Shown piece after piece: positions 1 through 64,000 of a stretch of 64,000 nucleotides of DNA. Location: the NCBI GenBank assembly GCA_964596525.1, contig CAZQUL010000001.1, forward strand, positions 806,509 through 870,508. The letters run 5' to 3'. The DNA comes from an uncultured Gammaproteobacteria bacterium (GTDB taxonomy: Bacteria; Patescibacteriota; Patescibacteriia; Magasanikbacterales; GWA2-37-8). The translations under genes and the position numbers were made by a program. The notes below the pieces were generated by a model. That model saw only the letters and a program-made list of their open reading frames with translations. It did no database searches and was not told the origin of the DNA. The first letter of the stretch is position 1. Each line of letters starts with the position of its first letter.

Positions 1-1
1 C

Positions 2-367
2 ATCGTCCTCGAGCCGTGGGACAAGAGCCTTATGGGTGCGGTTGAAAAAGGCGTGCGCGACTCGGGGCTTGGCATTAATCCGGTTAACGATGGCCGTGTC
101 ATCCGTTTGCCGCTTCCGGATCTTACTTCGGAACGCCGCCAGGAACTGGTGAAAATCCTCCACCAGAAGCTTGAACACGCCCGCATCTCGGTGCGTAAAG
201 TGCGCGAAGACGTGCGCGAAAAAATTCAGAACGAAGAAAAAGACAAGCGTATCAGCGAAGACGAGAAATTCCGCATGCAAGAAGAGCTCGAAAAAATGGT
301 TAAGGAATTCAACGAGGAAATCAAAAAAATCGGTGAGGCCAAAGAGAAAGAAATTACGACCGTATAA
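2..367 (+). CDS. frr: ribosome recycling factor, C-terminal part (5' end lies outside the window)
   Basis: The frame opened at nt 2 reads IVLEPWDKSLMGAVEKGVRDSGLGINPVNDGRVIRLPLPDLTSERRQELVK..., a typical Frr C-terminal sequence. No start codon is present in the window. Confidence 0.85.
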   Translation: MVLEPWDKSLMGAVEKGVRDSGLGINPVNDGRVIRLPLPDLTSERRQELVKILHQKLEHARISVRKVREDVREKIQNEEKDKRISEDEKFRMQEELEKMVKEFNEEIKKIGEAKEKEITTV

Positions 368-501
368 ACTCTTCGTAGGCCGCCAAGATGTTAACTACCC
401 TCTTGCGCGCTTGTGTCTTTGCGTTTAGCCTAGATGGAGTGCGGCGGCCGTTGCATGTCTACGGTAAAAACGTGCCGCATCGTTTTTAACCCTCTCTCAC
501 T

Positions 502-1137
502 ATGCGCTTTCATCAATTCGTTCTGGGCGTTAGTTGTGCTAGCCTCATTGCTCTTGGAGCCGGATGCCGTTCATCGCAGCCGGCTTCGGTATCCACTTCT
601 ACTGCGCCAGGAAACACCGCTTCTTCCACGGTCGTCGTAACCCCGGCTCTTCTCAAACCGAATAACCCGCCCAAGGAGCTTGCCGTAGTCGCCTCTTCGA
701 GCTATCGTTACTTTACGAACGCCACGGTGGATTGGGGTGAAACCAGCTGGGTTGGGGTGTTTCCCACCTCGTCCATGAAAGGAACTAATTTGCAGCGCGC
801 AGCGATCAGTATGTATGGGCTACCAGGCGCCTGCGACAAAGGCCTCGAAATCGAACTTGCTGATACCTTCAAAAAATTAGCTCCGGCAACGATTTCTACT
901 TCGAACCCGGCTTCACCAAGCTGGCAGGGGAGACAATGGGCAGGCGCGGCAGGTGGCACTACCGTTGATTCTGTGGTGTATCGCTTGGCACATAACGGAA
1001 GCTGTTACCGCATAGTATTGGACCTGTGGAGTATGCCTATCGCGAGCTACCCTAAGGCCAAACGTCCCAAAGCGTACGATCCAGCACCGTATATTACGGT
1101 TCTCAAAGAAGTCGTACAGAGCACTCCGTTGCCGTAA
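502..1137 (+). CDS. secreted / lipoprotein-like hypothetical protein
   Basis: The N-terminal hydrophobic signal ends in LIALGAGC (Cys right after the signal). The mature part is Ser/Thr/Pro-rich. No recognisable catalytic motif. Confidence 0.55.
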   Translation: MRFHQFVLGVSCASLIALGAGCRSSQPASVSTSTAPGNTASSTVVVTPALLKPNNPPKELAVVASSSYRYFTNATVDWGETSWVGVFPTSSMKGTNLQRAAISMYGLPGACDKGLEIELADTFKKLAPATISTSNPASPSWQGRQWAGAAGGTTVDSVVYRLAHNGSCYRIVLDLWSMPIASYPKAKRPKAYDPAPYITVLKEVVQSTPLP

Positions 1138-1156
1138 ATACCTTGGTATAAAACCA

Positions 1157-1186
1157 AAACAGCCCTTCCCTAGGGCTGTTTTGAGT
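1157..1186. terminator. bidirectional rho-independent terminator between convergent genes
   Basis: Hairpin AACAGCCC-ttccct-GGGCTGTT flanked by an A-run upstream and TTTTGAGTTT downstream. Confidence 0.55.
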
Positions 1187-1235
1187 TTAAATATAAGCAC
1201 CGCAGGGGGTTCTGCGGTGGGTTTGGAGTAGCGGA

Positions 1236-1577
1236 CTAGCGTGCCACTTCGCGACGGAAGGCGCGGTAGCGGCGCAATTCGAATAAGAAGAGCAAGGGAC
1301 CGGCGGCCGTAAAAATCGGGTAGTGAGCGTTGTACCACCAGGGTCGAATATCCGGCAGTACAACATAATCCCCGATGAGGCCGAGAATACCAACGGCGGT
1401 GATAAGAATGCAATGCAGAAGCATTGCTCGCCGCAGCTTGAGGAGCTTGCGCTGCCGCTTGAAGGAGCTTTTTTCCTGGCGAGTCTTTCCGGCCAAGGAA
1501 CTGATGCGCAGTACATGCGCGATCATAATTCCTACAGGGAGCGCTGTTAGCAGTTCGTAAAGCTCTAGTCGTCCCAT
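1236..1577 (-). CDS. small membrane protein (hypothetical)
   Basis: ORF 1236..1628 trimmed to the internal ATG (MGRLELYELL...), which is preceded by a strong RBS AAGGGGGTGG. Two or three predicted TM helices. Confidence 0.55.
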   Translation of the reverse strand: MGRLELYELLTALPVGIMIAHVLRISSLAGKTRQEKSSFKRQRKLLKLRRAMLLHCILITAVGILGLIGDYVVLPDIRPWWYNAHYPIFTAAGPLLFLFELRRYRAFRREVAR

Positions 1578-1605
1578 AATCCACCCCCTTAGGTTGTTGC
1601 CGTTT

Positions 1606-1953
1606 CTAGGCGTTCGGCTGCTTGTCAATTTTTTTCAGTTCGCTCAGCCTTTGGCAAAACATGCGGAAGCAAAAGCCCCAGGCGGCATTCACTAGGAAGA
1701 TGCGCGCCCCCAGATTCATGGTCAGCTTCGTGGCCTCGAGCGCTTGCTTAAGCAAGTAGAGATCTGTGGACACGAGGAGTGTTGTGAGAAAGAGGATGTA
1801 GGCAATTAGTTCTGCCCTCCGATTCTCGGTAGCTTCACCCTTTCTGGCACTGTGCACCCAGCGCCACACCAGAATGCCGAAACTGGTAGCGCAGGCGATG
1901 TCGGTAAGCGGTTTGATGTGGGTCAGGATGGTAATCAGATCGTTTCTGTGCAC
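1606..1953 (-). CDS. small membrane protein (hypothetical)
   Basis: ORF 1606..2016 trimmed to a GTG start preceded by GGAGGT. Hydrophobic segments LIAYILFLTTLLV and IFLVNAAWGFCF. Confidence 0.5.
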   Translation of the reverse strand: MHRNDLITILTHIKPLTDIACATSFGILVWRWVHSARKGEATENRRAELIAYILFLTTLLVSTDLYLLKQALEATKLTMNLGARIFLVNAAWGFCFRMFCQRLSELKKIDKQPNA

Positions 1954-2084
1954 GGTTGACCTCCGGAAAAAGAACGGGGAACAAGGGAATCTCTCATGTT
2001 CTGACCCGAAAGTCAATATAAGGGGTGTGATTGAGTTGCCAAAACCGTATTTTTCTCTTAACTTTCAAACAGGGTAGAAGTACG

Positions 2085-2152
2085 AAAAAACCACCCTCTA
2101 CCGAGAACAAGCACGTGTGTGCCGATTCTCGGTAGCGCGAGGGTGGTTTTCC
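2085..2152. terminator. copy 1 of a duplicated 68-nt compound hairpin terminator
   Basis: AAAAAACCACCCTC-TACCGAGAA-(18 nt loop)-TTCTCGGTA-GCGC-GAGGGTGG-TTTTCC, a two-tier stem with an A-run on one side and a T-run on the other. It lies just 3' of the minus-strand gene 2180..2392. Confidence 0.6.
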
Positions 2153-2179
2153 GCGCTACCGGAGCGGGGTGCGTGGGGT

Positions 2180-2392
2180 TTAGCTCTTGGCCAGCTTTTT
2201 CGCGAGCATCGAGACGCCGAAGATCGCGAAGATTGTGGCGAGTGCCAGAATGAGCGCTCCGACAGCCCATTGGAAGGCCGTGGGCAGCTGGAGGAATGAA
2301 ACGTACATTACGAACAGGACCGAAATGGCCAGGAAGACCGGTCGCGCGATGTTACTACCGGACAGTTCGTTATTCTCGTTGGTCGCGGTCAT
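2180..2392 (-). CDS. small membrane protein (about 70 aa, hypothetical)
   Basis: ATG preceded by GGAGG at 5 nt spacing (the ORF-track start is an upstream TTG). Two hydrophobic helices. Confidence 0.55.
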   Translation of the reverse strand: MTATNENNELSGSNIARPVFLAISVLFVMYVSFLQLPTAFQWAVGALILALATIFAIFGVSMLAKKLAKS

Positions 2393-2429
2393 TGTCGCCT
2401 CCAATTCCAGGTTTCCAGATTAACCAATA

Positions 2430-2458
2430 ATGTTATCATATTTTAGTCATCTTGTCAA
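2430..2458 (-). promoter_or_regulatory. sigma70-like promoter TCTTGACAA-N17-TAACAT
   Basis: On the minus strand, TTGACA then a 17-nt spacer then TAACAT, about 35 nt upstream of the 2392 start codon. Confidence 0.5.
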
Positions 2459-2595
2459 GATATTAGCCCGAATTTCATCTATATCTAGCTGAATAAATTG
2501 GCTTCAACAGTTCCAATATCCGCCGTCGGGTTGTCAAAACCCTTATTTTCCCTTATTCTTGAAGAGAATCTCGTCTGTTATTTGCTATACGTAAC

Positions 2596-2663
2596 AAAAA
2601 ACCACCCTCTACCGAGAACAAGCACGTGTGTGCCGATCCTCGGTAGCGCGAGAGTGGTTTTCC
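2596..2663. terminator. copy 2 of the duplicated 68-nt compound hairpin terminator
   Basis: About 96% identical to 2085..2152, with two substitutions that weaken the stems. It sits 3' of the minus-strand gene 2689..3057. Confidence 0.6.
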
Positions 2664-2688
2664 TCACGCTCCCCGAGCGTGAACTCGA

Positions 2689-3057
2689 CTATGAGCAGAG
2701 CCAGCGGATGAAGCGGTAGACGCCCTTGCCTATGGCCGAGAGAATCTCGTAGATGCCCCAGAGAATCATGGTTCCCATCATCCAGCCGGCAGCGCCGACT
2801 AGGGCGCCGAGGAGGCCGGTTACGGAAAGCTCGATGGCTTCCCGACTGAGGAATCCGGCCCCTTTAAACGCCCAAACACCGGTGTTGAGGAGAAGCAGCA
2901 CGAGGCACCCAGCACCCCACATGAGCGCAGGGATGCAGACGATCAGGGCGAAGATCTGGAATCCTTTGGGCATGTCGTCGTAAATCCCTTCGAATCGCTT
3001 GGCCTGACAGCGGCGACAAAGGCACCACGAATCGTCAATGTGCGGAAAAGTTACCAC
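2689..3057 (-). CDS. membrane protein (122 aa, hypothetical)
   Basis: GTG start preceded by AAAGGA. N-terminal CxxC...CxxC then three predicted TM helices. Confidence 0.55.
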   Translation of the reverse strand: MVTFPHIDDSWCLCRRCQAKRFEGIYDDMPKGFQIFALIVCIPALMWGAGCLVLLLLNTGVWAFKGAGFLSREAIELSVTGLLGALVGAAGWMMGTMILWGIYEILSAIGKGVYRFIRWLCS

Positions 3058-3105
3058 GGTGTGTCCTTTCGTTCCTTCGTGTGAAGGTGGGTTGAGAGAC
3101 TCATA

Positions 3106-3134
3106 ATACTATCATAACTTATCGATTTTGTCAA
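3106..3134 (-). promoter_or_regulatory. sigma70-like promoter TCTTGACAA-N17-TAGTAT
   Basis: Minus strand TTGACA, 17-nt spacer, TAGTAT, about 50 nt upstream of the 3057 start. It abuts the divergent glyQS start. Confidence 0.55.
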
Positions 3135-3150
3135 GATTTTACCTCAAAAA

Positions 3151-4560
3151 ATGTCTATGCCTAGCGAAAATAACCTCATGGAAACGATTATCAACCTGTG
3201 CAAACGCCGCGGTTTTATTTTTCCGGGCAGCGAGCTCTACGGCGGCATGGCTAATAGCTGGGACTATGGCCCCTTAGGCGTCGAACTCAAAAATAACATC
3301 AAAAAAGCCTGGTGGAAAATGTTCGTGCAGGAGCGCGGCGATATGGTGGGCATCGATGCAGCGCTCGTCATGAACCCTAAAGTCTGGGAAGCGAGCGGGC
3401 ACCTGGCCACGTTCACCGATCCTCTTATTGAATGCAAAAAATGCAATCATAGGTTTCGAGCTGACCAGATTCAAGGGCTTACAATTAGTCAGAAGCCTAG
3501 TCATGATCCCAATAATCAGACACATAGCTTTGAGATGACCAATGTCTTTTGTCCGAATTGCAAGGCGTCAGGTATTGAGGCTTTTATTGATAGTAAGATT
3601 TCAAACTTCAATCTCATGATGAAAACCTTCATCGGCCCCAAGGAAGATGCTACGGCCGTAGCGTACTTCCGCCCTGAAACCGCGCAGGCGATTTTCGTCG
3701 ATTTTCCAAATGTCCTCACCACGAGCCGCAAGCGCGTGCCGTTTGGCATTGCCCAGATCGGCAAAGCATTCCGTAACGAAATCACGCCGGGCAATTTTAT
3801 TTTCCGCACCCGCGAGTTCGAACAGATGGAGATCGAATACTTCATCCACCCGAGCATGTGGGAGCAGGCATTTGAAAACTGGCTTAAAGCCATGCATACC
3901 TGGATCGCTTCTGTCGGTATCGACACCGCAAAAATCCATAACCTCGAAGTTGAAAAAGACGAGCTCGCGCATTATTCCAAACGTACGGTCGATATTGAAT
4001 TTGACTATCCGTTCGGCAAGAAAGAATTGTACGGCCTCGCGTACCGCACGGATTTCGATCTTTCGAGCCATGCCAAAGCGAGCGGCAAAGACATCGTTTA
4101 CACCGATCCTACGTCCAACGAAAAATACGTGCCGCACGTTATCGAGCCGTCGTTCGGTGTGGACCGTACGTTCCTTGCCATACTGCTTTCCTGCTACCGT
4201 GAGGAAGAAGCGCCGACTGCCGAAGCAGGGGAGACGGACAAGCGTATCGTTCTCAAGCTCCCGTACCATCTCGCGCCGTACAAAGTGGCTGTCTTGCCGC
4301 TCTCGAAAAAAGAAGAACTTTCGAGCGTTGCTGAAGGTATCGCGAATGATCTGCGCAAGCTCTGGAATATCGATTATGACGAGACACAGAGTATCGGCAA
4401 GCGTTATCGCCGTCAGGATGAAATCGGTACGCCATTCTGCGTGACGGTCGATTTCGATTCTTTAAACGATAAGAAAGTCACGGTGCGCGAGCGCGATACG
4501 ATGAAGCAGGAACGGGTGGGGATTGAGGAGTTGATAGGTTATTTACAACACTATCTTTAG
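3151..4560 (+). CDS. glyQS: glycine--tRNA ligase (alpha2 type)
   Basis: 469 aa. The N-terminus FIFPGSELYGGMANSWDYGPLGVELKNNIKKAWW and the class II core are typical of dimeric GlyRS. Confidence 0.92.
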   Translation: MSMPSENNLMETIINLCKRRGFIFPGSELYGGMANSWDYGPLGVELKNNIKKAWWKMFVQERGDMVGIDAALVMNPKVWEASGHLATFTDPLIECKKCNHRFRADQIQGLTISQKPSHDPNNQTHSFEMTNVFCPNCKASGIEAFIDSKISNFNLMMKTFIGPKEDATAVAYFRPETAQAIFVDFPNVLTTSRKRVPFGIAQIGKAFRNEITPGNFIFRTREFEQMEIEYFIHPSMWEQAFENWLKAMHTWIASVGIDTAKIHNLEVEKDELAHYSKRTVDIEFDYPFGKKELYGLAYRTDFDLSSHAKASGKDIVYTDPTSNEKYVPHVIEPSFGVDRTFLAILLSCYREEEAPTAEAGETDKRIVLKLPYHLAPYKVAVLPLSKKEELSSVAEGIANDLRKLWNIDYDETQSIGKRYRRQDEIGTPFCVTVDFDSLNDKKVTVRERDTMKQERVGIEELIGYLQHYL

Positions 4561-4579
4561 TCTTAATCGTAGCCCCCCT

Positions 4580-6247
4580 ATGTCTGTATCTGAACTCGAG
4601 TCATTCAGTCGTCGTGACGTTGCACGCCGTGCGGCCGAGACGCCGGAAGGTCGTAAGAAGATTGAGGATATGGTGACATGGATCAAGGAGCTGCGACAGA
4701 TCGTGCGCGACAATCCTGAACAAGCGAAAAATTACCGGCCGCCGCGCGAACTTCTTGCTGAGTTCTATGAACAACTGGCGCGAGAGTACGAAGAAATCCC
4801 TCTTACCAAAGAAGAGATTGAGCGGGAATTTTCGGCTGAGAATTTGTCGAAGCTTCCCCTAAATGATTACGTGAAGCTTTTGCGTCGCGTGCCGGCGCGT
4901 TTTGTGACCCACGTAACTCGTCAGGGTATCCGGGACCATGTTTCGCATCATTATTCCGGTAGTGAACAATACAGTGGAGGTTTTGAAAAAATTATCGAAG
5001 CCGGCAAGTTACAATCCGTGTTGGAACAATACTTGCAGGGTGTTGTTACCCGTGATGTCGTTAAACAGGTCTTGAGCGATCATCTTAAGATTCCTCAGGA
5101 TTTTGACACTGTCGAAGAGGCGCGGGAACATATTGATGATTTTTTGAATCGTTCGCGCAGCAACATGCTGGTTAGTTCTGAAATTGCTGATCAGCGGGCT
5201 TTGCATGTTGCAATGGATCATGTTGCTGATGATTTTTACGGCGGCGAGCGCGGGAACGAAATCTTTTTTGCTTACCCTACAGCCTATGTAGCGGCGCATA
5301 ATTATTTAGCTCCGCAAAAGACGGCTTTTCGAAAAGGATTGGAATTAAATGCGGAAGAACGAAGTTCAGAGTATAATGATTTTTGGATCAGGAACAAGAA
5401 AAACGGGGCAGGCGAGCTTCCGGTCGATGCGGCTATTGTTTTCATTCCCGAAAATGCCGCAGTCGACCCGAAGACCGGCTCACGGTATGCCCTTGGCCCA
5501 GATCGCAAACCACTTCCCAATACGGACCAGATCGAGAAACTCAAAAAAATTATTGCCTCGCCGGAAATGAAAGTATTGTGGCCGAAAATGTATGAGCGTA
5601 TCACCGATTACCGCAACGCTCTTGGCAAGAAACGTGCGGATGAAGATCGGTTGGCTATGTTGCGCAATGAAAAGGCCGGCATGTATACTTTATCGGGAGC
5701 CGAAGATGATGTACGACGTTCAACAGCAGAGCTCGAAGAAAAGATGGAAATGATCAAGCCGTTCATCGACTCCTGCCGTGCTGGCGGACTGACCGATAAG
5801 CGTTTTTATGACATTTTCGAAAGCCGGGACGGCGAAGCGTGGAATGCGCTCGCGAGCGCCTTTGATCGTTCAGTGCAGAGCGAGCCATTCGCAGCAACTC
5901 CTGTTGATGACAATAATTTTACAGAACGGGTCCGTAGCTTGGGTATATATCTGAAGCTTGCAGAAAACACTGTGTCATCCCGTACTTACTGGGAAAAGCG
6001 ATTTCAGACTTCTGGTGCCAAGCGGCCTTCCAAAGTCATTTTTTACGAACAAGCCGTTCCTACTCAGGCTCTACAGGCGTTTAAAGAACGGGCGGGACTT
6101 AAAGATCACCGCGAGAGAATCGATTTGCGCGAAATGTTCAGTGAAAATCTGGTTTCAAACCGGGATATACATAATCAGATGGAACGTGAACGCGAAATCT
6201 TTGCTCAATATGCGGAAGAAATCTTGCGTGACTTATATTCTAAGTAA
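4580..6247 (+). CDS. hypothetical protein (555 aa, no recognised domain)
   Basis: Long ORF with even codon usage and an acidic, helical composition. Tightly followed by the next ORF. Confidence 0.7.
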   Translation: MSVSELESFSRRDVARRAAETPEGRKKIEDMVTWIKELRQIVRDNPEQAKNYRPPRELLAEFYEQLAREYEEIPLTKEEIEREFSAENLSKLPLNDYVKLLRRVPARFVTHVTRQGIRDHVSHHYSGSEQYSGGFEKIIEAGKLQSVLEQYLQGVVTRDVVKQVLSDHLKIPQDFDTVEEAREHIDDFLNRSRSNMLVSSEIADQRALHVAMDHVADDFYGGERGNEIFFAYPTAYVAAHNYLAPQKTAFRKGLELNAEERSSEYNDFWIRNKKNGAGELPVDAAIVFIPENAAVDPKTGSRYALGPDRKPLPNTDQIEKLKKIIASPEMKVLWPKMYERITDYRNALGKKRADEDRLAMLRNEKAGMYTLSGAEDDVRRSTAELEEKMEMIKPFIDSCRAGGLTDKRFYDIFESRDGEAWNALASAFDRSVQSEPFAATPVDDNNFTERVRSLGIYLKLAENTVSSRTYWEKRFQTSGAKRPSKVIFYEQAVPTQALQAFKERAGLKDHRERIDLREMFSENLVSNRDIHNQMEREREIFAQYAEEILRDLYSK

Positions 6248-6258
6248 GCATTATTCTT

Positions 6259-6807
6259 GTGCAAACTATAAAAGAAAAAATTACAGTCATTCGTAATGCT
6301 ATCCGCTACCATCGCGACCAGAAAGGCGACGATCGCTGCTGGGTCGATGATTATCTGATTTGGAAATTCCTCCCCGATTCGCCGCCCGAACCGACAACTC
6401 CGCCGCCATTCGAAAAAGCCATGGGTTGTTGTCGATCGTTTTACGATAATCGCCGTGCTGAGCAGGCGGATAGTCCTTCCGCTCAAACCGAAAACGATCC
6501 GACGAAATGGGATGAGGATATCGCAGCGATGTCCGAGACTGAACTTGCAGCTGAATTCGAAAAATTGCATGCCGCTCTGCGCGCGCATCGTGACGTGAAC
6601 GGCCGTGAACGAACGCTCGATGACGATCGGGCGTTATACGACGTATTACCCGAAAAAATTCCAGCTGATTTCCGTTTGCCGAACAAGCCTGAGTTCCTTG
6701 ATGGCATAAAACCTGGTTGCGGCTGCCCCAATTTTTGGAAGAGCCATGAAAATTGCCCGACGGACAAACATGATTTGCATCGCTGGGGACCGTGTCCTGT
6801 AGCCTAA
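6259..6807 (+). CDS. hypothetical Cys-rich protein
   Basis: GTG start immediately after a stop. Contains MGCCRSF and a C-terminal GCGCPNFW...CPTD...GPCP cluster. Confidence 0.5.
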   Translation: MQTIKEKITVIRNAIRYHRDQKGDDRCWVDDYLIWKFLPDSPPEPTTPPPFEKAMGCCRSFYDNRRAEQADSPSAQTENDPTKWDEDIAAMSETELAAEFEKLHAALRAHRDVNGRERTLDDDRALYDVLPEKIPADFRLPNKPEFLDGIKPGCGCPNFWKSHENCPTDKHDLHRWGPCPVA

Positions 6808-6811
6808 AGCT

Positions 6812-7228
6812 ATGTCCGCCGATCTTCATTTCTCCGGAAAAATAACCCAAAAAGCGCTCGTTATCAAAGATGATAAAGTGCTTATCGTCCGCGAGGCCCG
6901 CTACGACGGAAAATGGGAATTACCCGGTGGGCGATTGCATAACGAAGAATCCTTGTTCCAAGGTTTCCATCGAGAAATACAAGAAGAGCTAGGTGTTGAA
7001 GTTATCGATGAGCGGCTGTGCTACTCAGAACAATTCCGTGAAAAACATAGCGGAAGTTGGTGTGTGCTCATGGCATACACCTGCCGTCTAAAGAATTCCG
7101 ATCAAGAATTTTCGCTTGCTAAAGAAGAAGTTGCGGAGTGTAAGTGGATTACTGTTTCCGAACTTAACGATCAGCCGATTTACACCCACTCATTGCATGC
7201 TCTTCAAAATTATTTTTCACACAGTTAG
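6812..7228 (+). CDS. NUDIX hydrolase
   Basis: Nudix box GGRLHNEESLFQGFHREIQEELGVEV (GX5EX7REUXEEXGU). Confidence 0.85.
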   Translation: MSADLHFSGKITQKALVIKDDKVLIVREARYDGKWELPGGRLHNEESLFQGFHREIQEELGVEVIDERLCYSEQFREKHSGSWCVLMAYTCRLKNSDQEFSLAKEEVAECKWITVSELNDQPIYTHSLHALQNYFSHS

Positions 7229-7259
7229 ATATTAAGATTTGTTATTGACACTTTGGATT

Positions 7260-8564
7260 ATGCACCGCGTTGCCAAACTCAAAAACGGATTAACCCTCAT
7301 TACCGTACCTGTTAAAGGTACGTCTGCGACAACGGTTCTCTGCATGTTTCCGGTCGGTTCTCGTTTTGAAGAACCGCGCACCAACGGTGCGGCCCATTTT
7401 GTGGAGCACATGTTGTTCAAAGGCACGACTAAACGGCCAACGTCGCAGGATATTACCCGTACGTTCGATGCTGTAGGCGCACAGTACAACGCGTTTACGA
7501 GCAAGGAGTACACGGGTTACTACGTAAAAGTTGCGGCTGAAAAACAGAGTTTAGCATTCGAGGTTTTGGCCGACATGCTCGCCAACTCAGTATTTAAGCT
7601 CGAAGAAGTGGAAAAAGAAAAAGGCGCGATTGTGGAAGAACTCCGCATGTACAAAGACAATCCGCTTATGGATATCGATGATACGTTCGAGTCCCTCGTC
7701 TTTGAAGGTCATCCGCTCGGGTGGAATATCGGCGGGAGCGAAGATACAGTGCGCGGCATGTCGCGTGAAGATCTAGTGTCGTATTATCAGGCGCATTATT
7801 CGCCGCGGACCATGGTGCTCGTCGTCGCTGGTGCGGTCGACTCTAAGAAACTGGCCTCGTATGTCAAGCACTTCCTGGCCTACGAAGCGCCGCGTGACGC
7901 AGCCACGTTTTCGTGGTATAAAGCCCATACTACTCCCTTTGACGTACCACCCGTTCTACCACTCGAAAAACGCGTTACGGTAAAAGAAAAAAAGGTGGAT
8001 CAGCTGCAGCTCATGCTCGGCTTTCCTGCGTTTGAGCACACGCACGCTGACCGTTATGCACTATCTGTTTTGTCTACGGTACTTGGCGGCGGTATGAGCT
8101 CGCGATTGTTTACCGAGGTGCGTGAACGTCGCGGGTTGGCGTATATGGTGAAAACCGACACGACGAGCTACCGTGAAACCGGTGTCTTTTCCGTTAAAGC
8201 TGGTTTGGATCCGGCGCGCGTTCCCGAAGCCTTACGCGTCATCGTTCAGGAGCTTAAAAAGATCGTTGCCGAACCGGTAAGCACCCAAGAACTCAAAGAC
8301 GCCCAAAATTATCTTTTGGGTCATACTGCGCTCCAGCTCGAAGACAGTTTCAACCAGGCTAATTGGTTCGCGGAACGTTTCCTCTTTATGAAACGTTTGG
8401 ATACGTATCAGGATGTTGCCAAAAAGATCAAGAAAGTGACGATTAAGGACGTGCACAAAGTGGCAAAACAGGTTATCCGCTTTAACGAGTTGCGGCTGGC
8501 AGCGATTGGTGGGCTCTCTAAAGAAGTTGTGATTAAAGCGGCAAAAGATGCCCTTGCCGAGTAA
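7260..8564 (+). CDS. M16 family zinc peptidase (pitrilysin-like)
   Basis: HFVEHMLFKG inverted zinc motif (HxxEH). 441-aa ORF trimmed to the first ATG. Confidence 0.8.
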   Translation: MHRVAKLKNGLTLITVPVKGTSATTVLCMFPVGSRFEEPRTNGAAHFVEHMLFKGTTKRPTSQDITRTFDAVGAQYNAFTSKEYTGYYVKVAAEKQSLAFEVLADMLANSVFKLEEVEKEKGAIVEELRMYKDNPLMDIDDTFESLVFEGHPLGWNIGGSEDTVRGMSREDLVSYYQAHYSPRTMVLVVAGAVDSKKLASYVKHFLAYEAPRDAATFSWYKAHTTPFDVPPVLPLEKRVTVKEKKVDQLQLMLGFPAFEHTHADRYALSVLSTVLGGGMSSRLFTEVRERRGLAYMVKTDTTSYRETGVFSVKAGLDPARVPEALRVIVQELKKIVAEPVSTQELKDAQNYLLGHTALQLEDSFNQANWFAERFLFMKRLDTYQDVAKKIKKVTIKDVHKVAKQVIRFNELRLAAIGGLSKEVVIKAAKDALAE

Positions 8565-8574
8565 TTTTTAACGA

Positions 8575-9336
8575 ATGTTTACGCTTATGAAACCCTACTT
8601 TTTGGCTAACTGGAAAATGTACTTGTCGTACGATGAAAGCGTTGCTCTGGCCGAGCAGGTACGCCAAGATGTCTCTTCGAATGGTCCCGAGACTGTCGTT
8701 TTTCCGTCGGCGCTCGCTGGGTATCGCGTGGCGCGGATTATGGAAGGCAGTAGCGTTAAATGCGGAGCGCAGAATGTGGCCTGGGTAGAGAAAGGCGCGT
8801 ATACCGGCGAGGTTTCGCCGCACATGTACCGCGATGCCGGATTTACCCACGCGCTCGTCGGCCACTCGGAGCGCCGGCATGTTTTTCATGAAACCGAACA
8901 AGAGCTCCGTCAGAAGCTAGAAGCGGTGGTGGGTGTAGGCCTGACGCCGGTCGTATGCGTAGGTGAAACTGTGGCGGAGCGTGAAGCTGGACAGGCGCTT
9001 AGTGTTGTGGAGGCGCAGATCCGCCGCTTGGTTGAAGGCCTCACTCTTCCCAAAGATGCCCCTTTTATGGTAGCTTACGAACCGGTTTGGGCTATTGCGA
9101 GCGGCGCGCCCTGTTCGCCGTCGGATGCTCAAGCGGTGCAGACGATGCTTCGCAACGTGCTGTCCCAAACCGTAGGCGAGGCTTCTGTTGCCGTGCTTTA
9201 CGGCGGCAGCGTGGATGCGTCTAATGTGCGCTCGTATATCGACGAAGCCGGTTTTGACGGCGTACTGGTCGGTAGCGCCTCGGTGAAACGTGAAAGTTTT
9301 CAAGCGTTGTCTCAAGCTCTAGCACATCGCTCCTAG
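8575..9336 (+). CDS. tpiA: triosephosphate isomerase
   Basis: Motifs ANWKM, VGHSERR and AYEPVWAIASG. Confidence 0.9.
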   Translation: MFTLMKPYFLANWKMYLSYDESVALAEQVRQDVSSNGPETVVFPSALAGYRVARIMEGSSVKCGAQNVAWVEKGAYTGEVSPHMYRDAGFTHALVGHSERRHVFHETEQELRQKLEAVVGVGLTPVVCVGETVAEREAGQALSVVEAQIRRLVEGLTLPKDAPFMVAYEPVWAIASGAPCSPSDAQAVQTMLRNVLSQTVGEASVAVLYGGSVDASNVRSYIDEAGFDGVLVGSASVKRESFQALSQALAHRS

Positions 9337-9341
9337 TTTGT

Positions 9342-10259
9342 ATGAACGGATGGTGGTTTATTATCCCCGCAGTTTTTTCCGGCGCTTCCCTCATCGTGGT
9401 GGTGGTTGTTATCATTCGCAAATTTCCGCAAGCCGCCTTGCTTGACGTTAACCACTTACCCGAAGAATGGCAGGCGCAGCGCAAAAAAGAAATCCTGGCC
9501 CGCCGCATGGCCGAAGAGGGGAAAGAACAACTCGAAAAACTCAGCCGGCGCCTGTCGCCGCTTAAACGTTTGTGGGCCAAAACCCAGTTCTTTTTCCGTG
9601 TCTACGTAGGCCGTGTTAATCGTATGTGGGCCGAAGAGCGTTCACGTGAACTAGGCGATGGTCCGGTAGCGTTGCGTGCTTTGGAGCGCAAACGCAAAGT
9701 TGCCGAACTTGTCAAAGAAGCCTACGAACACATGCGCGTCGAAAAGTATGACTTGGCGGAAGGGCTTTTTATCGCTGCTATCAAAATTGATCCGCGTAAC
9801 GTGGAAGCATACCGCGGTTTGGGTGAAACGTACGTTGCTAAACAGTCGTTTGCCGAAGCTCGTGAAACATTCCGCTTTTTGCTTAAACTTACCCCAGACG
9901 ATGATGCGGTTATGGTACGCCTCGCCACCATTGCAGAAGAGCAAGGCGAACTCGACGAAGCGATTGGGTATTACCAGCAGGCTTTGGTGGTTAACGACAC
10001 CCAGGCGGCCCGCTTTTTCCACCTAGCCGAACTTCTTCTTCGGGTCAAGCAGCCGATCGTCGCTAAAGAAGCATTGTTATCCGCAGTTGAGCTCGAAGCC
10101 CGCAATCCTAAATATCTTGACTTGTTGACAGAGGCTGCTATACTATGCAAAGACAAAGAACTTTCTGAACGGGCGCTCAAGGAACTTCGCCTTGTAAACC
10201 CGGACAACCAGAAGCTCGATGTGTTTAAAAGTCGCATTGCGGATCTGGATCGTTCTTAA
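9342..10259 (+). CDS. TPR-repeat protein with N-terminal membrane anchor
   Basis: N-terminal TM helix WWFIIPAVFSGASLIVVVVVII followed by TPR-like repeats (AYRGLGETYVAKQSFAEA...). Confidence 0.7.
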   Translation: MNGWWFIIPAVFSGASLIVVVVVIIRKFPQAALLDVNHLPEEWQAQRKKEILARRMAEEGKEQLEKLSRRLSPLKRLWAKTQFFFRVYVGRVNRMWAEERSRELGDGPVALRALERKRKVAELVKEAYEHMRVEKYDLAEGLFIAAIKIDPRNVEAYRGLGETYVAKQSFAEARETFRFLLKLTPDDDAVMVRLATIAEEQGELDEAIGYYQQALVVNDTQAARFFHLAELLLRVKQPIVAKEALLSAVELEARNPKYLDLLTEAAILCKDKELSERALKELRLVNPDNQKLDVFKSRIADLDRS

Positions 10260-10266
10260 ACGAAGC

Positions 10267-10348
10267 GGATGGGTACCGAAGCGGTCAAACGGGGCTGACT
10301 GTAAATCAGCTGGCTACGCCTTCCAAGGTTCGAATCCTTGCCCATCCA
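10267..10348 (+). tRNA. tRNA-Tyr (GTA), long variable arm
   Basis: Acceptor GGATGGG/CCCATCC, anticodon loop CTGTAAA, T-loop GGTTCGAATCC. Confidence 0.85.
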
Positions 10349-10392
10349 CAATCCCGCCTACGATGCCTGGTGGGAGAGCTCAGGGCTCAACT

Positions 10393-10465
10393 GCCGCCTT
10401 AGCTCAGTTGGTAGAGCAACAGTTTTGTAAACTGTGGGTCCTGGGTTCGAATCCCTGAGGCGGCT
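10393..10465 (+). tRNA. tRNA-Thr (TGT)
   Basis: Acceptor GCCGCCT/AGGCGGC, anticodon loop TTTGTAA, T-loop GGTTCGAATCC. Confidence 0.85.
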
Positions 10466-10474
10466 CGAAAGCAT

Positions 10475-10547
10475 GCCGATGTAGCTCAGTTGGTAGAGCG
10501 CATCCATGGTAAGGATGAGGTCACCAGTTCAATCCTGGTCATCGGCT
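10475..10547 (+). tRNA. tRNA-Thr (GGT)
   Basis: Acceptor GCCGATG/CATCGGC, anticodon stem CATCC/GGATG with loop ATGGTAA, T-loop AGTTCAATCCT. Confidence 0.8.
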
Positions 10548-10600
10548 CAGAAAACGCTGCAGAGAATGCGGTGTTTTTGTTTATGTGGAAAAAATGAGCA

Positions 10601-11374
10601 CTACCAGCCCATGAGGCTTAAATACGCATCAATAATTGCCCCTCCCCCGATCCATGCGATAAATGTCCCCAGGCACAAAAAAGTGCCAAATGGAACGGGT
10701 GTATTATTCGCGGCGCCTTGCCGCAGTTTAAGATATATGCCGTAGATGGCGCCGAGCACGTATGCCAACCACAGGGCAAGAACTATCCGCGGCGAACCTA
10801 GCCATGCACCGAGCATGAGGCCAAGATATATATCCCCACTCCCGATCCAACGGCCACGGGAGAGGAGATATTGGAGAAGGAAAAAACTGGCCGCGCCTCC
10901 TGCACCAATAAGTATCGAAAGGGGTGAAGAGTCAAGTATGAAAGCCTGTAGTAGTGCCAGTGTACCACCGCCCGCAACCAGAATAAGAGGGATGAGATGG
11001 TAAAGCGCATCGTAGAGCGCGATAGCTACCAAAAGAAGTGCAAAGATGAATCCGACGAAAAGCGCGACTGGCGAATACTGTTCGGCAAGTCCAAACCACA
11101 TGCTCAATCCGCCCGCTGCGGCACCGAGCGCTTCCGTTACAGGATACCAGTAGGGGATGGCTGTGCTACACGTACGACAGCGGCCGTGTTGAACAATAAA
11201 ACTAACGAGTGGAATAAGTTCGAACCACCGCAGGGTAGTGTGGCACGACGGACAGGCGCTCCGGGTGCGACCGGCGAGTTCGTGGTGCTCTGAGCGCCAG
11301 AGCCAGACGTTGAGCGCGCTGCCGATGCAGAGTCCAAGTATCGTGGCGAGGGCGATTAAAAAAAATGAGACCAT
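10601..11374 (-). CDS. pilD: prepilin peptidase (type IV leader peptidase, A24 family)
   Basis: CPSC...CRTC zinc tetracysteine, catalytic-region motifs GSGD/GAWLG, and polytopic membrane topology. Confidence 0.85.
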   Translation of the reverse strand: MVSFFLIALATILGLCIGSALNVWLWRSEHHELAGRTRSACPSCHTTLRWFELIPLVSFIVQHGRCRTCSTAIPYWYPVTEALGAAAGGLSMWFGLAEQYSPVALFVGFIFALLLVAIALYDALYHLIPLILVAGGGTLALLQAFILDSSPLSILIGAGGAASFFLLQYLLSRGRWIGSGDIYLGLMLGAWLGSPRIVLALWLAYVLGAIYGIYLKLRQGAANNTPVPFGTFLCLGTFIAWIGGGAIIDAYLSLMGW

Positions 11375-11447
11375 AAGAAATTATTTTATAGTACCACATT
11401 TCATCCGGAAATTTTAAAAGCGATCCTGGGCGGACCGCTCTGCGGTT

Positions 11448-11813
11448 TTACTCTTCTTCGTTTTCTTCCGGCGTATTTTGCGGAGAAATCTCTTTGCGTC
11501 GTACATCGAACGCTTTTTTGATGAAGAAGACGCTGAGCCAGAAGGTAATGATGGTCGTAATTGTTTCCTCGCGCGGATTGATGACGAAGGGTGTGGCCAG
11601 GATAATCCACGTATGGAAGAAAGCAACGATAAGCCCGAGTGAACCGGCAACGAATATCTCGCGTTCCTTGGCGTAGATAGTATATCCGCGCCAGATAAAC
11701 GAACGGTTAGGGTTGTCGTCGAGCCACCAGGTCTTTGCCAGCTTGATTATACTCATGATCCACGCGAAAAGAAGGATGGGGCGAATAACCAGATTAACCA
11801 GTTCGTTTCTCAC
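11448..11813 (-). CDS. membrane protein (hypothetical)
   Basis: Three hydrophobic helices and an acidic C-terminal tail. Confidence 0.5.
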   Translation of the reverse strand: MRNELVNLVIRPILLFAWIMSIIKLAKTWWLDDNPNRSFIWRGYTIYAKEREIFVAGSLGLIVAFFHTWIILATPFVINPREETITTIITFWLSVFFIKKAFDVRRKEISPQNTPEENEEE

Positions 11814-11914
11814 GTTCGCTCCTTTCTGTGGTTTTCATCGTTCGGGTTGGTGCCGAAAAGCTGACCAGGGACCCATCCGATATCTTCAGATGGGCTGTCG
11901 TCGGCTTTTACGCT

Positions 11915-12783
11915 TTAGATGCGTTCAATCCAGTGCTTGTCTACTTCTACTTCTAGTTCCAAATAGATTTTTTTGTTGAGCGCGGCTTCGAGCTCTTTGC
12001 GGGCAGCGATGCCGATTTCTTTGATCGCCCGGCCGCCGGCGCCAATGATCATTTTCTTATACCGCTTATCGTACGTGTAGACGATGGCTTTGATGATGAA
12101 CATTTCCGGTTTTTCTTCTACGCTCTCTACTTCAACGTGTGTGGTATAGGGAACTTCTTTGCGCAAGGCCAAGAAGATTTTTTCGCGGACGATTTCGGCG
12201 ATCCACGATTCTTTTTCGATGTTGGTAAGCTGACCGGGTGGGTAGAGCGGAACACCCTCGGGCGCGAGTTCAAAAAGTTTGGCGATGAGTGGTTGGATGT
12301 GGCGGTTTTCGAGCGCGGAGAGTTCAAATGTAGCGGTAAAGTCGGAGGCGAGAGCGCGGTAGTCCTCAAGGAAGGGTTTTTCTTCGGTTGGAAGATCGGT
12401 TTTATTGATCACCATGATTTTGGGGATGGTGAGCGGGCGCAGGAGCGAAAGCACGTAGCGTTCTTCGGCGCCAATGGATTTGCCTGGGTCACAGACATAA
12501 ACCGCGATTTCAATGTCTTGCATGGCCTCGTGGACGCGTTTCATAAGATCGCCCGAGAGGATTGAGTGGTGCTCTTTAAAAATACCGGGAGTATCGACAA
12601 TGACGAGTTGGCCTTCGGTGTTGTTGATGACGCCGTGGATGATTGAGCGGGTGGTCTGCGGTTTGTCGGTGACGGCGGCGAGTTTAGTGCCAACGAGCGT
12701 ATTTAGGAGTGTGGATTTGCCCACGTTCGAGCGGCCGACGAGGGTAACGACGGCGGATTTAAGGGAGGTGGTCGAGGTAGTCA
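11915..12783 (-). CDS. era: GTPase Era
   Basis: G1 GRSNVGKST, G3 DTPG, G4 NKTD, and a C-terminal KH domain. ORF trimmed to MTTSTTSLK. Confidence 0.85.
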
Positions 12784-12896
12784 TAGAAGAAAAAAGTAAA
12801 GGTACCCTACCTGAGATAGGGCTAAAAGACAAGAGATAGGGCTAAAATTCAAAGGCCGCACGATGTGTGCGGCGCGTTTCCTCCTTGGTGAATGTG

Positions 12897-13265
12897 CTAG
12901 GCGGCCTTGTCGAAGAGCGAGAGGCCGGTCCCGAAAGCGTCGCATAGAATTTTCTCCCACGGACCGAACATATAGAGGCGCAGCTCGGTTCCATCCTGGA
13001 AGATTACCTCCAACTCCTCGTATGTTACCCGCATTTCAAAGTGGGGAATGGTTTTGGTGGCGGAGTAGGCTCTGTTGCTGATCGTCATATCGACGATGAG
13101 CTTGCCCCACTTCCACTCGAACCGCTCACCCTTCTCACGTTCGGTTTCTATCTGTGTCCGTTCTCCCTGCTGCCGGGCCAGATGGCCGGCCGCGGCAAGG
13201 ACTGTCGTGATACGGTGGCGCCTGGTCAGTTGCATGCCGTCGAATGCTTCGGTGTAAGCCGACAT
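12897..13265 (-). CDS. hypothetical protein (about 122 aa)
   Basis: ATG preceded by GGGGGAAC. The ORF-track start lies inside the promoter, so the internal ATG was used. Confidence 0.5.
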   Translation of the reverse strand: MSAYTEAFDGMQLTRRHRITTVLAAAGHLARQQGERTQIETEREKGERFEWKWGKLIVDMTISNRAYSATKTIPHFEMRVTYEELEVIFQDGTELRLYMFGPWEKILCDAFGTGLSLFDKAA

Positions 13266-13305
13266 AGTTCCCCCTGTTTTTTTGAATGTGACAGTGCGAC
13301 AGACC

Positions 13306-13334
13306 AGTCTAGCACAGTTTATCACTATTGTCAA
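13306..13334 (-). promoter_or_regulatory. sigma70-like promoter ATCTTGACAA-N17-TAGACT
   Basis: Minus strand TTGACA, 17-nt spacer, TAGACT, about 40 nt upstream of the 13265 ATG. Confidence 0.5.
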
Positions 13335-13532
13335 GATAACTACGGGAATATTAAGGTATATATGAATTTTAGTTTAAGAAAGGCTTATTTAAGCGATTAA
13401 TTATAATAGTAATAGGTTTTCTTGGAGTAATTTTTTGCTTTTGCGACTAAAAAAGACCTCATGTTTCCACCTGTCCTTCCGTTGCGTTTTGGTATATGAT
13501 ACGGGCGAGTTTAATTTAAAATCTACTTCCGT

Positions 13533-14087
13533 ATGGAAAGAGCTTATGAGAAAGCAAGAGTTGCGGATGTGGCAGCCGAAAGACATCGGGATGAGTGGGG
13601 AAAAAGGCGTGAAGAATTGGTTCGCGCTGCGAAATTTGCTTGTGAAAACGCTGCTTTTTCCTATCGAAATTTTCATGTAGGAGCAGCGGTTCTAGGGTGG
13701 TCTGCAGCTCGTGGAACCTACGATATTGGTGTGGCGGGTAATCTCAAGGAACGCGAAAAAAGTGAGGTTGGCGACGATAAGCGCTGTGCCGAGCGTGGAG
13801 CGATTGACCATATGCTAGCCAAAGCGCCGGATGCTAAAATAGTCGGTATCGTTGTAGTTTCAAAGGAAGTCGGAACCACTCCTGGTTCAGATTTACACAC
13901 CAAGACTCTCCATTGCTGTGAGCAGTGCCGTAGTATGCTGGAGGAGAAAAAGTGTGTTAACAAGCAGGCTCCGATCCTAACGGTAAATCATCGTGGTGAC
14001 GAAGATATGACTGAAGAAATGACGGTTCAGGATATGTTGGATTTATACGACAAAGATAAGCATACCTATAAATCATTGGCGGCATAA
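13533..14087 (+). CDS. cytidine/deoxycytidylate deaminase-like zinc enzyme
   Basis: SYRNFHVGAAV, CAERGAI (C/H-A-E zinc motif) and CCEQC (PCxxC-like) match the CDA fold. There is about a 35-aa N-terminal extension. Confidence 0.65.
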   Translation: MERAYEKARVADVAAERHRDEWGKRREELVRAAKFACENAAFSYRNFHVGAAVLGWSAARGTYDIGVAGNLKEREKSEVGDDKRCAERGAIDHMLAKAPDAKIVGIVVVSKEVGTTPGSDLHTKTLHCCEQCRSMLEEKKCVNKQAPILTVNHRGDEDMTEEMTVQDMLDLYDKDKHTYKSLAA

Positions 14088-14099
14088 TTTTCTATTTCT

Positions 14100-15731
14100 A
14101 TGAAAACTAAATTTATTTTCGTGGTCGGTGGTGTGCTTTCGGGCGTGGGTAAAGGCGTGGCTTCGGCGTCTATCGGGCGCATTCTCAAGAACCGCGGACT
14201 CGAAGTTTCGGCGATCAAGATTGATCCCTACATCAACGTCGATGCCGGCACCATGAACCCGACCGAGCATGGAGAAGTATTTGTCACCGAAGATGCCGAT
14301 GAGGCTGATCAGGACTTGGGCAATTATGAGCGCTTTTTGGATACGAATATCACCTCGGTTAACTACATGACGACTGGCCGCGTGTATCTCTCGGTCATCG
14401 AAGCCGAGCGTAAGATGGCGTATAAGGGAAAGTGTGTCGAAGTGGTACCGCACATTCCTATGGAAGTAGTGGATCGCATCCACAAAGCTGCCAAGTTTAG
14501 CAAAGCCGATGTGATGGTGATTGAAATCGGCGGCACGGTAGGGGAATACCAAAACATCCTTTTCCTCGAAGCGGCGCGCATGATGAAGCTCAAAAACCCC
14601 GACGACGTGCTCTTTGTGCTCGTGAGCTACATGCCCATCCCCGGCCATTTAGGCGAGATGAAAACTAAGCCCACACAAGTTGCAGCCCGCACGCTTAATG
14701 CGAGCGGTATCCAGCCCGACATTATTTTGGCCCGCGGTAAAACCGAACTCGACAAACCGCGCCGCGAAAAACTCGCGCTTTTCTGCGGTTTGCGCTCCGA
14801 AGACGAGGTCATTTCCGCGCCAGATGTGGAAAGCATTTACCTTGTGCCCGAAGTGCTTGAACGCCAGAATTTGAGCAAACTCATTGCTAAAAAACTCAAG
14901 CTTCGTCTCAAGGGCGACAAAAGCGCCGAGTGGAACCAGTTTGTTGGCAAGATGCAGCGGGCGACTAAGCCGCTCAAGATCGCGGTGGTGGGCAAGTATT
15001 TCGGTACTGGTAATTTCACGCTTGCGGATTCGTATATCTCGGTTATCGAAGCTATTAAGCATGCTGCGTGGAGCCAGGGGGCAAAACCGGAATTGGCGTG
15101 GATTGATGCTGAGGATTTCGAAAGCGGCAAGCGCAGTGTTGCCGATCTTAAAGATTTCGCGGCCATTGTAGTGCCGGGAGGATTCGGATCGCGCGGTATT
15201 GAAGGAATCATCAAGGCCATCCGTTTCGCGCGCGAAGAAAAGATTCCGTATCTCGGCTTGTGTTATGGTATGCAGCTTGCTTGTATCGAATTCGTGCGCG
15301 ACGTGCTCGGAAAGAAAACCGCGCATACCGTGGAGGTAGACGCCGACACGGCCGATCCGGTAGTGCATATCAATCCGTTCCAAAAAGATAACGTGCGCCA
15401 CAAGCGTTATGGCGGTACGATGCGCCTGGGTGCGTACCGCTGTACGATTGAAAAGGGGAGTAAGGCGGCCAAGGCATATGGGGAACTTGAAATTTCCGAA
15501 CGCCATCGCCATCGCTACGAATTCAACAACGACTATCGCAGCGCCGTAGAAGAAAAGGGATTGCGCTGCGTGGGCATTAATCCAGAAAGCAATCTCGTGG
15601 AAATCGTCGAGCTTGCGGATCATCCGTATTTCGTCGGTGTGCAGTTTCACCCTGAGTTTAAATCCCGTCCGCTTCATCCGCACCCGTTGTTTGTCGGCCT
15701 TGTTAAAGCCGGAATGAAAGGTAAGGAATAG
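14100..15731 (+). CDS. pyrG: CTP synthase
   Basis: 543 aa. N-terminal synthetase domain and C-terminal glutaminase domain (GLCYGMQLA). Confidence 0.95.
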   Translation: MKTKFIFVVGGVLSGVGKGVASASIGRILKNRGLEVSAIKIDPYINVDAGTMNPTEHGEVFVTEDADEADQDLGNYERFLDTNITSVNYMTTGRVYLSVIEAERKMAYKGKCVEVVPHIPMEVVDRIHKAAKFSKADVMVIEIGGTVGEYQNILFLEAARMMKLKNPDDVLFVLVSYMPIPGHLGEMKTKPTQVAARTLNASGIQPDIILARGKTELDKPRREKLALFCGLRSEDEVISAPDVESIYLVPEVLERQNLSKLIAKKLKLRLKGDKSAEWNQFVGKMQRATKPLKIAVVGKYFGTGNFTLADSYISVIEAIKHAAWSQGAKPELAWIDAEDFESGKRSVADLKDFAAIVVPGGFGSRGIEGIIKAIRFAREEKIPYLGLCYGMQLACIEFVRDVLGKKTAHTVEVDADTADPVVHINPFQKDNVRHKRYGGTMRLGAYRCTIEKGSKAAKAYGELEISERHRHRYEFNNDYRSAVEEKGLRCVGINPESNLVEIVELADHPYFVGVQFHPEFKSRPLHPHPLFVGLVKAGMKGKE

Positions 15732-15786
15732 GAATTGGGAGTTGGTGATTTCTGATGAGACCTTAGTAAGTAAACCTTGCTTTTAG

Positions 15787-15884
15787 CTGTCATTGCGAGC
15801 GCAGCGAAGCAATCCCCTTGATAACAGAGTGAGCTCTGAATTACCTGGGGATTGCTTCGTCGGTATGCTCCTCGCAGTGACATG
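15787..15884. other. long imperfect palindrome / structured element (about 100 nt)
   Basis: Left arm TGTCATTGCGAGC..CGAAGCAATCCCC, 29-nt apical loop, right arm GGGGATTGCTTCG..CCTCGCAGTGACA. A perfect 13-bp inner stem plus an 11-12-bp outer stem separated by an internal loop. Confidence 0.45.
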
Positions 15885-15974
15885 TTTAGTCTTAACCTAA
15901 AAAGCGGAATACAGTATCTAAGTGTAGTATCGACACTTTTTTGATTAATCCGCACTTCGAGATAAAAGGGTGGC

Positions 15975-16003
15975 TTGACACAAAATGAAAAGTCTGGTAT
16001 AAA
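15975..16003 (+). promoter_or_regulatory. sigma70-like promoter TTGACA-N17-TATAAA upstream of the GC-rich island
   Basis: GGCTTGACAcaaaatgaaaagtctggTATAAA, about 200 nt upstream of the 16209 ATG. Confidence 0.45.
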
Positions 16004-16208
16004 AATAAGTCTTTCAGTGTCTGAGCGTTCGTTACAAGGAATGAAGAGAGGTTCATGAACATGGGTCCCACGCTGTTTTTTTGAAGTTTGAGCTTCAAAT
16101 AAGCGGTGTGGGAAGAGGATGGTAGCTTCAATAACAGTTGATGCGCCGCTTTTAACCCATTGTTCACACGACCCCAGTACTGACCCGACCGAGAACAAGG
16201 AGTGTACC

Positions 16209-17111
16209 ATGACCAAGCCCTCGAAGACCCCCGTGAAGCCCGGTAAGACCTCGACCAAGTCCCCGGCTGGCAAGGCCCCCGTGGCCAAGCCCGCCGCCAA
16301 GCCGAGCAAGAAGCCTGCGAAGCCGGTCACCGATGACGATGGCGAAGAGACCGTCTCCAAGGGTACCCTGACCACCGTGCTCAGCGGCATCGCGAACCTG
16401 CTCAAGAAGAAGCCGCAGGACATGGAGCCGGTCGAGCTGCTCGAGGCCTTCTGCGACAAGGCGACCCGCACCCGTGGCCTCGTCGACTGCGCCCGCGCCA
16501 TCTTCGGCGACTCCCCCTGCATCGTCATCAACCGCAACGGCCTGCCCAACAAGAGCAAGACGCTCGCGCGCTACAACGAGGAGAGCAAGCGGCGCGTGTA
16601 CGGCGGGCTCGAGGTCGTCTCGATCGAAGTCGCCCTCGGCAAGATCACCACCCGTAGTCCCTACGACTACCGGATGGAGCTCGACAACGAGGGCATCGAC
16701 GAGGACGGCATCGCCATGCCGGAGAGTTCCGAGGTGCGCGTGTTCATCCGGTTCATGGTCAACCAGCGGATGATGGGCCTCTCCGACGGACAGGTCGACC
16801 CCCAGCGCCGTGACGCCGTGAACCAGGCGGTCGAGAACTACCCCGAGGTGCCCCGCTCCTACGAGCAGGCCAAGATCCTGTTCGAGGGTGCCCGCGATCG
16901 CAACACGCCCGAGTACCGCAAGGCGGTCGAGGATCTCACGGCCGTCACCACGCAGTTCAGCGGCAGCTCGCAGTCCGGCCACGGCCACAACACCGGCTAC
17001 GGCTTCTCGAACACGGGCTACGGCCAGAACGGTGGCTACGCCGGCGACCGCCCGCTCGGCCAGTACAGCGACGGCCCGCGCAGCCCGCGCCGCGACTTCG
17101 GTCGCGACTAG
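16209..17111 (+). CDS. high-GC hypothetical protein with Lys/Ala/Pro-rich N-terminal tail and Gly/Tyr-rich C-terminus
   Basis: ATG preceded by AAGGAG. N-terminus KPSKTPVKPGKTSTKSPAGKAPVAKPAAKPSKKPAKP, C-terminus GHGHNTGYGFSNTGYGQNGGYAGD. GC at third codon positions is near saturation. The ORF-track start at 16119 lies in AT-rich leader DNA and was rejected. Confidence 0.7.
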   Translation: MTKPSKTPVKPGKTSTKSPAGKAPVAKPAAKPSKKPAKPVTDDDGEETVSKGTLTTVLSGIANLLKKKPQDMEPVELLEAFCDKATRTRGLVDCARAIFGDSPCIVINRNGLPNKSKTLARYNEESKRRVYGGLEVVSIEVALGKITTRSPYDYRMELDNEGIDEDGIAMPESSEVRVFIRFMVNQRMMGLSDGQVDPQRRDAVNQAVENYPEVPRSYEQAKILFEGARDRNTPEYRKAVEDLTAVTTQFSGSSQSGHGHNTGYGFSNTGYGQNGGYAGDRPLGQYSDGPRSPRRDFGRD

Positions 17112-17403
17112 AGGCTTCCGGCCTCGCGCGTCGGCGCCGTAACCTTGAGTAGGCGCTAGAGCCGTCCTGTCCAAGGTTTCTCCCTCGTACCTTCCCTCCC
17201 TTCATTCCTCCTGCAGAGATCGTCGCTCCGGTTCCCGGTTGCGGCGGCTCTCTGCCTTTCCCCCAAGAGCTTATGAAGCTCATGAGCACTTGGGTAGAAA
17301 GTTCAATCGTTTTTCTACTACATTGTTCGTTGCCAATCAGTGCTTTTCGCGAAGCTTTTTTTGTTTACGCCGCTTCCACCAACCTGAACGAAAGGAGACG
17401 TCG

Positions 17404-18408
17404 ATGTCCTTCCAGCCCCCGAACCAGCCGCGTGCCTTCGTCTGCCCCGCGCCCCGGAGCGTCGACAACCGCATCTTCGCCCCCGTCATCAAAGCCAATG
17501 GCCTCCTCATGGCCGTGGCCTACCAGCGTGACGGCGAAGCACCCACGCTCGTCAACCTGTTCCGTGAGCCTGGGCGCGACGACGGCCGCATCCTCGTGCC
17601 GCTCCCGCCCGAGGGGGTGAACGTCAGCCTGCTCATCTTCAACCCCACCTCGAGTGCCATCGGCATCCTCGGTGCGGTCGAAGGCGTGTCGATCGTCAAC
17701 CCGAAGCAGGGCGTGTTCGAGCCCACGACCGCCTCCTGCCTGGTCATCAACCCGGGCATGGAAGGCGAAATCGCGGGCTACGTGAACGTCGCGGCGAACG
17801 GCGTGGCAGCGCTCGCGCGATGGAGGCTCCAGCCGGTCGGCTATGGCACCACGGTCGGCGAAGCCACGAAGAAGACCACGGATCTGCGCGGTCAGTGCGA
17901 CCTGTATGTCCGTACCGCCTACCGGGACTTCATGCGCCAGCCCATGGACGACGGCTATATGCGGGATATCGCCTCATCATCCGGCAACCTCGGGTACGAT
18001 CCGGGGCTCGTCGCGGCGCGTCCCTCGCGTCGTGCGGAGGACCTGGATGAGCCGAACTGGGACCATGACAAGCTGCGCAGCCCCAGCAAGGGTACGCGCA
18101 ACGCTCCGGATCGGGGTGGTACCGTACAGGTCGGCATCGGCACCGACGTCACGCAGGAGATTGAGGATCTCCAGCCGGTCTCGTTCTGCCTCGGCGAGAC
18201 AAGCCCGCTCTGCCAGCTCTGGATCGTGGCGCGCTCCGAAGTGCTGCGAAGTTGCATCGAAGGACATCTGGGCCACCGGGCCTGGAACTGGGAGTGTACT
18301 TCCGAGCTGGCCTGGCAGCACCTGAACTCGCTCACCCCGCCGCCTGCCCCGGTCGTCCCCGGCGTGCCCACTGCCCTGAAGGGCTGGGGGTCTGCGCGCC
18401 AGCCCTAG
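17404..18408 (+). CDS. high-GC hypothetical protein (334 aa)
   Basis: ATG preceded by AAAGGAGACG. The composition switches to GC-rich exactly at the start codon. No recognised motif. Confidence 0.65.
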   Translation: MSFQPPNQPRAFVCPAPRSVDNRIFAPVIKANGLLMAVAYQRDGEAPTLVNLFREPGRDDGRILVPLPPEGVNVSLLIFNPTSSAIGILGAVEGVSIVNPKQGVFEPTTASCLVINPGMEGEIAGYVNVAANGVAALARWRLQPVGYGTTVGEATKKTTDLRGQCDLYVRTAYRDFMRQPMDDGYMRDIASSSGNLGYDPGLVAARPSRRAEDLDEPNWDHDKLRSPSKGTRNAPDRGGTVQVGIGTDVTQEIEDLQPVSFCLGETSPLCQLWIVARSEVLRSCIEGHLGHRAWNWECTSELAWQHLNSLTPPPAPVVPGVPTALKGWGSARQP

Positions 18409-18432
18409 CGCGAATCTGAGGCGCGCGCTTTG

Positions 18433-18468
18433 AGCGCCGTTATCCTGTAAAGGAAGCGGCGCTTTTTT
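18433..18468 (+). terminator. candidate rho-independent terminator
   Basis: Stem AGCGCCG/CGGCGCT with a 17-nt loop followed by TTTTTT. Confidence 0.4.
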
Positions 18469-18637
18469 GATAGTAAAGATGATGCAAAAACATTGACTTT
18501 TTTATATATGTACGCTATTCTACGCCGTTAAACTTTCCACCTAGGAATATACTTCGTATTTCTTGGCGGTACGTTTACCGACCCGTTTTTAACGGGATCT
18601 TTCTCTGACAACACAACGCATACGAAGGAGGATTACG

Positions 18638-19921
18638 ATGGCGACCCAGACAGTTCTTGATCCGACCGCTTATCTCGGTTTTGCTAACGGTCTGCCGCTC
18701 TTTCGCGAGCACCGCCAGGCGCTCATCGCCGCGATTGGAGGTCTGGCACACCAGTTTTTGCTTTCGCCCGATGAAGAGCGATCGACGGTAAGAGAGTTGG
18801 TACCGGAAGGTGCCTGGTATCAGCATGTGCCCCGCGATCCGCGTCATGTCGACGATCTCTTGATCAACAAAGTCGGCAACAGGGTGGCGCGGGCGATGAT
18901 TGGCGAGCTACTTGCTCGCTTCAACGCGCTCACTACCGTGTGTCCGCTCGGGCATCTGGGTGTTGGTATCGACAATGGCTCCTGGACAGTGCGCGCCACC
19001 GGAGAGCGTTGCCTCGTGCCCACCTGCCGAGAGACCATCTTGTGGGAGCCTCCGCCGGTTTCGCACTACGACTGGGTCGACGACTGTCTGGTTTCCCTGG
19101 TGGTCCGCGATCGGGTGATTGGCGGGTGCAACGTGCCGATCCATATCGAAAATATCGAGCGGCTCGTCAACAGCATGGGCGGATTGCGTCCTGAGGTTGA
19201 ACAGGTGCTCTCAATTGCGACGCTCCAGAACCGGGGGCTTACCCTTAAGAAGCTTCTCGGTCAGCTGTGGCGTACGCACGCGGTGCGCTATGGCCATCAG
19301 CCGCTCAAGGTTCTCTGGTCGTTCACCCGGCATAATCCCGAATCAGTGGCATATGTGGTGGACGAGCTCAAGAGCGCGGCGTTTGCGGCTGTAACACGCC
19401 AGGCGTCGAGTGGTCCGCCGCCCGCTCCTACATCAGTAGCTCCGCGCAAGAAGCGCGAGAAGCTCTCGGTGGTGGCTATTGCCGCGGCTGACGAAGGCAT
19501 CGATCTGTGGATTCTCCAAGACGTGGCCAAAAGCTTAAAGACCCTCAAGGACTACTCAAGAATTACCGTGTGGACTACGGCGAACTGCACCTTTCCTCAC
19601 CTTATGGCAGAGTGCCTCCCGCCGCAGCTCCAGAACGCCGATGTTGTCTTGCTCTTTTTGAGCGATCGGTTCTTTAAGAGTCCCTGCGGTAAAGAAGCGG
19701 AGCGAGTTCTCCACGGCTTCTGCGACGGACTTTTCCCGTTCCGTATCTACTTGGTGAAGATAAACACCTACTCTTCGGAGTTGGCGTATAACTTGCCAGC
19801 GTTGGTGGATAGCAAGGGCTCGCGGCCGAGTGATGTCGATACGATTGTCCGCACTGCCGCTCTCAAGCTCGCCACCATTATTCCGGCCCACCTCGAGATC
19901 TTTGATCGCGAAAACGCCTAG
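18638..19921 (+). CDS. hypothetical protein with C-terminal TIR-like domain
   Basis: RBS GAAGGAGG. The C-terminal 150 aa read KLSVVAIAAADEG...DVVLLFLSDRFFKSPCGKEAERVL...FRIYLVKINTYSSELAYNLP. This matches the TIR beta-A/alpha-C pattern (S-x-x-[YF]-x-x-S-x-W/C-C-x-x-E). The N-terminal 270 aa are unknown and Cys-rich. GC is about 58-60%. Confidence 0.6.
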   Translation: MATQTVLDPTAYLGFANGLPLFREHRQALIAAIGGLAHQFLLSPDEERSTVRELVPEGAWYQHVPRDPRHVDDLLINKVGNRVARAMIGELLARFNALTTVCPLGHLGVGIDNGSWTVRATGERCLVPTCRETILWEPPPVSHYDWVDDCLVSLVVRDRVIGGCNVPIHIENIERLVNSMGGLRPEVEQVLSIATLQNRGLTLKKLLGQLWRTHAVRYGHQPLKVLWSFTRHNPESVAYVVDELKSAAFAAVTRQASSGPPPAPTSVAPRKKREKLSVVAIAAADEGIDLWILQDVAKSLKTLKDYSRITVWTTANCTFPHLMAECLPPQLQNADVVLLFLSDRFFKSPCGKEAERVLHGFCDGLFPFRIYLVKINTYSSELAYNLPALVDSKGSRPSDVDTIVRTAALKLATIIPAHLEIFDRENA

Positions 19922-20041
19922 CTCTATACCCCCACAAGCAGCTTCCCAAAGCTGCTTTTGCATGTGTGCAAAGTTATACACAGAGTAAACTCTCGGACAA
20001 AGTGTTGTGATGTGGTATACTCTCTACATCACAAGGAGCAA

Positions 20042-20062
20042 GGAGGGGCCCCTCTTTTTTGT
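20042..20062 (+). terminator. candidate terminator
   Basis: GAGGGGCCCCTC palindrome followed by TTTTTTG. It is preceded by a second hairpin, TTGTGATGT..ACATCACAA. Confidence 0.4.
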
Positions 20063-20293
20063 TTGCTTCATACTAAGTGAGGTCGTTGCGAATACGAGTT
20101 ACTTTAGGGTGACTCTCTTTATCCTCGCCTTATTTTTGGATGGCATCCGCATGCGCGGGTCGATTCTGAGCTTAAGGGGAAGATAAGCTCCTGTCAGCGA
20201 TGACGGGAACCTCTTTTCGCAATGACGTCCTTTAGTAGGAACTCACAACGGGTTTCTGCGATTTTACAATTTTTACGACATAAGGAGGGGGAG

Positions 20294-20347
20294 ATGTGCT
20301 TGTTGTTTCTTTATGTCATCATCAAGGTGGGAGACCTTCCTTTTTAG
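20294..20347 (+). CDS. 17-codon leader-like mini-ORF (MCLLFLYVIIKVGDLPF)
   Basis: The window's strongest RBS (TAAGGAGGGGGAG) sits 3-4 nt upstream of its ATG. It overlaps the annotated start of the next ORF in another frame. Confidence 0.25.
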   Translation: MCLLFLYVIIKVGDLPF

Positions 20348-21128
20348 TTTTAGCTCATTGGTAAAGGCGGTGCGGCGAAAAAGCCAGACGTCATCGTTTT
20401 CGCGTCGGGCTTTTTTTCTTGCGCTGCTTTTTTTTGGTGAACTTTTATTGGTTGTCATAGCGTTGCCGCTTATCGTGTTCCGGTCAAAAGCAGCTTTGCC
20501 GCGTGAGGTGGAGCGTTTTTACCGGGCACATCGACAAGCTATGCTTCTGCTTATCGTTCCGCTTCTTAGTATCGGAGTCGTTAAAATTGGTCTTGTGGCG
20601 TATGCTTGGACCTCGCCGGACGACCGTACGGTAAACATTACCGTGCAGTCTGATGAAGTAATTAAACCCTCGATACTAGCTCGTTTTCCGTCTACGGCCA
20701 CGGGTACGCTGCCGCCGCCAGTGGTTGCTGGTATGGCAATGGTGGCGGGTAATACATCGTGGTTTGGGACAGCTGCGCCGGGTGCAGGCGTGGTGGTAGT
20801 TCTTGAACCGGTCGGTGCGCCAGGTGCTGCACGTTGGCTTTTTGCCACTACGTCAAAGGACGGTTCGTGGCAGATTGTGCCTGAAGAACGGGTAGCACGG
20901 CTCGACTCCGGTTCGTATCTCGTTACCGCAACGGCTTTTAATCCGCTCACCCTCAACAAAAGCGCGTCATCGGGAGCCCGGCTTTTTGTGGTTGAGCCGC
21001 GTTTACGAGAAATGCTCCTCCGCCATGCCGATACTGCGGCGAATTGGGCGGTAGCTATCCTGGGCGCGGTCACGTATCTTTTTGTCATCGTTACTTACTC
21101 CGCATCGTATGGAAGAAAAACGCGTTAA
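20313..21128 (+). CDS. membrane protein (hypothetical). The start is uncertain.
   Basis: N-terminal TM helix AFFLALLFFGELLLVVIALPLIVF, C-terminal TM helix WAVAILGAVTYLFVIVTY, and a central Ala/Gly/Pro-rich domain. Confidence 0.5.
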   Translation: MSSSRWETFLFSFSSLVKAVRRKSQTSSFSRRAFFLALLFFGELLLVVIALPLIVFRSKAALPREVERFYRAHRQAMLLLIVPLLSIGVVKIGLVAYAWTSPDDRTVNITVQSDEVIKPSILARFPSTATGTLPPPVVAGMAMVAGNTSWFGTAAPGAGVVVVLEPVGAPGAARWLFATTSKDGSWQIVPEERVARLDSGSYLVTATAFNPLTLNKSASSGARLFVVEPRLREMLLRHADTAANWAVAILGAVTYLFVIVTYSASYGRKTR

Positions 21129-24100
21129 GAAGAACGTTTCTGTCCGAAAAACGGCTGGATCGGTAAAAAAGCTGCAGCTGACTAAAAAAACCATTGTCCG
21201 TCGGGCGCAAAAATCATTGCCTGTCTCCGTTCGCCCAACGTCGTCAAGACCAGATTTTAGCTTAGAAAAACTACTTTCTTTTATTCCTCGCATCGAAGCG
21301 CGGCGTTTGCCTTTGTTCGTTCTGCGTCTTGGCAATTTTTTGGCGCAACGCGCCCGTCGATCAGCTGTTTTGGCGCTTGGTCTTATTGCTCTTTCCGTTG
21401 TGCCGATGGCCTGGTCGTGGGCCGTTGCAGATCAGAATGAGAGCGCTCCGTTAGAGTATATTAATTGGACGTTTGCTCCTGAAAAAACGGTAGCTTACCG
21501 TTACGATCCAAGCCGAATTCAGATCGTTGATGGCGTGGCTATTTTGAAAGCAATCCCGCGTGAAGAAATGCCGCGTCCCGAAGAACCTGTTGCGAATGGT
21601 GAAGCTCCTCTTCTCGTACCGACGAGTATGACGGATGAGCCTGATGAGCAGCCTGGTGCAGGTGAAAATACTCCTTCTTCTACCAATGAAACAACTACAC
21701 CGTCGACGCCAGCACCTCCTTTTTCAGAAGAGTCCGATGTAACTACTACTGCGAAGCGTACACCCTGGTGGAGGAGTCTGGTTGGGCGAGTTATTGCTGC
21801 CGAAGATGAGAGTATAGTGTCGCCTTGTTACGCTGAAATCGAAGCGCTTGAACCGCAAACTCTGCCCGCGCGAACAGAGCTTGCGGCGTTTGAAGCGATT
21901 ACGGTAACGGGAGGCGGACGCGTGGATTTTCAACTTTCTCGCGATGGTGGGGCAACATGGCGAGCGTTTTCTGATGATGAATGGGTCGCGTCGTCGACAC
22001 TTTTTTCTTCAGCTGAAACGATTAATCGGCATCTCGATAAGTTCGGGTCAGCGGAAACTATTTTGTTCCGTGCCCGTTTGATGAGTGCGTGTGAGGAACC
22101 GGTTGGTCTGGTGCGCGTGAGTGTCGGCTATGCCAAAGAACGAATTCCGGAAAAATCTGTTTCTGCACCTGCGCTCGAGGTTGCTATTTCCACATCTTCG
22201 TTTGAAGTGGTGAAAGCGAATCATTCGGCGGAGCGTAGCGCTGAAGAAGGACAGTATCTTACCGTCGATCGTTTTCCGCTTGCGTATCTTGAAGGCGCGA
22301 GTACGACCTGGGCGGTTTTTCCGTGGCATGAAGTTGTAGCGGGGCACACATCTACAACCAGTTGGTTGCATTTGGGGGGAGCGTCACGTGATGGTTTGGC
22401 AACCGTGCAGCTTATCGTGCCGCGGCGCAGGGCGGATGCCGGTGTACGGGTATGCCCGGGTGCCCAGAATGCGAATGAAGTGTACCGTGGCTGCCCAAAC
22501 GAACATATTCTTACGCTTGAGGAACCCACATCTTCGCCGTATTATTTGACCGCTTTGGAAGATCTTGATCGTTGGCATATTGAAGCGCCGGCAGCCGTAT
22601 TTTCCACGGGAGCGGAGCCGATCATAGACGCGCTTGTCGCTGAATGGGCGATGGACGATAGCGACGTGTGCCGGATCGTAGACACGTTTGGTCGTGCGAC
22701 CGGTACCATAAGCGGCAGTTGTTCTTTAGCACCCGGCCGTATTGAAGGAAAATTTGGCACCGCGCGTCTGGCAAGTTCAACCAGCTCGCCTTTCGTGATT
22801 CCGTTTGTTGCCCCGGCGGCTACTACGTCGTGGACGTTTAGTACCTGGGTTTACCCTGCCACGTCAACCGCGCTACGCGTGCTCGCTGAGCAGGCGGATC
22901 AGTTCCGTTGGTTTGCCGACCCGGACAATCGTTTGCTGTTTGACTATCGAGATAGTACGACCGGCCAGTGGCAACGTCTAACTCCGAGCAATGCCTTGCT
23001 GAACAGTTCGTGGCAACAGGTTGCCGTATCTGCGGGAGAAGAGGGGGTTGCGCTCTATCAAAACGGCACGCAGGTTGCTTTTGCGTCGTCTACTGCGCAG
23101 TTTTTGTCTGCCTCTTTTTTCTTAGGAGCTGCGGCAACGAGTTCGGAAGCAGGGTGGGTAGGTGGAATTGATACGTTCCGCTGGTATAATTATCCGTTTA
23201 CTCTTGAGCGTGCGGCCGAAGAATATGTCCGCGGCAGCAACCATGCGCCGGAGCTACGCCTTGATGCGCCCGTGTTTAACGCAGCTTCTGGCACAGTTTC
23301 GTTTCCCTATACGTTATTCGATTACGATGCCGATGTCGTACGCTTGCCGCGCGTGGAGTATTCAGCCACCGGAGCGTTTATCGGCGAAGAGCGGCCAGCG
23401 ACACCAGCGGTTGCCGATTCTGCGCATAGCGGTACGGTGAATCTGCCGGCGCGGCGTGATGGTGTGCGTGGGACGTTTGTCTGGGATCTGCGTACTGATG
23501 TTGGCGATGCCGTGCACGAGGACATGGCAATGCGCATTGTCCCGGCCGATAGTTTCGGCGAAGGTAGTGCAACATCCACCCATACCGGACGTCTGGCTGT
23601 GTGGAGCGTGGATGGTGAGCCGGTGGTGGGGGGTAGTCATCGGTGTACGCCGCAAACACCCCGTTGTTCTACGCTTGGTCAGGCTTTGTCCCAAGCGCGC
23701 GACTATGACACGGTCCGCGTTGCGACCGGTACGTATCCAGAACAGATTACGATTGAACGGCCGCTTTCTTTTATTGGCCAGGGGAATCCGCGTATCGATA
23801 CGGTGAAACTTGTCAAAAACGGTCGTGTGGTGCGATCACGCGGCGTAGTGGCAGAGCGTATACAGCTTGATAAAGCGAGTGGTGACGTACGTATCGCCGA
23901 CGCGCTTCTAATCGCTGCCCCGGGTGCAGAGATTGTTTTGTCCGCCGGAACCTATAAAGAAGACACGCAGCTTGCTATCCGTCAGTCAGTTTCCATCAAG
24001 GGTACCAGCCAAAGTTCTACTGTCATCGTCAGTCCCCGTACGATCGGTACCCAGTTTGCTGATTTATCACTTATCGATATTGCTGGCACTAACGATATGG

Positions 24101-25968
24101 CGACACGGACCATCAATGTGAGTGTCGAAGATTTGACGGTAGATGTTGAGCGCATGCCTCGTCTTAAATTTGGCATCATGGTGCGCGGTGGTGCGTATGC
24201 GCATCTCAAGCGCGTGACCGTTAAAGGAACGCTGCCGGCCTGGGGTGACTGGAACACCGGTAATATTATCGTGGGCTGGAAAGATTTCGGGTATGCCGGT
24301 GAGGCACTTATCGAAGATTCGTACACTACTGATTTCCATTCTTTCGGCGTGGCGGCATATGGCCCGCGTAATAAGGTAACTCTTAAGCGCACCACAATTC
24401 AGGGAACACCCTCGATGAGCGTTTGCAACGGTGCAGTCGGTGTTATCGTTCAGTCAGACGCCGTGGCCGATATTGCGGCGACAACTATCCGCGGCTTGAT
24501 GCGCAATCCTGTAACTTCTACGTGTCCGGCGCCGGTTTACGGATCAGGACTCGAGCTCTATTGGGCCGGTAAAGTTCGTATCGAAGGTTCCCGTTTTGAA
24601 AGTGGTGAATATGGTATCGGTTCGTATAACCAGTGGGGGCCCAACCAGCCACTGTCCATTGTTGGTACCACGTTCCATAATCTTGATGTTGCCATCCAGC
24701 TTGGCGGCAGTATCGGCTTTGATGATTTCCGTTTAAATAGCTTCACGAGCACTACGTTGGCTATTCGCAATACCATGTCGACGCCCGTGGTTGCTTCTGC
24801 CTCGTGGTGGGGTGATGCGAGCGGTCCGTATGATCCTAAACCGTTGCCAGGTATACCGGATTACAATAATCCGTCCGGGAAAGGCGCAGCAGTGACGAGT
24901 TACATCGATTACCGTAATTGGCTTACTTCTGTACCATTTCAGATTTCGGTATCATCAACGGGCGGTGGTAGCGTTACGCCGGGTGGGATTTTTGAAGCGG
25001 CGTATCGCGGCATGATCGACTTTGCCCTTATGCCTGATAGTGATTACGACATTGATGACCTTGTAGTGAATGGTGTTTCAGTCGGACCTACTACGTCGTA
25101 TCGCATTGGTGAAGTGACGTCGAGTTACACGATTTTTGCCGCCTTCAAGCAGCGCCCGCCGCGGCCGATCGGTGGCACGGACCCAACGCCGCAACCGATT
25201 GTGTTCGTCCCTGCGCCTCCTTCGGCTCCGGTATCGGTTGCGTCTGCTACATTGCCGTCGGTGAGCAGTACGCCTGGTGTTTCCTCGTCTTTACCTGACC
25301 TGATCTCGGATGCGCGCTCTGGCGTGCCGGACTATCAATTCCCCGCGTCATACACATATCTCCAAGATAACACGCACCTGCAGACTGGCGTTTTGAATTC
25401 GTCCTCACCCATTCTTGCGATAAGTATTGCAAGTAGCGCAAAACCATCCGTTGTTGGTGCTAACGTTCGGGCGTTCCTTGCGCCGCGTTCGCAACCGGTT
25501 TCTCCTTCCACTACTGCACCGCTTTCAGCCACGCCTTCACTTTTGCCGCAGACAGAAATAACGAGTGTTACCCCAGCTGCGCTTAATGACCGTCTTGTTA
25601 TTACGGGTACAGGTTTGCCGCACGGCGAAGCGCTAGTCTTTATCCATTCCGAAGAAGCGGTTACCTACCGTGTCACGGTCGACAAAACCGGTGCGTGGTC
25701 TTTGGTGCATGACCAAGCTGTTGTTGCGCTTGAACCGGGTGACCATACGGTATATGCGGTTTCGTATGATCCCAAAACCAACATCAGCTTGGCTCCTAGC
25801 CGTGTGCATGGTTTTGTTATTGAGCAAAAATGGTTCAGCTACCTCATGCGCTACGTAGATGTGCCAACGACGCTCATGACGTTTGGCATCTTGCTGCTTA
25901 TTGCGGTCGGTTTATCTACCCGGCTTAGGATAGAATATGGTATAGTACTACCACGTTCTCAATCGTAA
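21082..25968 (+). CDS. giant surface protein (about 1620 aa) with LamG/concanavalin-like and right-handed beta-helix regions
   Basis: N-terminal signal-anchor AVLALGLIALSVVPMAWSWAVA. LamG-like block SWTFSTWVYPA...GVALYQNGTQVAF. Pectate-lyase-like beta-helix repeats (GTYPEQITIERPLSFIGQG, SAGTYKEDTQLAIRQSVSIKGTS). C-terminal TM helix TLMTFGILLLIAVGL. The likely start is the internal ATG at 21109. Confidence 0.8.
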   Translation: MSSLLTPHRMEEKRVKKNVSVRKTAGSVKKLQLTKKTIVRRAQKSLPVSVRPTSSRPDFSLEKLLSFIPRIEARRLPLFVLRLGNFLAQRARRSAVLALGLIALSVVPMAWSWAVADQNESAPLEYINWTFAPEKTVAYRYDPSRIQIVDGVAILKAIPREEMPRPEEPVANGEAPLLVPTSMTDEPDEQPGAGENTPSSTNETTTPSTPAPPFSEESDVTTTAKRTPWWRSLVGRVIAAEDESIVSPCYAEIEALEPQTLPARTELAAFEAITVTGGGRVDFQLSRDGGATWRAFSDDEWVASSTLFSSAETINRHLDKFGSAETILFRARLMSACEEPVGLVRVSVGYAKERIPEKSVSAPALEVAISTSSFEVVKANHSAERSAEEGQYLTVDRFPLAYLEGASTTWAVFPWHEVVAGHTSTTSWLHLGGASRDGLATVQLIVPRRRADAGVRVCPGAQNANEVYRGCPNEHILTLEEPTSSPYYLTALEDLDRWHIEAPAAVFSTGAEPIIDALVAEWAMDDSDVCRIVDTFGRATGTISGSCSLAPGRIEGKFGTARLASSTSSPFVIPFVAPAATTSWTFSTWVYPATSTALRVLAEQADQFRWFADPDNRLLFDYRDSTTGQWQRLTPSNALLNSSWQQVAVSAGEEGVALYQNGTQVAFASSTAQFLSASFFLGAAATSSEAGWVGGIDTFRWYNYPFTLERAAEEYVRGSNHAPELRLDAPVFNAASGTVSFPYTLFDYDADVVRLPRVEYSATGAFIGEERPATPAVADSAHSGTVNLPARRDGVRGTFVWDLRTDVGDAVHEDMAMRIVPADSFGEGSATSTHTGRLAVWSVDGEPVVGGSHRCTPQTPRCSTLGQALSQARDYDTVRVATGTYPEQITIERPLSFIGQGNPRIDTVKLVKNGRVVRSRGVVAERIQLDKASGDVRIADALLIAAPGAEIVLSAGTYKEDTQLAIRQSVSIKGTSQSSTVIVSPRTIGTQFADLSLIDIAGTNDMATRTINVSVEDLTVDVERMPRLKFGIMVRGGAYAHLKRVTVKGTLPAWGDWNTGNIIVGWKDFGYAGEALIEDSYTTDFHSFGVAAYGPRNKVTLKRTTIQGTPSMSVCNGAVGVIVQSDAVADIAATTIRGLMRNPVTSTCPAPVYGSGLELYWAGKVRIEGSRFESGEYGIGSYNQWGPNQPLSIVGTTFHNLDVAIQLGGSIGFDDFRLNSFTSTTLAIRNTMSTPVVASASWWGDASGPYDPKPLPGIPDYNNPSGKGAAVTSYIDYRNWLTSVPFQISVSSTGGGSVTPGGIFEAAYRGMIDFALMPDSDYDIDDLVVNGVSVGPTTSYRIGEVTSSYTIFAAFKQRPPRPIGGTDPTPQPIVFVPAPPSAPVSVASATLPSVSSTPGVSSSLPDLISDARSGVPDYQFPASYTYLQDNTHLQTGVLNSSSPILAISIASSAKPSVVGANVRAFLAPRSQPVSPSTTAPLSATPSLLPQTEITSVTPAALNDRLVITGTGLPHGEALVFIHSEEAVTYRVTVDKTGAWSLVHDQAVVALEPGDHTVYAVSYDPKTNISLAPSRVHGFVIEQKWFSYLMRYVDVPTTLMTFGILLLIAVGLSTRLRIEYGIVLPRSQS

Positions 25969-26006
25969 CCTTCTCGCCCGTCGGGCCTTGTTCTAAACAA
26001 TCACGT

Positions 26007-27038
26007 ATGGCGCCATCTCGTTACGTTTCCGGTGCAGCCTTGCTCTCGCTTCTCCTTACGTTCGGTGTGGGGTGCAATATCGTTTCGGTGCGCACCGCCG
26101 GCTCAACCCCAAGCGCGCCCACAACCGCCGCTCCAGTGAAGCGTTCCCGCGTTACGCTTGTGCCAAGCGCGCCTTCGTACGTCGTTCCCGTGGTCGAAGA
26201 TTACCTTACGTCCAATATCGTAAAACCAAAAAATACCGGCAGCGTTCTTACGGCAGCATTTTATACCTATGCCCAAGAAGAGCGCGAAGACGAACTTTAC
26301 TACTATATTTGGGGCGTGGTTGGTGAGTACGGGCAGCGTTCAGGCCGCGTGGTAACACTCGGCAGTTTCAGCGCGCCGCTCATTATTATTCTGGCCAAAG
26401 ATACTGATGGCGCTTATACGCGCGTTTTGGGGTACCGTCAGGCGCGTTCGCGCACCGAATCGCAGGCCATCCGCGAACTCTTCCCTCTAGATGCCGTTAA
26501 AGAAATACTCGGCCAAGAAGACGTCCATTCCAAACGCGTCGAACTCTTGTTTACCGAGACCCTCAATAAAGCGCGGGCAGCATTCAGCGTAGGCACCCCT
26601 GTTGATCTCGAAGCGGAAAGCGATGAGAAATGCATCAATTATAAATTCGAAGATTTCTCGCTTGGCGACCCCTACACCGGCGGTTATAATCCGTACCAGA
26701 TCGTCGGTTGGACCATCAGCAGCAACCTCAATACCGCCTTGGCGAGTGCTTACAATTCTGGTCCCAATTTAGCCGGGCGCTTCGTTATCGCGCGTGCGGC
26801 CTGCGGAACCAACTGCTACGAATACGGCATTGTCGACAATGCTACCGGCAATTTGGTTGCTGCACCCTTCCGTGCGAACTATGGCGTGGATTTCCGCCCT
26901 GATAGCCGCCTCATCGTCGTCAATCCGTACAAGAACATTCTTACGCCCAAATCCGCCGTGGTTACTTCGTACCTCGAGCTCATCGTTACGGCTACCGATG
27001 CCCGGCTCGAAACCCGCTGCGTGTATACATCCCGTTAA
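26007..27038 (+). CDS. secreted / lipoprotein-like hypothetical protein
   Basis: The signal peptide ends in TFGVGC. No recognised catalytic motif. Confidence 0.6.
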   Translation: MAPSRYVSGAALLSLLLTFGVGCNIVSVRTAGSTPSAPTTAAPVKRSRVTLVPSAPSYVVPVVEDYLTSNIVKPKNTGSVLTAAFYTYAQEEREDELYYYIWGVVGEYGQRSGRVVTLGSFSAPLIIILAKDTDGAYTRVLGYRQARSRTESQAIRELFPLDAVKEILGQEDVHSKRVELLFTETLNKARAAFSVGTPVDLEAESDEKCINYKFEDFSLGDPYTGGYNPYQIVGWTISSNLNTALASAYNSGPNLAGRFVIARAACGTNCYEYGIVDNATGNLVAAPFRANYGVDFRPDSRLIVVNPYKNILTPKSAVVTSYLELIVTATDARLETRCVYTSR

Positions 27039-27055
27039 TCTTCCCTTACTCAATA

Positions 27056-27087
27056 AAAATACTCCGCTAAACGGAGTATTTTTATTG
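27056..27087. terminator. bidirectional terminator between convergent genes
   Basis: AAAAATACTCCG-ctaaa-CGGAGTATTTTTATT. Confidence 0.7.
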
Positions 27088-27097
27088 TGGGAAATTC

Positions 27098-27784
27098 TTA
27101 CTTTTTGAAAACTACACAAACCGCACCCAAGAGCCGCTTGGCGCCAATTTTTTCGATACTCCAGTCGTAGGCTTTACTGATAAGGTTTATGAGCGGGAAA
27201 CGGTGTAGATATACATATGTCGCGGCACGGTACTGAAGGTGCTGTACCATGAGGCCGGCAGCAGTGAAATGATGCGTAAAATCTTCGATCGATGCATACG
27301 CGTAGTGTGTTTCGTGGGCATGGTGCTCGTGGCCTTCGGCATGGCCTCTCACGAGTTGGTGAAAGGCGTGCGGCGTGTGTTTGGAAACGACGAATTCCGG
27401 CGCTCGCGGATTGGGGATTGAGGTGACGAAGATTCCGCCCGGCTTAAGGATACGGCTCACTTCGCGGGCGCTTTGTCCCAAATTCTCGATGTGTTCGAAA
27501 ACGAAGTTGGCGAATACTGCATCGTAGCGATTATCGGGCAACGCCTTCAAATCCTCGGCCGAAGCTTGGTAGCTTTGGCCAAGCCAAGGGTGCGATGTGC
27601 TGAGCGAACAGTCTACGATATCTGCTCGGTCCGCGGTAAACATGAGGCCAGCGCGGGCAAGTTCGGTTTCGATGACGATACTTTGGTTGGCGCCTAGATT
27701 AAGAATGTGGGCGTGTGGCTGCGAGTGTAGAGCCTTGATGAGGGCGGCTATAAGATCGCGTTCGGCAGGGGATTGTAAAGCCAT
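27098..27784 (-). CDS. class I SAM-dependent methyltransferase
   Basis: ILNLGANQ (motif I), DAVFANFVFEHI, ILKPGGIF. Trimmed to the first ATG (the ORF-track start is TTG). Confidence 0.75.
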   Translation of the reverse strand: MALQSPAERDLIAALIKALHSQPHAHILNLGANQSIVIETELARAGLMFTADRADIVDCSLSTSHPWLGQSYQASAEDLKALPDNRYDAVFANFVFEHIENLGQSAREVSRILKPGGIFVTSIPNPRAPEFVVSKHTPHAFHQLVRGHAEGHEHHAHETHYAYASIEDFTHHFTAAGLMVQHLQYRAATYVYLHRFPLINLISKAYDWSIEKIGAKRLLGAVCVVFKK

Positions 27785-27832
27785 ACGGAATCGTGATACA
27801 ACCAAGAATAATAACCTTAGTTTACCTTACGT

Positions 27833-28252
27833 ATGGCTAAAAGCAAACTGACTATTCTTATCGTTGCGGCGGTGCTTATCGTCGTTTTTGGCGTATTCCT
27901 TGGCTACCGCATCAAAGAAGCCCTGCAGACCCCGCATCTTATTGTGGCTCATACCGAGTATCCCTTGGCGCGCGATATGTGGCACCTTAATGGACAGCCT
28001 TTGGCGGTAGGCAAGGGGATTTGTTTCTGGCAGGTTGGTAAGCGCGGTGAGATCAAGCTCGAGCGCACCGACGGTCAAATCGCGACTGCTACATTTTCTA
28101 ATACTTTAAGCATCTCTGCTCCGTTTCCGTTCGTGCAATTTTCTATCGAAACCACCCCGGGTTTTTTTGGTGGGTTAAAGGTACTTGAAATTCCCACGAC
28201 CTCCCCGATGGTGAAGGAATTCTCCTGTCCGTCCGAAGTAAAATCCTTATAA
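27833..28252 (+). CDS. membrane-anchored hypothetical protein
   Basis: N-terminal TM helix LTILIVAAVLIVVFGVFLGY. Confidence 0.5.
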   Translation: MAKSKLTILIVAAVLIVVFGVFLGYRIKEALQTPHLIVAHTEYPLARDMWHLNGQPLAVGKGICFWQVGKRGEIKLERTDGQIATATFSNTLSISAPFPFVQFSIETTPGFFGGLKVLEIPTTSPMVKEFSCPSEVKSL

Positions 28253-28305
28253 AATTGAAGACCGCCCCGAGTCTTCGGAGCGGTGCAGAAGTAGTTGTCT
28301 GTTCT

Positions 28306-28725
28306 TTAGCGGGCGAAGAGGCTGGCAAGTGCCGTCACCGTAACCGTGTAGATCGACGGTTCGGTGGGGCGCTGTTGAAGGGGGCGAAACGGACGGCAGC
28401 GGCGGTTGCGCGCAATGAGCTGGGCGGCCAGTTCGTCTGTCGATCCGCTGCTTGGCGCTGTTGCGGCAGGTGCTGTGTCAGACGATGGTTCGAGGGTTGG
28501 TGCGGATGTTCCACCGCACGGCACGCACTGGGTTCCGTCCCAGCACGTCCCGGGACCGCAAGCACTGCTGCGGGCCTCGCACGTATTGTTTCCAGGATTC
28601 ACCACGGTCCCGGTGCCGCAAGCCGCCGGTCCGCAACCGCCCAGGGTAATGAAAGTACTGTTAAGCAAAAAAACCCCTACCGCAGCAAGCGGTAGTGAGG
28701 AAATTGGTTTCATCCGGCTCTTCAT
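28306..28725 (-). CDS. Cys-rich secreted/lipoprotein-like protein. It looks chimeric: a native signal peptide joined to a high-GC mature domain.
   Basis: RBS AAGGAGG. The signal MKPISSLPLAAVGVFLLNSTFITLGGC is encoded in AT-rich DNA. The mature part (10 Cys, Gly/Pro/Thr-rich) has GC3 near 90%. The plus-strand ORF 28255..28695 is a GC-rich shadow. Confidence 0.55.
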   Translation of the reverse strand: MKSRMKPISSLPLAAVGVFLLNSTFITLGGCGPAACGTGTVVNPGNNTCEARSSACGPGTCWDGTQCVPCGGTSAPTLEPSSDTAPAATAPSSGSTDELAAQLIARNRRCRPFRPLQQRPTEPSIYTVTVTALASLFAR

Positions 28726-28946
28726 GAACGACCTCCTTTTGTTGTGGGGCGGGATCGAGGCTTATGCTAGCATAATGCCTAGATTTTGGCAAGGATATTT
28801 TAGGATAACCGGTGATAGTAAAAAGAGATATTTTTTGCCTAACATTAGCTTGATTTTACCTGCAAACTTGGTATAATCTGATAACTATGTGCTTTCGGCG
28901 CGTAGTGTGCTACGCTAGCTCGGCCTAGCTTTCTATCTGTTTCTCT

Positions 28947-31850
28947 ATGTCTTTTTTCTCCAAATTATTTGGTGATCCTAATGCTAAAGTAATTGCCGGC
29001 ATCCAGCCGATTGTGGAACGCATTAATGCCCTTGAACCTGCTCTCAAAGAATTGACCGCTGAGCAGCTTAAGGCTAAAACCCCGGAATTCAAAGAGCGCT
29101 TGGCTAAAGGGGAAACGCTTGATGATATTTTACCCGAAGCTTTCGCGGTCGTGCGCGAGATGTCGCGCCGCCTTACCGGCATGCGCCACTTCGATGTGCA
29201 GCTCATGGGTGGTATTGTGCTGCATCGCGGTAATATTGCCGAAATGCATACCGGTGAAGGTAAGACGCTTACTGCTACGCTCCCGGTGTATCTCAACGCA
29301 CTCAGTGGTAAGGGCGTGCACGTGGTTACGGTCAACGACTATCTCGCTAAGCGTGATGCCGTGTGGATGGGCCAGATTTACGATGCACTCGGCCTTTCAG
29401 TTGGTATCATCCAGAACCAAATGGTTTCATATCGCTATAGCGCGCACGCAAGAAAAACTGATGAAACAGCTCCGGCTCTGGAAGTAAAACAGGTAGAAGA
29501 AACATCCAACACAGCGCAAAAATCCTTCAGTGAATTGGCCGAAGGTTCTCCTGCCGACAAAGAACGCGACGCCAAAGGTTCCTACAAAGTAGAATACGAC
29601 TTTTTGGAATCATGCACGCGTCAGGAAGCGCACCGCTCCGACATCGTTTACGGCACGAACAACGAATTCGGTTTCGATTATCTGCGCGATAATATGTCCC
29701 AGTCGACCGGCGAGCAGGTTTTGCATGCCCTCAACTTCGCCATCGTCGATGAAGTCGATTCCATCCTTATCGACGAGGCGCGCACGCCGCTCATCATTTC
29801 CGCGCCTATGGAAGAGGCGACCGAGCGCTATTACCGCTTTGCCGAGCTTGTCGAACGCCTCGAAGAAAATACTGATTACAATATCGATGAAAAAATGCGC
29901 GCGGCAACGCTTTCCGAAAACGGTATTAAGAAAATGGAAGAGTGGCTTGGTATCTCGAATATTTATGCTGAAGGCGGCGTGGCGACCGTACACCACGTGG
30001 AACAAGCGCTTCGTGCCAAGGCGCTCTTTAAGCGTGACCGTGATTACGTCATCGAAAACGGCGAAGTGCTCATCGTTGACGAATTTACGGGTCGCAAGAT
30101 GCCGGGCCGTCGCTATAGCGAAGGTCTGCACCAGGCCATCGAAGCTAAAGAGAAAGTTAAAATCCAGCGCGAAAGCCAGACCATGGCCACCGTTACGTTC
30201 CAGAATTTTTTCCGCATGTACGCCAAGCTTTCTGGTATGACCGGTACGGCCGTCACTGAAGCGGAGGAATTCGGCAAAATCTACAAACTCGAAGTAGTGG
30301 TTATTCCGGCTAACAAAGGTAAGCGTCGCGTGGATCATCCCGACCGTATCTACCGTACGCAGCACGCCAAGTTTAAAGCTATTGCCATGCGCGTCAAAGA
30401 GCTTCAGGCCAAGGGCCAGCCGGTTCTTATTGGTACGGTTTCAGTTGTCAAGAACGAGCTCCTTGCGCAGTATCTCGAGCAAGAAGGGGTTAAATTCGAA
30501 GTGCTCAATGCTAAGAACCACGAACGTGAAGGTGAAATCGTGGCCCAGGCCGGTCGGCCGGGTGCGGTGACGCTCGCCACCAACATGGCAGGCCGCGGCG
30601 TCGATATCATTTTGGGCGGAAACCCGGCAATTCCGGCTGATGCCGAGAAAGTCCGTAGCCTTGGCGGTTTGTTTGTTATCGGCACCGAGCGCCATGAGTC
30701 GCGCCGTATCGATAATCAGCTGCGCGGCCGTTCCGGCCGTCAGGGCGATCCGGGTGAAACGCAGTTCTATCTTTCAACTGAAGACGATTTAATGCGTATC
30801 TTTGCCGGTGATCGTATCAAAGCCGTAATGGAAGCACTCAAAGTGCCCGATGACATGCCGATCGAACAACGTTCGCTCACCCGTATCATCGAAAGCGCGC
30901 AGAAGAAAGTGGAAGGCTTCCACTTTGATACCCGCAAACACCTTTTGGAATACGATGACGTGCTCAATCGTCACCGTGAAGTGATTTACGGCAACCGCCG
31001 CAAAGTGCTGGCAAGCTATGACCGCGAACGAGCTGTCCTTACCGCCGGCGCCCCGGCCCTTACCGCCGAAGAAAAAACGCTCCGCGCTATGATTTTCGAT
31101 TACGTCGAGCGCGAGGTTGAGCAGGTCGTTGCGGTGCACACGAGCGCCGAAGAAGGGGAGACATGGAACATGAAAGAGATCACTGAAACCGTGGCGACCA
31201 TCTTTCCGCTCTCGACCGAAGAGCGCGAGGCTATCACGGCGTTCTCTACACGTCCTGAAGCGAAGCTCCATGCGGCTGAACTGCGCACCAAACTCATCGA
31301 GCACATACTCACACTCGCTCGTGCCAAATATGACGAGCTCATCATCCGCCCGTTCCAGCACCCAGAACTCATCCTTGAAATCGAAAAGCAGATCATGCTC
31401 CGCTCTATCGATAACCTGTGGGTTGAGCACCTCGTAGCGGTCGATTATTTGCGCACCGGTATCGGACTACGCGGGTATGGCCAGCGTGATCCGCTCGTCG
31501 AATACAAGAAAGAAACCTACCGCATGTTCAACGAGCTCTTGAGCCTTATTCAAAAAGAAGTGGTGTATACCATCTTTAAAGTCGGTATCGGCATGACACT
31601 CGCTCCGAGTGTTGTTGCTGAAGCTCAAAAAGACTACCAGGCTGCCGACGCTTCGACGGCAGGAGTTGCTCCTCACGATCACAACCACGACCATAATCAT
31701 GCCCATGACGGCCACGATCATGCGCATGGACATCCGCACGCTCATGCAGCGCCAGCTTCTAAAAATCAGAATCCGCCCAAAGAAATGAATCGCAACGATC
31801 TCTGTTACTGTGGTTCGGGCAAGAAGTTTAAGAAATGCCATGGTGCCTAA
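28947..31850 (+). CDS. secA: preprotein translocase ATPase SecA
   Basis: 967 aa. DEAD-motor motifs, C-terminal zinc finger CYCGSGKKFKKCHG, plus a His-rich tract. Confidence 0.95.
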   Translation: MSFFSKLFGDPNAKVIAGIQPIVERINALEPALKELTAEQLKAKTPEFKERLAKGETLDDILPEAFAVVREMSRRLTGMRHFDVQLMGGIVLHRGNIAEMHTGEGKTLTATLPVYLNALSGKGVHVVTVNDYLAKRDAVWMGQIYDALGLSVGIIQNQMVSYRYSAHARKTDETAPALEVKQVEETSNTAQKSFSELAEGSPADKERDAKGSYKVEYDFLESCTRQEAHRSDIVYGTNNEFGFDYLRDNMSQSTGEQVLHALNFAIVDEVDSILIDEARTPLIISAPMEEATERYYRFAELVERLEENTDYNIDEKMRAATLSENGIKKMEEWLGISNIYAEGGVATVHHVEQALRAKALFKRDRDYVIENGEVLIVDEFTGRKMPGRRYSEGLHQAIEAKEKVKIQRESQTMATVTFQNFFRMYAKLSGMTGTAVTEAEEFGKIYKLEVVVIPANKGKRRVDHPDRIYRTQHAKFKAIAMRVKELQAKGQPVLIGTVSVVKNELLAQYLEQEGVKFEVLNAKNHEREGEIVAQAGRPGAVTLATNMAGRGVDIILGGNPAIPADAEKVRSLGGLFVIGTERHESRRIDNQLRGRSGRQGDPGETQFYLSTEDDLMRIFAGDRIKAVMEALKVPDDMPIEQRSLTRIIESAQKKVEGFHFDTRKHLLEYDDVLNRHREVIYGNRRKVLASYDRERAVLTAGAPALTAEEKTLRAMIFDYVEREVEQVVAVHTSAEEGETWNMKEITETVATIFPLSTEEREAITAFSTRPEAKLHAAELRTKLIEHILTLARAKYDELIIRPFQHPELILEIEKQIMLRSIDNLWVEHLVAVDYLRTGIGLRGYGQRDPLVEYKKETYRMFNELLSLIQKEVVYTIFKVGIGMTLAPSVVAEAQKDYQAADASTAGVAPHDHNHDHNHAHDGHDHAHGHPHAHAAPASKNQNPPKEMNRNDLCYCGSGKKFKKCHGA

Positions 31851-31856
31851 ATTATT

Positions 31857-31889
31857 AAAAAGGAACTTTACAACAGAGTTCCTTTTTAA
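31857..31889 (+). terminator. rho-independent terminator after secA
   Basis: AAAAAGGAACT-ttacaacag-AGTTCCTTTTTAA. Confidence 0.7.
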
Positions 31890-31900
31890 TTGACGAATCT

Positions 31901-32239
31901 ATGCCTGGCATTACCGATACCAATAAAATCGACCTTATCGCCCGCACTAAAGATGGACGTGCTGAGCTGGTAATCGTCGAAGAACATCCGTGGACCGGAA
32001 CCGAAGAGCGCCTCAAGATGTTTCTCGAAAAAATTAAAACGTATGTTGCGTACGCTCTCGGCGATCAGTTCAAGGAGATGTACCCGGATCTCGCTCAAAA
32101 AATCGTGACTATCAAGATTATGATGTTTCATGAGTTTGATCCAATTACCAAGAAATTGTTTGATGCCCTATCCGAGGATATCAACAAAAAATACCAGATC
32201 GTGATCGAATCAAAGATAATGGACATAAACAAAACCTAG
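31901..32239 (+). CDS. hypothetical protein (112 aa)
   Basis: Clean ORF between secA and the next gene. No motif recognised. Confidence 0.5.
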   Translation: MPGITDTNKIDLIARTKDGRAELVIVEEHPWTGTEERLKMFLEKIKTYVAYALGDQFKEMYPDLAQKIVTIKIMMFHEFDPITKKLFDALSEDINKKYQIVIESKIMDINKT

Positions 32240-32317
32240 CCTTCGATATCATGCGGAGTCTGAAAAATTTTCTCGTATCGTGTCTGCTGAATTTACTTTG
32301 CTCTTAGCCAGCTTTAT

Positions 32318-34528
32318 ATGCGTGAAAGCATGCGCTTAGATCCTTCTGCGATCGGTAGGACTGATAACGCACGGCTGCCATCTCGTGAGCTTGGTGAGAT
32401 TTCCTCTGCGCCCAAACAAGAGAATGTTCTCAAAAACGAAGCAGCGCGCATGTTTGAACATGCCGATATGTATCGTTTGCCCGGGGATTCTTCGCTCACT
32501 GAAAAAGATTTTAAACGTTACTTTGAAAGTAATGCGCGGTTTGAGGAGCAGCTTTCGGAAATGTTGGTTGCGGGATTAGAAAATTCGGAAACACACGAAG
32601 CACTTTCAGCTTTCCGCATGCTTGTCCAAAAGGATTTTTTGGCTGAATATCCGGCGGTGCTTTCGTTCGTTAACCGTATGATCGAGTCTGGCGACTATGG
32701 TGCACAGCGCTTGATCCTCGATTATATTCCTGTACTCAAGCCCGAAGATAGGGGAAGGTACATTGATGAGATTTTTGAAAAAGGAAATATCGAATTACAA
32801 GAAAAGGCAGCTTCGTTTCTCAAATTTATTCCGCCTAATGAGGGTGAGAGGTTGCGTCGGAAATTAGGTCAAATCCTATGGAACTACTTGACGGAAAATC
32901 CAGCGCTCTACGAGTCACACGGTTTTCCTTTCGAGATAATAGACAATGTTCCTGAAGGCGATCGGAATAAAGCACAAGAGTATATCGCCAACTTAATCAA
33001 AGAAGCGCTCCGAGCGCCGTCATTATCGGATCGTCGGGGGTATGCATATCTCACCTGCGTGCTTCCTTCTGATATGCAGAAAAAATTCATAAACCAATAT
33101 TTTTCCGACAAGAATACCAAGCTCACCTCGTATTTTTTGCGCGAGATGGGGTATCGGAAAGAGCGAGTTGACCCTGCTTTTTTTACCGGCTTACCAGAGG
33201 TTATTGAGCGCGGACTTAACGGAGAAAATGATGATTTTGCCGAGTCCCTTTCCGATTTGATCCCCCAAGCGCCGGTCGCTAACCGAGGGCGGCTTGTCGA
33301 ACAGGCTCTTAGCTATCCGTCGCAACGAGTGCGTTCGCGCGCAGTCAGTGCCCTCCGTAGCGTCTCTTCTTCCGATCTTCCTTTGCTGGTCGATAAGTGT
33401 TTATCCTCGTCTTATAGTAAAGTGGCTTACACGGCTTTGGATCATCTCAATCGAATGGTTTCGGAAGAGAAAATTAGTCTTCAGCCGGCAGTGCGGCGCG
33501 TGGTAGAAAAAATGCTCGATTCGGACGATTATTCGGATTTTGTCGCTGGACTCGCTTCTTTTCCCCACCTTTCGCCATTCGATCAGGAATTAATGCTCGA
33601 AAAGGTTCCGAGTTTACTTGATACTTTTTTTAAAGATCCTGATATTGCTTTGCGTATTTTCAGGCATTTTCGTTTTGACGCGCTTCCGCATAATGTCTGC
33701 GCTTTGATAGACGTTCGGTTGCCGGAGCTCCTGAAAGAAGTTTTTTCTTTCCAAAACCGAGAACACTGGTCGCAAGCCTTACGGCTTATCGATCGGTTGC
33801 CGATGGTCGAAAAGGATTCGTTTTATGATCTAGCGGTAGGTACAATAAAAGAAACCTATGAATCGGGTAGTCTAAAAGACGTGGTCGCATTGCTTGGTGA
33901 ATTATCGGATGAGATGTCCTCGGCATTCGCGAAAAAACTACCTGCAATTTCGCCGGTTTTAAGCGAGTATCTCTTGAGGAAGGCCTCGCACTCTCCTTTG
34001 TATAACAAGTTTCCCGAGCCGTTCACGAAAGAGGATTTTGCTAAAGACGGTTCGACAACTACGTTACTCGATCGTATTCCAGGTCTCGACAATGTATCAC
34101 TGCGCGAACGGGTTATTATCCGACATATTGGGCCGCAATACTACGCCGTCTGGAAAAAGGCTTATGAAGCGATTGATTGCTGGAAACGGCACGGCTTTAA
34201 CTATGTTCCGGTCGAACCGATCGTCGGCGTTTCGATGCCAGCACTAAATAAGCCGGTTGATGTATACACAAGAGTGATAAACGGGCCATCGGCCGCTCTA
34301 TGGCTCGAGGACGGTGGGTTATATCAAGGCCGTATTGACCAACAGATCCATAGCATCAAGCTTGCTTTAAGTGAACTTGGTATCATCCATGGCCATGATT
34401 ACCATAAAGGCAATTTCGTCGTGTGTTTCGAACGTGATGGCGCTTCGGGTAAACCGATCCTCACCGCGCCGCCACGAGTGTATGTGATCGATTTTGATCA
34501 AGCTACGTCTATTAAAGAAAAGAAATAA
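32318..34528 (+). CDS. hypothetical protein with helical-repeat N-terminal region and C-terminal protein-kinase-like domain
   Basis: The C-terminus HGHDYHKGNFVVCF...PRVYVIDFDQATS resembles a kinase catalytic loop (HxD..N) and a DFG-like (IDFD) segment. The N-terminal 550 aa look like HEAT/ARM repeats. Confidence 0.6.
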   Translation: MRESMRLDPSAIGRTDNARLPSRELGEISSAPKQENVLKNEAARMFEHADMYRLPGDSSLTEKDFKRYFESNARFEEQLSEMLVAGLENSETHEALSAFRMLVQKDFLAEYPAVLSFVNRMIESGDYGAQRLILDYIPVLKPEDRGRYIDEIFEKGNIELQEKAASFLKFIPPNEGERLRRKLGQILWNYLTENPALYESHGFPFEIIDNVPEGDRNKAQEYIANLIKEALRAPSLSDRRGYAYLTCVLPSDMQKKFINQYFSDKNTKLTSYFLREMGYRKERVDPAFFTGLPEVIERGLNGENDDFAESLSDLIPQAPVANRGRLVEQALSYPSQRVRSRAVSALRSVSSSDLPLLVDKCLSSSYSKVAYTALDHLNRMVSEEKISLQPAVRRVVEKMLDSDDYSDFVAGLASFPHLSPFDQELMLEKVPSLLDTFFKDPDIALRIFRHFRFDALPHNVCALIDVRLPELLKEVFSFQNREHWSQALRLIDRLPMVEKDSFYDLAVGTIKETYESGSLKDVVALLGELSDEMSSAFAKKLPAISPVLSEYLLRKASHSPLYNKFPEPFTKEDFAKDGSTTTLLDRIPGLDNVSLRERVIIRHIGPQYYAVWKKAYEAIDCWKRHGFNYVPVEPIVGVSMPALNKPVDVYTRVINGPSAALWLEDGGLYQGRIDQQIHSIKLALSELGIIHGHDYHKGNFVVCFERDGASGKPILTAPPRVYVIDFDQATSIKEKK

Positions 34529-34537
34529 GAACTCGAA

Positions 34538-34861
34538 ATGCCCAAAATTACCACCTTCAAAAATGATTCCTTCAAGAAAAGCCGCGGCGGTTATTCACGT
34601 TGGTTGTCTTTAAGGTGTGAAAAATGTCAGACTCCGCTCTTGACGTATCAGAAAGACGGGCCGGGAATTCTGAAGCGGTTGTATGTGGATCGAATCGTTT
34701 TTCCGACTGATTTCGATCCAAAGAAAAATTTAGTATGCGCTGGATGCGATGTGCTTATTGGCATTCTTATCGTATACGAGAAAGAAAATCGGCCAGCGTA
34801 CCGTTTATTTGCGGAGGCGATTGAAAAGAAAATTATCAAAAGCTGTACTCTACCGAAATAA
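34538..34861 (+). CDS. zinc-ribbon hypothetical protein
   Basis: CEKC...CAGC pair (CxxC-N46-CxxC). Confidence 0.5.
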   Translation: MPKITTFKNDSFKKSRGGYSRWLSLRCEKCQTPLLTYQKDGPGILKRLYVDRIVFPTDFDPKKNLVCAGCDVLIGILIVYEKENRPAYRLFAEAIEKKIIKSCTLPK

Positions 34862-34866
34862 TTTTT

Positions 34867-35856
34867 ATGTTTACTACCAATCATCCTGATCCGCTCAAAA
34901 TTCTCTCGTCTACCCGTCCATTGGTTGAAAATGCTCGCTTCGTTACCATCAACCCGGCGGCGATTGATGAATTTTTGGCCCACCTCAAACCAAAACTCAC
35001 TGCTATCGCGGGGAGTTATGCCACTTCCCTCAAACATGGTGAAACGCTCGACGAAAGCGTGCAGCTCCTCTTTATCATGTCATCGGTCAACTTCTGTTTT
35101 TGGGCAGCGCCCCGCGAGAAGAAATGGAGTGTGGAATGGCCAGTGGGCGTGGTAAGCAAAGGCGGATTTTTCTCGCTTGTTAGCGTATTTAGACGAGCTT
35201 TGGCAACAGGAATGCCGCTCGCGGATGCAGGGTATCTTGCGACGTTACCCCTTGCGGATGCTGAGGAGTTATTTAGGGGTTATGACGGAACGAGTATTCC
35301 GCTTTTCGAGGAACGTGTCGCCAATCTGCGCGAAATCGGTCGGGTACTCGCTCTTTCGTACGAAGGAAAAGCGATGAATCTCATTGAAGAAGCCGGATTC
35401 GACGCGGTTAACCTGGCGACGCTCCTCGTCGAAGAATTTCCGTCATTCGCCGATATCGTTGCGCATGACAACGGGCGCTATATGTTTCTTAAGCGAGCTC
35501 AATTATTCGTTAATGACTTGGTGCATCTAGCCGAATTTTTTCCCGAATTTAAGCTTTTAAATACCGACCAGATCGTGACGCTCGCGGATTATCGTTTACC
35601 GCAGGTGCTCGAGCATTTCGGTCTTATTTCGTACGCGGATGATTTGATGCAGCGCTTAAAAGCGTATGACGAGCTTGCGCCAGGGAGTCGTGAAGAACTT
35701 GAAATCCGAGCGGCGACGATTTGGGCGGTTGAGCTTGTGCGTCAGCAACTCGGTGTGCCTGCTACGACGACGGTGGATACGGCCATCTGGCTTCTGGCCC
35801 AGGATTTGCGTGAGGACATGAAGCCGCATCATCGGACGCGGACAACGGCATATTAG
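34867..35856 (+). CDS. DUF2419-like protein (queuosine salvage / Qng1-like family), tentative
   Basis: SSVNFCFWAAP and the overall length and pattern are reminiscent of the DUF2419 family. I could not verify this without a search. Confidence 0.45.
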   Translation: MFTTNHPDPLKILSSTRPLVENARFVTINPAAIDEFLAHLKPKLTAIAGSYATSLKHGETLDESVQLLFIMSSVNFCFWAAPREKKWSVEWPVGVVSKGGFFSLVSVFRRALATGMPLADAGYLATLPLADAEELFRGYDGTSIPLFEERVANLREIGRVLALSYEGKAMNLIEEAGFDAVNLATLLVEEFPSFADIVAHDNGRYMFLKRAQLFVNDLVHLAEFFPEFKLLNTDQIVTLADYRLPQVLEHFGLISYADDLMQRLKAYDELAPGSREELEIRAATIWAVELVRQQLGVPATTTVDTAIWLLAQDLREDMKPHHRTRTTAY

Positions 35857-35884
35857 TTCATAACCGTTGATTTTTTAAAACATA

Positions 35885-35909
35885 AAAGGAAGTAGGTCAT
35901 ACTTCCTTT
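35885..35909. terminator. bidirectional terminator
   Basis: AAAGGAAGTA-ggtca-TACTTCCTTT between convergent genes. Confidence 0.7.
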
Positions 35910-35931
35910 GCAAAGAACGAAGGCGTGCCGG

Positions 35932-37365
35932 TCAGCGCAGCACGATGCTCATGGCGATGATCCAGAGCACGTACACGATGACGGTGCGCAGCATGAGCGG
36001 GATCGCCGCTCGCCTCCAGGCGCTTGATTCGACCTGGAGGGCTGCGCGAATCGGGAAGTTGGGAATGTTCCCGGGTGGGGTGAGCGTGCCGCCGAAGAGC
36101 GCCGCGAGCATGATGGCGATGATGATGATCGTCGCCGCCGCCATGCTCAGCTTCCCGTTCGCGATGAGCGGCACTACCAAGGCCGCGAAGACCTTGGTGA
36201 TGAGTGCATTGTCGGCGTACCCCGATGCCGGCGCTGCCACCAGAAAGAAGAGCGCGGCGACGGCCAGCGTGGGCAGGTCGAGGGGGATGAACCCTGCAGC
36301 CCAGCTCACGAAGGGCGCCCCCACGGTTCCGATCACGTCGAGAGCGGCGAGAAGGGCGGCGAGGACGATCGGCTCCCACTTGGCCTTGGTGCGGTCCTCG
36401 AGCACCTTGTGCGGCAGATTGTCGTGGCGAGGGAAGCGGCTGCGCGAGATGAAGTAGTTGGCGATGCCCGTTGCCGCATCGACGAGGGCGAGAAGGATGT
36501 TCTCGCTGATCGCGATGTGGGCGGTGATCATGATGCCGAGGTGCAGGAGGGGCAGTGCCATCTTGTCCGAGAAGCCGAAGGGCTTGAGGATCGGGTACCG
36601 AGCCTCTTCCTTCATGAGGCTGAGCGCGCCCCGACTCGTGAAGAGCACGTAGATGAAGCAGGGGAGCCCGACGAGGGCCAGATAGGTCCCCAGCCCCCAG
36701 CCAAAGCTCGTCTGGAGCACACCCCAGACGATGATGACCGGGGGTGCGACGTACGGCAGGATGCCGTTGCCGCTACCGATGACGGCAGCGAGCTTCACCG
36801 CGAGCTCCGCGCGCTTGTCGGAGCGCACGCGCTCCTCGAGATACTTGACGAGCACCACGCTCGCCGCTGGCCCCATGAGGCTGGCCATGAGGCCACCTCC
36901 GACGAGAACGAGCCATAGGCCGCCGACATACTCGAGTGCCCGCAGGATGGGCTGCGTGTGGGGGGCGGCGATGCGAGCGGCCGCGAGAATGCCGAGCAGT
37001 GCCAGGCAGTTGTACACGACGGACGCATGGATGAGGAAGTGGCCCGTCGAGATGAAGACCGCGCCAAGCGCGATCACGCCGACGGCGATGCCGGCGTACT
37101 CACCCTCATCGGTGGTCTTGTGCAGAAAACGGATGAGGGACTTGTGCTCGCGCAGCCAGGTGCGAGGGCGGCCGATGATCATGAGGTCCGCCTTGGCGAA
37201 CCCGAGCATGGCAGCGATCGCGGCCAGGAGGAGAAGTCCTCCGCTTACGACCGCGCTTCCATGCGTGAGCTGCACGGCGAGAAACGCTACGAGGCACAGA
37301 ATCCCGAGATAGCACTCGAGGATTGCCTCCTTAACTCCAACCAGTGCATTGTCCTTGTGCGACAT
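35932..37365 (-). CDS. high-GC polytopic ion-transporter-like membrane protein (477 aa)
   Basis: At least 10 predicted TM helices. Resembles the NhaD/ArsB/CitMHS-type ion transporter superfamily by topology only. RBS AGGGAGGG. GC is about 63-65% with high GC3, and the flanks are AT-rich. Confidence 0.7.
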   Translation of the reverse strand: MSHKDNALVGVKEAILECYLGILCLVAFLAVQLTHGSAVVSGGLLLLAAIAAMLGFAKADLMIIGRPRTWLREHKSLIRFLHKTTDEGEYAGIAVGVIALGAVFISTGHFLIHASVVYNCLALLGILAAARIAAPHTQPILRALEYVGGLWLVLVGGGLMASLMGPAASVVLVKYLEERVRSDKRAELAVKLAAVIGSGNGILPYVAPPVIIVWGVLQTSFGWGLGTYLALVGLPCFIYVLFTSRGALSLMKEEARYPILKPFGFSDKMALPLLHLGIMITAHIAISENILLALVDAATGIANYFISRSRFPRHDNLPHKVLEDRTKAKWEPIVLAALLAALDVIGTVGAPFVSWAAGFIPLDLPTLAVAALFFLVAAPASGYADNALITKVFAALVVPLIANGKLSMAAATIIIIAIMLAALFGGTLTPPGNIPNFPIRAALQVESSAWRRAAIPLMLRTVIVYVLWIIAMSIVLR

Positions 37366-37445
37366 CGTTTTTCCCTCCCTTTATTCATGTTGTCAATGTC
37401 CGATGCGTTCCTTCGCCTGCGTTTTTTTCACAAGCGAATCGCAGT

Positions 37446-37474
37446 AGTTTATGTCTTTTTTCCTTCTTTGTCAA
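37446..37474 (-). promoter_or_regulatory. sigma70-like promoter CTCTTGACAA-N17-TAAACT for the transporter gene
   Basis: Minus strand TTGACA, 17-nt spacer, TAAACT, about 80 nt upstream of the 37365 ATG. Confidence 0.5.
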
Positions 37475-37504
37475 GAGCAAAATCCCTTTTATAATTCGAC
37501 GTGC

Positions 37505-37541
37505 AACAAAAAAACAGACCGGGAAAAGGCCTGTTTTTTTG
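37505..37541. terminator. bidirectional terminator after atpC
   Basis: AAAAAAACAGACC-gggaaaa-GGCCTGTTTTTTTG. Confidence 0.6.
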
Positions 37542-37544
37542 TGT

Positions 37545-37964
37545 TTAATCCGGTTTTTCTATTTTAATCATTCGTTCAAGCGACGAACGCTGTTCTTCGA
37601 GGTATTTAAGCTGGATCTTGCTCAGTACTTCGGGGTTGGCGAGTTTCGAAAGGACGAATTTCTCGTAATCCTTAATGGTTTCGTAATTAACTTCTTTGCT
37701 ATGGATGCAGTTCTCGACTAGAATTTTTACCTGGTTTTTTTCGTTTTCGACGGTTATGACGCCGTTGCGCATGAGGAACACTTCTTCCCGTTCGTCGGTA
37801 ACGCGAACGCGCGTTTTGGAGAAGAGAATGCTCGCGATGAGCGGTGCGTGCCCGGCAAACACTTCCATGTCACCGAGCTCATTATGGAGAAGAACGGATT
37901 TGACCGGCTCATTGAACATGATGCCGAGTGGCGTCTCGATGCTTAGGTTAAAGGTAGCGGACAT
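37545..37964 (-). CDS. atpC: F1 ATP synthase epsilon subunit
   Basis: 139 aa. N-terminal beta-sandwich and C-terminal helices. Last gene of the atp operon. Confidence 0.85.
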   Translation of the reverse strand: MSATFNLSIETPLGIMFNEPVKSVLLHNELGDMEVFAGHAPLIASILFSKTRVRVTDEREEVFLMRNGVITVENEKNQVKILVENCIHSKEVNYETIKDYEKFVLSKLANPEVLSKIQLKYLEEQRSSLERMIKIEKPD

Positions 37965-37975
37965 ACGAAGGCAGG

Positions 37976-39403
<1,428 letters not shown>

Positions 39404-40324
39404 TTAGGTCGCTACTTCTACCGCAGCGCTACCGGCGGCAAGTTCGCAGAGCTGTTGCGTAATGGCAGCCTGGCGTCCCTTGTTGTAAAGAAGTGTCAGG
39501 CTTTTTACCACTTCGTCGGCAGCTTCGGTGGCCTTTTTCATCGCCACCATGCGGCTCGAGTATTCCGAGGCCTTAAACTCGATGAATCCCTGCAGAAAGA
39601 GCATGTGGGCCAGCTGGCGGGCAAGCACTTCAATGACGCGCTCGGTGTCTGGTTCAAAGATTATTTCCTGATCAAGAGCCTCCGGTTTTTTGGCTGACGG
39701 GGTTTTGAGACCGTATTCTTTCCAGCGCAGCTGGTCGGCGATCATTTCTGGTGAGAAGGGGAGGTACTGCTTAATGTTCGGAATCGTGGTGAACGGATTG
39801 ACGTAGTGGGTTGAAACAAGGAAAACCTCGCGCACGTCCGAGCGGTTCCAGAGTTCGAGAATGCTGTCGATAACTTGGAGCGCTTCAAAGGAGTCGGTTT
39901 TTTCCGTTATTTCGGAAAAGTGCCGTTCTACTGGGTAGCCGAGGCGCAAAGCCGTTTCGTACCCTTTTCGGCCGATCGTGAACAAGATCCGTTTATTGAA
40001 CGGCGTCTCTTTCCACGCGGCCGACGAGAAGAGTGTATCGATCATGCGCAGGTTGAGCGAGCCGCACAATCCTTTGTCTGAGGTAATGAAGACGAAGACG
40101 CGTTTGTCGGCTTCGAGCGGGGTCTGCGCGTACGTGAGCTCGCTTACCGACCCGCCGGCCATGCGTAATGCTTCGACAAGACTCCAGGCATAGGTACGGG
40201 CAGCAACCGCTCGTTTTTGGAAGGTCTTCATTTTGTTGGCCGCAACAAGCTGCATGGCTTGCGTGATTTTTTGCGTATTCTTCGTGGCCTGGATCTGTTT
40301 TTTGGTTTCGGCAAGAAAGGCCAT
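39404..40324 (-). CDS. atpG: F1 ATP synthase gamma subunit
   Basis: Trimmed to MAFLAETKKQIQATKNTQKITQAM, the canonical gamma N-terminus. The longer ORF-track start would overlap atpA. Confidence 0.85.
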   Translation of the reverse strand: MAFLAETKKQIQATKNTQKITQAMQLVAANKMKTFQKRAVAARTYAWSLVEALRMAGGSVSELTYAQTPLEADKRVFVFITSDKGLCGSLNLRMIDTLFSSAAWKETPFNKRILFTIGRKGYETALRLGYPVERHFSEITEKTDSFEALQVIDSILELWNRSDVREVFLVSTHYVNPFTTIPNIKQYLPFSPEMIADQLRWKEYGLKTPSAKKPEALDQEIIFEPDTERVIEVLARQLAHMLFLQGFIEFKASEYSSRMVAMKKATEAADEVVKSLTLLYNKGRQAAITQQLCELAAGSAAVEVAT

Positions 40325-40334
40325 ACGAAGGGCG

Positions 40335-41846
40335 TTAAACAGCGAAGAAAGTTTCGGCGGCTGCCTTGAATCCGGCGGTGATTTCGTCGGAAAGGGCTTT
40401 GTCACGCTCGATGGCGCTGACGGTGCCGGCGTGCGATGCCTTGAAGAATTCGAGGAACGCTTCGAGTTTAGCCTGCACATCGGCGACCGGCAAGGCGTCG
40501 AGGTAGCCGTTCATGGCGGTCCAGAGGATTACGGCTTCTTCCGCGAGGGAACGTGGGCGTAACTGCTTTTGTTTGAGGGCTTCAACGAGGCGTTCGCCGC
40601 GGATAAGCTGCTTTTTCGATGTCGCGTCGAGTTCGGAAGCGAACTGCGAGAAGGCTGCCAATTCGTAGTATTGGGCCAAATCGAGCTTGATCGTACCGGA
40701 AAGTTTTTTGATGATCTTGGTTTGCGCTGCCGAACCGACGCGCGATACCGAAATACCGACGTTGATGGCTGGACGGATGCCTTTATAGAATAAGCCGGTT
40801 TCAAGGAAGATCTGACCGTCGGTAATGGAAATTACGTTAGTCGGAACGTAGGCTGAAATGTCACCAGCCTGCGTTTCGATGATCGGGAGAGCGGTGATAG
40901 ATCCGCCGCCGTTCGCGGTGTTGAGTTTGACGGCGCGCTCCAAAAGGCGGGAATGGATATAGAATACATCGCCAGGGAATGCTTCGCGACCCGGCGGTTT
41001 GCGCAAAAGAAGCGACAGTTCGCGGTAAGCGACAGCGTGTTTGGAGAGATCGTCGTAGATGACGAGCACGTCTTTACCTTGTTTGAGGAAAAATTCTGCG
41101 ATAGCAACGCCAGCGTACGGGGCCAGGAATTGCATGACCGCCGGGTCGGACGCCGAAGACGAAACGATCGTCGTGTAGTCCATAGCGCCGGCATCGCTGA
41201 GCGTTTTGATGACCTGAGCGGTTTTGGAATCACGCTGGCCGACAGCTACGTACACGCAGAGCATGTTCTGTCCTTTTTGATTGATGATAGTGTCGAGCGC
41301 GATCGCGGTTTTACCGGTCTGGCGGTCACCGATAATGAGTTCGCGCTGGCCGCGGCCGACTGGAATGAGCGCGTCGATCGCCAAGACGCCGGTTTGCACG
41401 GGCTGTGAAACCGACTCGCGGGCCATAACGCCCGGGGCGATGGTTTCGAGCGGCATGGCGGTGCCTTTTTCGAGTGCTTTGCCGCCGTCGAGTGCTTTGC
41501 CGACCGGTGAAACGACACGGCCCAAAATCTGCTCGCTTACTTTGATAGAGAGCTGTTTGCCGGTCGAGACTGCCGTGAGACCGACGCGCAAATCCGAGGA
41601 GTTGGTCATAGCAACAGCCACATTGATATCGCGGCCGATTTGCACAACGAGCGCTTCGATGCCAATCTCTTCGATTACCACCACTTCACCCATGGCCAGA
41701 CCGGAGATATTGGCAATCTCGATGATATTGTCTTTGGCGGAAACAATAAGGCCGGCTTTTTTAGGAGCCGTAACGTCTACCTTAATCCGCTCGATCGCTT
41801 TATCGATCGAGGAGAGGAGCTGTTTTACATGATCGTTCTGAGCCAT
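40335..41846 (-). CDS. atpA: F1 ATP synthase alpha subunit
   Basis: Walker A GDRQTGKT, 503 aa. Confidence 0.95.
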
Positions 41847-41858
41847 AGAATGCGAAAG

Positions 41859-42467
41859 TTAGGGAAGAGTTGCGTACGAACCGATCTGGCGCGCCCAGCT
41901 GACATCGAATAAGGCACCGTCTTTAAAGATGCGCATGCCACCCAAAAGCGACGAATCAACGGTGAAGGTTATGTAGTAAAGCGCACCTTCTTTGTTGAAA
42001 TGGTCGCGAATGCGGTTTTTTTCTTCGGTAGAGAGGGGGAGAGCGGTTTGAACACGGATCCGCGAAACACCAGGGAAGCGCTCTGTAAAGCGGAGGATTT
42101 CTTTTTCAAGATCCTGTTCGCCGTGGTTGCGCAGTGCTTTTATCACCTCAAGAAGCGAAACTTCGTTTTTATCGGCACTGGAAGCAATGGATAATTCCCT
42201 TACTACGAAGCCCTGAAGAGCCTTAAAGAGGGAAAAATCCGTTGTCGAAAAGCGGCCGGTTGAGACGAATTTAATGAGCCGGATGCTATCTTTGCGCAGA
42301 TCTTCACCTTCAACCGTCGAGAAATACGCGCGGAATGAGTCCGGATATGTTTTCCCTAGGATTTCGTCGATCTTTTTACGGCGCGCTTCGCCGGACGATG
42401 CAAAAACATCGTGGCGGATGAGCGTCTGCAGATCTTTGAGAAGGGCGCTGACCAGCATCCTGAGCAT
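41859..42467 (-). CDS. atpH: F1 ATP synthase delta (OSCP) subunit
   Basis: Position between atpF and atpA. C-terminal LLGGMRI...G..D.S pattern. Confidence 0.75.
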   Translation of the reverse strand: MLRMLVSALLKDLQTLIRHDVFASSGEARRKKIDEILGKTYPDSFRAYFSTVEGEDLRKDSIRLIKFVSTGRFSTTDFSLFKALQGFVVRELSIASSADKNEVSLLEVIKALRNHGEQDLEKEILRFTERFPGVSRIRVQTALPLSTEEKNRIRDHFNKEGALYYITFTVDSSLLGGMRIFKDGALFDVSWARQIGSYATLP

Positions 42468-42476
42468 ATTCTCGCG

Positions 42477-42980
42477 TTAAACGGTTTCAGCAAGCTCGTC
42501 CCAGGATTCACGGACGCTCTTTTGAATGGCATCTTTGGGTACTTTGTTCTTGAGTACGTCGGAAACCGTGCGCTCCATGCGGGTAATGATATCCTGCTCA
42601 ACCTCTTTAGTAAGATTGTCTTTGAGAGCCTGAATTTGTTCACGCGCTTCGGCCATGAGGCGTTTGCGGTGCTCCTCGGCCTCAAGAACGAGCTCGCTCG
42701 CACGGCGTTCGGCCTCTACGCGGGCAGCGTTCATCTGCGCTTGCATTTCAGCCATCATTTTCTTGCTTTCCGCGTCGCGGGCTTTCATTTCGTGTTCGAA
42801 TTTTTGTTTAAGATGCTCGGCTTCTTCTAGGTTGCTCTTAATCATTTCGCGGCGTTTGTCGAGGGCGTTCAGAACCGGCTTGTAGACAAATTTGGCGAGG
42901 ATTAAAATGATAATCCCGAAGTTAACGAGGTACATGGCAACACCCATGAGATCGATGCCGAGTTTGCTGAGAACATCCAT
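42477..42980 (-). CDS. atpF: Fo ATP synthase b subunit
   Basis: Single N-terminal TM helix followed by a long charged coiled coil. Confidence 0.85.
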   Translation of the reverse strand: MDVLSKLGIDLMGVAMYLVNFGIIILILAKFVYKPVLNALDKRREMIKSNLEEAEHLKQKFEHEMKARDAESKKMMAEMQAQMNAARVEAERRASELVLEAEEHRKRLMAEAREQIQALKDNLTKEVEQDIITRMERTVSDVLKNKVPKDAIQKSVRESWDELAETV

Positions 42981-43015
42981 AGACTCCGTCGCTAAGAATA
43001 AATAGAAAGTTTGTT

Positions 43016-43246
43016 TTAGACGACAAACAGGATGATGAGCGAGATAACGAGGCAGTAAATACCGGTTGATTCACAGATAGCCATGGCTACGACCATGTTC
43101 GGAATGATGTTGTCTTTGACAGCCGGGTTGCGACCGATAGCTTCCATGGCCTTCGACGCCACATTACCTTCGGCGATAGCCGGAGCGATAGAACCGATGC
43201 CCATGCAAATACCTGCAGCGAGCACTTTGAATGCAATTGGATCCAT
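43016..43246 (-). CDS. atpE: Fo ATP synthase c subunit
   Basis: 76-aa two-helix hairpin with the conserved carboxylate (E) in helix 2. Confidence 0.9.
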   Translation of the reverse strand: MDPIAFKVLAAGICMGIGSIAPAIAEGNVASKAMEAIGRNPAVKDNIIPNMVVAMAICESTGIYCLVISLIILFVV

Positions 43247-43287
43247 ATGGATTTCCTATTAAATAAATAATAAATTAATACATTATT

Positions 43288-44112
43288 TTAAGCAGCAACC
43301 GGAGCGGGGAGTGCGTTCGCGTTCTTCTTCTCTTCAGCAAGTTCTTCTTCTGAAACAGGGGGCAGCATGCCGGAAATGAACTGGATCGACAGGAGAGTAA
43401 AGACAAGCGCTTGGACAAAACCAGAGAAGATGCTGATGATCATAAAGGGAACTGGAACGATGAAGCGCGTATAGAACGACAAGCTCGAAATGACAAGGAC
43501 AAGAACTTCACCGGCGAAAACGTTACCGAAGAGACGGAACGACATGGAAAGGACTTTAGAAATTTCACCGATAATATCGAGCAGGCCGAGGAAGATTTCG
43601 AGAATGGCATTACCAAAGTCTGCGAAAGAGCGAACCTTGAGCAAAGCTCCCAGCTTAATGTACTTGCCGATATGAGCGAGCGGGGAGTGTTTGAATGAAA
43701 GTATTTGGCCAATGATGATAACGAGCGCAGCCAAGCCCATAGTAAGCATAAGATCGGCGGTGGCGGTGCGCAAAATGGCTGAACCATCAAGTGTAACTTG
43801 ATAGATGAGGGGGAGGGCCGAAAGCTGGTTTGCTACCGTAATAAGTATGAAGAGCGTCATGAGCAGGGGGAAAAACTTGCGGGCGCGTTTTTCACTGCCA
43901 AAAGCTGTTCTTACCTGCTCCATGATGAAGGTGATGATAAATTCCAGAAAAACCTGAAAACGGCCGGGGATAACTTTAACGGCACGCTTGGTGTAAATGG
44001 CTAGCACTATAAGGATGATGGTAATAACTCCCATGGTCACGAAGGAGTTGTAAATCGGAAAGGGCCCAATTTTGGCGAGCGGTGTTGCGGCGAGTGAAAT
44101 GCCAAGATCCAT
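43288..44112 (-). CDS. atpB: Fo ATP synthase a subunit
   Basis: Polytopic membrane protein with the conserved Arg-containing helix (FRLFGNVFAGE). Confidence 0.9.
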   Translation of the reverse strand: MDLGISLAATPLAKIGPFPIYNSFVTMGVITIILIVLAIYTKRAVKVIPGRFQVFLEFIITFIMEQVRTAFGSEKRARKFFPLLMTLFILITVANQLSALPLIYQVTLDGSAILRTATADLMLTMGLAALVIIIGQILSFKHSPLAHIGKYIKLGALLKVRSFADFGNAILEIFLGLLDIIGEISKVLSMSFRLFGNVFAGEVLVLVISSLSFYTRFIVPVPFMIISIFSGFVQALVFTLLSIQFISGMLPPVSEEELAEEKKNANALPAPVAA

Positions 44113-44135
44113 ATATACGCGTTAAAAAAACAAAT

Positions 44136-44459
44136 TTACTTAAGATACTCCTTTACGGACATAGTGTCAAGTTCTTTTGCTTCTGGTGATACGGATGATT
44201 CCTTCATTTCCCGTTCGCGCTTGACCATGCGGCGGATAATAATTGTTGGTAAAGGGAAGGAAATGAGGATCAGGATGAAAATAAAAAAGGCTTTCTTATG
44301 AAAGACATAATCAAGCCCATAGCCGATCATTCCAAAAATGCCGATAACGATTGCGTTGACGAGGAAAATTTTGCCTCGCGTTTGCCACGTATAGCCGAGC
44401 ATACCAAACAAAATAATCTTAGCATCACGCATGATAGACGATAATTGATTTTTTGGCAA
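44136..44459 (-). CDS. small membrane protein at the head of the atp operon (AtpI/AtpZ-like)
   Basis: Two to three TM helices. Assignment is by position only. Confidence 0.45.
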   Translation of the reverse strand: MPKNQLSSIMRDAKIILFGMLGYTWQTRGKIFLVNAIVIGIFGMIGYGLDYVFHKKAFFIFILILISFPLPTIIIRRMVKREREMKESSVSPEAKELDTMSVKEYLK

Positions 44460-44618
44460 GCCCCCCCATGTTGATGAATTCGATGAGTATTCTTCCTATC
44501 GGAATCGTTTTGCTGTTTATACTTATGTGGATAATCCCTTTTGGGAATATTTTTTTTCTGCTATGATGGAGTCCATTACAGTTTTATTTTTAACCGGAGG
44601 TGCTTTTAATTTAGCTAT

Positions 44619-45359
44619 ATGAACCAATCCGAAACCAAGAAAGGATTCTTGGAGGGACTTACCCCGGGGCAGGCATTACTCTTCGGGTTTTTAGTTTCTC
44701 TCTCTGTGCTGTCCGTGTCGCTTAACATCGTTTTGGGCACCATGCTCGCGCGGCGCGGTAACGCCGTAAGCGCGCCGACTGCCTATGGCGGTGGGGAACA
44801 GTACCCGACAGCAGGAGATCAGCCAATGCAGCCCACGACTCCGCAAACCTTTACGATTACGAAAGACAATCATATCCGCGGCAACTTCAACGCCAAAGTT
44901 ACCCTGGTTGAGTTTTCCGATTTCGAATGTCCGTTTTGCAGCCGTTTCCACCCCACGCTTAAGCAAGTTATGAGCGAATACGGCGATAAAGTCCGCTTGG
45001 TTTACAAGCACTTCCCCTTGAGTTTCCACGCGCAGGCCCAAAAAGCAGCTGAAGCTTCGGAATGCGCTTCTGAGCAAGGTAAATTCTGGGAAATGCATGA
45101 TAAGATTTTTGACAATCAGGAACAGCTTAGCTTGGCATCGCTCAAGCAGTGGGCTCGTGATTTGCGCCTTAATGGTTCTAAATTCGACTCCTGTCTTGAT
45201 ACGGGTAAGTATGCTGGCAAAGTCGCAGCCGATCTCTCCGAGGGTGAGCAGAAAGGTGTAAGCGGCACTCCGGCGACCTTTATCAATGGTCAGATGGTCA
45301 GCGGTGCGGTTTCATACGCCACGCTCAAGCAGATCATCGATGCTGAGCTGGCTAAATAA
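44619..45359 (+). CDS. DsbA/BdbD-family thiol:disulfide oxidoreductase with membrane anchor
   Basis: N-terminal TM helix and thioredoxin-fold active site FSDFECPFCSRFHP. Confidence 0.75.
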   Translation: MNQSETKKGFLEGLTPGQALLFGFLVSLSVLSVSLNIVLGTMLARRGNAVSAPTAYGGGEQYPTAGDQPMQPTTPQTFTITKDNHIRGNFNAKVTLVEFSDFECPFCSRFHPTLKQVMSEYGDKVRLVYKHFPLSFHAQAQKAAEASECASEQGKFWEMHDKIFDNQEQLSLASLKQWARDLRLNGSKFDSCLDTGKYAGKVAADLSEGEQKGVSGTPATFINGQMVSGAVSYATLKQIIDAELAK

Positions 45360-45450
45360 ATAGTCTAAACTTCAGAAAAATCACCGGCATGTCGGTGATT
45401 TTTCGTTTCTAAGGCGTTGTGTTACGATATGCTTATCTTGAAAATATTTT

Positions 45451-45765
45451 ATGAACCATGTTTCTTCGCCATCTCCGCGTGCCAGTACCAGCTCTTTTCT
45501 TTTGTCTCGAAAGGCGGTAATCCTTATGACACTCGGTTTTTTTGTCGCTTTATGGTTGCATTTTTTCTTGGTGCGGGGTGCGATTTTCGATGTTTTCGCC
45601 CCGTATGAACAGCAAGGAGAATATCTGGCTCTTAGAAACGAGCTACTTGATGAAACGACCGTCGGCATGTTCTTCTATGTGCTTCCCTTTTTGGTGCTTG
45701 TTGCGACGATAATGTTTTTGGTCGGGTGGCTTAGAGGCAGGCAATCCAAGATCCATGCTCAATAA
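45451..45765 (+). CDS. small membrane protein (hypothetical)
   Basis: Two hydrophobic helices. Confidence 0.45.
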   Translation: MNHVSSPSPRASTSSFLLSRKAVILMTLGFFVALWLHFFLVRGAIFDVFAPYEQQGEYLALRNELLDETTVGMFFYVLPFLVLVATIMFLVGWLRGRQSKIHAQ

Positions 45766-45769
45766 AAAT

Positions 45770-45803
45770 AAAACACGGATACGAGAGGTATCCGTGTTTT
45801 TTG
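45770..45803. terminator. bidirectional terminator
   Basis: AAAACACGGATAC-gagagg-TATCCGTGTTTTTTG. Confidence 0.75.
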
Positions 45804-45804
45804 T

Positions 45805-47169
45805 TTAGCGGCCTTTCATGCCGACAACAATCGAAAGCGTGCGCAGGAGAATGTTGAAATCGAGAATCGGGCCGCGGTGTTTGACGTAGTAGAGGTCGTA
45901 TTCCAGTTTGCGTAGGTTTTCGTTAATCGTGCCATAATACGATTCGCGCACCTGTGCCCAGCCGGTGAGACCGGGTTTGACGAGGTGCCGCAAATGGTAA
46001 AAATGCACCTGATCGCTAATCTGATCCACGAATTCCGGGCGCTCGGGACGCGGACCGATGAAGCCCATATCGCCAGCAAGAATGTTGATGAACTGAGGCA
46101 CTTCATCAAGGCGCGTGCGGCGCAAAAATTTACCAATCATCGTGATACGTGGATCATTGTTGGCTGTGAACTGTGCGCCTTGCGCTTCGGCGCTGCCGTC
46201 TTTGGCCAGCACTTTCATGCTGCGATATTTAACAAGCGTGAAATGCTTCCCGTTGCGTCCTACGCGCACTTGGCGGAAAAAGATGGGGCCAGGTGAGGAC
46301 AATTTAACAGCAAGAGCGATAAACGGGAGCGTGGCTACAAAAATACCGCCAAGCACGATGGCTAAAGGGTAGTCGATGAGCATGCGGAAACGGTCGTAGA
46401 TCTTTTTTTCTTGTTCGCGCAGGTTGGTGAGAAACCAAATGTCAGAGAAGGTGGCAGGTGAGATGCGGCCGGTAATGCTTTCGTAGAAGGTGTAGAATGG
46501 CACGACGGTCAGGTGGTCGAAAATATGCCGGTAAAGTTGTTGGGTGATGGTCCGATCTTCGGTTTTTTGGGGTGAAACGACTATAGTATCTGCGTTTTCT
46601 TGTTTGAGAGCTTCGTCTACGGAGATGTAACGCTTAAGAGGTGGTAGGGTTTCGGCCAGGTCGGTGCCGACTATGCCGACGGGTCGATAGCCGCGTTCTG
46701 GATGATTAAAAAGCGTTGTAATAAGAGTGCTCGTTTCATCGGTTGCGCCCACAAAAAGAATGCGCGTTTGCCACAGAACCGGAAAAACGAACCGGCGGTT
46801 GAACAAGCGCCAGGCGAAAAAAGCCGCAAAAGACAATATGACAGCTAAACCGAGAATCGTTTTAGGAGCGGTTGTGGCTGGGTTGACGAGATAAAAATAC
46901 AGACTGCCGCCCAAAAACGTGGTGATAATACTGAAACCAGTCTTCTTGATGAGTAACAAGGTATTTCGGAATGTGGCCAGATCATAAAAACCACCTACAA
47001 ACATACCGATTACCGTACCGGTGAAAATAGCGGTGAGGTGGGGGAGGAGTGCTTCATACTCACCTACGATTGAACCGGTGCGGCCACGCAGGAGGAGTGC
47101 TAGAAACCAAAAACCGTACCAAAAAAAACAATCACCGACGAGGATGAGAAGTTGTTTGAAGCGATACAT
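45805..47169 (-). CDS. polyprenyl-phosphate sugar phosphotransferase (WbaP/bacterial sugar transferase family)
   Basis: C-terminal catalytic domain with KPGLTGWAQV and DEVPQFINIL. N-terminal TM helices. Confidence 0.85.
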   Translation of the reverse strand: MYRFKQLLILVGDCFFWYGFWFLALLLRGRTGSIVGEYEALLPHLTAIFTGTVIGMFVGGFYDLATFRNTLLLIKKTGFSIITTFLGGSLYFYLVNPATTAPKTILGLAVILSFAAFFAWRLFNRRFVFPVLWQTRILFVGATDETSTLITTLFNHPERGYRPVGIVGTDLAETLPPLKRYISVDEALKQENADTIVVSPQKTEDRTITQQLYRHIFDHLTVVPFYTFYESITGRISPATFSDIWFLTNLREQEKKIYDRFRMLIDYPLAIVLGGIFVATLPFIALAVKLSSPGPIFFRQVRVGRNGKHFTLVKYRSMKVLAKDGSAEAQGAQFTANNDPRITMIGKFLRRTRLDEVPQFINILAGDMGFIGPRPERPEFVDQISDQVHFYHLRHLVKPGLTGWAQVRESYYGTINENLRKLEYDLYYVKHRGPILDFNILLRTLSIVVGMKGR

Positions 47170-47304
47170 ACATGGTATAGTATAGCACTTATAGTACTCT
47201 TTTTGGCTAAAAAAACAAGCACTGCACCCTCGGTACCCTAAGCCGGATATGGTATTATGAGTTTATACCTTTTTTAACCTACCTACCTTGGCTTTTTACA
47301 TCGT

Positions 47305-48324
47305 ATGCCTAATGCTCCCATTTTTGAGAAAAAGAACGTTTTGGTGACCGGTGGTGCGGGTTTCATTGGTTCTCATTTGTGCGAACGTCTTTTGCGCGAG
47401 GCCAAAGTGATCTGTGTCGATGATTTTTCCAACTCCCAGCCCCAAAATATCAACCATCTCCTGCAGTATCCGGATTTTGAGTTCGTAAACGCCGATGTTG
47501 ACAAGCCGCTTGATCTGGACCTTCATCCGGAACTTGATAAATTCAAGATCAAATTTCAAGGTGTACAAGAGATCTATCATCTGGCTTGCCCTACGAGCCC
47601 GCTCGATTTTGAACGCCTCAAGATGAAATCGCTCTGGGCCAATTCTTCGGCCATGATTAATACGCTTGATTTGGCGGCTAAATACCGCGCTAGTTACGTG
47701 TTCGCTTCAAGTTCGGTAGTGTATGGTCCGGCGCTCGACGATTCCACTCGTTTCCGTGAGTCAGACCATGGCATTGTTGACCAGCTTTCGGCCCGCGCCT
47801 GCTATGATGAAGGTAAACGTTTCGCCGAGACGTGTGTGGAAACATACCGTCAGGTGTATGGTCTTAACACCAAAATCGCGCGCGTTTTCACTACGTACGG
47901 TCCACGCATGCGCCTTTACCACGGTAATCTCATCATCGATTGGATCACCAATGCGCTTGATCACAAAGAGATCGTGGTTCATCAAGATGATGGTATTACG
48001 AGCACGTTATGCTTCGTTTCCGACATCGTTGATGGTCTTTTGCGCCTTATGGCTTCGCACGAAGACGTGCGTGTCGCCAACCTGGGCAGCGACCAAATGA
48101 TCGACATGCTCGAAGTGGCCAAGCGCATCGTTAGCATGACCGAATCCAATTCTTCGGTTGTAATGGGTCCGCCGACTGCCGAAACCGGTATGCGCAAGGG
48201 TGCACCCGATCTTTCTTTCACCAAGGAGCGTCTCGGGTGGTTCCCGCTTGTTCCGCTCAAAGACGGGTTGCGCAAAACAGTGGATTATGTTATTGCCAAT
48301 AAAGCAGCGGCCAATTTCCGCTAG
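47305..48324 (+). CDS. NAD-dependent epimerase/dehydratase (UDP-glucuronate decarboxylase-like)
   Basis: VTGGAGFIGSHL Rossmann motif and YDEGKR (YxxxK). Confidence 0.85.
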   Translation: MPNAPIFEKKNVLVTGGAGFIGSHLCERLLREAKVICVDDFSNSQPQNINHLLQYPDFEFVNADVDKPLDLDLHPELDKFKIKFQGVQEIYHLACPTSPLDFERLKMKSLWANSSAMINTLDLAAKYRASYVFASSSVVYGPALDDSTRFRESDHGIVDQLSARACYDEGKRFAETCVETYRQVYGLNTKIARVFTTYGPRMRLYHGNLIIDWITNALDHKEIVVHQDDGITSTLCFVSDIVDGLLRLMASHEDVRVANLGSDQMIDMLEVAKRIVSMTESNSSVVMGPPTAETGMRKGAPDLSFTKERLGWFPLVPLKDGLRKTVDYVIANKAAANFR

Positions 48325-48338
48325 AATATAAGTAATTT

Positions 48339-49013
48339 ATGGGGTCCTACCCGGTCATCATCATTGTTCCAGCGTTCAATGAAGAACGCCATGTCCGTCG
48401 CGTGGTGAGCGGTCTTAAGCTCGCCGGTTTTGACGATGTGGTGGTAGTGGATGATGGCTCGCACGACCGGACAGCCTACGAGGCGCGCTTAGCTGGAGCG
48501 GTCGTTATCCGCCATGTCATCAACCGTGGACAAGGCGCTGCGCTCGAAACTGGTAACGAATACGCGCGGGCACGCGGTGCGGCCTGGGTAGCACATATCG
48601 ACGGCGACGATCAGTTCAATCCGGCCGACATCGTATCGGCCTTGGAGCGCGCTCGCAAAGAACAAGCAGATGTTATCATCGGTTCTCGTTTTCTGGATGA
48701 TCGCACTAAGCTTCCTTTCACCAAAAAGCATATCGTCTTTCCTGTTGCTCGGCTCATCAATACGCTGCTTACCGGTGTAAAGCTTACGGACGTGCATAAT
48801 GGCTTTCGGCTGTTTTCTCGCCGGGCACTTTCTACGATCAGTCTCAAACACGACGGCATGGCGCACAATACCGAATTCATTGCCCAGATCAAACGTCATG
48901 GCCTTGCTTTTGTCGAGCATCCGGTCGAAGTCCGTTATCACGAATACGGCCAAGGTTGGCGCGCCGGGTGGCGCATTCTCAAAGATTGGTGTGTTGGCTG
49001 GTTCGTAAGCTAA
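48339..49013 (+). CDS. family 2 glycosyltransferase (polyprenol-phosphate sugar transferase-like)
   Basis: PAFNEE...VVVDDGSHD and DGDDQ (DxD) motifs. Confidence 0.85.
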   Translation: MGSYPVIIIVPAFNEERHVRRVVSGLKLAGFDDVVVVDDGSHDRTAYEARLAGAVVIRHVINRGQGAALETGNEYARARGAAWVAHIDGDDQFNPADIVSALERARKEQADVIIGSRFLDDRTKLPFTKKHIVFPVARLINTLLTGVKLTDVHNGFRLFSRRALSTISLKHDGMAHNTEFIAQIKRHGLAFVEHPVEVRYHEYGQGWRAGWRILKDWCVGWFVS

Positions 49014-49019
49014 TCACGT

Positions 49020-49409
49020 ATGTCCGGCATTCAAATTCTTCTTCTCACCTTGGCTATCGGCGCATGGTGGGGCGTGTGGAAAAAATACCGTAGCTCAGCC
49101 ATTAGCAGAAGTGCATTCGCCGCTTGGTCATGTGTGTGGATTGCGGTTAGTATTGTTGTCATTCGGCCCACGCTTACATCACGGGTAGCTCTTTTTCTCG
49201 GTGTCGGCCGCGGTGCAGACGTAGTGGTGTATGCTGCGCTTGCCTTGATTTTTATTTTTTTATTTCGCTTCTCCATCGCGCTCGAAGAAATGCGGCGAGA
49301 AATTACAGCTCTGGTGAGAATCATGGCTTTGTCTTCTGCCGCTCCTGCGCAGGCATATGATAAGGATCCTGCTCGATCATCGAAACAACCACCTCAGCAG
49401 TCTGTATGA
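49020..49409 (+). CDS. small membrane protein co-transcribed with GT2 (DUF2304-like)
   Basis: Four hydrophobic helices. Typical partner position downstream of a GT2 gene. Confidence 0.5.
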   Translation: MSGIQILLLTLAIGAWWGVWKKYRSSAISRSAFAAWSCVWIAVSIVVIRPTLTSRVALFLGVGRGADVVVYAALALIFIFLFRFSIALEEMRREITALVRIMALSSAAPAQAYDKDPARSSKQPPQQSV

Positions 49410-50551
49410 AATTGGCGCACGTAACAGTTAATTTTCCACCGCACATCGGCGGTATAGGCGAGGTATGCTTCGGAGAGGCGCACGGACTTTCGGAACGCGG
49501 CCACGATGTGACCGTGTTTTCGTTACGACATGGTCCGGAAAGCCGCTCTACCACGCCTTTATCGCAGGTTAAAACCGTTTTTTTATCACCCCTTCTGCAC
49601 GGGGGTGATGCCGGTCTCGTTCCGCAACTCCTCAGCGCGCTTAAAGGTTTCGATTTAGTCCACTTGCATTATCCCTTTTATGGCGGCGCGGAGTGGGTGT
49701 ATGCGCGGAGTTTGTTTGCGAATAGCCCTTATATCGTCACGTACCACATGGATGCGCAGCCGCCGCTTGCCTGGAAACGTTCGGTACAGCGTTGGTATGA
49801 TCGTTTTTTGTCACCACGCATCATGAACCGGGCCGAGCGGGTGATAGCAGTTGATAGTAAATTTTTTGCCACTACGGATTTAGGAAAGTGTATTTCTCCA
49901 GATAAAGTAGTAGAGCTTGCCAATGCCATCGATGTAGACACGTTTTATCCGCGTGCACCTGACTGGGGGATGGTAGATCTTGAAGGGTGGGAAAACAAGA
50001 AAATCCTCTTGTTCGTAGGCAACCTCCTCGCCATCAAGCGTGTTGATTTGATTATTTCCGCTCTGCCAGGCCTGCCTCCGGATGTGGTGCTTGCTGTTGT
50101 TGGAGGTGGTGTGGCCCAGGCGCAGTACGAAGCCTTGGCGCAGCGTTTAGGGGTAGAGGATCGCGTGCGGTTCGTGGGGCCTTGCTTCAATCAAAAAAAA
50201 ATATCGTATTATTATAGTTTGGCGCATGCAGTCGTGGTGCCGTCGGACTACGAATCGTTTTCGTTGGTGACTGTTGAGGCGCAGGCTACGGGAGCAGTGG
50301 TAGTGGCGAGTGCAATTCCGAGCATTACGCACAAGATTTCACCGGGCATCGATGGTTTTTTGTTTGCTCCCGGGTCGGTAGAAAGTTTGCAAGAAGAACT
50401 ACGCAAAGCGCTTAGCCTTAGCCGTGACGAACGTCGCTCTTTTGCGCAACGTGCTCGCGGGCGTGTTGTGGAACGCTATGGCCTTGCGTATCATCTGGAT
50501 GAGCTGGAGCGTGTTTACGGTGAGGTGCTAGCCGAGATGCGCAACCGCTAA
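49406..50551 (+). CDS. family 4 glycosyltransferase
   Basis: C-terminal E-x7-E-like region SFSLVTVEAQATGAVVVAS. Start overlaps the previous stop. Confidence 0.8.
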   Translation: MKLAHVTVNFPPHIGGIGEVCFGEAHGLSERGHDVTVFSLRHGPESRSTTPLSQVKTVFLSPLLHGGDAGLVPQLLSALKGFDLVHLHYPFYGGAEWVYARSLFANSPYIVTYHMDAQPPLAWKRSVQRWYDRFLSPRIMNRAERVIAVDSKFFATTDLGKCISPDKVVELANAIDVDTFYPRAPDWGMVDLEGWENKKILLFVGNLLAIKRVDLIISALPGLPPDVVLAVVGGGVAQAQYEALAQRLGVEDRVRFVGPCFNQKKISYYYSLAHAVVVPSDYESFSLVTVEAQATGAVVVASAIPSITHKISPGIDGFLFAPGSVESLQEELRKALSLSRDERRSFAQRARGRVVERYGLAYHLDELERVYGEVLAEMRNR

Positions 50552-50554
50552 TCT

Positions 50555-51382
50555 TTGCATATGTCGTTTGATTATCAAAAAAATATTTGGGGCAGGGGGA
50601 TGGCGCGCCGTTCGTGGAGTTCGCCGACGAGCATCCGTTTGCGCCAAGCCGAAATGGCCCTTAAAGGACTCAAACCGGGCGCGCGCGTGCTCGAAGTGGG
50701 GTGTGGCGCCGGACAATTCATTCGTGCCATCAAGCACTATCACCCAGAACTTGCTTGCACCGGCACCGATATCAGCCGCGAGGCTATTGCGCTCGCCCGC
50801 CAGACGTACGACGGGGTGGCGTACGAAGTATCAGAACCGTACACATTACCTTTTGATAACGAGCGGTTCGAAGCTGTGCTTATCTTCGATGTTTTAGAGC
50901 ATGTTGATGATCCGCTGCGTTTCATGCAAGAAGTCAGCCGCGTTCTCGTCCCGGGCGGTACACTTTATGCTTTTGTGCCGTGCGAGGGTGATTCATTGTC
51001 TTTGTGGCATTATCTAACCAAACTACGCATAACACCTCGGCTTACAGAGCAGTATGCCGGGCATATCCAAGCCTTTAGCCGCACGTCACTTGCACAGCTT
51101 ATGAACGAGGCTGGTTTCCAAAAAAAACACGCGCGCTACAGCGAGCACTTACTTGGTCAGATTATCGGCGTCGTGTCATTTATCGCCACCGATCGCGCGG
51201 CCAAGGCCCGGGCAGCACAACATATCAATAACGAAGAGTATTTTTTGACGAGTAAACTACAGCAACGGTCACCGGTCGTTGTTCTTAAGCAGTTCATCAA
51301 TACCCTTATTTTTTACGAGTCATTCTTTTTGCAGTGGATTCCGTCGCCGAACGTACATGTGGTGTATACTAAAACGAAGTAG
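50555..51382 (+). CDS. class I SAM-dependent methyltransferase
   Basis: VLEVGCGAGQ motif I, DVLEHVDDP, VLVPGG. Confidence 0.75.
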   Translation: MHMSFDYQKNIWGRGMARRSWSSPTSIRLRQAEMALKGLKPGARVLEVGCGAGQFIRAIKHYHPELACTGTDISREAIALARQTYDGVAYEVSEPYTLPFDNERFEAVLIFDVLEHVDDPLRFMQEVSRVLVPGGTLYAFVPCEGDSLSLWHYLTKLRITPRLTEQYAGHIQAFSRTSLAQLMNEAGFQKKHARYSEHLLGQIIGVVSFIATDRAAKARAAQHINNEEYFLTSKLQQRSPVVVLKQFINTLIFYESFFLQWIPSPNVHVVYTKTK

Positions 51383-51418
51383 TCAGCTCATAGTTGAGAA
51401 CGACTTAATAGAATACTA

Positions 51419-53314
51419 ATGCTAGTCCATCTTTGTATGCCCAAACCATCTTCTGCGCGTGTTGTCGATCTGGCGCGTCTCGTGCGTTATTTCATTCTTA
51501 CTTCTACTACCCAGGCCGGCAGCGGGCACCCCTCATCGTCGCTCTCTGCTACAGATCTCATGACCACACTCATGTTTGGTGGCTTCTTTAGAGCAGATCT
51601 CGAGCGGCCTGACGCCATTCATAACGATCGATTGATTTTTTCCAAAGGCCACGCAGCGCCGCTTTTGTATGCGCTCTATGCCGCTGCCGGCAAAGTTTCT
51701 TCCCAGGAATTGTCTAGATTGCGTGTTTTTGGCAGCCCGCTCGAAGGTCATCCGACGCTCGCGTTTCCCTATACCGAAGCGGCCACCGGTTCGCTGGGGC
51801 AGGGATTGTCCGTGGGCGTAGGCATGGCTCTTAATGCCACTATGGAAAAATTGACGTATCGTACCTACGTGCTGCTTGGTGATAGCGAAATGGCCGAAGG
51901 TTCCGTATGGGAAGCTATGGCTGCGGCCAGTCACTACCAGCTCAGTAATCTTATCGCGGTCCTCGATGTTAACCGCCTCGGACAGCGCGGCGAGACCATG
52001 TATGGCCACCACGTTGAAGTGTATGCAGAGCGCGCTAAAGCGTTTGGTTGGGAATCAATGGTAATCGACGGCCACAATCTCGAAGAAATCGATCGGGCTT
52101 TTACGGCGGCGCAAACATCGAGCAAACCGTTCATGATTGTGGCTAGGACCCTCAAGGGCAAAGGCGTTTCATTTATTGAAAATCAAGAAGGTTGGCATGG
52201 TCGCGCGCTTAAATCCGAAGAATTGGAACGGGCATTGACAGAGATCGGGGATGTTGATGGCAGCCTTCGTGGTATCGTTGCGAGAAGCGGCGAAGAAGTG
52301 GTGAAACAATCTCCAAAATCGCGTACCAAGCTCAGCTCTGGAAACGAAGGGGTCACTTCGCTGTCGCTCGTAATGATAGACTTTAAAAATGAAAAAATTT
52401 CTACCCGTAAAGCGTATGGCATGGCGCTCGTAAATATTGGTGCCAAAAATGATAAGGTGGTCGCCTTGGATGCGGAAACGAGCAATTCGACGTTTGCTGA
52501 ACTGTTCAAAAAAGCGTTCCCCGAACGCTTCGTTGAGATGTTCATTGCCGAACAGAACATGGTCGGCACAGCACTGGGACTCTCGCGGCGCGGAAAAATC
52601 CCATTCGTCTCGACGTTCGCGGCGTTTTTCAGCCGGGCGTTCGACCAGATTCGTATGAGCCAGTACTCGGCTGCGAACATCAAGTTTGTCGGCTCTCATG
52701 CCGGCGTATCCATCGGCGAAGACGGTGCTTCGCAGATGGGGCTCGAAGATATTGCCCTGTTTAGAACCCTCCACGATTCCGTGGTTTTGTACCCGAGCGA
52801 CGCGGTTTCCACCGGGGCGTTGGTGAATCTCGCGGCCGAGCATATCGGCAACGTGTATATCCGCACGACGCGCAAAGACCTGCCGGTTTTGTATAGCGCT
52901 AAAGAAAAGTTTAAAATCGGTGGTAGTAAAGTCCTTCGTGCAAGCGGTAAAGATAAAGCAACTATCATCGGCGCAGGCATTACGCTTCACGAAGCGCTGA
53001 CTGCTCATGAAGTACTCGCTAAAAAAGGGATAGCGGTGCGAATTATTGATCTCTACAGCATTAAACCTGTCGACACAAAAACTCTTGCTCGGGCGCTTGA
53101 AGAAACCAAGGGTATTATCGTGGTCGAAGACCATTATCCCGAAGGCGGCATTGCGGAAGCTGTTCGGAGCGCGTTTCCGGAGCATAAAAAACCAATTATT
53201 TCGCTTGCTATCGGTAAATTGCCGCGTAGTGGAAAACCGGAAGAACTTTTGGCATACGAAGCGATCGATGCGAAGGCGATCGTGAAAGCGGTACAAAAAA
53301 TTCTTAAAGCATAA
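51419..53314 (+). CDS. tkt: transketolase
   Basis: 631 aa. ThDP-binding N-terminal domain (GSGHPSSSLS, GDSEMAEG) plus pyrimidine-binding and C-terminal domains. Confidence 0.9.
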   Translation: MLVHLCMPKPSSARVVDLARLVRYFILTSTTQAGSGHPSSSLSATDLMTTLMFGGFFRADLERPDAIHNDRLIFSKGHAAPLLYALYAAAGKVSSQELSRLRVFGSPLEGHPTLAFPYTEAATGSLGQGLSVGVGMALNATMEKLTYRTYVLLGDSEMAEGSVWEAMAAASHYQLSNLIAVLDVNRLGQRGETMYGHHVEVYAERAKAFGWESMVIDGHNLEEIDRAFTAAQTSSKPFMIVARTLKGKGVSFIENQEGWHGRALKSEELERALTEIGDVDGSLRGIVARSGEEVVKQSPKSRTKLSSGNEGVTSLSLVMIDFKNEKISTRKAYGMALVNIGAKNDKVVALDAETSNSTFAELFKKAFPERFVEMFIAEQNMVGTALGLSRRGKIPFVSTFAAFFSRAFDQIRMSQYSAANIKFVGSHAGVSIGEDGASQMGLEDIALFRTLHDSVVLYPSDAVSTGALVNLAAEHIGNVYIRTTRKDLPVLYSAKEKFKIGGSKVLRASGKDKATIIGAGITLHEALTAHEVLAKKGIAVRIIDLYSIKPVDTKTLARALEETKGIIVVEDHYPEGGIAEAVRSAFPEHKKPIISLAIGKLPRSGKPEELLAYEAIDAKAIVKAVQKILKA

Positions 53315-53347
53315 AGCGACGCAGGTGCGTCGCTTGGTATCTTTTTT
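53313..53347. terminator. bidirectional terminator after tkt
   Basis: AAGCGACGCA-ggt-GCGTCGCTT followed by TTTTTT. Confidence 0.65.
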
Positions 53348-53350
53348 CAT

Positions 53351-54466
53351 TCAGCTTTTGGACGTGATTTGGCGCAGTTCGCGCTTGACGGCCAGGTTGG
53401 GCTTAAGCTGGGCGAGCTTCTTAGAAATCGTTTTGGCTGCTTCTGCGGCCTGGTCGGTGCGCGCTTGATCGATTTTTTCGATCTCCGCGTCGATGTTCTC
53501 GACGAGCTCTTGGTTCTTGAGGTTCTCGGCCTCTTTCTTGAGCCTGAGAAGCGTCCGATATTCCGCGGCGTAGTCGTCCTGCGGACCGATGCTCGCGAAT
53601 CGGCGACGGAGGTTTCTGGTCCACTGTACGGGCTGGAGCGGGGTGGTAAGCACAAGCTTTATGCCCCACAAGGCGTAGGCGGTCAGGTAGCCCGGCAGCC
53701 AGAGTAGATACAGGAGCCAGCCGCCGAGGGATTGGGGTATTTGGCGGAAAGGATCAGACTGTGGATCAAAGCCTGGTTCGATTAGCCTTTTTCTCGAATC
53801 GTAATCCCAACGTTCGACTAGTCCAATGCGACCGATACCAAAATATCCTGCCGCACAACCGAGCGAGAAGAGTGTCCAGAGCAGCCAGTTCCACCAGGGA
53901 GGGATGGGAAGGTAGGGGGCAGGCTCGGGCGGTAATGAAGTAATAGTTGCGACTGATTTGTACTCCTCGGGTATTTCTTGGGAAGGGAGCGGAGTGACAT
54001 ATTCTTGTACGCCATTAAGCAATTGCCTTAGGCGTTCTGAGTTGTCGAGAGCTTTGAGCGGTTTGGCATGCTCGCAGCTTCTTCTGGTTCCGCTTTGTGA
54101 ACAGTGCAGGTATTTTTCCGACACCTTTTTAATGCTTGGCTCCTGATAGATTGAGTCAAGCGGCCAGTGGCGCACGGCGATAATCTTGGTGCTCAAGTTA
54201 TAGGTATCGGCATCACCAGGCCACTCGCGGTAGTTCGGGTCTGTCAAGCTTTTTTCAAAGTGGTGCTGCAGGACGGTTTTTTCCATGTTTTGCCGCCATG
54301 CTTGGTATGCCTCCCACACCTCTTTTTTCTCTTCCCAAGCGTCGTGTGCGGGATTGTTTAGGTATACCTTTTTGGTGATGACTGAACCCGCCCCCACCAT
54401 CATTAGTCCGCATACGAGGCCGCAGAGCGTGTTTTTCCAATACTTCGCACGTCCAATTGTGGGCAT
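53351..54466 (-). CDS. membrane protein (hypothetical)
   Basis: Trimmed to the ATG preceded by AGGAGG (MPTIGRAKYW...). N-terminal TM helix and two central Trp-rich TM helices. Confidence 0.6.
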   Translation of the reverse strand: MPTIGRAKYWKNTLCGLVCGLMMVGAGSVITKKVYLNNPAHDAWEEKKEVWEAYQAWRQNMEKTVLQHHFEKSLTDPNYREWPGDADTYNLSTKIIAVRHWPLDSIYQEPSIKKVSEKYLHCSQSGTRRSCEHAKPLKALDNSERLRQLLNGVQEYVTPLPSQEIPEEYKSVATITSLPPEPAPYLPIPPWWNWLLWTLFSLGCAAGYFGIGRIGLVERWDYDSRKRLIEPGFDPQSDPFRQIPQSLGGWLLYLLWLPGYLTAYALWGIKLVLTTPLQPVQWTRNLRRRFASIGPQDDYAAEYRTLLRLKKEAENLKNQELVENIDAEIEKIDQARTDQAAEAAKTISKKLAQLKPNLAVKRELRQITSKS

Positions 54467-54741
54467 GAAAGCCTCCTGTAGATTAAAAGGAACGACTGTT
54501 CCTCGGTTAGGGGAACAGTCAACCGTACTCTTTATGCTCAAGAAAGTCAATAAAAGCGATACGGCTAGGTATCGCTCTGATGATTTAGCGAGGAATAACG
54601 TTGTGTTCGCAGCATCCCTGTGGTCCGCACCAGAAATCGGCGGCGCAAGTTACGGTGGCTGTGCAGGCGAGCTTCTGGCAATGGCCGATAAACCGGAGGC
54701 CGTGGCGCGCGTTTGATGAGGCAGCCCGACCAATTCCACAT

Positions 54742-55068
54742 TTAACCCAAGGCAGAGTATTTTTCCATCTCTTTTTTGAACTCATCTACCGCTTTGTCAA
54801 AAAGCTGGTAGCCTTGGTTTGTGGCCTTTGTGTAAGCGGTGGCATCGGTGCCGTAAAAAATGTCCCCATTGCGCCGGCTTCCGCAACTGTGCACCGAGGC
54901 CATGAAACCCTTGCCGTGGAAACCCCGGACGTGATGGATGTCGAGGGTGAACGTGTCGTCCCGCTTTACTGCGGAATCCGCGGCATGGATAACATTGAAG
55001 TTGATCGTCGCCATTTCCGTGGAATGTGTTTCATCGCGCCAGACCCCTTCATTGCCGAAAAGTGCCAT
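54742..55068 (-). CDS. hypothetical protein (108 aa)
   Basis: Strong RBS AAGGAGGAAG directly upstream. No recognised motif. Confidence 0.55.
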   Translation of the reverse strand: MALFGNEGVWRDETHSTEMATINFNVIHAADSAVKRDDTFTLDIHHVRGFHGKGFMASVHSCGSRRNGDIFYGTDATAYTKATNQGYQLFDKAVDEFKKEMEKYSALG

Positions 55069-55246
55069 CGTCTTCCTCCTTGACCGTCATCCGGCCGTTA
55101 ACGAACTGACAGGTAAGTATATGTATTTTCTCGGAACTTGTCAACTTTAAAGACATATCTATTTACACAGGAAAGGGTGTTTATGCGAAAAAATTCTGAG
55201 CCTGCACAAAAAACAAACAACCTCGGTTAAGAGGCTGCTTGTTTTG

Positions 55247-55317
55247 TTCCGAGACTAGGATTCGAACCTAGATAACAAGATTCAGAGTCTTGTGTCCTAC
55301 CATTAGACGATCTCGGA
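55247..55317 (-). tRNA. tRNA-Gln (CTG)
   Basis: On the minus strand: acceptor TCCGAGA/TCTCGGA, anticodon stem CAAGA/TCTTG with loop CTCTGAA, T-loop GGTTCGAATCC. Confidence 0.85.
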
Positions 55318-55336
55318 TTGTAAGCTGTAAGGCAGC

Positions 55337-56011
55337 TTATTTTTTGGCGGTAAAGAGCACAGTCGGCGGACCGTCGGCTTTGCGCCGTGTGTGGTCGAAA
55401 TCATGTAAACTGTCCATGATTGTAGCATACGAATACCGATAGTCAAGCCCTTTTTCCAGTGCCGAATCATTGACGATAAACTCCTCTTTTTCGTCGTCAA
55501 AACCCACTAGCACCATGACATGAAAGTACGATCCGCCCTGGCGCCAACGGTGCTGAGGATTGTTAAGAGTATAGCCGTAATGGAAACCGATTACTGGCCG
55601 ACCGGCAGCGAGCTCTTCTTTGATATCTTCAATGGTAGGATTGCGGACGATGGTCGCGGAAAACGAGGTGTTGGCGGCGATGATTTCTTGCGTTCGCTCG
55701 GCATTGGAGTCGGCATTACCACCGTAACGCGCGTCTTGCCAGGCAAAAAGCTGGCGCATGAGCGCTTTAGCTTTTACTTTGGTGAGTTCCTCTTCGCCTT
55801 TGTACCAGGCGTCCACCATGGTGACGGCTGCTTCTTCGCATGCGTTGTTCCATGGCGCTACCCACTGACCGTCCGGAACTTCGGGTGTAAACGGCACCTC
55901 GAGGTTGGCGGACGTCGTGGTTGGGGTGGGGGAAGAGAGGTGGACCTCGAAGGGGATAAAACCGGCCTGGGCAGCCAGAAGGAGCCCAATCGCGGAAAGA
56001 ATAGAAGGCAT
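55337..56011 (-). CDS. secreted papain-like (peptidase C39-like) domain protein
   Basis: Signal peptide. APWNNACEEAAVTMV (Cys nucleophile region) and the later GYTLNNPQHRW...H pattern resemble the Peptidase_C39_2 fold. Confidence 0.55.
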   Translation of the reverse strand: MPSILSAIGLLLAAQAGFIPFEVHLSSPTPTTTSANLEVPFTPEVPDGQWVAPWNNACEEAAVTMVDAWYKGEEELTKVKAKALMRQLFAWQDARYGGNADSNAERTQEIIAANTSFSATIVRNPTIEDIKEELAAGRPVIGFHYGYTLNNPQHRWRQGGSYFHVMVLVGFDDEKEEFIVNDSALEKGLDYRYSYATIMDSLHDFDHTRRKADGPPTVLFTAKK

Positions 56012-56014
56012 AGA

Positions 56015-57652
56015 TTACGAGACTACAGCCCCGCCGAAAGCGGCTGCCAGATCTTCCGCGTTCAGGCCGGGTGAAACGTGTTCGGTTGGGGCTTTGGAAG
56101 TTCCAGGTACATGTTCGGCGCTGAAGTGAAAGCGGCCGCCGTAGCGCTGCTCAAGGACACTTTCAATGAGTTTTTTATTTTTGGTTTCATTGAGTTTTTC
56201 GGCGTGGAAAGCGTACGCGACGTTCAAAGTGAAACTCGGGCCGGAGAGTTCTTTGGGAGCAGCCATGTTGAGAATAAAGGTGAGCGACGGACTCTCCAGG
56301 CCAATCGTTTTGACGATCTCTTTCCAGTCGCGCTGGATGGCTTCGAGCGTAGCTGTTGAGGGTCCGGTATCAGTAGAGGCAGTAGGGGGAATTGTTGATG
56401 TTGGAGTAGAAGGAGACGAAGTTGCTGTAGGTGCGGATGGTGTTGAAATTGGCGTAGCAGGTCCGGTAAAAGGTTTTTCGGCCGGTTTTGTTCCTGGTAC
56501 GGTTTGAGGGGTAGGACGCGCGGCTCCGGTCGATGGCAGAGTTTGAAGTTGGATTTTTGGTCTCTGAACATACTCCACGGCCAGAAGTTCAAGCGGCAAT
56601 TCGGGAATGGGTGATGTTTTGATCTGGAGTCGCCGTTCCAGTAGTCGATCGACGAGAAGGAGTACCTCGTCAACGGTAAAGAGTTCGAGTGCCTTTTCCA
56701 GGCGGGCAATGGTCTCCTCGTCGAACGTGCCGTTCCAGTTCTTGGTTTCTTTGGTGATTTTGGCGGTGAGAATGGTGCGGGCGATATCAATGAGCTGTAC
56801 GGCAAAATAATCGATATTAAGACCATTGGTCACGAGTCCGGCCAGATAGCTGATCGCAGCTTCGGGGGTCTTTTTTCCCACATGTTCGATGAAAGTGAGG
56901 ACCGCTTCGGTGGTGAGAGGTGGAAGAACGGTTTCTACATCCGCGGTAGTAACCGCACCGTCGTGCGCGAGGGTTAAAATTTGCCCCAGCATGCTTTCGG
57001 CGTCGCGCAAGCCGCCTTCGCATTTGATGATGAGCCGGTCAAGAACGGCATCTTCCACCTTTACTCCTTCTTCGGCGATGAGTTTGTGCAGGCGTTCTTT
57101 GATGGCTCCTGGCTTGATTTTCTTGAACGTGAACCGCTGGCAGCGGGAGAGAATGGTGGCGGGAAGCTTGTGGAGTTCGGTTGTTGCGAGAATGAAGAGC
57201 GCGTGGGCGGGTGGCTCCTCGAGCGTTTTAAGGAGGGCGTTGAAGGCACTTGTCGAGAGCATGTGCACTTCGTCGATGATAAAGATTTTGTAGGGCGAGC
57301 GGGTCGGCTTGAACTGCGCGTTGTCGATGATATGTTCGCGTACGTTATCGACACCGGTATGCGAGGCTGCATCGATTTCAATCACGTCCACGCTGCGCTG
57401 CGCAGTAATTTCTTGGCAGGAGGTGCAGGTATTGCAGGGTTCAAAACTGTCTTTGGCCCGGTTTTGGCAGTTGATGGCTTTGGCAAAGAGACGAGCGGTA
57501 GAAGTTTTGCCCGTGCCACGCGGGCCGGAAAATAGGTAAGCATGACCCAGGCGGTTAAGAAGAAGTTCGTTGGTGAGGGTCTGGCGGATATCATCTTGGC
57601 CGACCAGATCGGCAAATCGTTGTGGGCGGTATTTGCGGTAAAGCGTGGTCAT
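56015..57652 (-). CDS. dnaX: DNA polymerase III gamma/tau subunit
   Basis: GPRGTGKTSTARLFAKAINCQN, zinc module CNTCTSC, 545 aa. Confidence 0.9.
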   Translation of the reverse strand: MTTLYRKYRPQRFADLVGQDDIRQTLTNELLLNRLGHAYLFSGPRGTGKTSTARLFAKAINCQNRAKDSFEPCNTCTSCQEITAQRSVDVIEIDAASHTGVDNVREHIIDNAQFKPTRSPYKIFIIDEVHMLSTSAFNALLKTLEEPPAHALFILATTELHKLPATILSRCQRFTFKKIKPGAIKERLHKLIAEEGVKVEDAVLDRLIIKCEGGLRDAESMLGQILTLAHDGAVTTADVETVLPPLTTEAVLTFIEHVGKKTPEAAISYLAGLVTNGLNIDYFAVQLIDIARTILTAKITKETKNWNGTFDEETIARLEKALELFTVDEVLLLVDRLLERRLQIKTSPIPELPLELLAVEYVQRPKIQLQTLPSTGAARPTPQTVPGTKPAEKPFTGPATPISTPSAPTATSSPSTPTSTIPPTASTDTGPSTATLEAIQRDWKEIVKTIGLESPSLTFILNMAAPKELSGPSFTLNVAYAFHAEKLNETKNKKLIESVLEQRYGGRFHFSAEHVPGTSKAPTEHVSPGLNAEDLAAAFGGAVVS

Positions 57653-57822
57653 AGACGAAAAAGTGGGTAAGACTCTTGGGCTATTGTAGCCAGAAATACG
57701 ATGCCTGACAAATCGTTCTCAATGTTGTTTTCGAAACCTTTTACGGAGGCTGTGGAGGAAAATTGACAGGTTTTATGGTATGTGATACATAGTATGTGAA
57801 ACCTTCCAGAGAGAGGTGTGCG

Positions 57823-58359
57823 ATGAACAGGATGAGTTTCTCGTGGTTGTGCGGCGTGGCACTGCTTGCCGCTTGCGCTGTTTCCCAAGAAAACGTCGTG
57901 CCGAGCGCTGCGGTTTCCGTTGTCGAATCCGTGGCCACATCAGAAAAGGAGATTTTCGCCCGAGCGCGCCCGATACCGACCAATCTACCATCCGTTACGG
58001 CGTATGATTCCGCGATCCTGCGGGTTGTTACTCAGCCGGTTGATATTCTTCTGCCCCCGTACGATGTGGGCGAAGAAGATAAAAGTCCTACTATTACCCG
58101 CAAACCCGCCACGCAGATTGAAGTTGCCTGCGTGAAGGCGCACCGGCTCGATTGGCAACAAGAACGCGGCGATGCGTTCTCCATCGGCATCCTCTGTGAT
58201 GAGGTGCCGGTTGCCATCATCAGGAATCGAGGGCGGGGAAATGCCCTCACCGTGCTTGGTCGCTATATCGAACCCGAGGGCAATCGTCTGAAGATGTACT
58301 ACGCGAGCCATGAAGGCGTCGATGTTATTGCGTGCCTCAATCCGCGTTCTTGCCACTAG
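57823..58359 (+). CDS. lipoprotein (hypothetical)
   Basis: RBS GAGAGAGGTG and lipobox LLAAC. Confidence 0.55.
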   Translation: MNRMSFSWLCGVALLAACAVSQENVVPSAAVSVVESVATSEKEIFARARPIPTNLPSVTAYDSAILRVVTQPVDILLPPYDVGEEDKSPTITRKPATQIEVACVKAHRLDWQQERGDAFSIGILCDEVPVAIIRNRGRGNALTVLGRYIEPEGNRLKMYYASHEGVDVIACLNPRSCH

Positions 58360-58380
58360 CCCTTTTTATCTCCATCTCTA

Positions 58381-58442
58381 AGCCTTTCTATGGAAAGGCT
58401 TTATACAAAACACCCTGACCGAATGATCAGGGTGTTTTGTTT
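58381..58442. terminator. tandem hairpins between convergent genes
   Basis: AAGCCTTTC-tatg-GAAAGGCTT, then AACACCCTGA-ccgaatga-TCAGGGTGTTTTGTTTTT. Confidence 0.65.
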
Positions 58443-60986
58443 TTACAACGTTGCTTCGCTTAAATCTACATTGCTTGGTTTGGATACGCCGAGTGCGGCG
58501 CGTTCCATGATTTCGGCGTTTACCACGTCGCGGGGGCGGCCGTACTTGAGGCGCGAAAGTTCCTTGATGGCCGCGGCGAGCTCTTTGTTACCCGGTTGCG
58601 GCGGATACGTCATCATATTGAACGGTTTGGCGGCAGTATTGTCGATGAGGAGTTTGATGTAGGCGGTAAACTGCTCCACGTTCACGAGGTCATAGGCGCC
58701 AAAAACCGGCGCGAATTCTTTGGCGAGGATTTCGGCATCCTCCACGCCGATACGGAAACTGACGAGCGTACCTGCGTTACCGAGCACGGCATCGCGTACC
58801 GTAGTTTTGCCCTTGTTGTCTTCGAGCTGCTTCATGTACTGGTGCGCGATGATAAGTTCCAAACGGTATTTGCGCGCTTCAGACAAAATGGTGGCGATGG
58901 AGTCGGTAATGAAGTTCTGAAACTCGTCGATATAGAGGAAGAAGTCGTGGCGTTGTTCTTCGGGGAGTGCGGCACGTTCGAGCGCGGCCATCTGGAGTTT
59001 GGATACGATAATCATGCCGAGCAGGTTGGCGTTGATTTCACCCACCAAACCTTTGGCCAGGTTGACAAGCAAGATTTTCTTTTTGTCCATGATATCGCGG
59101 AAGTTGAAACCGGAACGCGTTTGACCGATGATGTTTCGGACCATTTCGTTTTCCACGAAGCGGCCGACTTTCGAAATGAGGTAACCAAGCATTTCGGATT
59201 TATGGAAGTCGGACGTTTTGGCCATTTCTTTTTCCCAAAAGGCGAGCACCATCGGGTCCTTGAGTTTCTTTTTCCACTTTTCCACGAAGGCATCGTCGGT
59301 GAACATGCGGGGGATTTCCACGATGCTGCCGGGGTTTTCGAGATCCGCCATGAGCGTCAACATGACGTTTCTCATGTTGTGCTCGAACATCGGGCCGATC
59401 ATGGCCGGATCCGATACCATCTTGTAGAAAATGGAGATCATTTCTTGCGTCACGAAGTCTTTCTGTTCCTCGGTGCGCGCTTCGAGCATGTTGAGACCGA
59501 TGGGGCGCTCGATGTCTGATGGATTAAAGTACACAACGTCGTCGGCGCGCTCTTTGGGCACGTGCTGCAAAACGTATTCCACGAAATCGCCGTGCGGATC
59601 GATGACACATACGCCTTCACCGTTAATAACATCTTGCACGGCCAGGTTCTGGATGAAGACCGATTTACCGCTACCGGATTTACCGATGACGTAGAGGTGG
59701 CGGCGGCGGTCGGCACGCTTCATGCGTACAATGGTTTCTTCGCCGCGATAAATTGAACGGCCAAGGATAATGCCGTCTTTCGGTATATTGATGGGCGGGG
59801 GGGCCTTACGGGCGCCGAGCCAGTTGACGTGGGGGGTTTCGGTGGAAGCCGTGGGAAGGTGCCAGAGGCTTGCTAGTTCGGTCGTATTGACTACCATGTA
59901 GTGGTCTTCGCGCATGGTGCGGTAGATGGAATCTTCGATGAGGCGGTTGGGATTTTTGGGGATGGCAGCGGTAAGCGTGTTGCCGTAACGGTAGATGTTG
60001 TACTGACTGTAAGCGTTGATGATGTTTTCGAGGTTCATCATGGCCTGCTCTTTGCTCTCCGACGAGCTGACCAGACGGATCGTAATTTCAAGCCCGCCAT
60101 GGCTCATTTTTTCTTCCATGCTTTTTACCATTTCTTCTTCCATCTGCGTGGGGCGGTACGGATCTTCGCCGTCTTTTTTCTTGCTGTCTACCGCGGGTTT
60201 AAAGCCCTGGTACCATTTTTTCTTGTCCATGACGCTTTCCACTTTTTTGCCGGCACGGATATCGCGGATCTTGGCCACGCCTTGCTTGCGCCATTCGGAT
60301 GATGCTGGGCGGATGACGTACTGGATAATAGCACCTTCGTTGTCAGTCAGTTTGCTGAGCGGGTTAAGGAGCGATACCAACGGGTCGCTTTCGATTTTCT
60401 GGTAGTTTTTAAGCGGAAACGCGGAATTGTTCTTGAGCCATAAATACGCTCCGACCACCACGCTTTTAGGTTTGAAAATATTATAGTCGGACTCTTCGGT
60501 GATTTCGGCGTGGGGGTACTGGGCGTGGATCTGCTGCTCGATGAAATCGCGGAATTTAGCAGGAACGGCGACGTAGAAGGAGATTTTGCTGTCTTTGACG
60601 ACAATCTCGAACGAACTATGATCATTCCTGCCGTGTAGCCAGGATTTTTCCGGCTTAAGACCTGCGAGTGCGGCAAAGAGCGTTTCGCACACCGCGATCT
60701 GCTCGCGGATCTGGTTGATGTTTTCTTCGCCGCCGCCTCCGCCTGCCGAGTCGGATTTGCGTTCTTTGGGCACGCGGATGAGGAGTACGGTTTTATTGAA
60801 GGCACGGCTTTTGCGCGCCTTGCTGTGTAAAACGGCGCGGGCGATGTAGAGCCCGGCTACGGCGAGCAAAATGAGCACGACGACCCCTCCGGCAACAGCC
60901 ACGCCGAGCATAACGGTTTTGTTATCCGTAAGCGACGAAGCGGAAAACGATGATAACGATGATATGAAAGAAGAAATAGGGTCCAT
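58443..60986 (-). CDS. VirD4/TraG-family (type IV coupling protein-like) membrane-anchored ATPase
   Basis: One N-terminal TM helix. Walker A VIGKSGSGKS, Walker B LYIDEFQNF, AHQ motif. Trimmed to MDPISS (about 848 aa). Confidence 0.65.
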   Translation of the reverse strand: MDPISSFISSLSSFSASSLTDNKTVMLGVAVAGGVVVLILLAVAGLYIARAVLHSKARKSRAFNKTVLLIRVPKERKSDSAGGGGGEENINQIREQIAVCETLFAALAGLKPEKSWLHGRNDHSSFEIVVKDSKISFYVAVPAKFRDFIEQQIHAQYPHAEITEESDYNIFKPKSVVVGAYLWLKNNSAFPLKNYQKIESDPLVSLLNPLSKLTDNEGAIIQYVIRPASSEWRKQGVAKIRDIRAGKKVESVMDKKKWYQGFKPAVDSKKKDGEDPYRPTQMEEEMVKSMEEKMSHGGLEITIRLVSSSESKEQAMMNLENIINAYSQYNIYRYGNTLTAAIPKNPNRLIEDSIYRTMREDHYMVVNTTELASLWHLPTASTETPHVNWLGARKAPPPINIPKDGIILGRSIYRGEETIVRMKRADRRRHLYVIGKSGSGKSVFIQNLAVQDVINGEGVCVIDPHGDFVEYVLQHVPKERADDVVYFNPSDIERPIGLNMLEARTEEQKDFVTQEMISIFYKMVSDPAMIGPMFEHNMRNVMLTLMADLENPGSIVEIPRMFTDDAFVEKWKKKLKDPMVLAFWEKEMAKTSDFHKSEMLGYLISKVGRFVENEMVRNIIGQTRSGFNFRDIMDKKKILLVNLAKGLVGEINANLLGMIIVSKLQMAALERAALPEEQRHDFFLYIDEFQNFITDSIATILSEARKYRLELIIAHQYMKQLEDNKGKTTVRDAVLGNAGTLVSFRIGVEDAEILAKEFAPVFGAYDLVNVEQFTAYIKLLIDNTAAKPFNMMTYPPQPGNKELAAAIKELSRLKYGRPRDVVNAEIMERAALGVSKPSNVDLSEATL

Positions 60987-61071
60987 ACGAAAGTGACAGA
61001 GTAAGGTACGGTAGCCGTAGTGTACCACGAATGAGGGGTTTTTGATAGGCAAAAACAAGCCTGTTTTAATC

Positions 61072-61099
61072 CAAAACGCCCTCGGGCGAGGGCGTTTTG
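61072..61099 (-). terminator. terminator for the gene at 61108..61602
   Basis: AACGCCCTCG-ggc-GAGGGCGTT flanked by A and T runs. Confidence 0.5.
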
Positions 61100-61107
61100 C
61101 AGGTTCT

Positions 61108-61602
61108 TTATTCTTTGTTGACGAGCTTCATAAGGCGGTCGGTTTTTATCTTCGCTTCTTGCTCGAGGAAGAAGCGGTTGACGCCCGGTAGGATTTTGAG
61201 CCACTCGAAGATGAGAGTGAATATTTTTTCGACCTGCGATTTGCCGGAAGCAAGAATTTCGCGAATGGCGCGGGATGTTTGTTCGCCTTTGATTTTAAAG
61301 GCTTCTTTGGCGGTGGGGGAGAGCTCGCGGTATACGTCGCCGATGTTTTCTTCGAGGATTTTTTCTACTTTGACGGTGATTTCGTCACGGGTCGCGGGAA
61401 TCGGGGGTGGGGTACGGCGCAGCGGATTGAAGCTCCGCTTCTGACCGGTTTCGGCGGCCTTGCCCGGTTCTTTGCGTTCTTTTTCGCGAGCGGTTTCTCG
61501 TTGTTCGCGCGGTTTTTCTTGGTCGGGACGCTTAAGATCACCGGTCTGTTCCGGTTGGTTCATTACTTTTCGTTCGGGTTGCGGACCGAGTTCGGTAGGC
61601 AT
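61108..61602 (-). CDS. hypothetical protein (charged, Lys/Glu/Arg-rich)
   Basis: Trimmed to the ATG 11 nt downstream of a TATACT -10-like box. No motif recognised. Confidence 0.45.
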   Translation of the reverse strand: MPTELGPQPERKVMNQPEQTGDLKRPDQEKPREQRETAREKERKEPGKAAETGQKRSFNPLRRTPPPIPATRDEITVKVEKILEENIGDVYRELSPTAKEAFKIKGEQTSRAIREILASGKSQVEKIFTLIFEWLKILPGVNRFFLEQEAKIKTDRLMKLVNKE

Positions 61603-61664
61603 AGTGGGAGTAGTATAGCACGTTGGCCTCCTCGCCAAAAGTGTAGAGGCAACTTCTAGCAGTG

Positions 61665-63089
61665 TCAATGGTCCAGTTTTTTCTCGATTTTGGTGCCTTC
61701 GGGCGTGTCTTTGACGATGTAGCCGAGCGTTTCAAGTTCTGCACGTAAGCGGTCGGATTCGGCCCAGTTTTTGGTGGTGCGAGCGGTGTTGCGCGCAGTA
61801 ACAAGATTTGCAGCTTCGTCGGAGATATTTCCTGTAACACGAGCATTGAACGTGTCGAAATCTTCAGCTCCTTTGGCTATTGCAAGACCAAGAACCGAAT
61901 CAATGTCCAAAAGTTTTTTGTATGAAAATTTCGATTCCAAATAGTCTGATGACAATAAAGTGTGGAGAGCGGCCAGCCCCTGTGACGTATTGAGATCGTC
62001 GAGAACGCTTTCTTGCCAGTTTGAGGTGGCGGAAATGGATTTATCACCGGTGACCCTCTTTAACTTCCATGCCGCTTCGTACAAACGCTCTAGACTAACC
62101 TTGGACGCTTCAAGAGATTTTAAGCTAAAATTTTGTTGTGTCCGATAGTGCGCACCGAGAACGGCATACCTCAAATCCAATCCACTGAACCCCTTTTCCT
62201 CCAGATCGCGCAAGGTATAGAAATTTCCCAAACTCTTGGACATTTTTTTACCGTCCACCAAGAGGTGCTCGCTGTGGAACCAGTGGCGGACAAACGGTTC
62301 AGGCGCGTAGAGTGGAGCGCTTTGGGCGATTTCGTTGGTGTGGTGGGGGAAACGCAAATCCACGCCGCCGGTATGGATGGTGGTCGTCGCACCGTTAAAT
62401 TCCCGCCAGTTTACGGCGGAGCATTCGATGTGCCAGCCGGGGCGGCCTTTACCGAGTTCGAGGTCGTCCCAAAAAATCTGCCCGTCGTCTGGAGTATGTG
62501 CTTTCCAGAGGGCGAAGTCGCTCAAGTCGTCTTTGTGGTACTCGTCGTTCGCGATGCGGGCGTTGATTTTTTTACCTTCCATGAATTTTTCGCCCATGAG
62601 CGCGCCGTAATCGTGGAATGATTCCTCGTATTTTTGGATGCTGAAGTAGGTGCTGCCATCATCGGCCCGGTACGCAAAGCCTTGCGCAAGAAGTTTTTTG
62701 ATGAGTTCAATGATTGTCGGTATGACATCAGTAACGTTGACGAAGGCGATATCGTTCACGCTCGCGCCGACTTTTTGCAAGTCGTTTTTAAACAGGTCGA
62801 AGTAGCGCCTGGTGAAACGCTTAAGGTCGTCTGTGGCTGCACCGTTGCCTTTTTCGGCAATCGTCGCTTTGATGGTTTTGTCATCAACGTCGGTGATGTT
62901 CATGACCCAGTTTACGGCATAACCATCGGCCTTGAGCGTGCGGTAAAGAATATCGGCTGAGATAAAACTGCGTAGGTTGCCGATATGCGCGTAGTTGTAG
63001 ACGGTCGGGCCGCAGGAGTAGAGGTTGACCGTTCGATCGTTGGGGATGAGTTCTTTTGTTCGTGTAAGCGAGTTGTAGAGAGAGAGCAT
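61665..63089 (-). CDS. cysS: cysteine--tRNA ligase
   Basis: HIGN and KMSKS motifs. Trimmed to MLSLYNSLTRTKE. Confidence 0.9.
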   Translation of the reverse strand: MLSLYNSLTRTKELIPNDRTVNLYSCGPTVYNYAHIGNLRSFISADILYRTLKADGYAVNWVMNITDVDDKTIKATIAEKGNGAATDDLKRFTRRYFDLFKNDLQKVGASVNDIAFVNVTDVIPTIIELIKKLLAQGFAYRADDGSTYFSIQKYEESFHDYGALMGEKFMEGKKINARIANDEYHKDDLSDFALWKAHTPDDGQIFWDDLELGKGRPGWHIECSAVNWREFNGATTTIHTGGVDLRFPHHTNEIAQSAPLYAPEPFVRHWFHSEHLLVDGKKMSKSLGNFYTLRDLEEKGFSGLDLRYAVLGAHYRTQQNFSLKSLEASKVSLERLYEAAWKLKRVTGDKSISATSNWQESVLDDLNTSQGLAALHTLLSSDYLESKFSYKKLLDIDSVLGLAIAKGAEDFDTFNARVTGNISDEAANLVTARNTARTTKNWAESDRLRAELETLGYIVKDTPEGTKIEKKLDH

Positions 63090-63263
63090 ACACCCGGGTA
63101 AAATATGCCCAGAGTGGGCAGAAAAAACTATCAACATCCTACCTATTACTATACGTTCTGTCCACCGTTTGCTATACTTAATTCAATTAAAGGAGGTTAA
63201 AGAATCGGTTTTTTCGGCCTCCTCGGTCTTAGGCGAGAGGTTTTCTTTTTCTGTCATTTGCTT

Positions 63264-64000
63264 ATGTTTTGGTCTAAACCCGTTTCCTACGTCGGTATCG
63301 ATTTGGGCGCCGGTGGCGTCAAGCTGGTTGAGTTGCGCGAAGAAAAAAAACGCCCGGTTCTGTTTACCTACGGCCTTACATCCGACCATCATGACGTGCA
63401 CCGCATCCTGTCCATGACCCGTGCGGCTAGCAGTGAAAAAACACAGGCCGCTCCAACGGCTGCCGACGTGGTGGTCAAAAATCCGGCCCCCACTCCGGCT
63501 TCCAACCAAGAAAAAGAACTCGTTACGCGGTATGCCGCGCTGGTAAGCGCCGTGATGAAAAAAGTCGGAGTGAAAGCCAAGAAGGCGCTTGTCAATTTGC
63601 CTGTGTCGGCTGTCTTTCATACCATCGTTACCTTGCCGATCACCAAAAAAGAGGAGTTCGATCATTTATTGCGCGTTGAAGTGCAGAAACTGCTTCCCTA
63701 TAAACTCGACGAAGCGTCGGTTGAGTACGAAATCCTTTCGCAAAACAAAGAAGCCCAGGTGCAGCGCATCTTAGTGCATGCCGTGCCCAACGATTTGTTG
63801 GCGTTTTACACGGCCATGATGGAGCGGGCTGGCTTTAAGCGTGATGATGTGGAATTCGAAACCGAATCAGTCGCGTTGGTGCGCTCTCTTGTCGGCCGCG
63901 ATCCGGCACTCTCGATGATTATTGACATGGGTGCTGAGCGCACGAGCTTCTTTATTGTCGAAGAAGCAAAACCGATCACGCATCATTCCATCGAAGTAGG
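63264..64000 (+). CDS. pilM: type IV pilus assembly ATPase-like protein PilM (3' end beyond window)
   Basis: MFWSKPVSYVGIDLGAGGVKLVEL actin-like fold N-terminus. The ORF runs off the window end. Confidence 0.8.
   Translation, partial: MFWSKPVSYVGIDLGAGGVKLVELREEKKRPVLFTYGLTSDHHDVHRILSMTRAASSEKTQAAPTAADVVVKNPAPTPASNQEKELVTRYAALVSAVMKKVGVKAKKALVNLPVSAVFHTIVTLPITKKEEFDHLLRVEVQKLLPYKLDEASVEYEILSQNKEAQVQRILVHAVPNDLLAFYTAMMERAGFKRDDVEFETESVALVRSLVGRDPALSMIIDMGAERTSFFIVEEAKPITHHSIEV

Follow-up and report, generated by a model that had tools for sequence, protein, structure and literature searches.

A rare DUF1646-like transporter beside a predicted Na+-coupled ATP synthase: foreign-looking codon usage at an apparently long-resident locus

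How is a gene to be read that carries the classic compositional signature of foreign DNA and stands directly downstream of an ATP synthase operon: as a recent arrival or as an old resident, and as a carrier of what? The gene in question lies in a stretch of 64,000 nucleotides, referred to here as the window, and was described in an initial annotation made from the letters alone as a laterally acquired transporter gene. The explanation that we favour, and to which we give about an even chance of being right, is that it encodes a long-resident secondary transporter of the IT superfamily, linked to the Na+ cycle, which forms its own transcription unit and is old at the atp locus. The convergent gene downstream of it is Q_salvage (DUF2419, PF10343), and the two elements from which the argument starts are the following:

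35932..37365, minus strand: coding sequence of the transporter, from the list of open reading frames (ATG start, 477 aa); predicted elevator-type (IT superfamily, DUF1646-like) secondary transporter
37545..44112, minus strand: F1Fo ATP synthase operon atpB-E-F-H-A-G-D-C, directly upstream of the transporter gene, from open reading frames and Pfam (in part from the identical contig L005)

Judging from its conservation, the reading frame is a real and functional-looking gene: a dN/dS of 0.10 between the orthologs in L002 and L004 (handles of this kind denote the related loci and their genomes) indicates purifying selection, and its motifs are shared across the family. The product has a GRAVY of +0.89 and many hydrophobic segments, and its AlphaFold2 model (pLDDT 92.8, pTM 0.90) is helical throughout and comprises about 11 membrane helices, two helical hairpins (residues 182–221 and 408–443) and helix breaks at residues 165–166 and 384–385. 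Two re-entrant hairpins, broken helices and a match to solved members are the marks of the IT superfamily fold, and the model has all of them: its best Foldseek matches are VcINDY, NaS1, Pho90, TRAP-M, ArsB and YdaH (TM-scores mostly 0.45–0.64), the Foldseek probability is 1.0 against DASS, Pho90, TRAP-M, ArsB and AbgT structures, and all 44 PDB matches at E ≤ 1e-3 are DASS, Pho90, DiT, TRAP-M, ArsB or similar carriers, with YdaH (AbgT) just over that cut-off. Going by the model and its structural matches, the protein is a polytopic secondary carrier of the elevator-type IT superfamily. The initial annotation had pointed to NhaD, ArsB, CitMHS and DASS, and membership of the superfamily is borne out by Foldseek as well as by the Pfam matches of the relatives; its description of a 477-aa polytopic transporter with high GC and GC3 likewise agrees with the reading frame, the hydrophobicity, the model and the composition.

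The family to which the transporter belongs is a small one, comprising 38 clusters (50% identity) among 1.84 billion representatives, and close homologs number only three among 5.8 billion clusters. Pfam DUF1646 (PF07854) scores 23.8 bits on the transporter against a gathering cutoff of 21.4 (E = 3.6e-5), a marginal match restricted to residues 340–470 in the C-terminal third of the protein (profile positions 236–345 of 347). Among 32 family members, 17 match DUF1646, seven match CitMHS (weakly) and six match Na_H_antiport_3, matches that place the family in the IT superfamily by sequence profile; we take PF07854, PF07399 (Na_H_antiport_3) and PF03600 (CitMHS) to form one Pfam ion-transporter clan. 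The nearest sequence families are DUF1646 and Na_H_antiport_3, and by sequence the transporter would stand on a very rare branch that has DUF1646 and putative Na+/H+ antiporter families as its relatives. NCBIfam holds no model matching the transporter, and the solved structures, searched by sequence with the family profile, returned no match. Run against genome contigs, the family profile found nothing, and an AtpG profile matched a single unrelated Solirubrobacteraceae.

DASS transporters (VcINDY, NaCT, NaS1) are elevator-type carriers with Ser-Asn-Thr motifs at both hairpin tips. The transporter resembles them in overall fold over nearly its full length (Foldseek E about 1e-8, probability 1.0, TM-score 0.55–0.64), including the two hairpins and the broken helices, but shares only 11–16% sequence identity with them; its hairpin tips read GSGNG and PPGNIPNF where DASS proteins have SNT, and Pfam Na_sulph_symp matches neither it nor the 32 family members; nothing points to a carboxylate or sulfate substrate. 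Instead, the family has the motifs GSG(N/G)G, ADNAL and PxNxPNF, placed at the hairpin tips and a helix break, and eight residues are invariant across it (G197, G199, D385, N386, A387, N433, N436 and W450). With DUF1646 proteins, for which we know of no demonstrated substrate, the transporter has in common a score above the gathering threshold, a polytopic architecture, a length of roughly 450–480 aa and a circumstantial link to Na+, and it differs from them in matching the profile only in its C-terminal third, in forming a tiny branch and in lacking a Na+-I riboswitch. The link to Na+ also has a different source in each case: Na+-I riboswitches typically control DUF1646 genes, whose products are predicted Na+/H+ antiporters (PMC9337991), such control being common in the family but not obligatory, whereas for the transporter it is the neighbouring Na+-type ATP synthase that provides the link, and specifically one gene of that operon:

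43016..43246, minus strand: ATP synthase c-subunit, whose translation contains the full two-carboxylate Na+ motif, E26 followed by ESTGIY

In the PDB this c-subunit is matched best by Na+-specific rings, those of A. woodii, I. tartaricus and F. nucleatum, on which E26 corresponds to E32 and ESTGIY to E65–Y70. The Na+ ligands of such a c-ring are Gln/Glu32, Glu65, Ser66, Thr67 and Tyr70 (PMC3692424), and the complete set is found in the translation, E26 standing for Glu32 and ESTGIY supplying Glu65, Ser66, Thr67 and Tyr70, as in the Fusobacterium nucleatum-type Na+ ATP synthase; E26 and ESTGIY also occur in the c-subunits of L001 and L046. This likeness is that of the neighbouring operon and not of the transporter, and it is the motif alone that predicts the ion specificity; we regard the adjoining ATP synthase as probably Na+-coupled. 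Given this predicted coupling, the transporter most likely has a role in the cellular Na+ cycle and may be either a Na+/H+ (cation/proton) antiporter or a carrier coupled to Na+. Its ion site would be formed by the invariant Asp-Asn of the broken helix together with the Asn residues at the second hairpin tip. Na+ as the substrate, and the direction in which it would be moved, are thereby predicted from circumstantial evidence, namely this Asp-Asn and Asn cluster, the Na+-type c-subunit and the DUF1646 literature. A CPA-type Na_H_Exchanger gene forms a divergent pair with the ortholog in both L002 and L004.

The transporter may instead be unrelated to Na+ homeostasis and have an organic anion, a metalloid or some other solute as its substrate, its adjacency to atp being an inherited gene order without functional meaning; we consider this possible, if on the unlikely side. 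Its best structural matches are, after all, di/tricarboxylate, sulfate and phosphate carriers and ArsB, and the CitMHS matches of its relatives, weak as they are, point the same way, as does the finding that the majority of family members lie apart from atp genes, among diverse neighbours (among 79 flanking ORFs of family loci, no recurrent neighbour other than atp was found). Moreover, the c-subunit of L019 is of the H+ type (AEAIAIY, with Ile at the E26 position) though a transporter homolog adjoins; because of L019, and because most family members lie away from atp, Na+ coupling of the transporter and ATP synthase pair is not general. Against such a solute carrier speak the family motifs in place of the SNT motifs of DASS, the closeness in sequence to DUF1646 and Na_H_antiport_3, the induction of DUF1646 genes by Na+ riboswitches (PMC9337991), the adjacency to atp in four genomes with AtpA identity down to 53%, and the Na+/H+ exchanger gene paired with the orthologs in L002 and L004. 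Should the Na+-cycle reading hold, it would give a testable candidate function to a branch of the uncharacterised DUF1646-like transporters, and the two-carboxylate Na+ c-ring with a dedicated carrier alongside would hint at Na+-based energetics in a small-genome bacterial lineage.

The second part of the question, that of origin, depends in the first place on how the gene is delimited. Its surroundings contain the following signals:

37506..37542, both strands: terminator between atpC and the transporter promoter, a 15-bp stem with flanking A-run and T-run (dG -20.4 kcal/mol, z = -4.9; inverted repeat I7)
37446..37474, minus strand: sigma-70-like promoter TTGACA-N17-TAAACT (scan score 10/12)
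37404..37443, minus strand: 5'UTR hairpin, opening with a conserved CGATTCG a few bases past the -10 box (-16.6 kcal/mol, z = -2.4)
37373..37379, minus strand: Shine-Dalgarno-like GGGAGGG, 7 nt 5' of the ATG, from reading of the sequence
35885..35909, minus strand: terminator-like hairpin after the transporter gene, AAAGGAAGTA-N5-TACTTCCTTT, from scan and folding

With this arrangement the transporter would be transcribed alone, from the sigma-70-like promoter, between the terminator of atpC and a terminator of its own. The consensus match of the promoter is not significant by itself (4 sites found, compared with 2.0 ± 1.4 in shuffles), but TTGAC[AG]-N16/17-TAnnnT recurs at the equivalent place 5' of the three closest homologs (L001, L002 and L004); GGAGG-like motifs also precede the homologs, and the CGATTCG/CG[CAG]ATC arms of the 5'UTR hairpin are found in the window, L001, L002 and L004, a weak comparison of only four sequences. 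The terminator at 37506..37542 is genuinely bidirectional, and L001 has one of like design in the same place after atpC. The hairpin at 35885..35909 is a real terminator but a weak one and not clearly bidirectional: its 10-bp A/U-rich stem, in which just 3 of the pairs are G-C, folds at about -11 kcal/mol (z about -1.9), and its T-tract is present only on the minus strand, the plus strand continuing into GCAAAGAACG; its sequence is conserved 3' of the L002 and L004 orthologs. The promoter and the monocistronic unit of the initial annotation are therefore upheld by scan, ortholog comparison and folding, while of its two clean bidirectional terminators only the upstream one, which folds on both strands, stands as described. 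A Na+ riboswitch or any other known RNA was rejected as a candidate for the 5'UTR: Rfam gave no such match in the window at the gathering threshold, none 5' of the transporter gene even at E ≤ 10, and none in the seven loci of homologs that were scanned.

Within this unit the compositional anomaly is confined to the coding sequence, the flanking intergenic DNA having 39–40% GC. The GC content of the coding sequence is 0.647 (0.646, 0.439 and 0.856 by codon position), and its GC3 exceeds that of the 43 other genes of the window (mean 0.561, sd 0.059, max 0.703) with z = 5.0. Lysine is encoded by AAG in 16 of 16 cases, glutamate by GAG in 13 of 15 and glutamine by CAG in 4 of 4, whereas the host atp genes favour AAA (0.73) and GAA (0.76); taken together, 33 of 35 of these codons end in G, where the background share is 36% (Fisher p about 1e-12). 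The foreign-like codon usage noted at the outset is thus confirmed, the choice at Lys, Glu and Gln running counter to the background and to the highly expressed host genes alike, as is looked for in a recently acquired island. The codon usage matches that of GC-rich orphan genes which form an island of their own at 16119–19921; a common mobile element behind all GC-rich orphan genes was considered and rejected, as there is no homology between the loci.

Strong composition and codon anomalies and a self-contained transcription unit are what the transporter shares with genomic islands and single-gene cassettes, and the GC3 and codon figures just given would be accounted for by a recent lateral gain from a GC-rich donor, in which such a cassette, with its native promoter, came to lie between atpC and the queuosine-salvage gene. 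Family members natively high in GC do occur in GC-rich genomes (L011, L035 and L040), and the next gene after the transporter differs between the window and L001. We nevertheless hold such a gain to be very improbable. The gene is most probably no recent import, because relatives carry it at the same spot: in L001 (AtpD 88% identical) a homolog follows directly after atpC, in L007/L046 (AtpD 82%) one lies 3.5 kb past atpC, and in the distant genome L019 one also stands after atpC, all of them in the orientation seen in the window, so that none of these offers an empty syntenic site. The promoter, the CGATTCG element and the terminator are rich in AT and have homologous counterparts at the orthologs; the closest homologs (57–61% identity) all come from genomes of low or intermediate GC, and among 15 billion proteins nothing that resembles a donor exceeds 61% identity. 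Unlike a genomic island, the gene has a conserved position and host-like flanks, with neither an integrase or other mobility gene nor insertion scars, without convincing repeats or a tRNA gene at its borders (the closest tRNA genes stand at 10.3 kb and 55.2 kb, and the flanking repeats I5 and I10 were judged chance matches), and with no homologs found in plasmids, phages or IMG/VR viral sequences. The initial annotation had named homologs of the same GC at the same position in relatives as the observation that would count against its recent single-gene insertion, and this is largely what is seen, for example in the L007 copy (65.1% GC and GC3 0.849 in a background of roughly 50% GC). A very strong GC3 and codon anomaly should accordingly not be equated with recent transfer where relatives have the same locus and the same anomaly.

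We infer that the transporter has long resided downstream of the atp operon, since before the split from at least two related lineages, and that it was inherited vertically; its identity to the window copy declines in parallel with that of AtpC, being 61% in L001 (AtpC 58%) and 38% in L007 (AtpC 40%). GC3 is raised relative to the host in the L001 and L007/L046 copies too, and in the window, L001, L002 and L004 it tracks each host's background plus a positive offset. Across the family this offset is never negative, and it is large in unrelated branches of the tree (the window clade, L017, L008/L024, L010, L029 and L041), a pattern that would fit an old locus whose coding sequence was transferred or replaced repeatedly from a GC-rich pool, for instance by homology-facilitated recombination, with the GC3 excess as an unerased donor signal. 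Other GC-rich orphan genes in the same genomes favour such replacement, and so do the distances, since transporter identity is 49% between L007 and L019 and 39% between the window and L007, whereas AtpA identity is 53% and 71%, respectively; these transporter values conflict with the tree of the atp genes, and a transfer or a strong rate shift must therefore have occurred somewhere. Replacement would, however, have to be limited exactly to the coding sequence, as the window, L001, L002 and L004 share conserved non-coding flanks, and GC3 in these four also follows the host; GC-rich close relatives are not known for most branches, and synonymous sites are saturated between the window copy and those of both L001 and L007. 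On balance we think repeated replacement rather unlikely. The same saturation makes it improbable, under vertical descent, that a single ancient transfer still accounts for the GC3 excess in each lineage.

A bolder extension of long residence, which we put forward as speculative and distinctly unlikely in its combined form, is that a gene-specific force has kept a resident gene 0.2–0.35 in GC3 above its host over times of synonymous saturation, and that the DUF1646-like branch is at the same time the missing Na+-cycle partner in organisms without a respiratory chain. One candidate force would be selection at synonymous sites that sets expression or insertion into the membrane; another would be a conversion bias acting locally. 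Were this true, the classic foreign-DNA signature would be a maintained property of a vertically inherited gene in an ultra-small-genome lineage, and the DUF1646-like branch would close the Na+ cycle in such organisms.

Several general causes of a high GC3 were considered and rejected: translational optimisation, in view of the AAA and GAA preference of the host atp genes; a trait of membrane proteins, as the neighbours AtpB, Na_H_Exchanger, Cation_efflux and EamA are at background GC3; a property intrinsic to the whole family, many members of which are compositionally native in both low-GC and high-GC genomes; and extra synonymous constraint, dS between L002 and L004 being 0.62 for the transporter and 0.75 for a neighbouring gene. 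The coding sequence also contains antisense ORFs of up to 296 codons, an expected by-product of GC3-rich coding, which are smaller in the lower-GC orthologs.

The transporter gene that lies downstream of atpC in the window does look foreign in composition, and the initial description of it as a transporter-like open reading frame of high GC and high GC3 is borne out by a GC of 0.647, a GC3 of 0.856 and a length of 477 codons. The features on which the argument turns are the following.

35932..37365, minus strand: transporter coding sequence, a 477-codon open reading frame
37474..37446, minus strand: promoter TTGACA-N17-TAAACT, matching 10/12 consensus positions
37506..37542: hairpin 3' of atpC, with A-run and T-run flanks, -20.4 kcal/mol, z = -4.9
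35885..35909: hairpin 3' of the transporter, with a T-tract on the transporter strand only, about -11 kcal/mol
43016..43246: ATP synthase c-subunit, reading ...AIAEGNV...AICESTGIYCLV...
16119-19921: second GC-rich stretch, 59-64% GC, three orphan open reading frames

Since the 43 other genes of the window average a GC3 of 0.561 (sd 0.059, maximum 0.703), the transporter lies five standard deviations out; the edges of its GC-rich block are sharp and match the limits of the coding sequence, and the intergenic DNA on both sides has 39-40% GC. Its codon choice (AAG 16/16, GAG 13/15, CAG 4/4) departs from that of the background genes with a Fisher p of about 1e-12. Host translational optimisation is rejected as the cause, because both the background genes and the atp genes, which are presumed to be highly expressed, prefer AAA (0.69 and 0.73, respectively) and GAA (0.70 and 0.76), the opposite of the transporter. 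The gene is under purifying selection, with a dN/dS of 0.10 between two of its closest orthologs (L002 and L004), and its product is strongly hydrophobic (GRAVY +0.89).

Pfam returned a single marginal match for this protein, to DUF1646 (23.8 bits; cutoff 21.4) and confined to its last third, and an NCBIfam search gave no match. The family is remarkably rare: only three homologs at 57-61% identity were found among 5.8 billion clustered proteins, and 38 representatives emerged when 1.84 billion were searched exhaustively by profile. Family members scanned singly matched DUF1646 (17/32), CitMHS (7/32) and Na_H_antiport_3 (6/32), all of which we take to belong to the Pfam ion-transporter (IT) clan. 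The AlphaFold2 model computed from the family alignment is confident (pLDDT 92.8, pTM 0.90), and Foldseek matched almost the whole of it to VcINDY and other DASS carriers, Pho90, a plant DiT, TRAP-M subunits, ArsB and YdaH, with TM-scores of about 0.55-0.64. Two helical hairpins span 182-221 and 408-443 of the model, which also has broken helices, and the family-invariant columns coincide exactly with these elements: hairpin 1 carries G197 and G199 at its tip, hairpin 2 carries N433 and N436 at its tip, and D385-N386-A387 falls on a helix break. The suggested placement among the NhaD, ArsB, CitMHS and DASS families thus holds at the superfamily level, and the gene encodes a DUF1646-like carrier of the IT superfamily, on a branch that is very sparsely sampled.

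An autonomous transcription unit, as initially proposed, is supported by the gene's own promoter and by the hairpins on either side. Promoter matches of this quality are not rare by chance (4 found against 2.0 expected), and the named promoter is upheld by an equivalent at the same place in the three closest homologs (L001, L002 and L004), where, as in the window, a conserved CGATTCG, lying 4-5 nt past the promoter, opens a 5' hairpin. Of the two terminators described as bidirectional, the atpC-side one is strong and can act in both directions, because an A-run and a T-run flank its stem, whereas the transporter-side hairpin is weaker and carries its T-tract on one strand only. The transporter-side terminator, AAAGGAAGTA...TACTTCCTTT, is shared with L002 and L004. 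Overlapping the transporter -35 region is a promoter-like TTGTCA-N16-TATAAT (11/12; 37468-37495, plus strand), which points through the bidirectional terminator and into atpC, antisense to that gene.

The neighbours are as initially annotated, with the ATP synthase operon upstream and a convergent queuosine-salvage gene (DUF2419, PF10343) downstream, but the refutation test set out initially goes against a recent insertion of a single gene between them: relatives carry homologs at the same locus, and non-coding elements are shared with the orthologs. In L001 (AtpD 88% identical to that of the window) a 61%-identical homolog directly follows atpC in the same orientation, preceded by a similar A-run/T-run terminator and its own TTGACA-N17-TAAAAT promoter; in the genome represented by L007 and L046 (AtpD 82%, AtpA 71%) a stretch of 3.5 kb separates atpC from a 38%-identical homolog downstream, on the same strand; and in the distant genome L019 (AtpD 66%, AtpA 53%) a 39%-identical homolog likewise follows atpC. 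Transporter identity to the window tracks that of AtpC (61 vs 58% for L001, 38 vs 40% for L007). Neither bracketing repeats nor tRNA or mobility genes were found around the transporter, and no copies were found in plasmid, phage and IMG/VR collections. We conclude that the transporter is an old resident of the atpC locus. Its distances nevertheless clash with the atp tree, which groups L007 with the window (transporter identities are 49% for L007-L019 and 39% for window-L007), and therefore imply transfer or a strong rate change somewhere.

The compositional anomaly recurs: in each of the eight host genomes looked at first, the family gene has a higher GC3 than its neighbours.

GC3 of the family gene and of its neighbours in eight host genomes
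Window: 0.856; neighbours 0.56
L001: 0.515; neighbours about 0.38
L002: 0.611; neighbours about 0.40
L004: 0.617; neighbours 0.22-0.43
L007: 0.849; neighbours about 0.50
L008: 0.736; neighbours about 0.41
L009: 0.491; neighbours about 0.28
L010: 0.811; neighbours about 0.51

The shift affects every synonymous codon class. Further mid-GC genomes (L017, L029, L041) share it, but it is not family-wide, as the wider sample includes compositionally native members in low-GC genomes (L016, L019-L023, L025 and others) and in GC-rich ones (L011, L035, L040); no negative offset was found in that sample. Codon identity at conserved residues is close to expectation (0.337 observed vs 0.326 expected for window-L001, 0.437 vs 0.449 for window-L007), and synonymous sites are saturated in both comparisons, so that the excess, if descent was vertical, is hardly the remnant of one old transfer. 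The composition may be maintained by a gene-specific force, or replacement from a GC-rich pool may have renewed it repeatedly. A general trait of membrane transporters is rejected, other such genes in the same loci being at background GC3. Extra synonymous constraint and a shared mobile element are rejected as well, dS being ordinary (0.62 vs 0.75 for a neighbour) and the GC-rich orphan genes of different genomes bearing no relation to one another. On one low-GC contig, L009, two divergent family paralogs occur (1758-3275, minus strand; 3817-5271, plus strand), only the latter with the excess (0.49 vs 0.31).

As to function, a role in a Na+ cycle is predicted as most likely when three lines are taken together: the c-subunit motif, the literature on the DUF1646 riboswitch and the pairing with an exchanger. 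In the PDB, the window c-subunit finds its four best matches among the Na+-specific rings of Acetobacterium woodii, Ilyobacter tartaricus and Fusobacterium nucleatum; its E26 lines up with Glu32 and its E-S-T-G-I-Y with Glu65, Ser66, Thr67 and Tyr70, so that by alignment every ligand of the two-carboxylate Na+ site is represented (PMC3692424). L001 and L046 carry this motif as well. The Na+-I riboswitch, which turns DUF1646 genes on at high Na+, is named after them, and their products are predicted Na+/H+ antiporters (PMC9337991). In L002 and L004, which are 84% identical in DNA and whose synteny stops just past the transporter terminator, the ortholog and a CPA-type Na+/H+ exchanger gene form a divergent pair (6449-7813 with 8001-9425 in L002; 3-659 with 850-2283 in L004). 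The carrier would then work beside a Na+-pumping or Na+-driven ATPase, either as a Na+-coupled carrier or as a cation/proton antiporter. Against this role, the homolog in L019 still adjoins atp genes, yet the c-subunit there is of the H+ type; most family members lie away from atp genes, the nearest structures are anion carriers, and no Na+ riboswitch was found in the window and homologous loci. This reading would tie a DUF1646-like family to a Na+-type ATP synthase of a small-genome lineage, a link that can be tested.

In L019 a small open reading frame (6650-6870, about 73 aa, hydrophobic by eye) sits in the interval from atpC to the transporter homolog, and in L046 the same interval holds an 880-aa protein (6483-9125) with no Pfam match, near whose C-terminus ...SAYADNVAA... 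is followed about 60 residues on by ...GNGPNF...; because these motifs echo the family's ADNAL and PxNxPNF, it may hold a half-transporter-like domain. The stretch at 16119-19921 is a better candidate for genuine island DNA of foreign origin: its open reading frames (330, 389 and 427 aa; GC3 0.90, 0.80 and 0.68) have no Pfam matches and share the transporter's codon signature (AAG 0.92, GAG 0.71, CAG 0.95). Among the genes in the window and related loci are compact housekeeping genes, large surface proteins and a T4SS coupling protein, from which we infer only compatibility with an ultra-small, host-associated bacterium. In the variable region of L002, within a few kb of the transporter ortholog, a LOOT RNA (14188-14307, minus strand; Rfam RF03000, 81.5 bits) lies close to a rolling-circle Rep-like gene and an OLD/AAA_15-type gene. 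A 736-aa protein of the window (32318-34528), with weak HEAT-repeat matches and a C-terminal end that is kinase-like by eye (HGHDYHKGNF...VIDFDQA), is followed by a 107-aa protein with two CxxC pairs (34538-34861), neither having a significant family match. The mechanical atpG open reading frame (39404-40480) runs on for 52 codons upstream and overlaps atpA; its true start is placed at 40324, because the conserved N-terminus MAFLAETKKQ... is common to L001.
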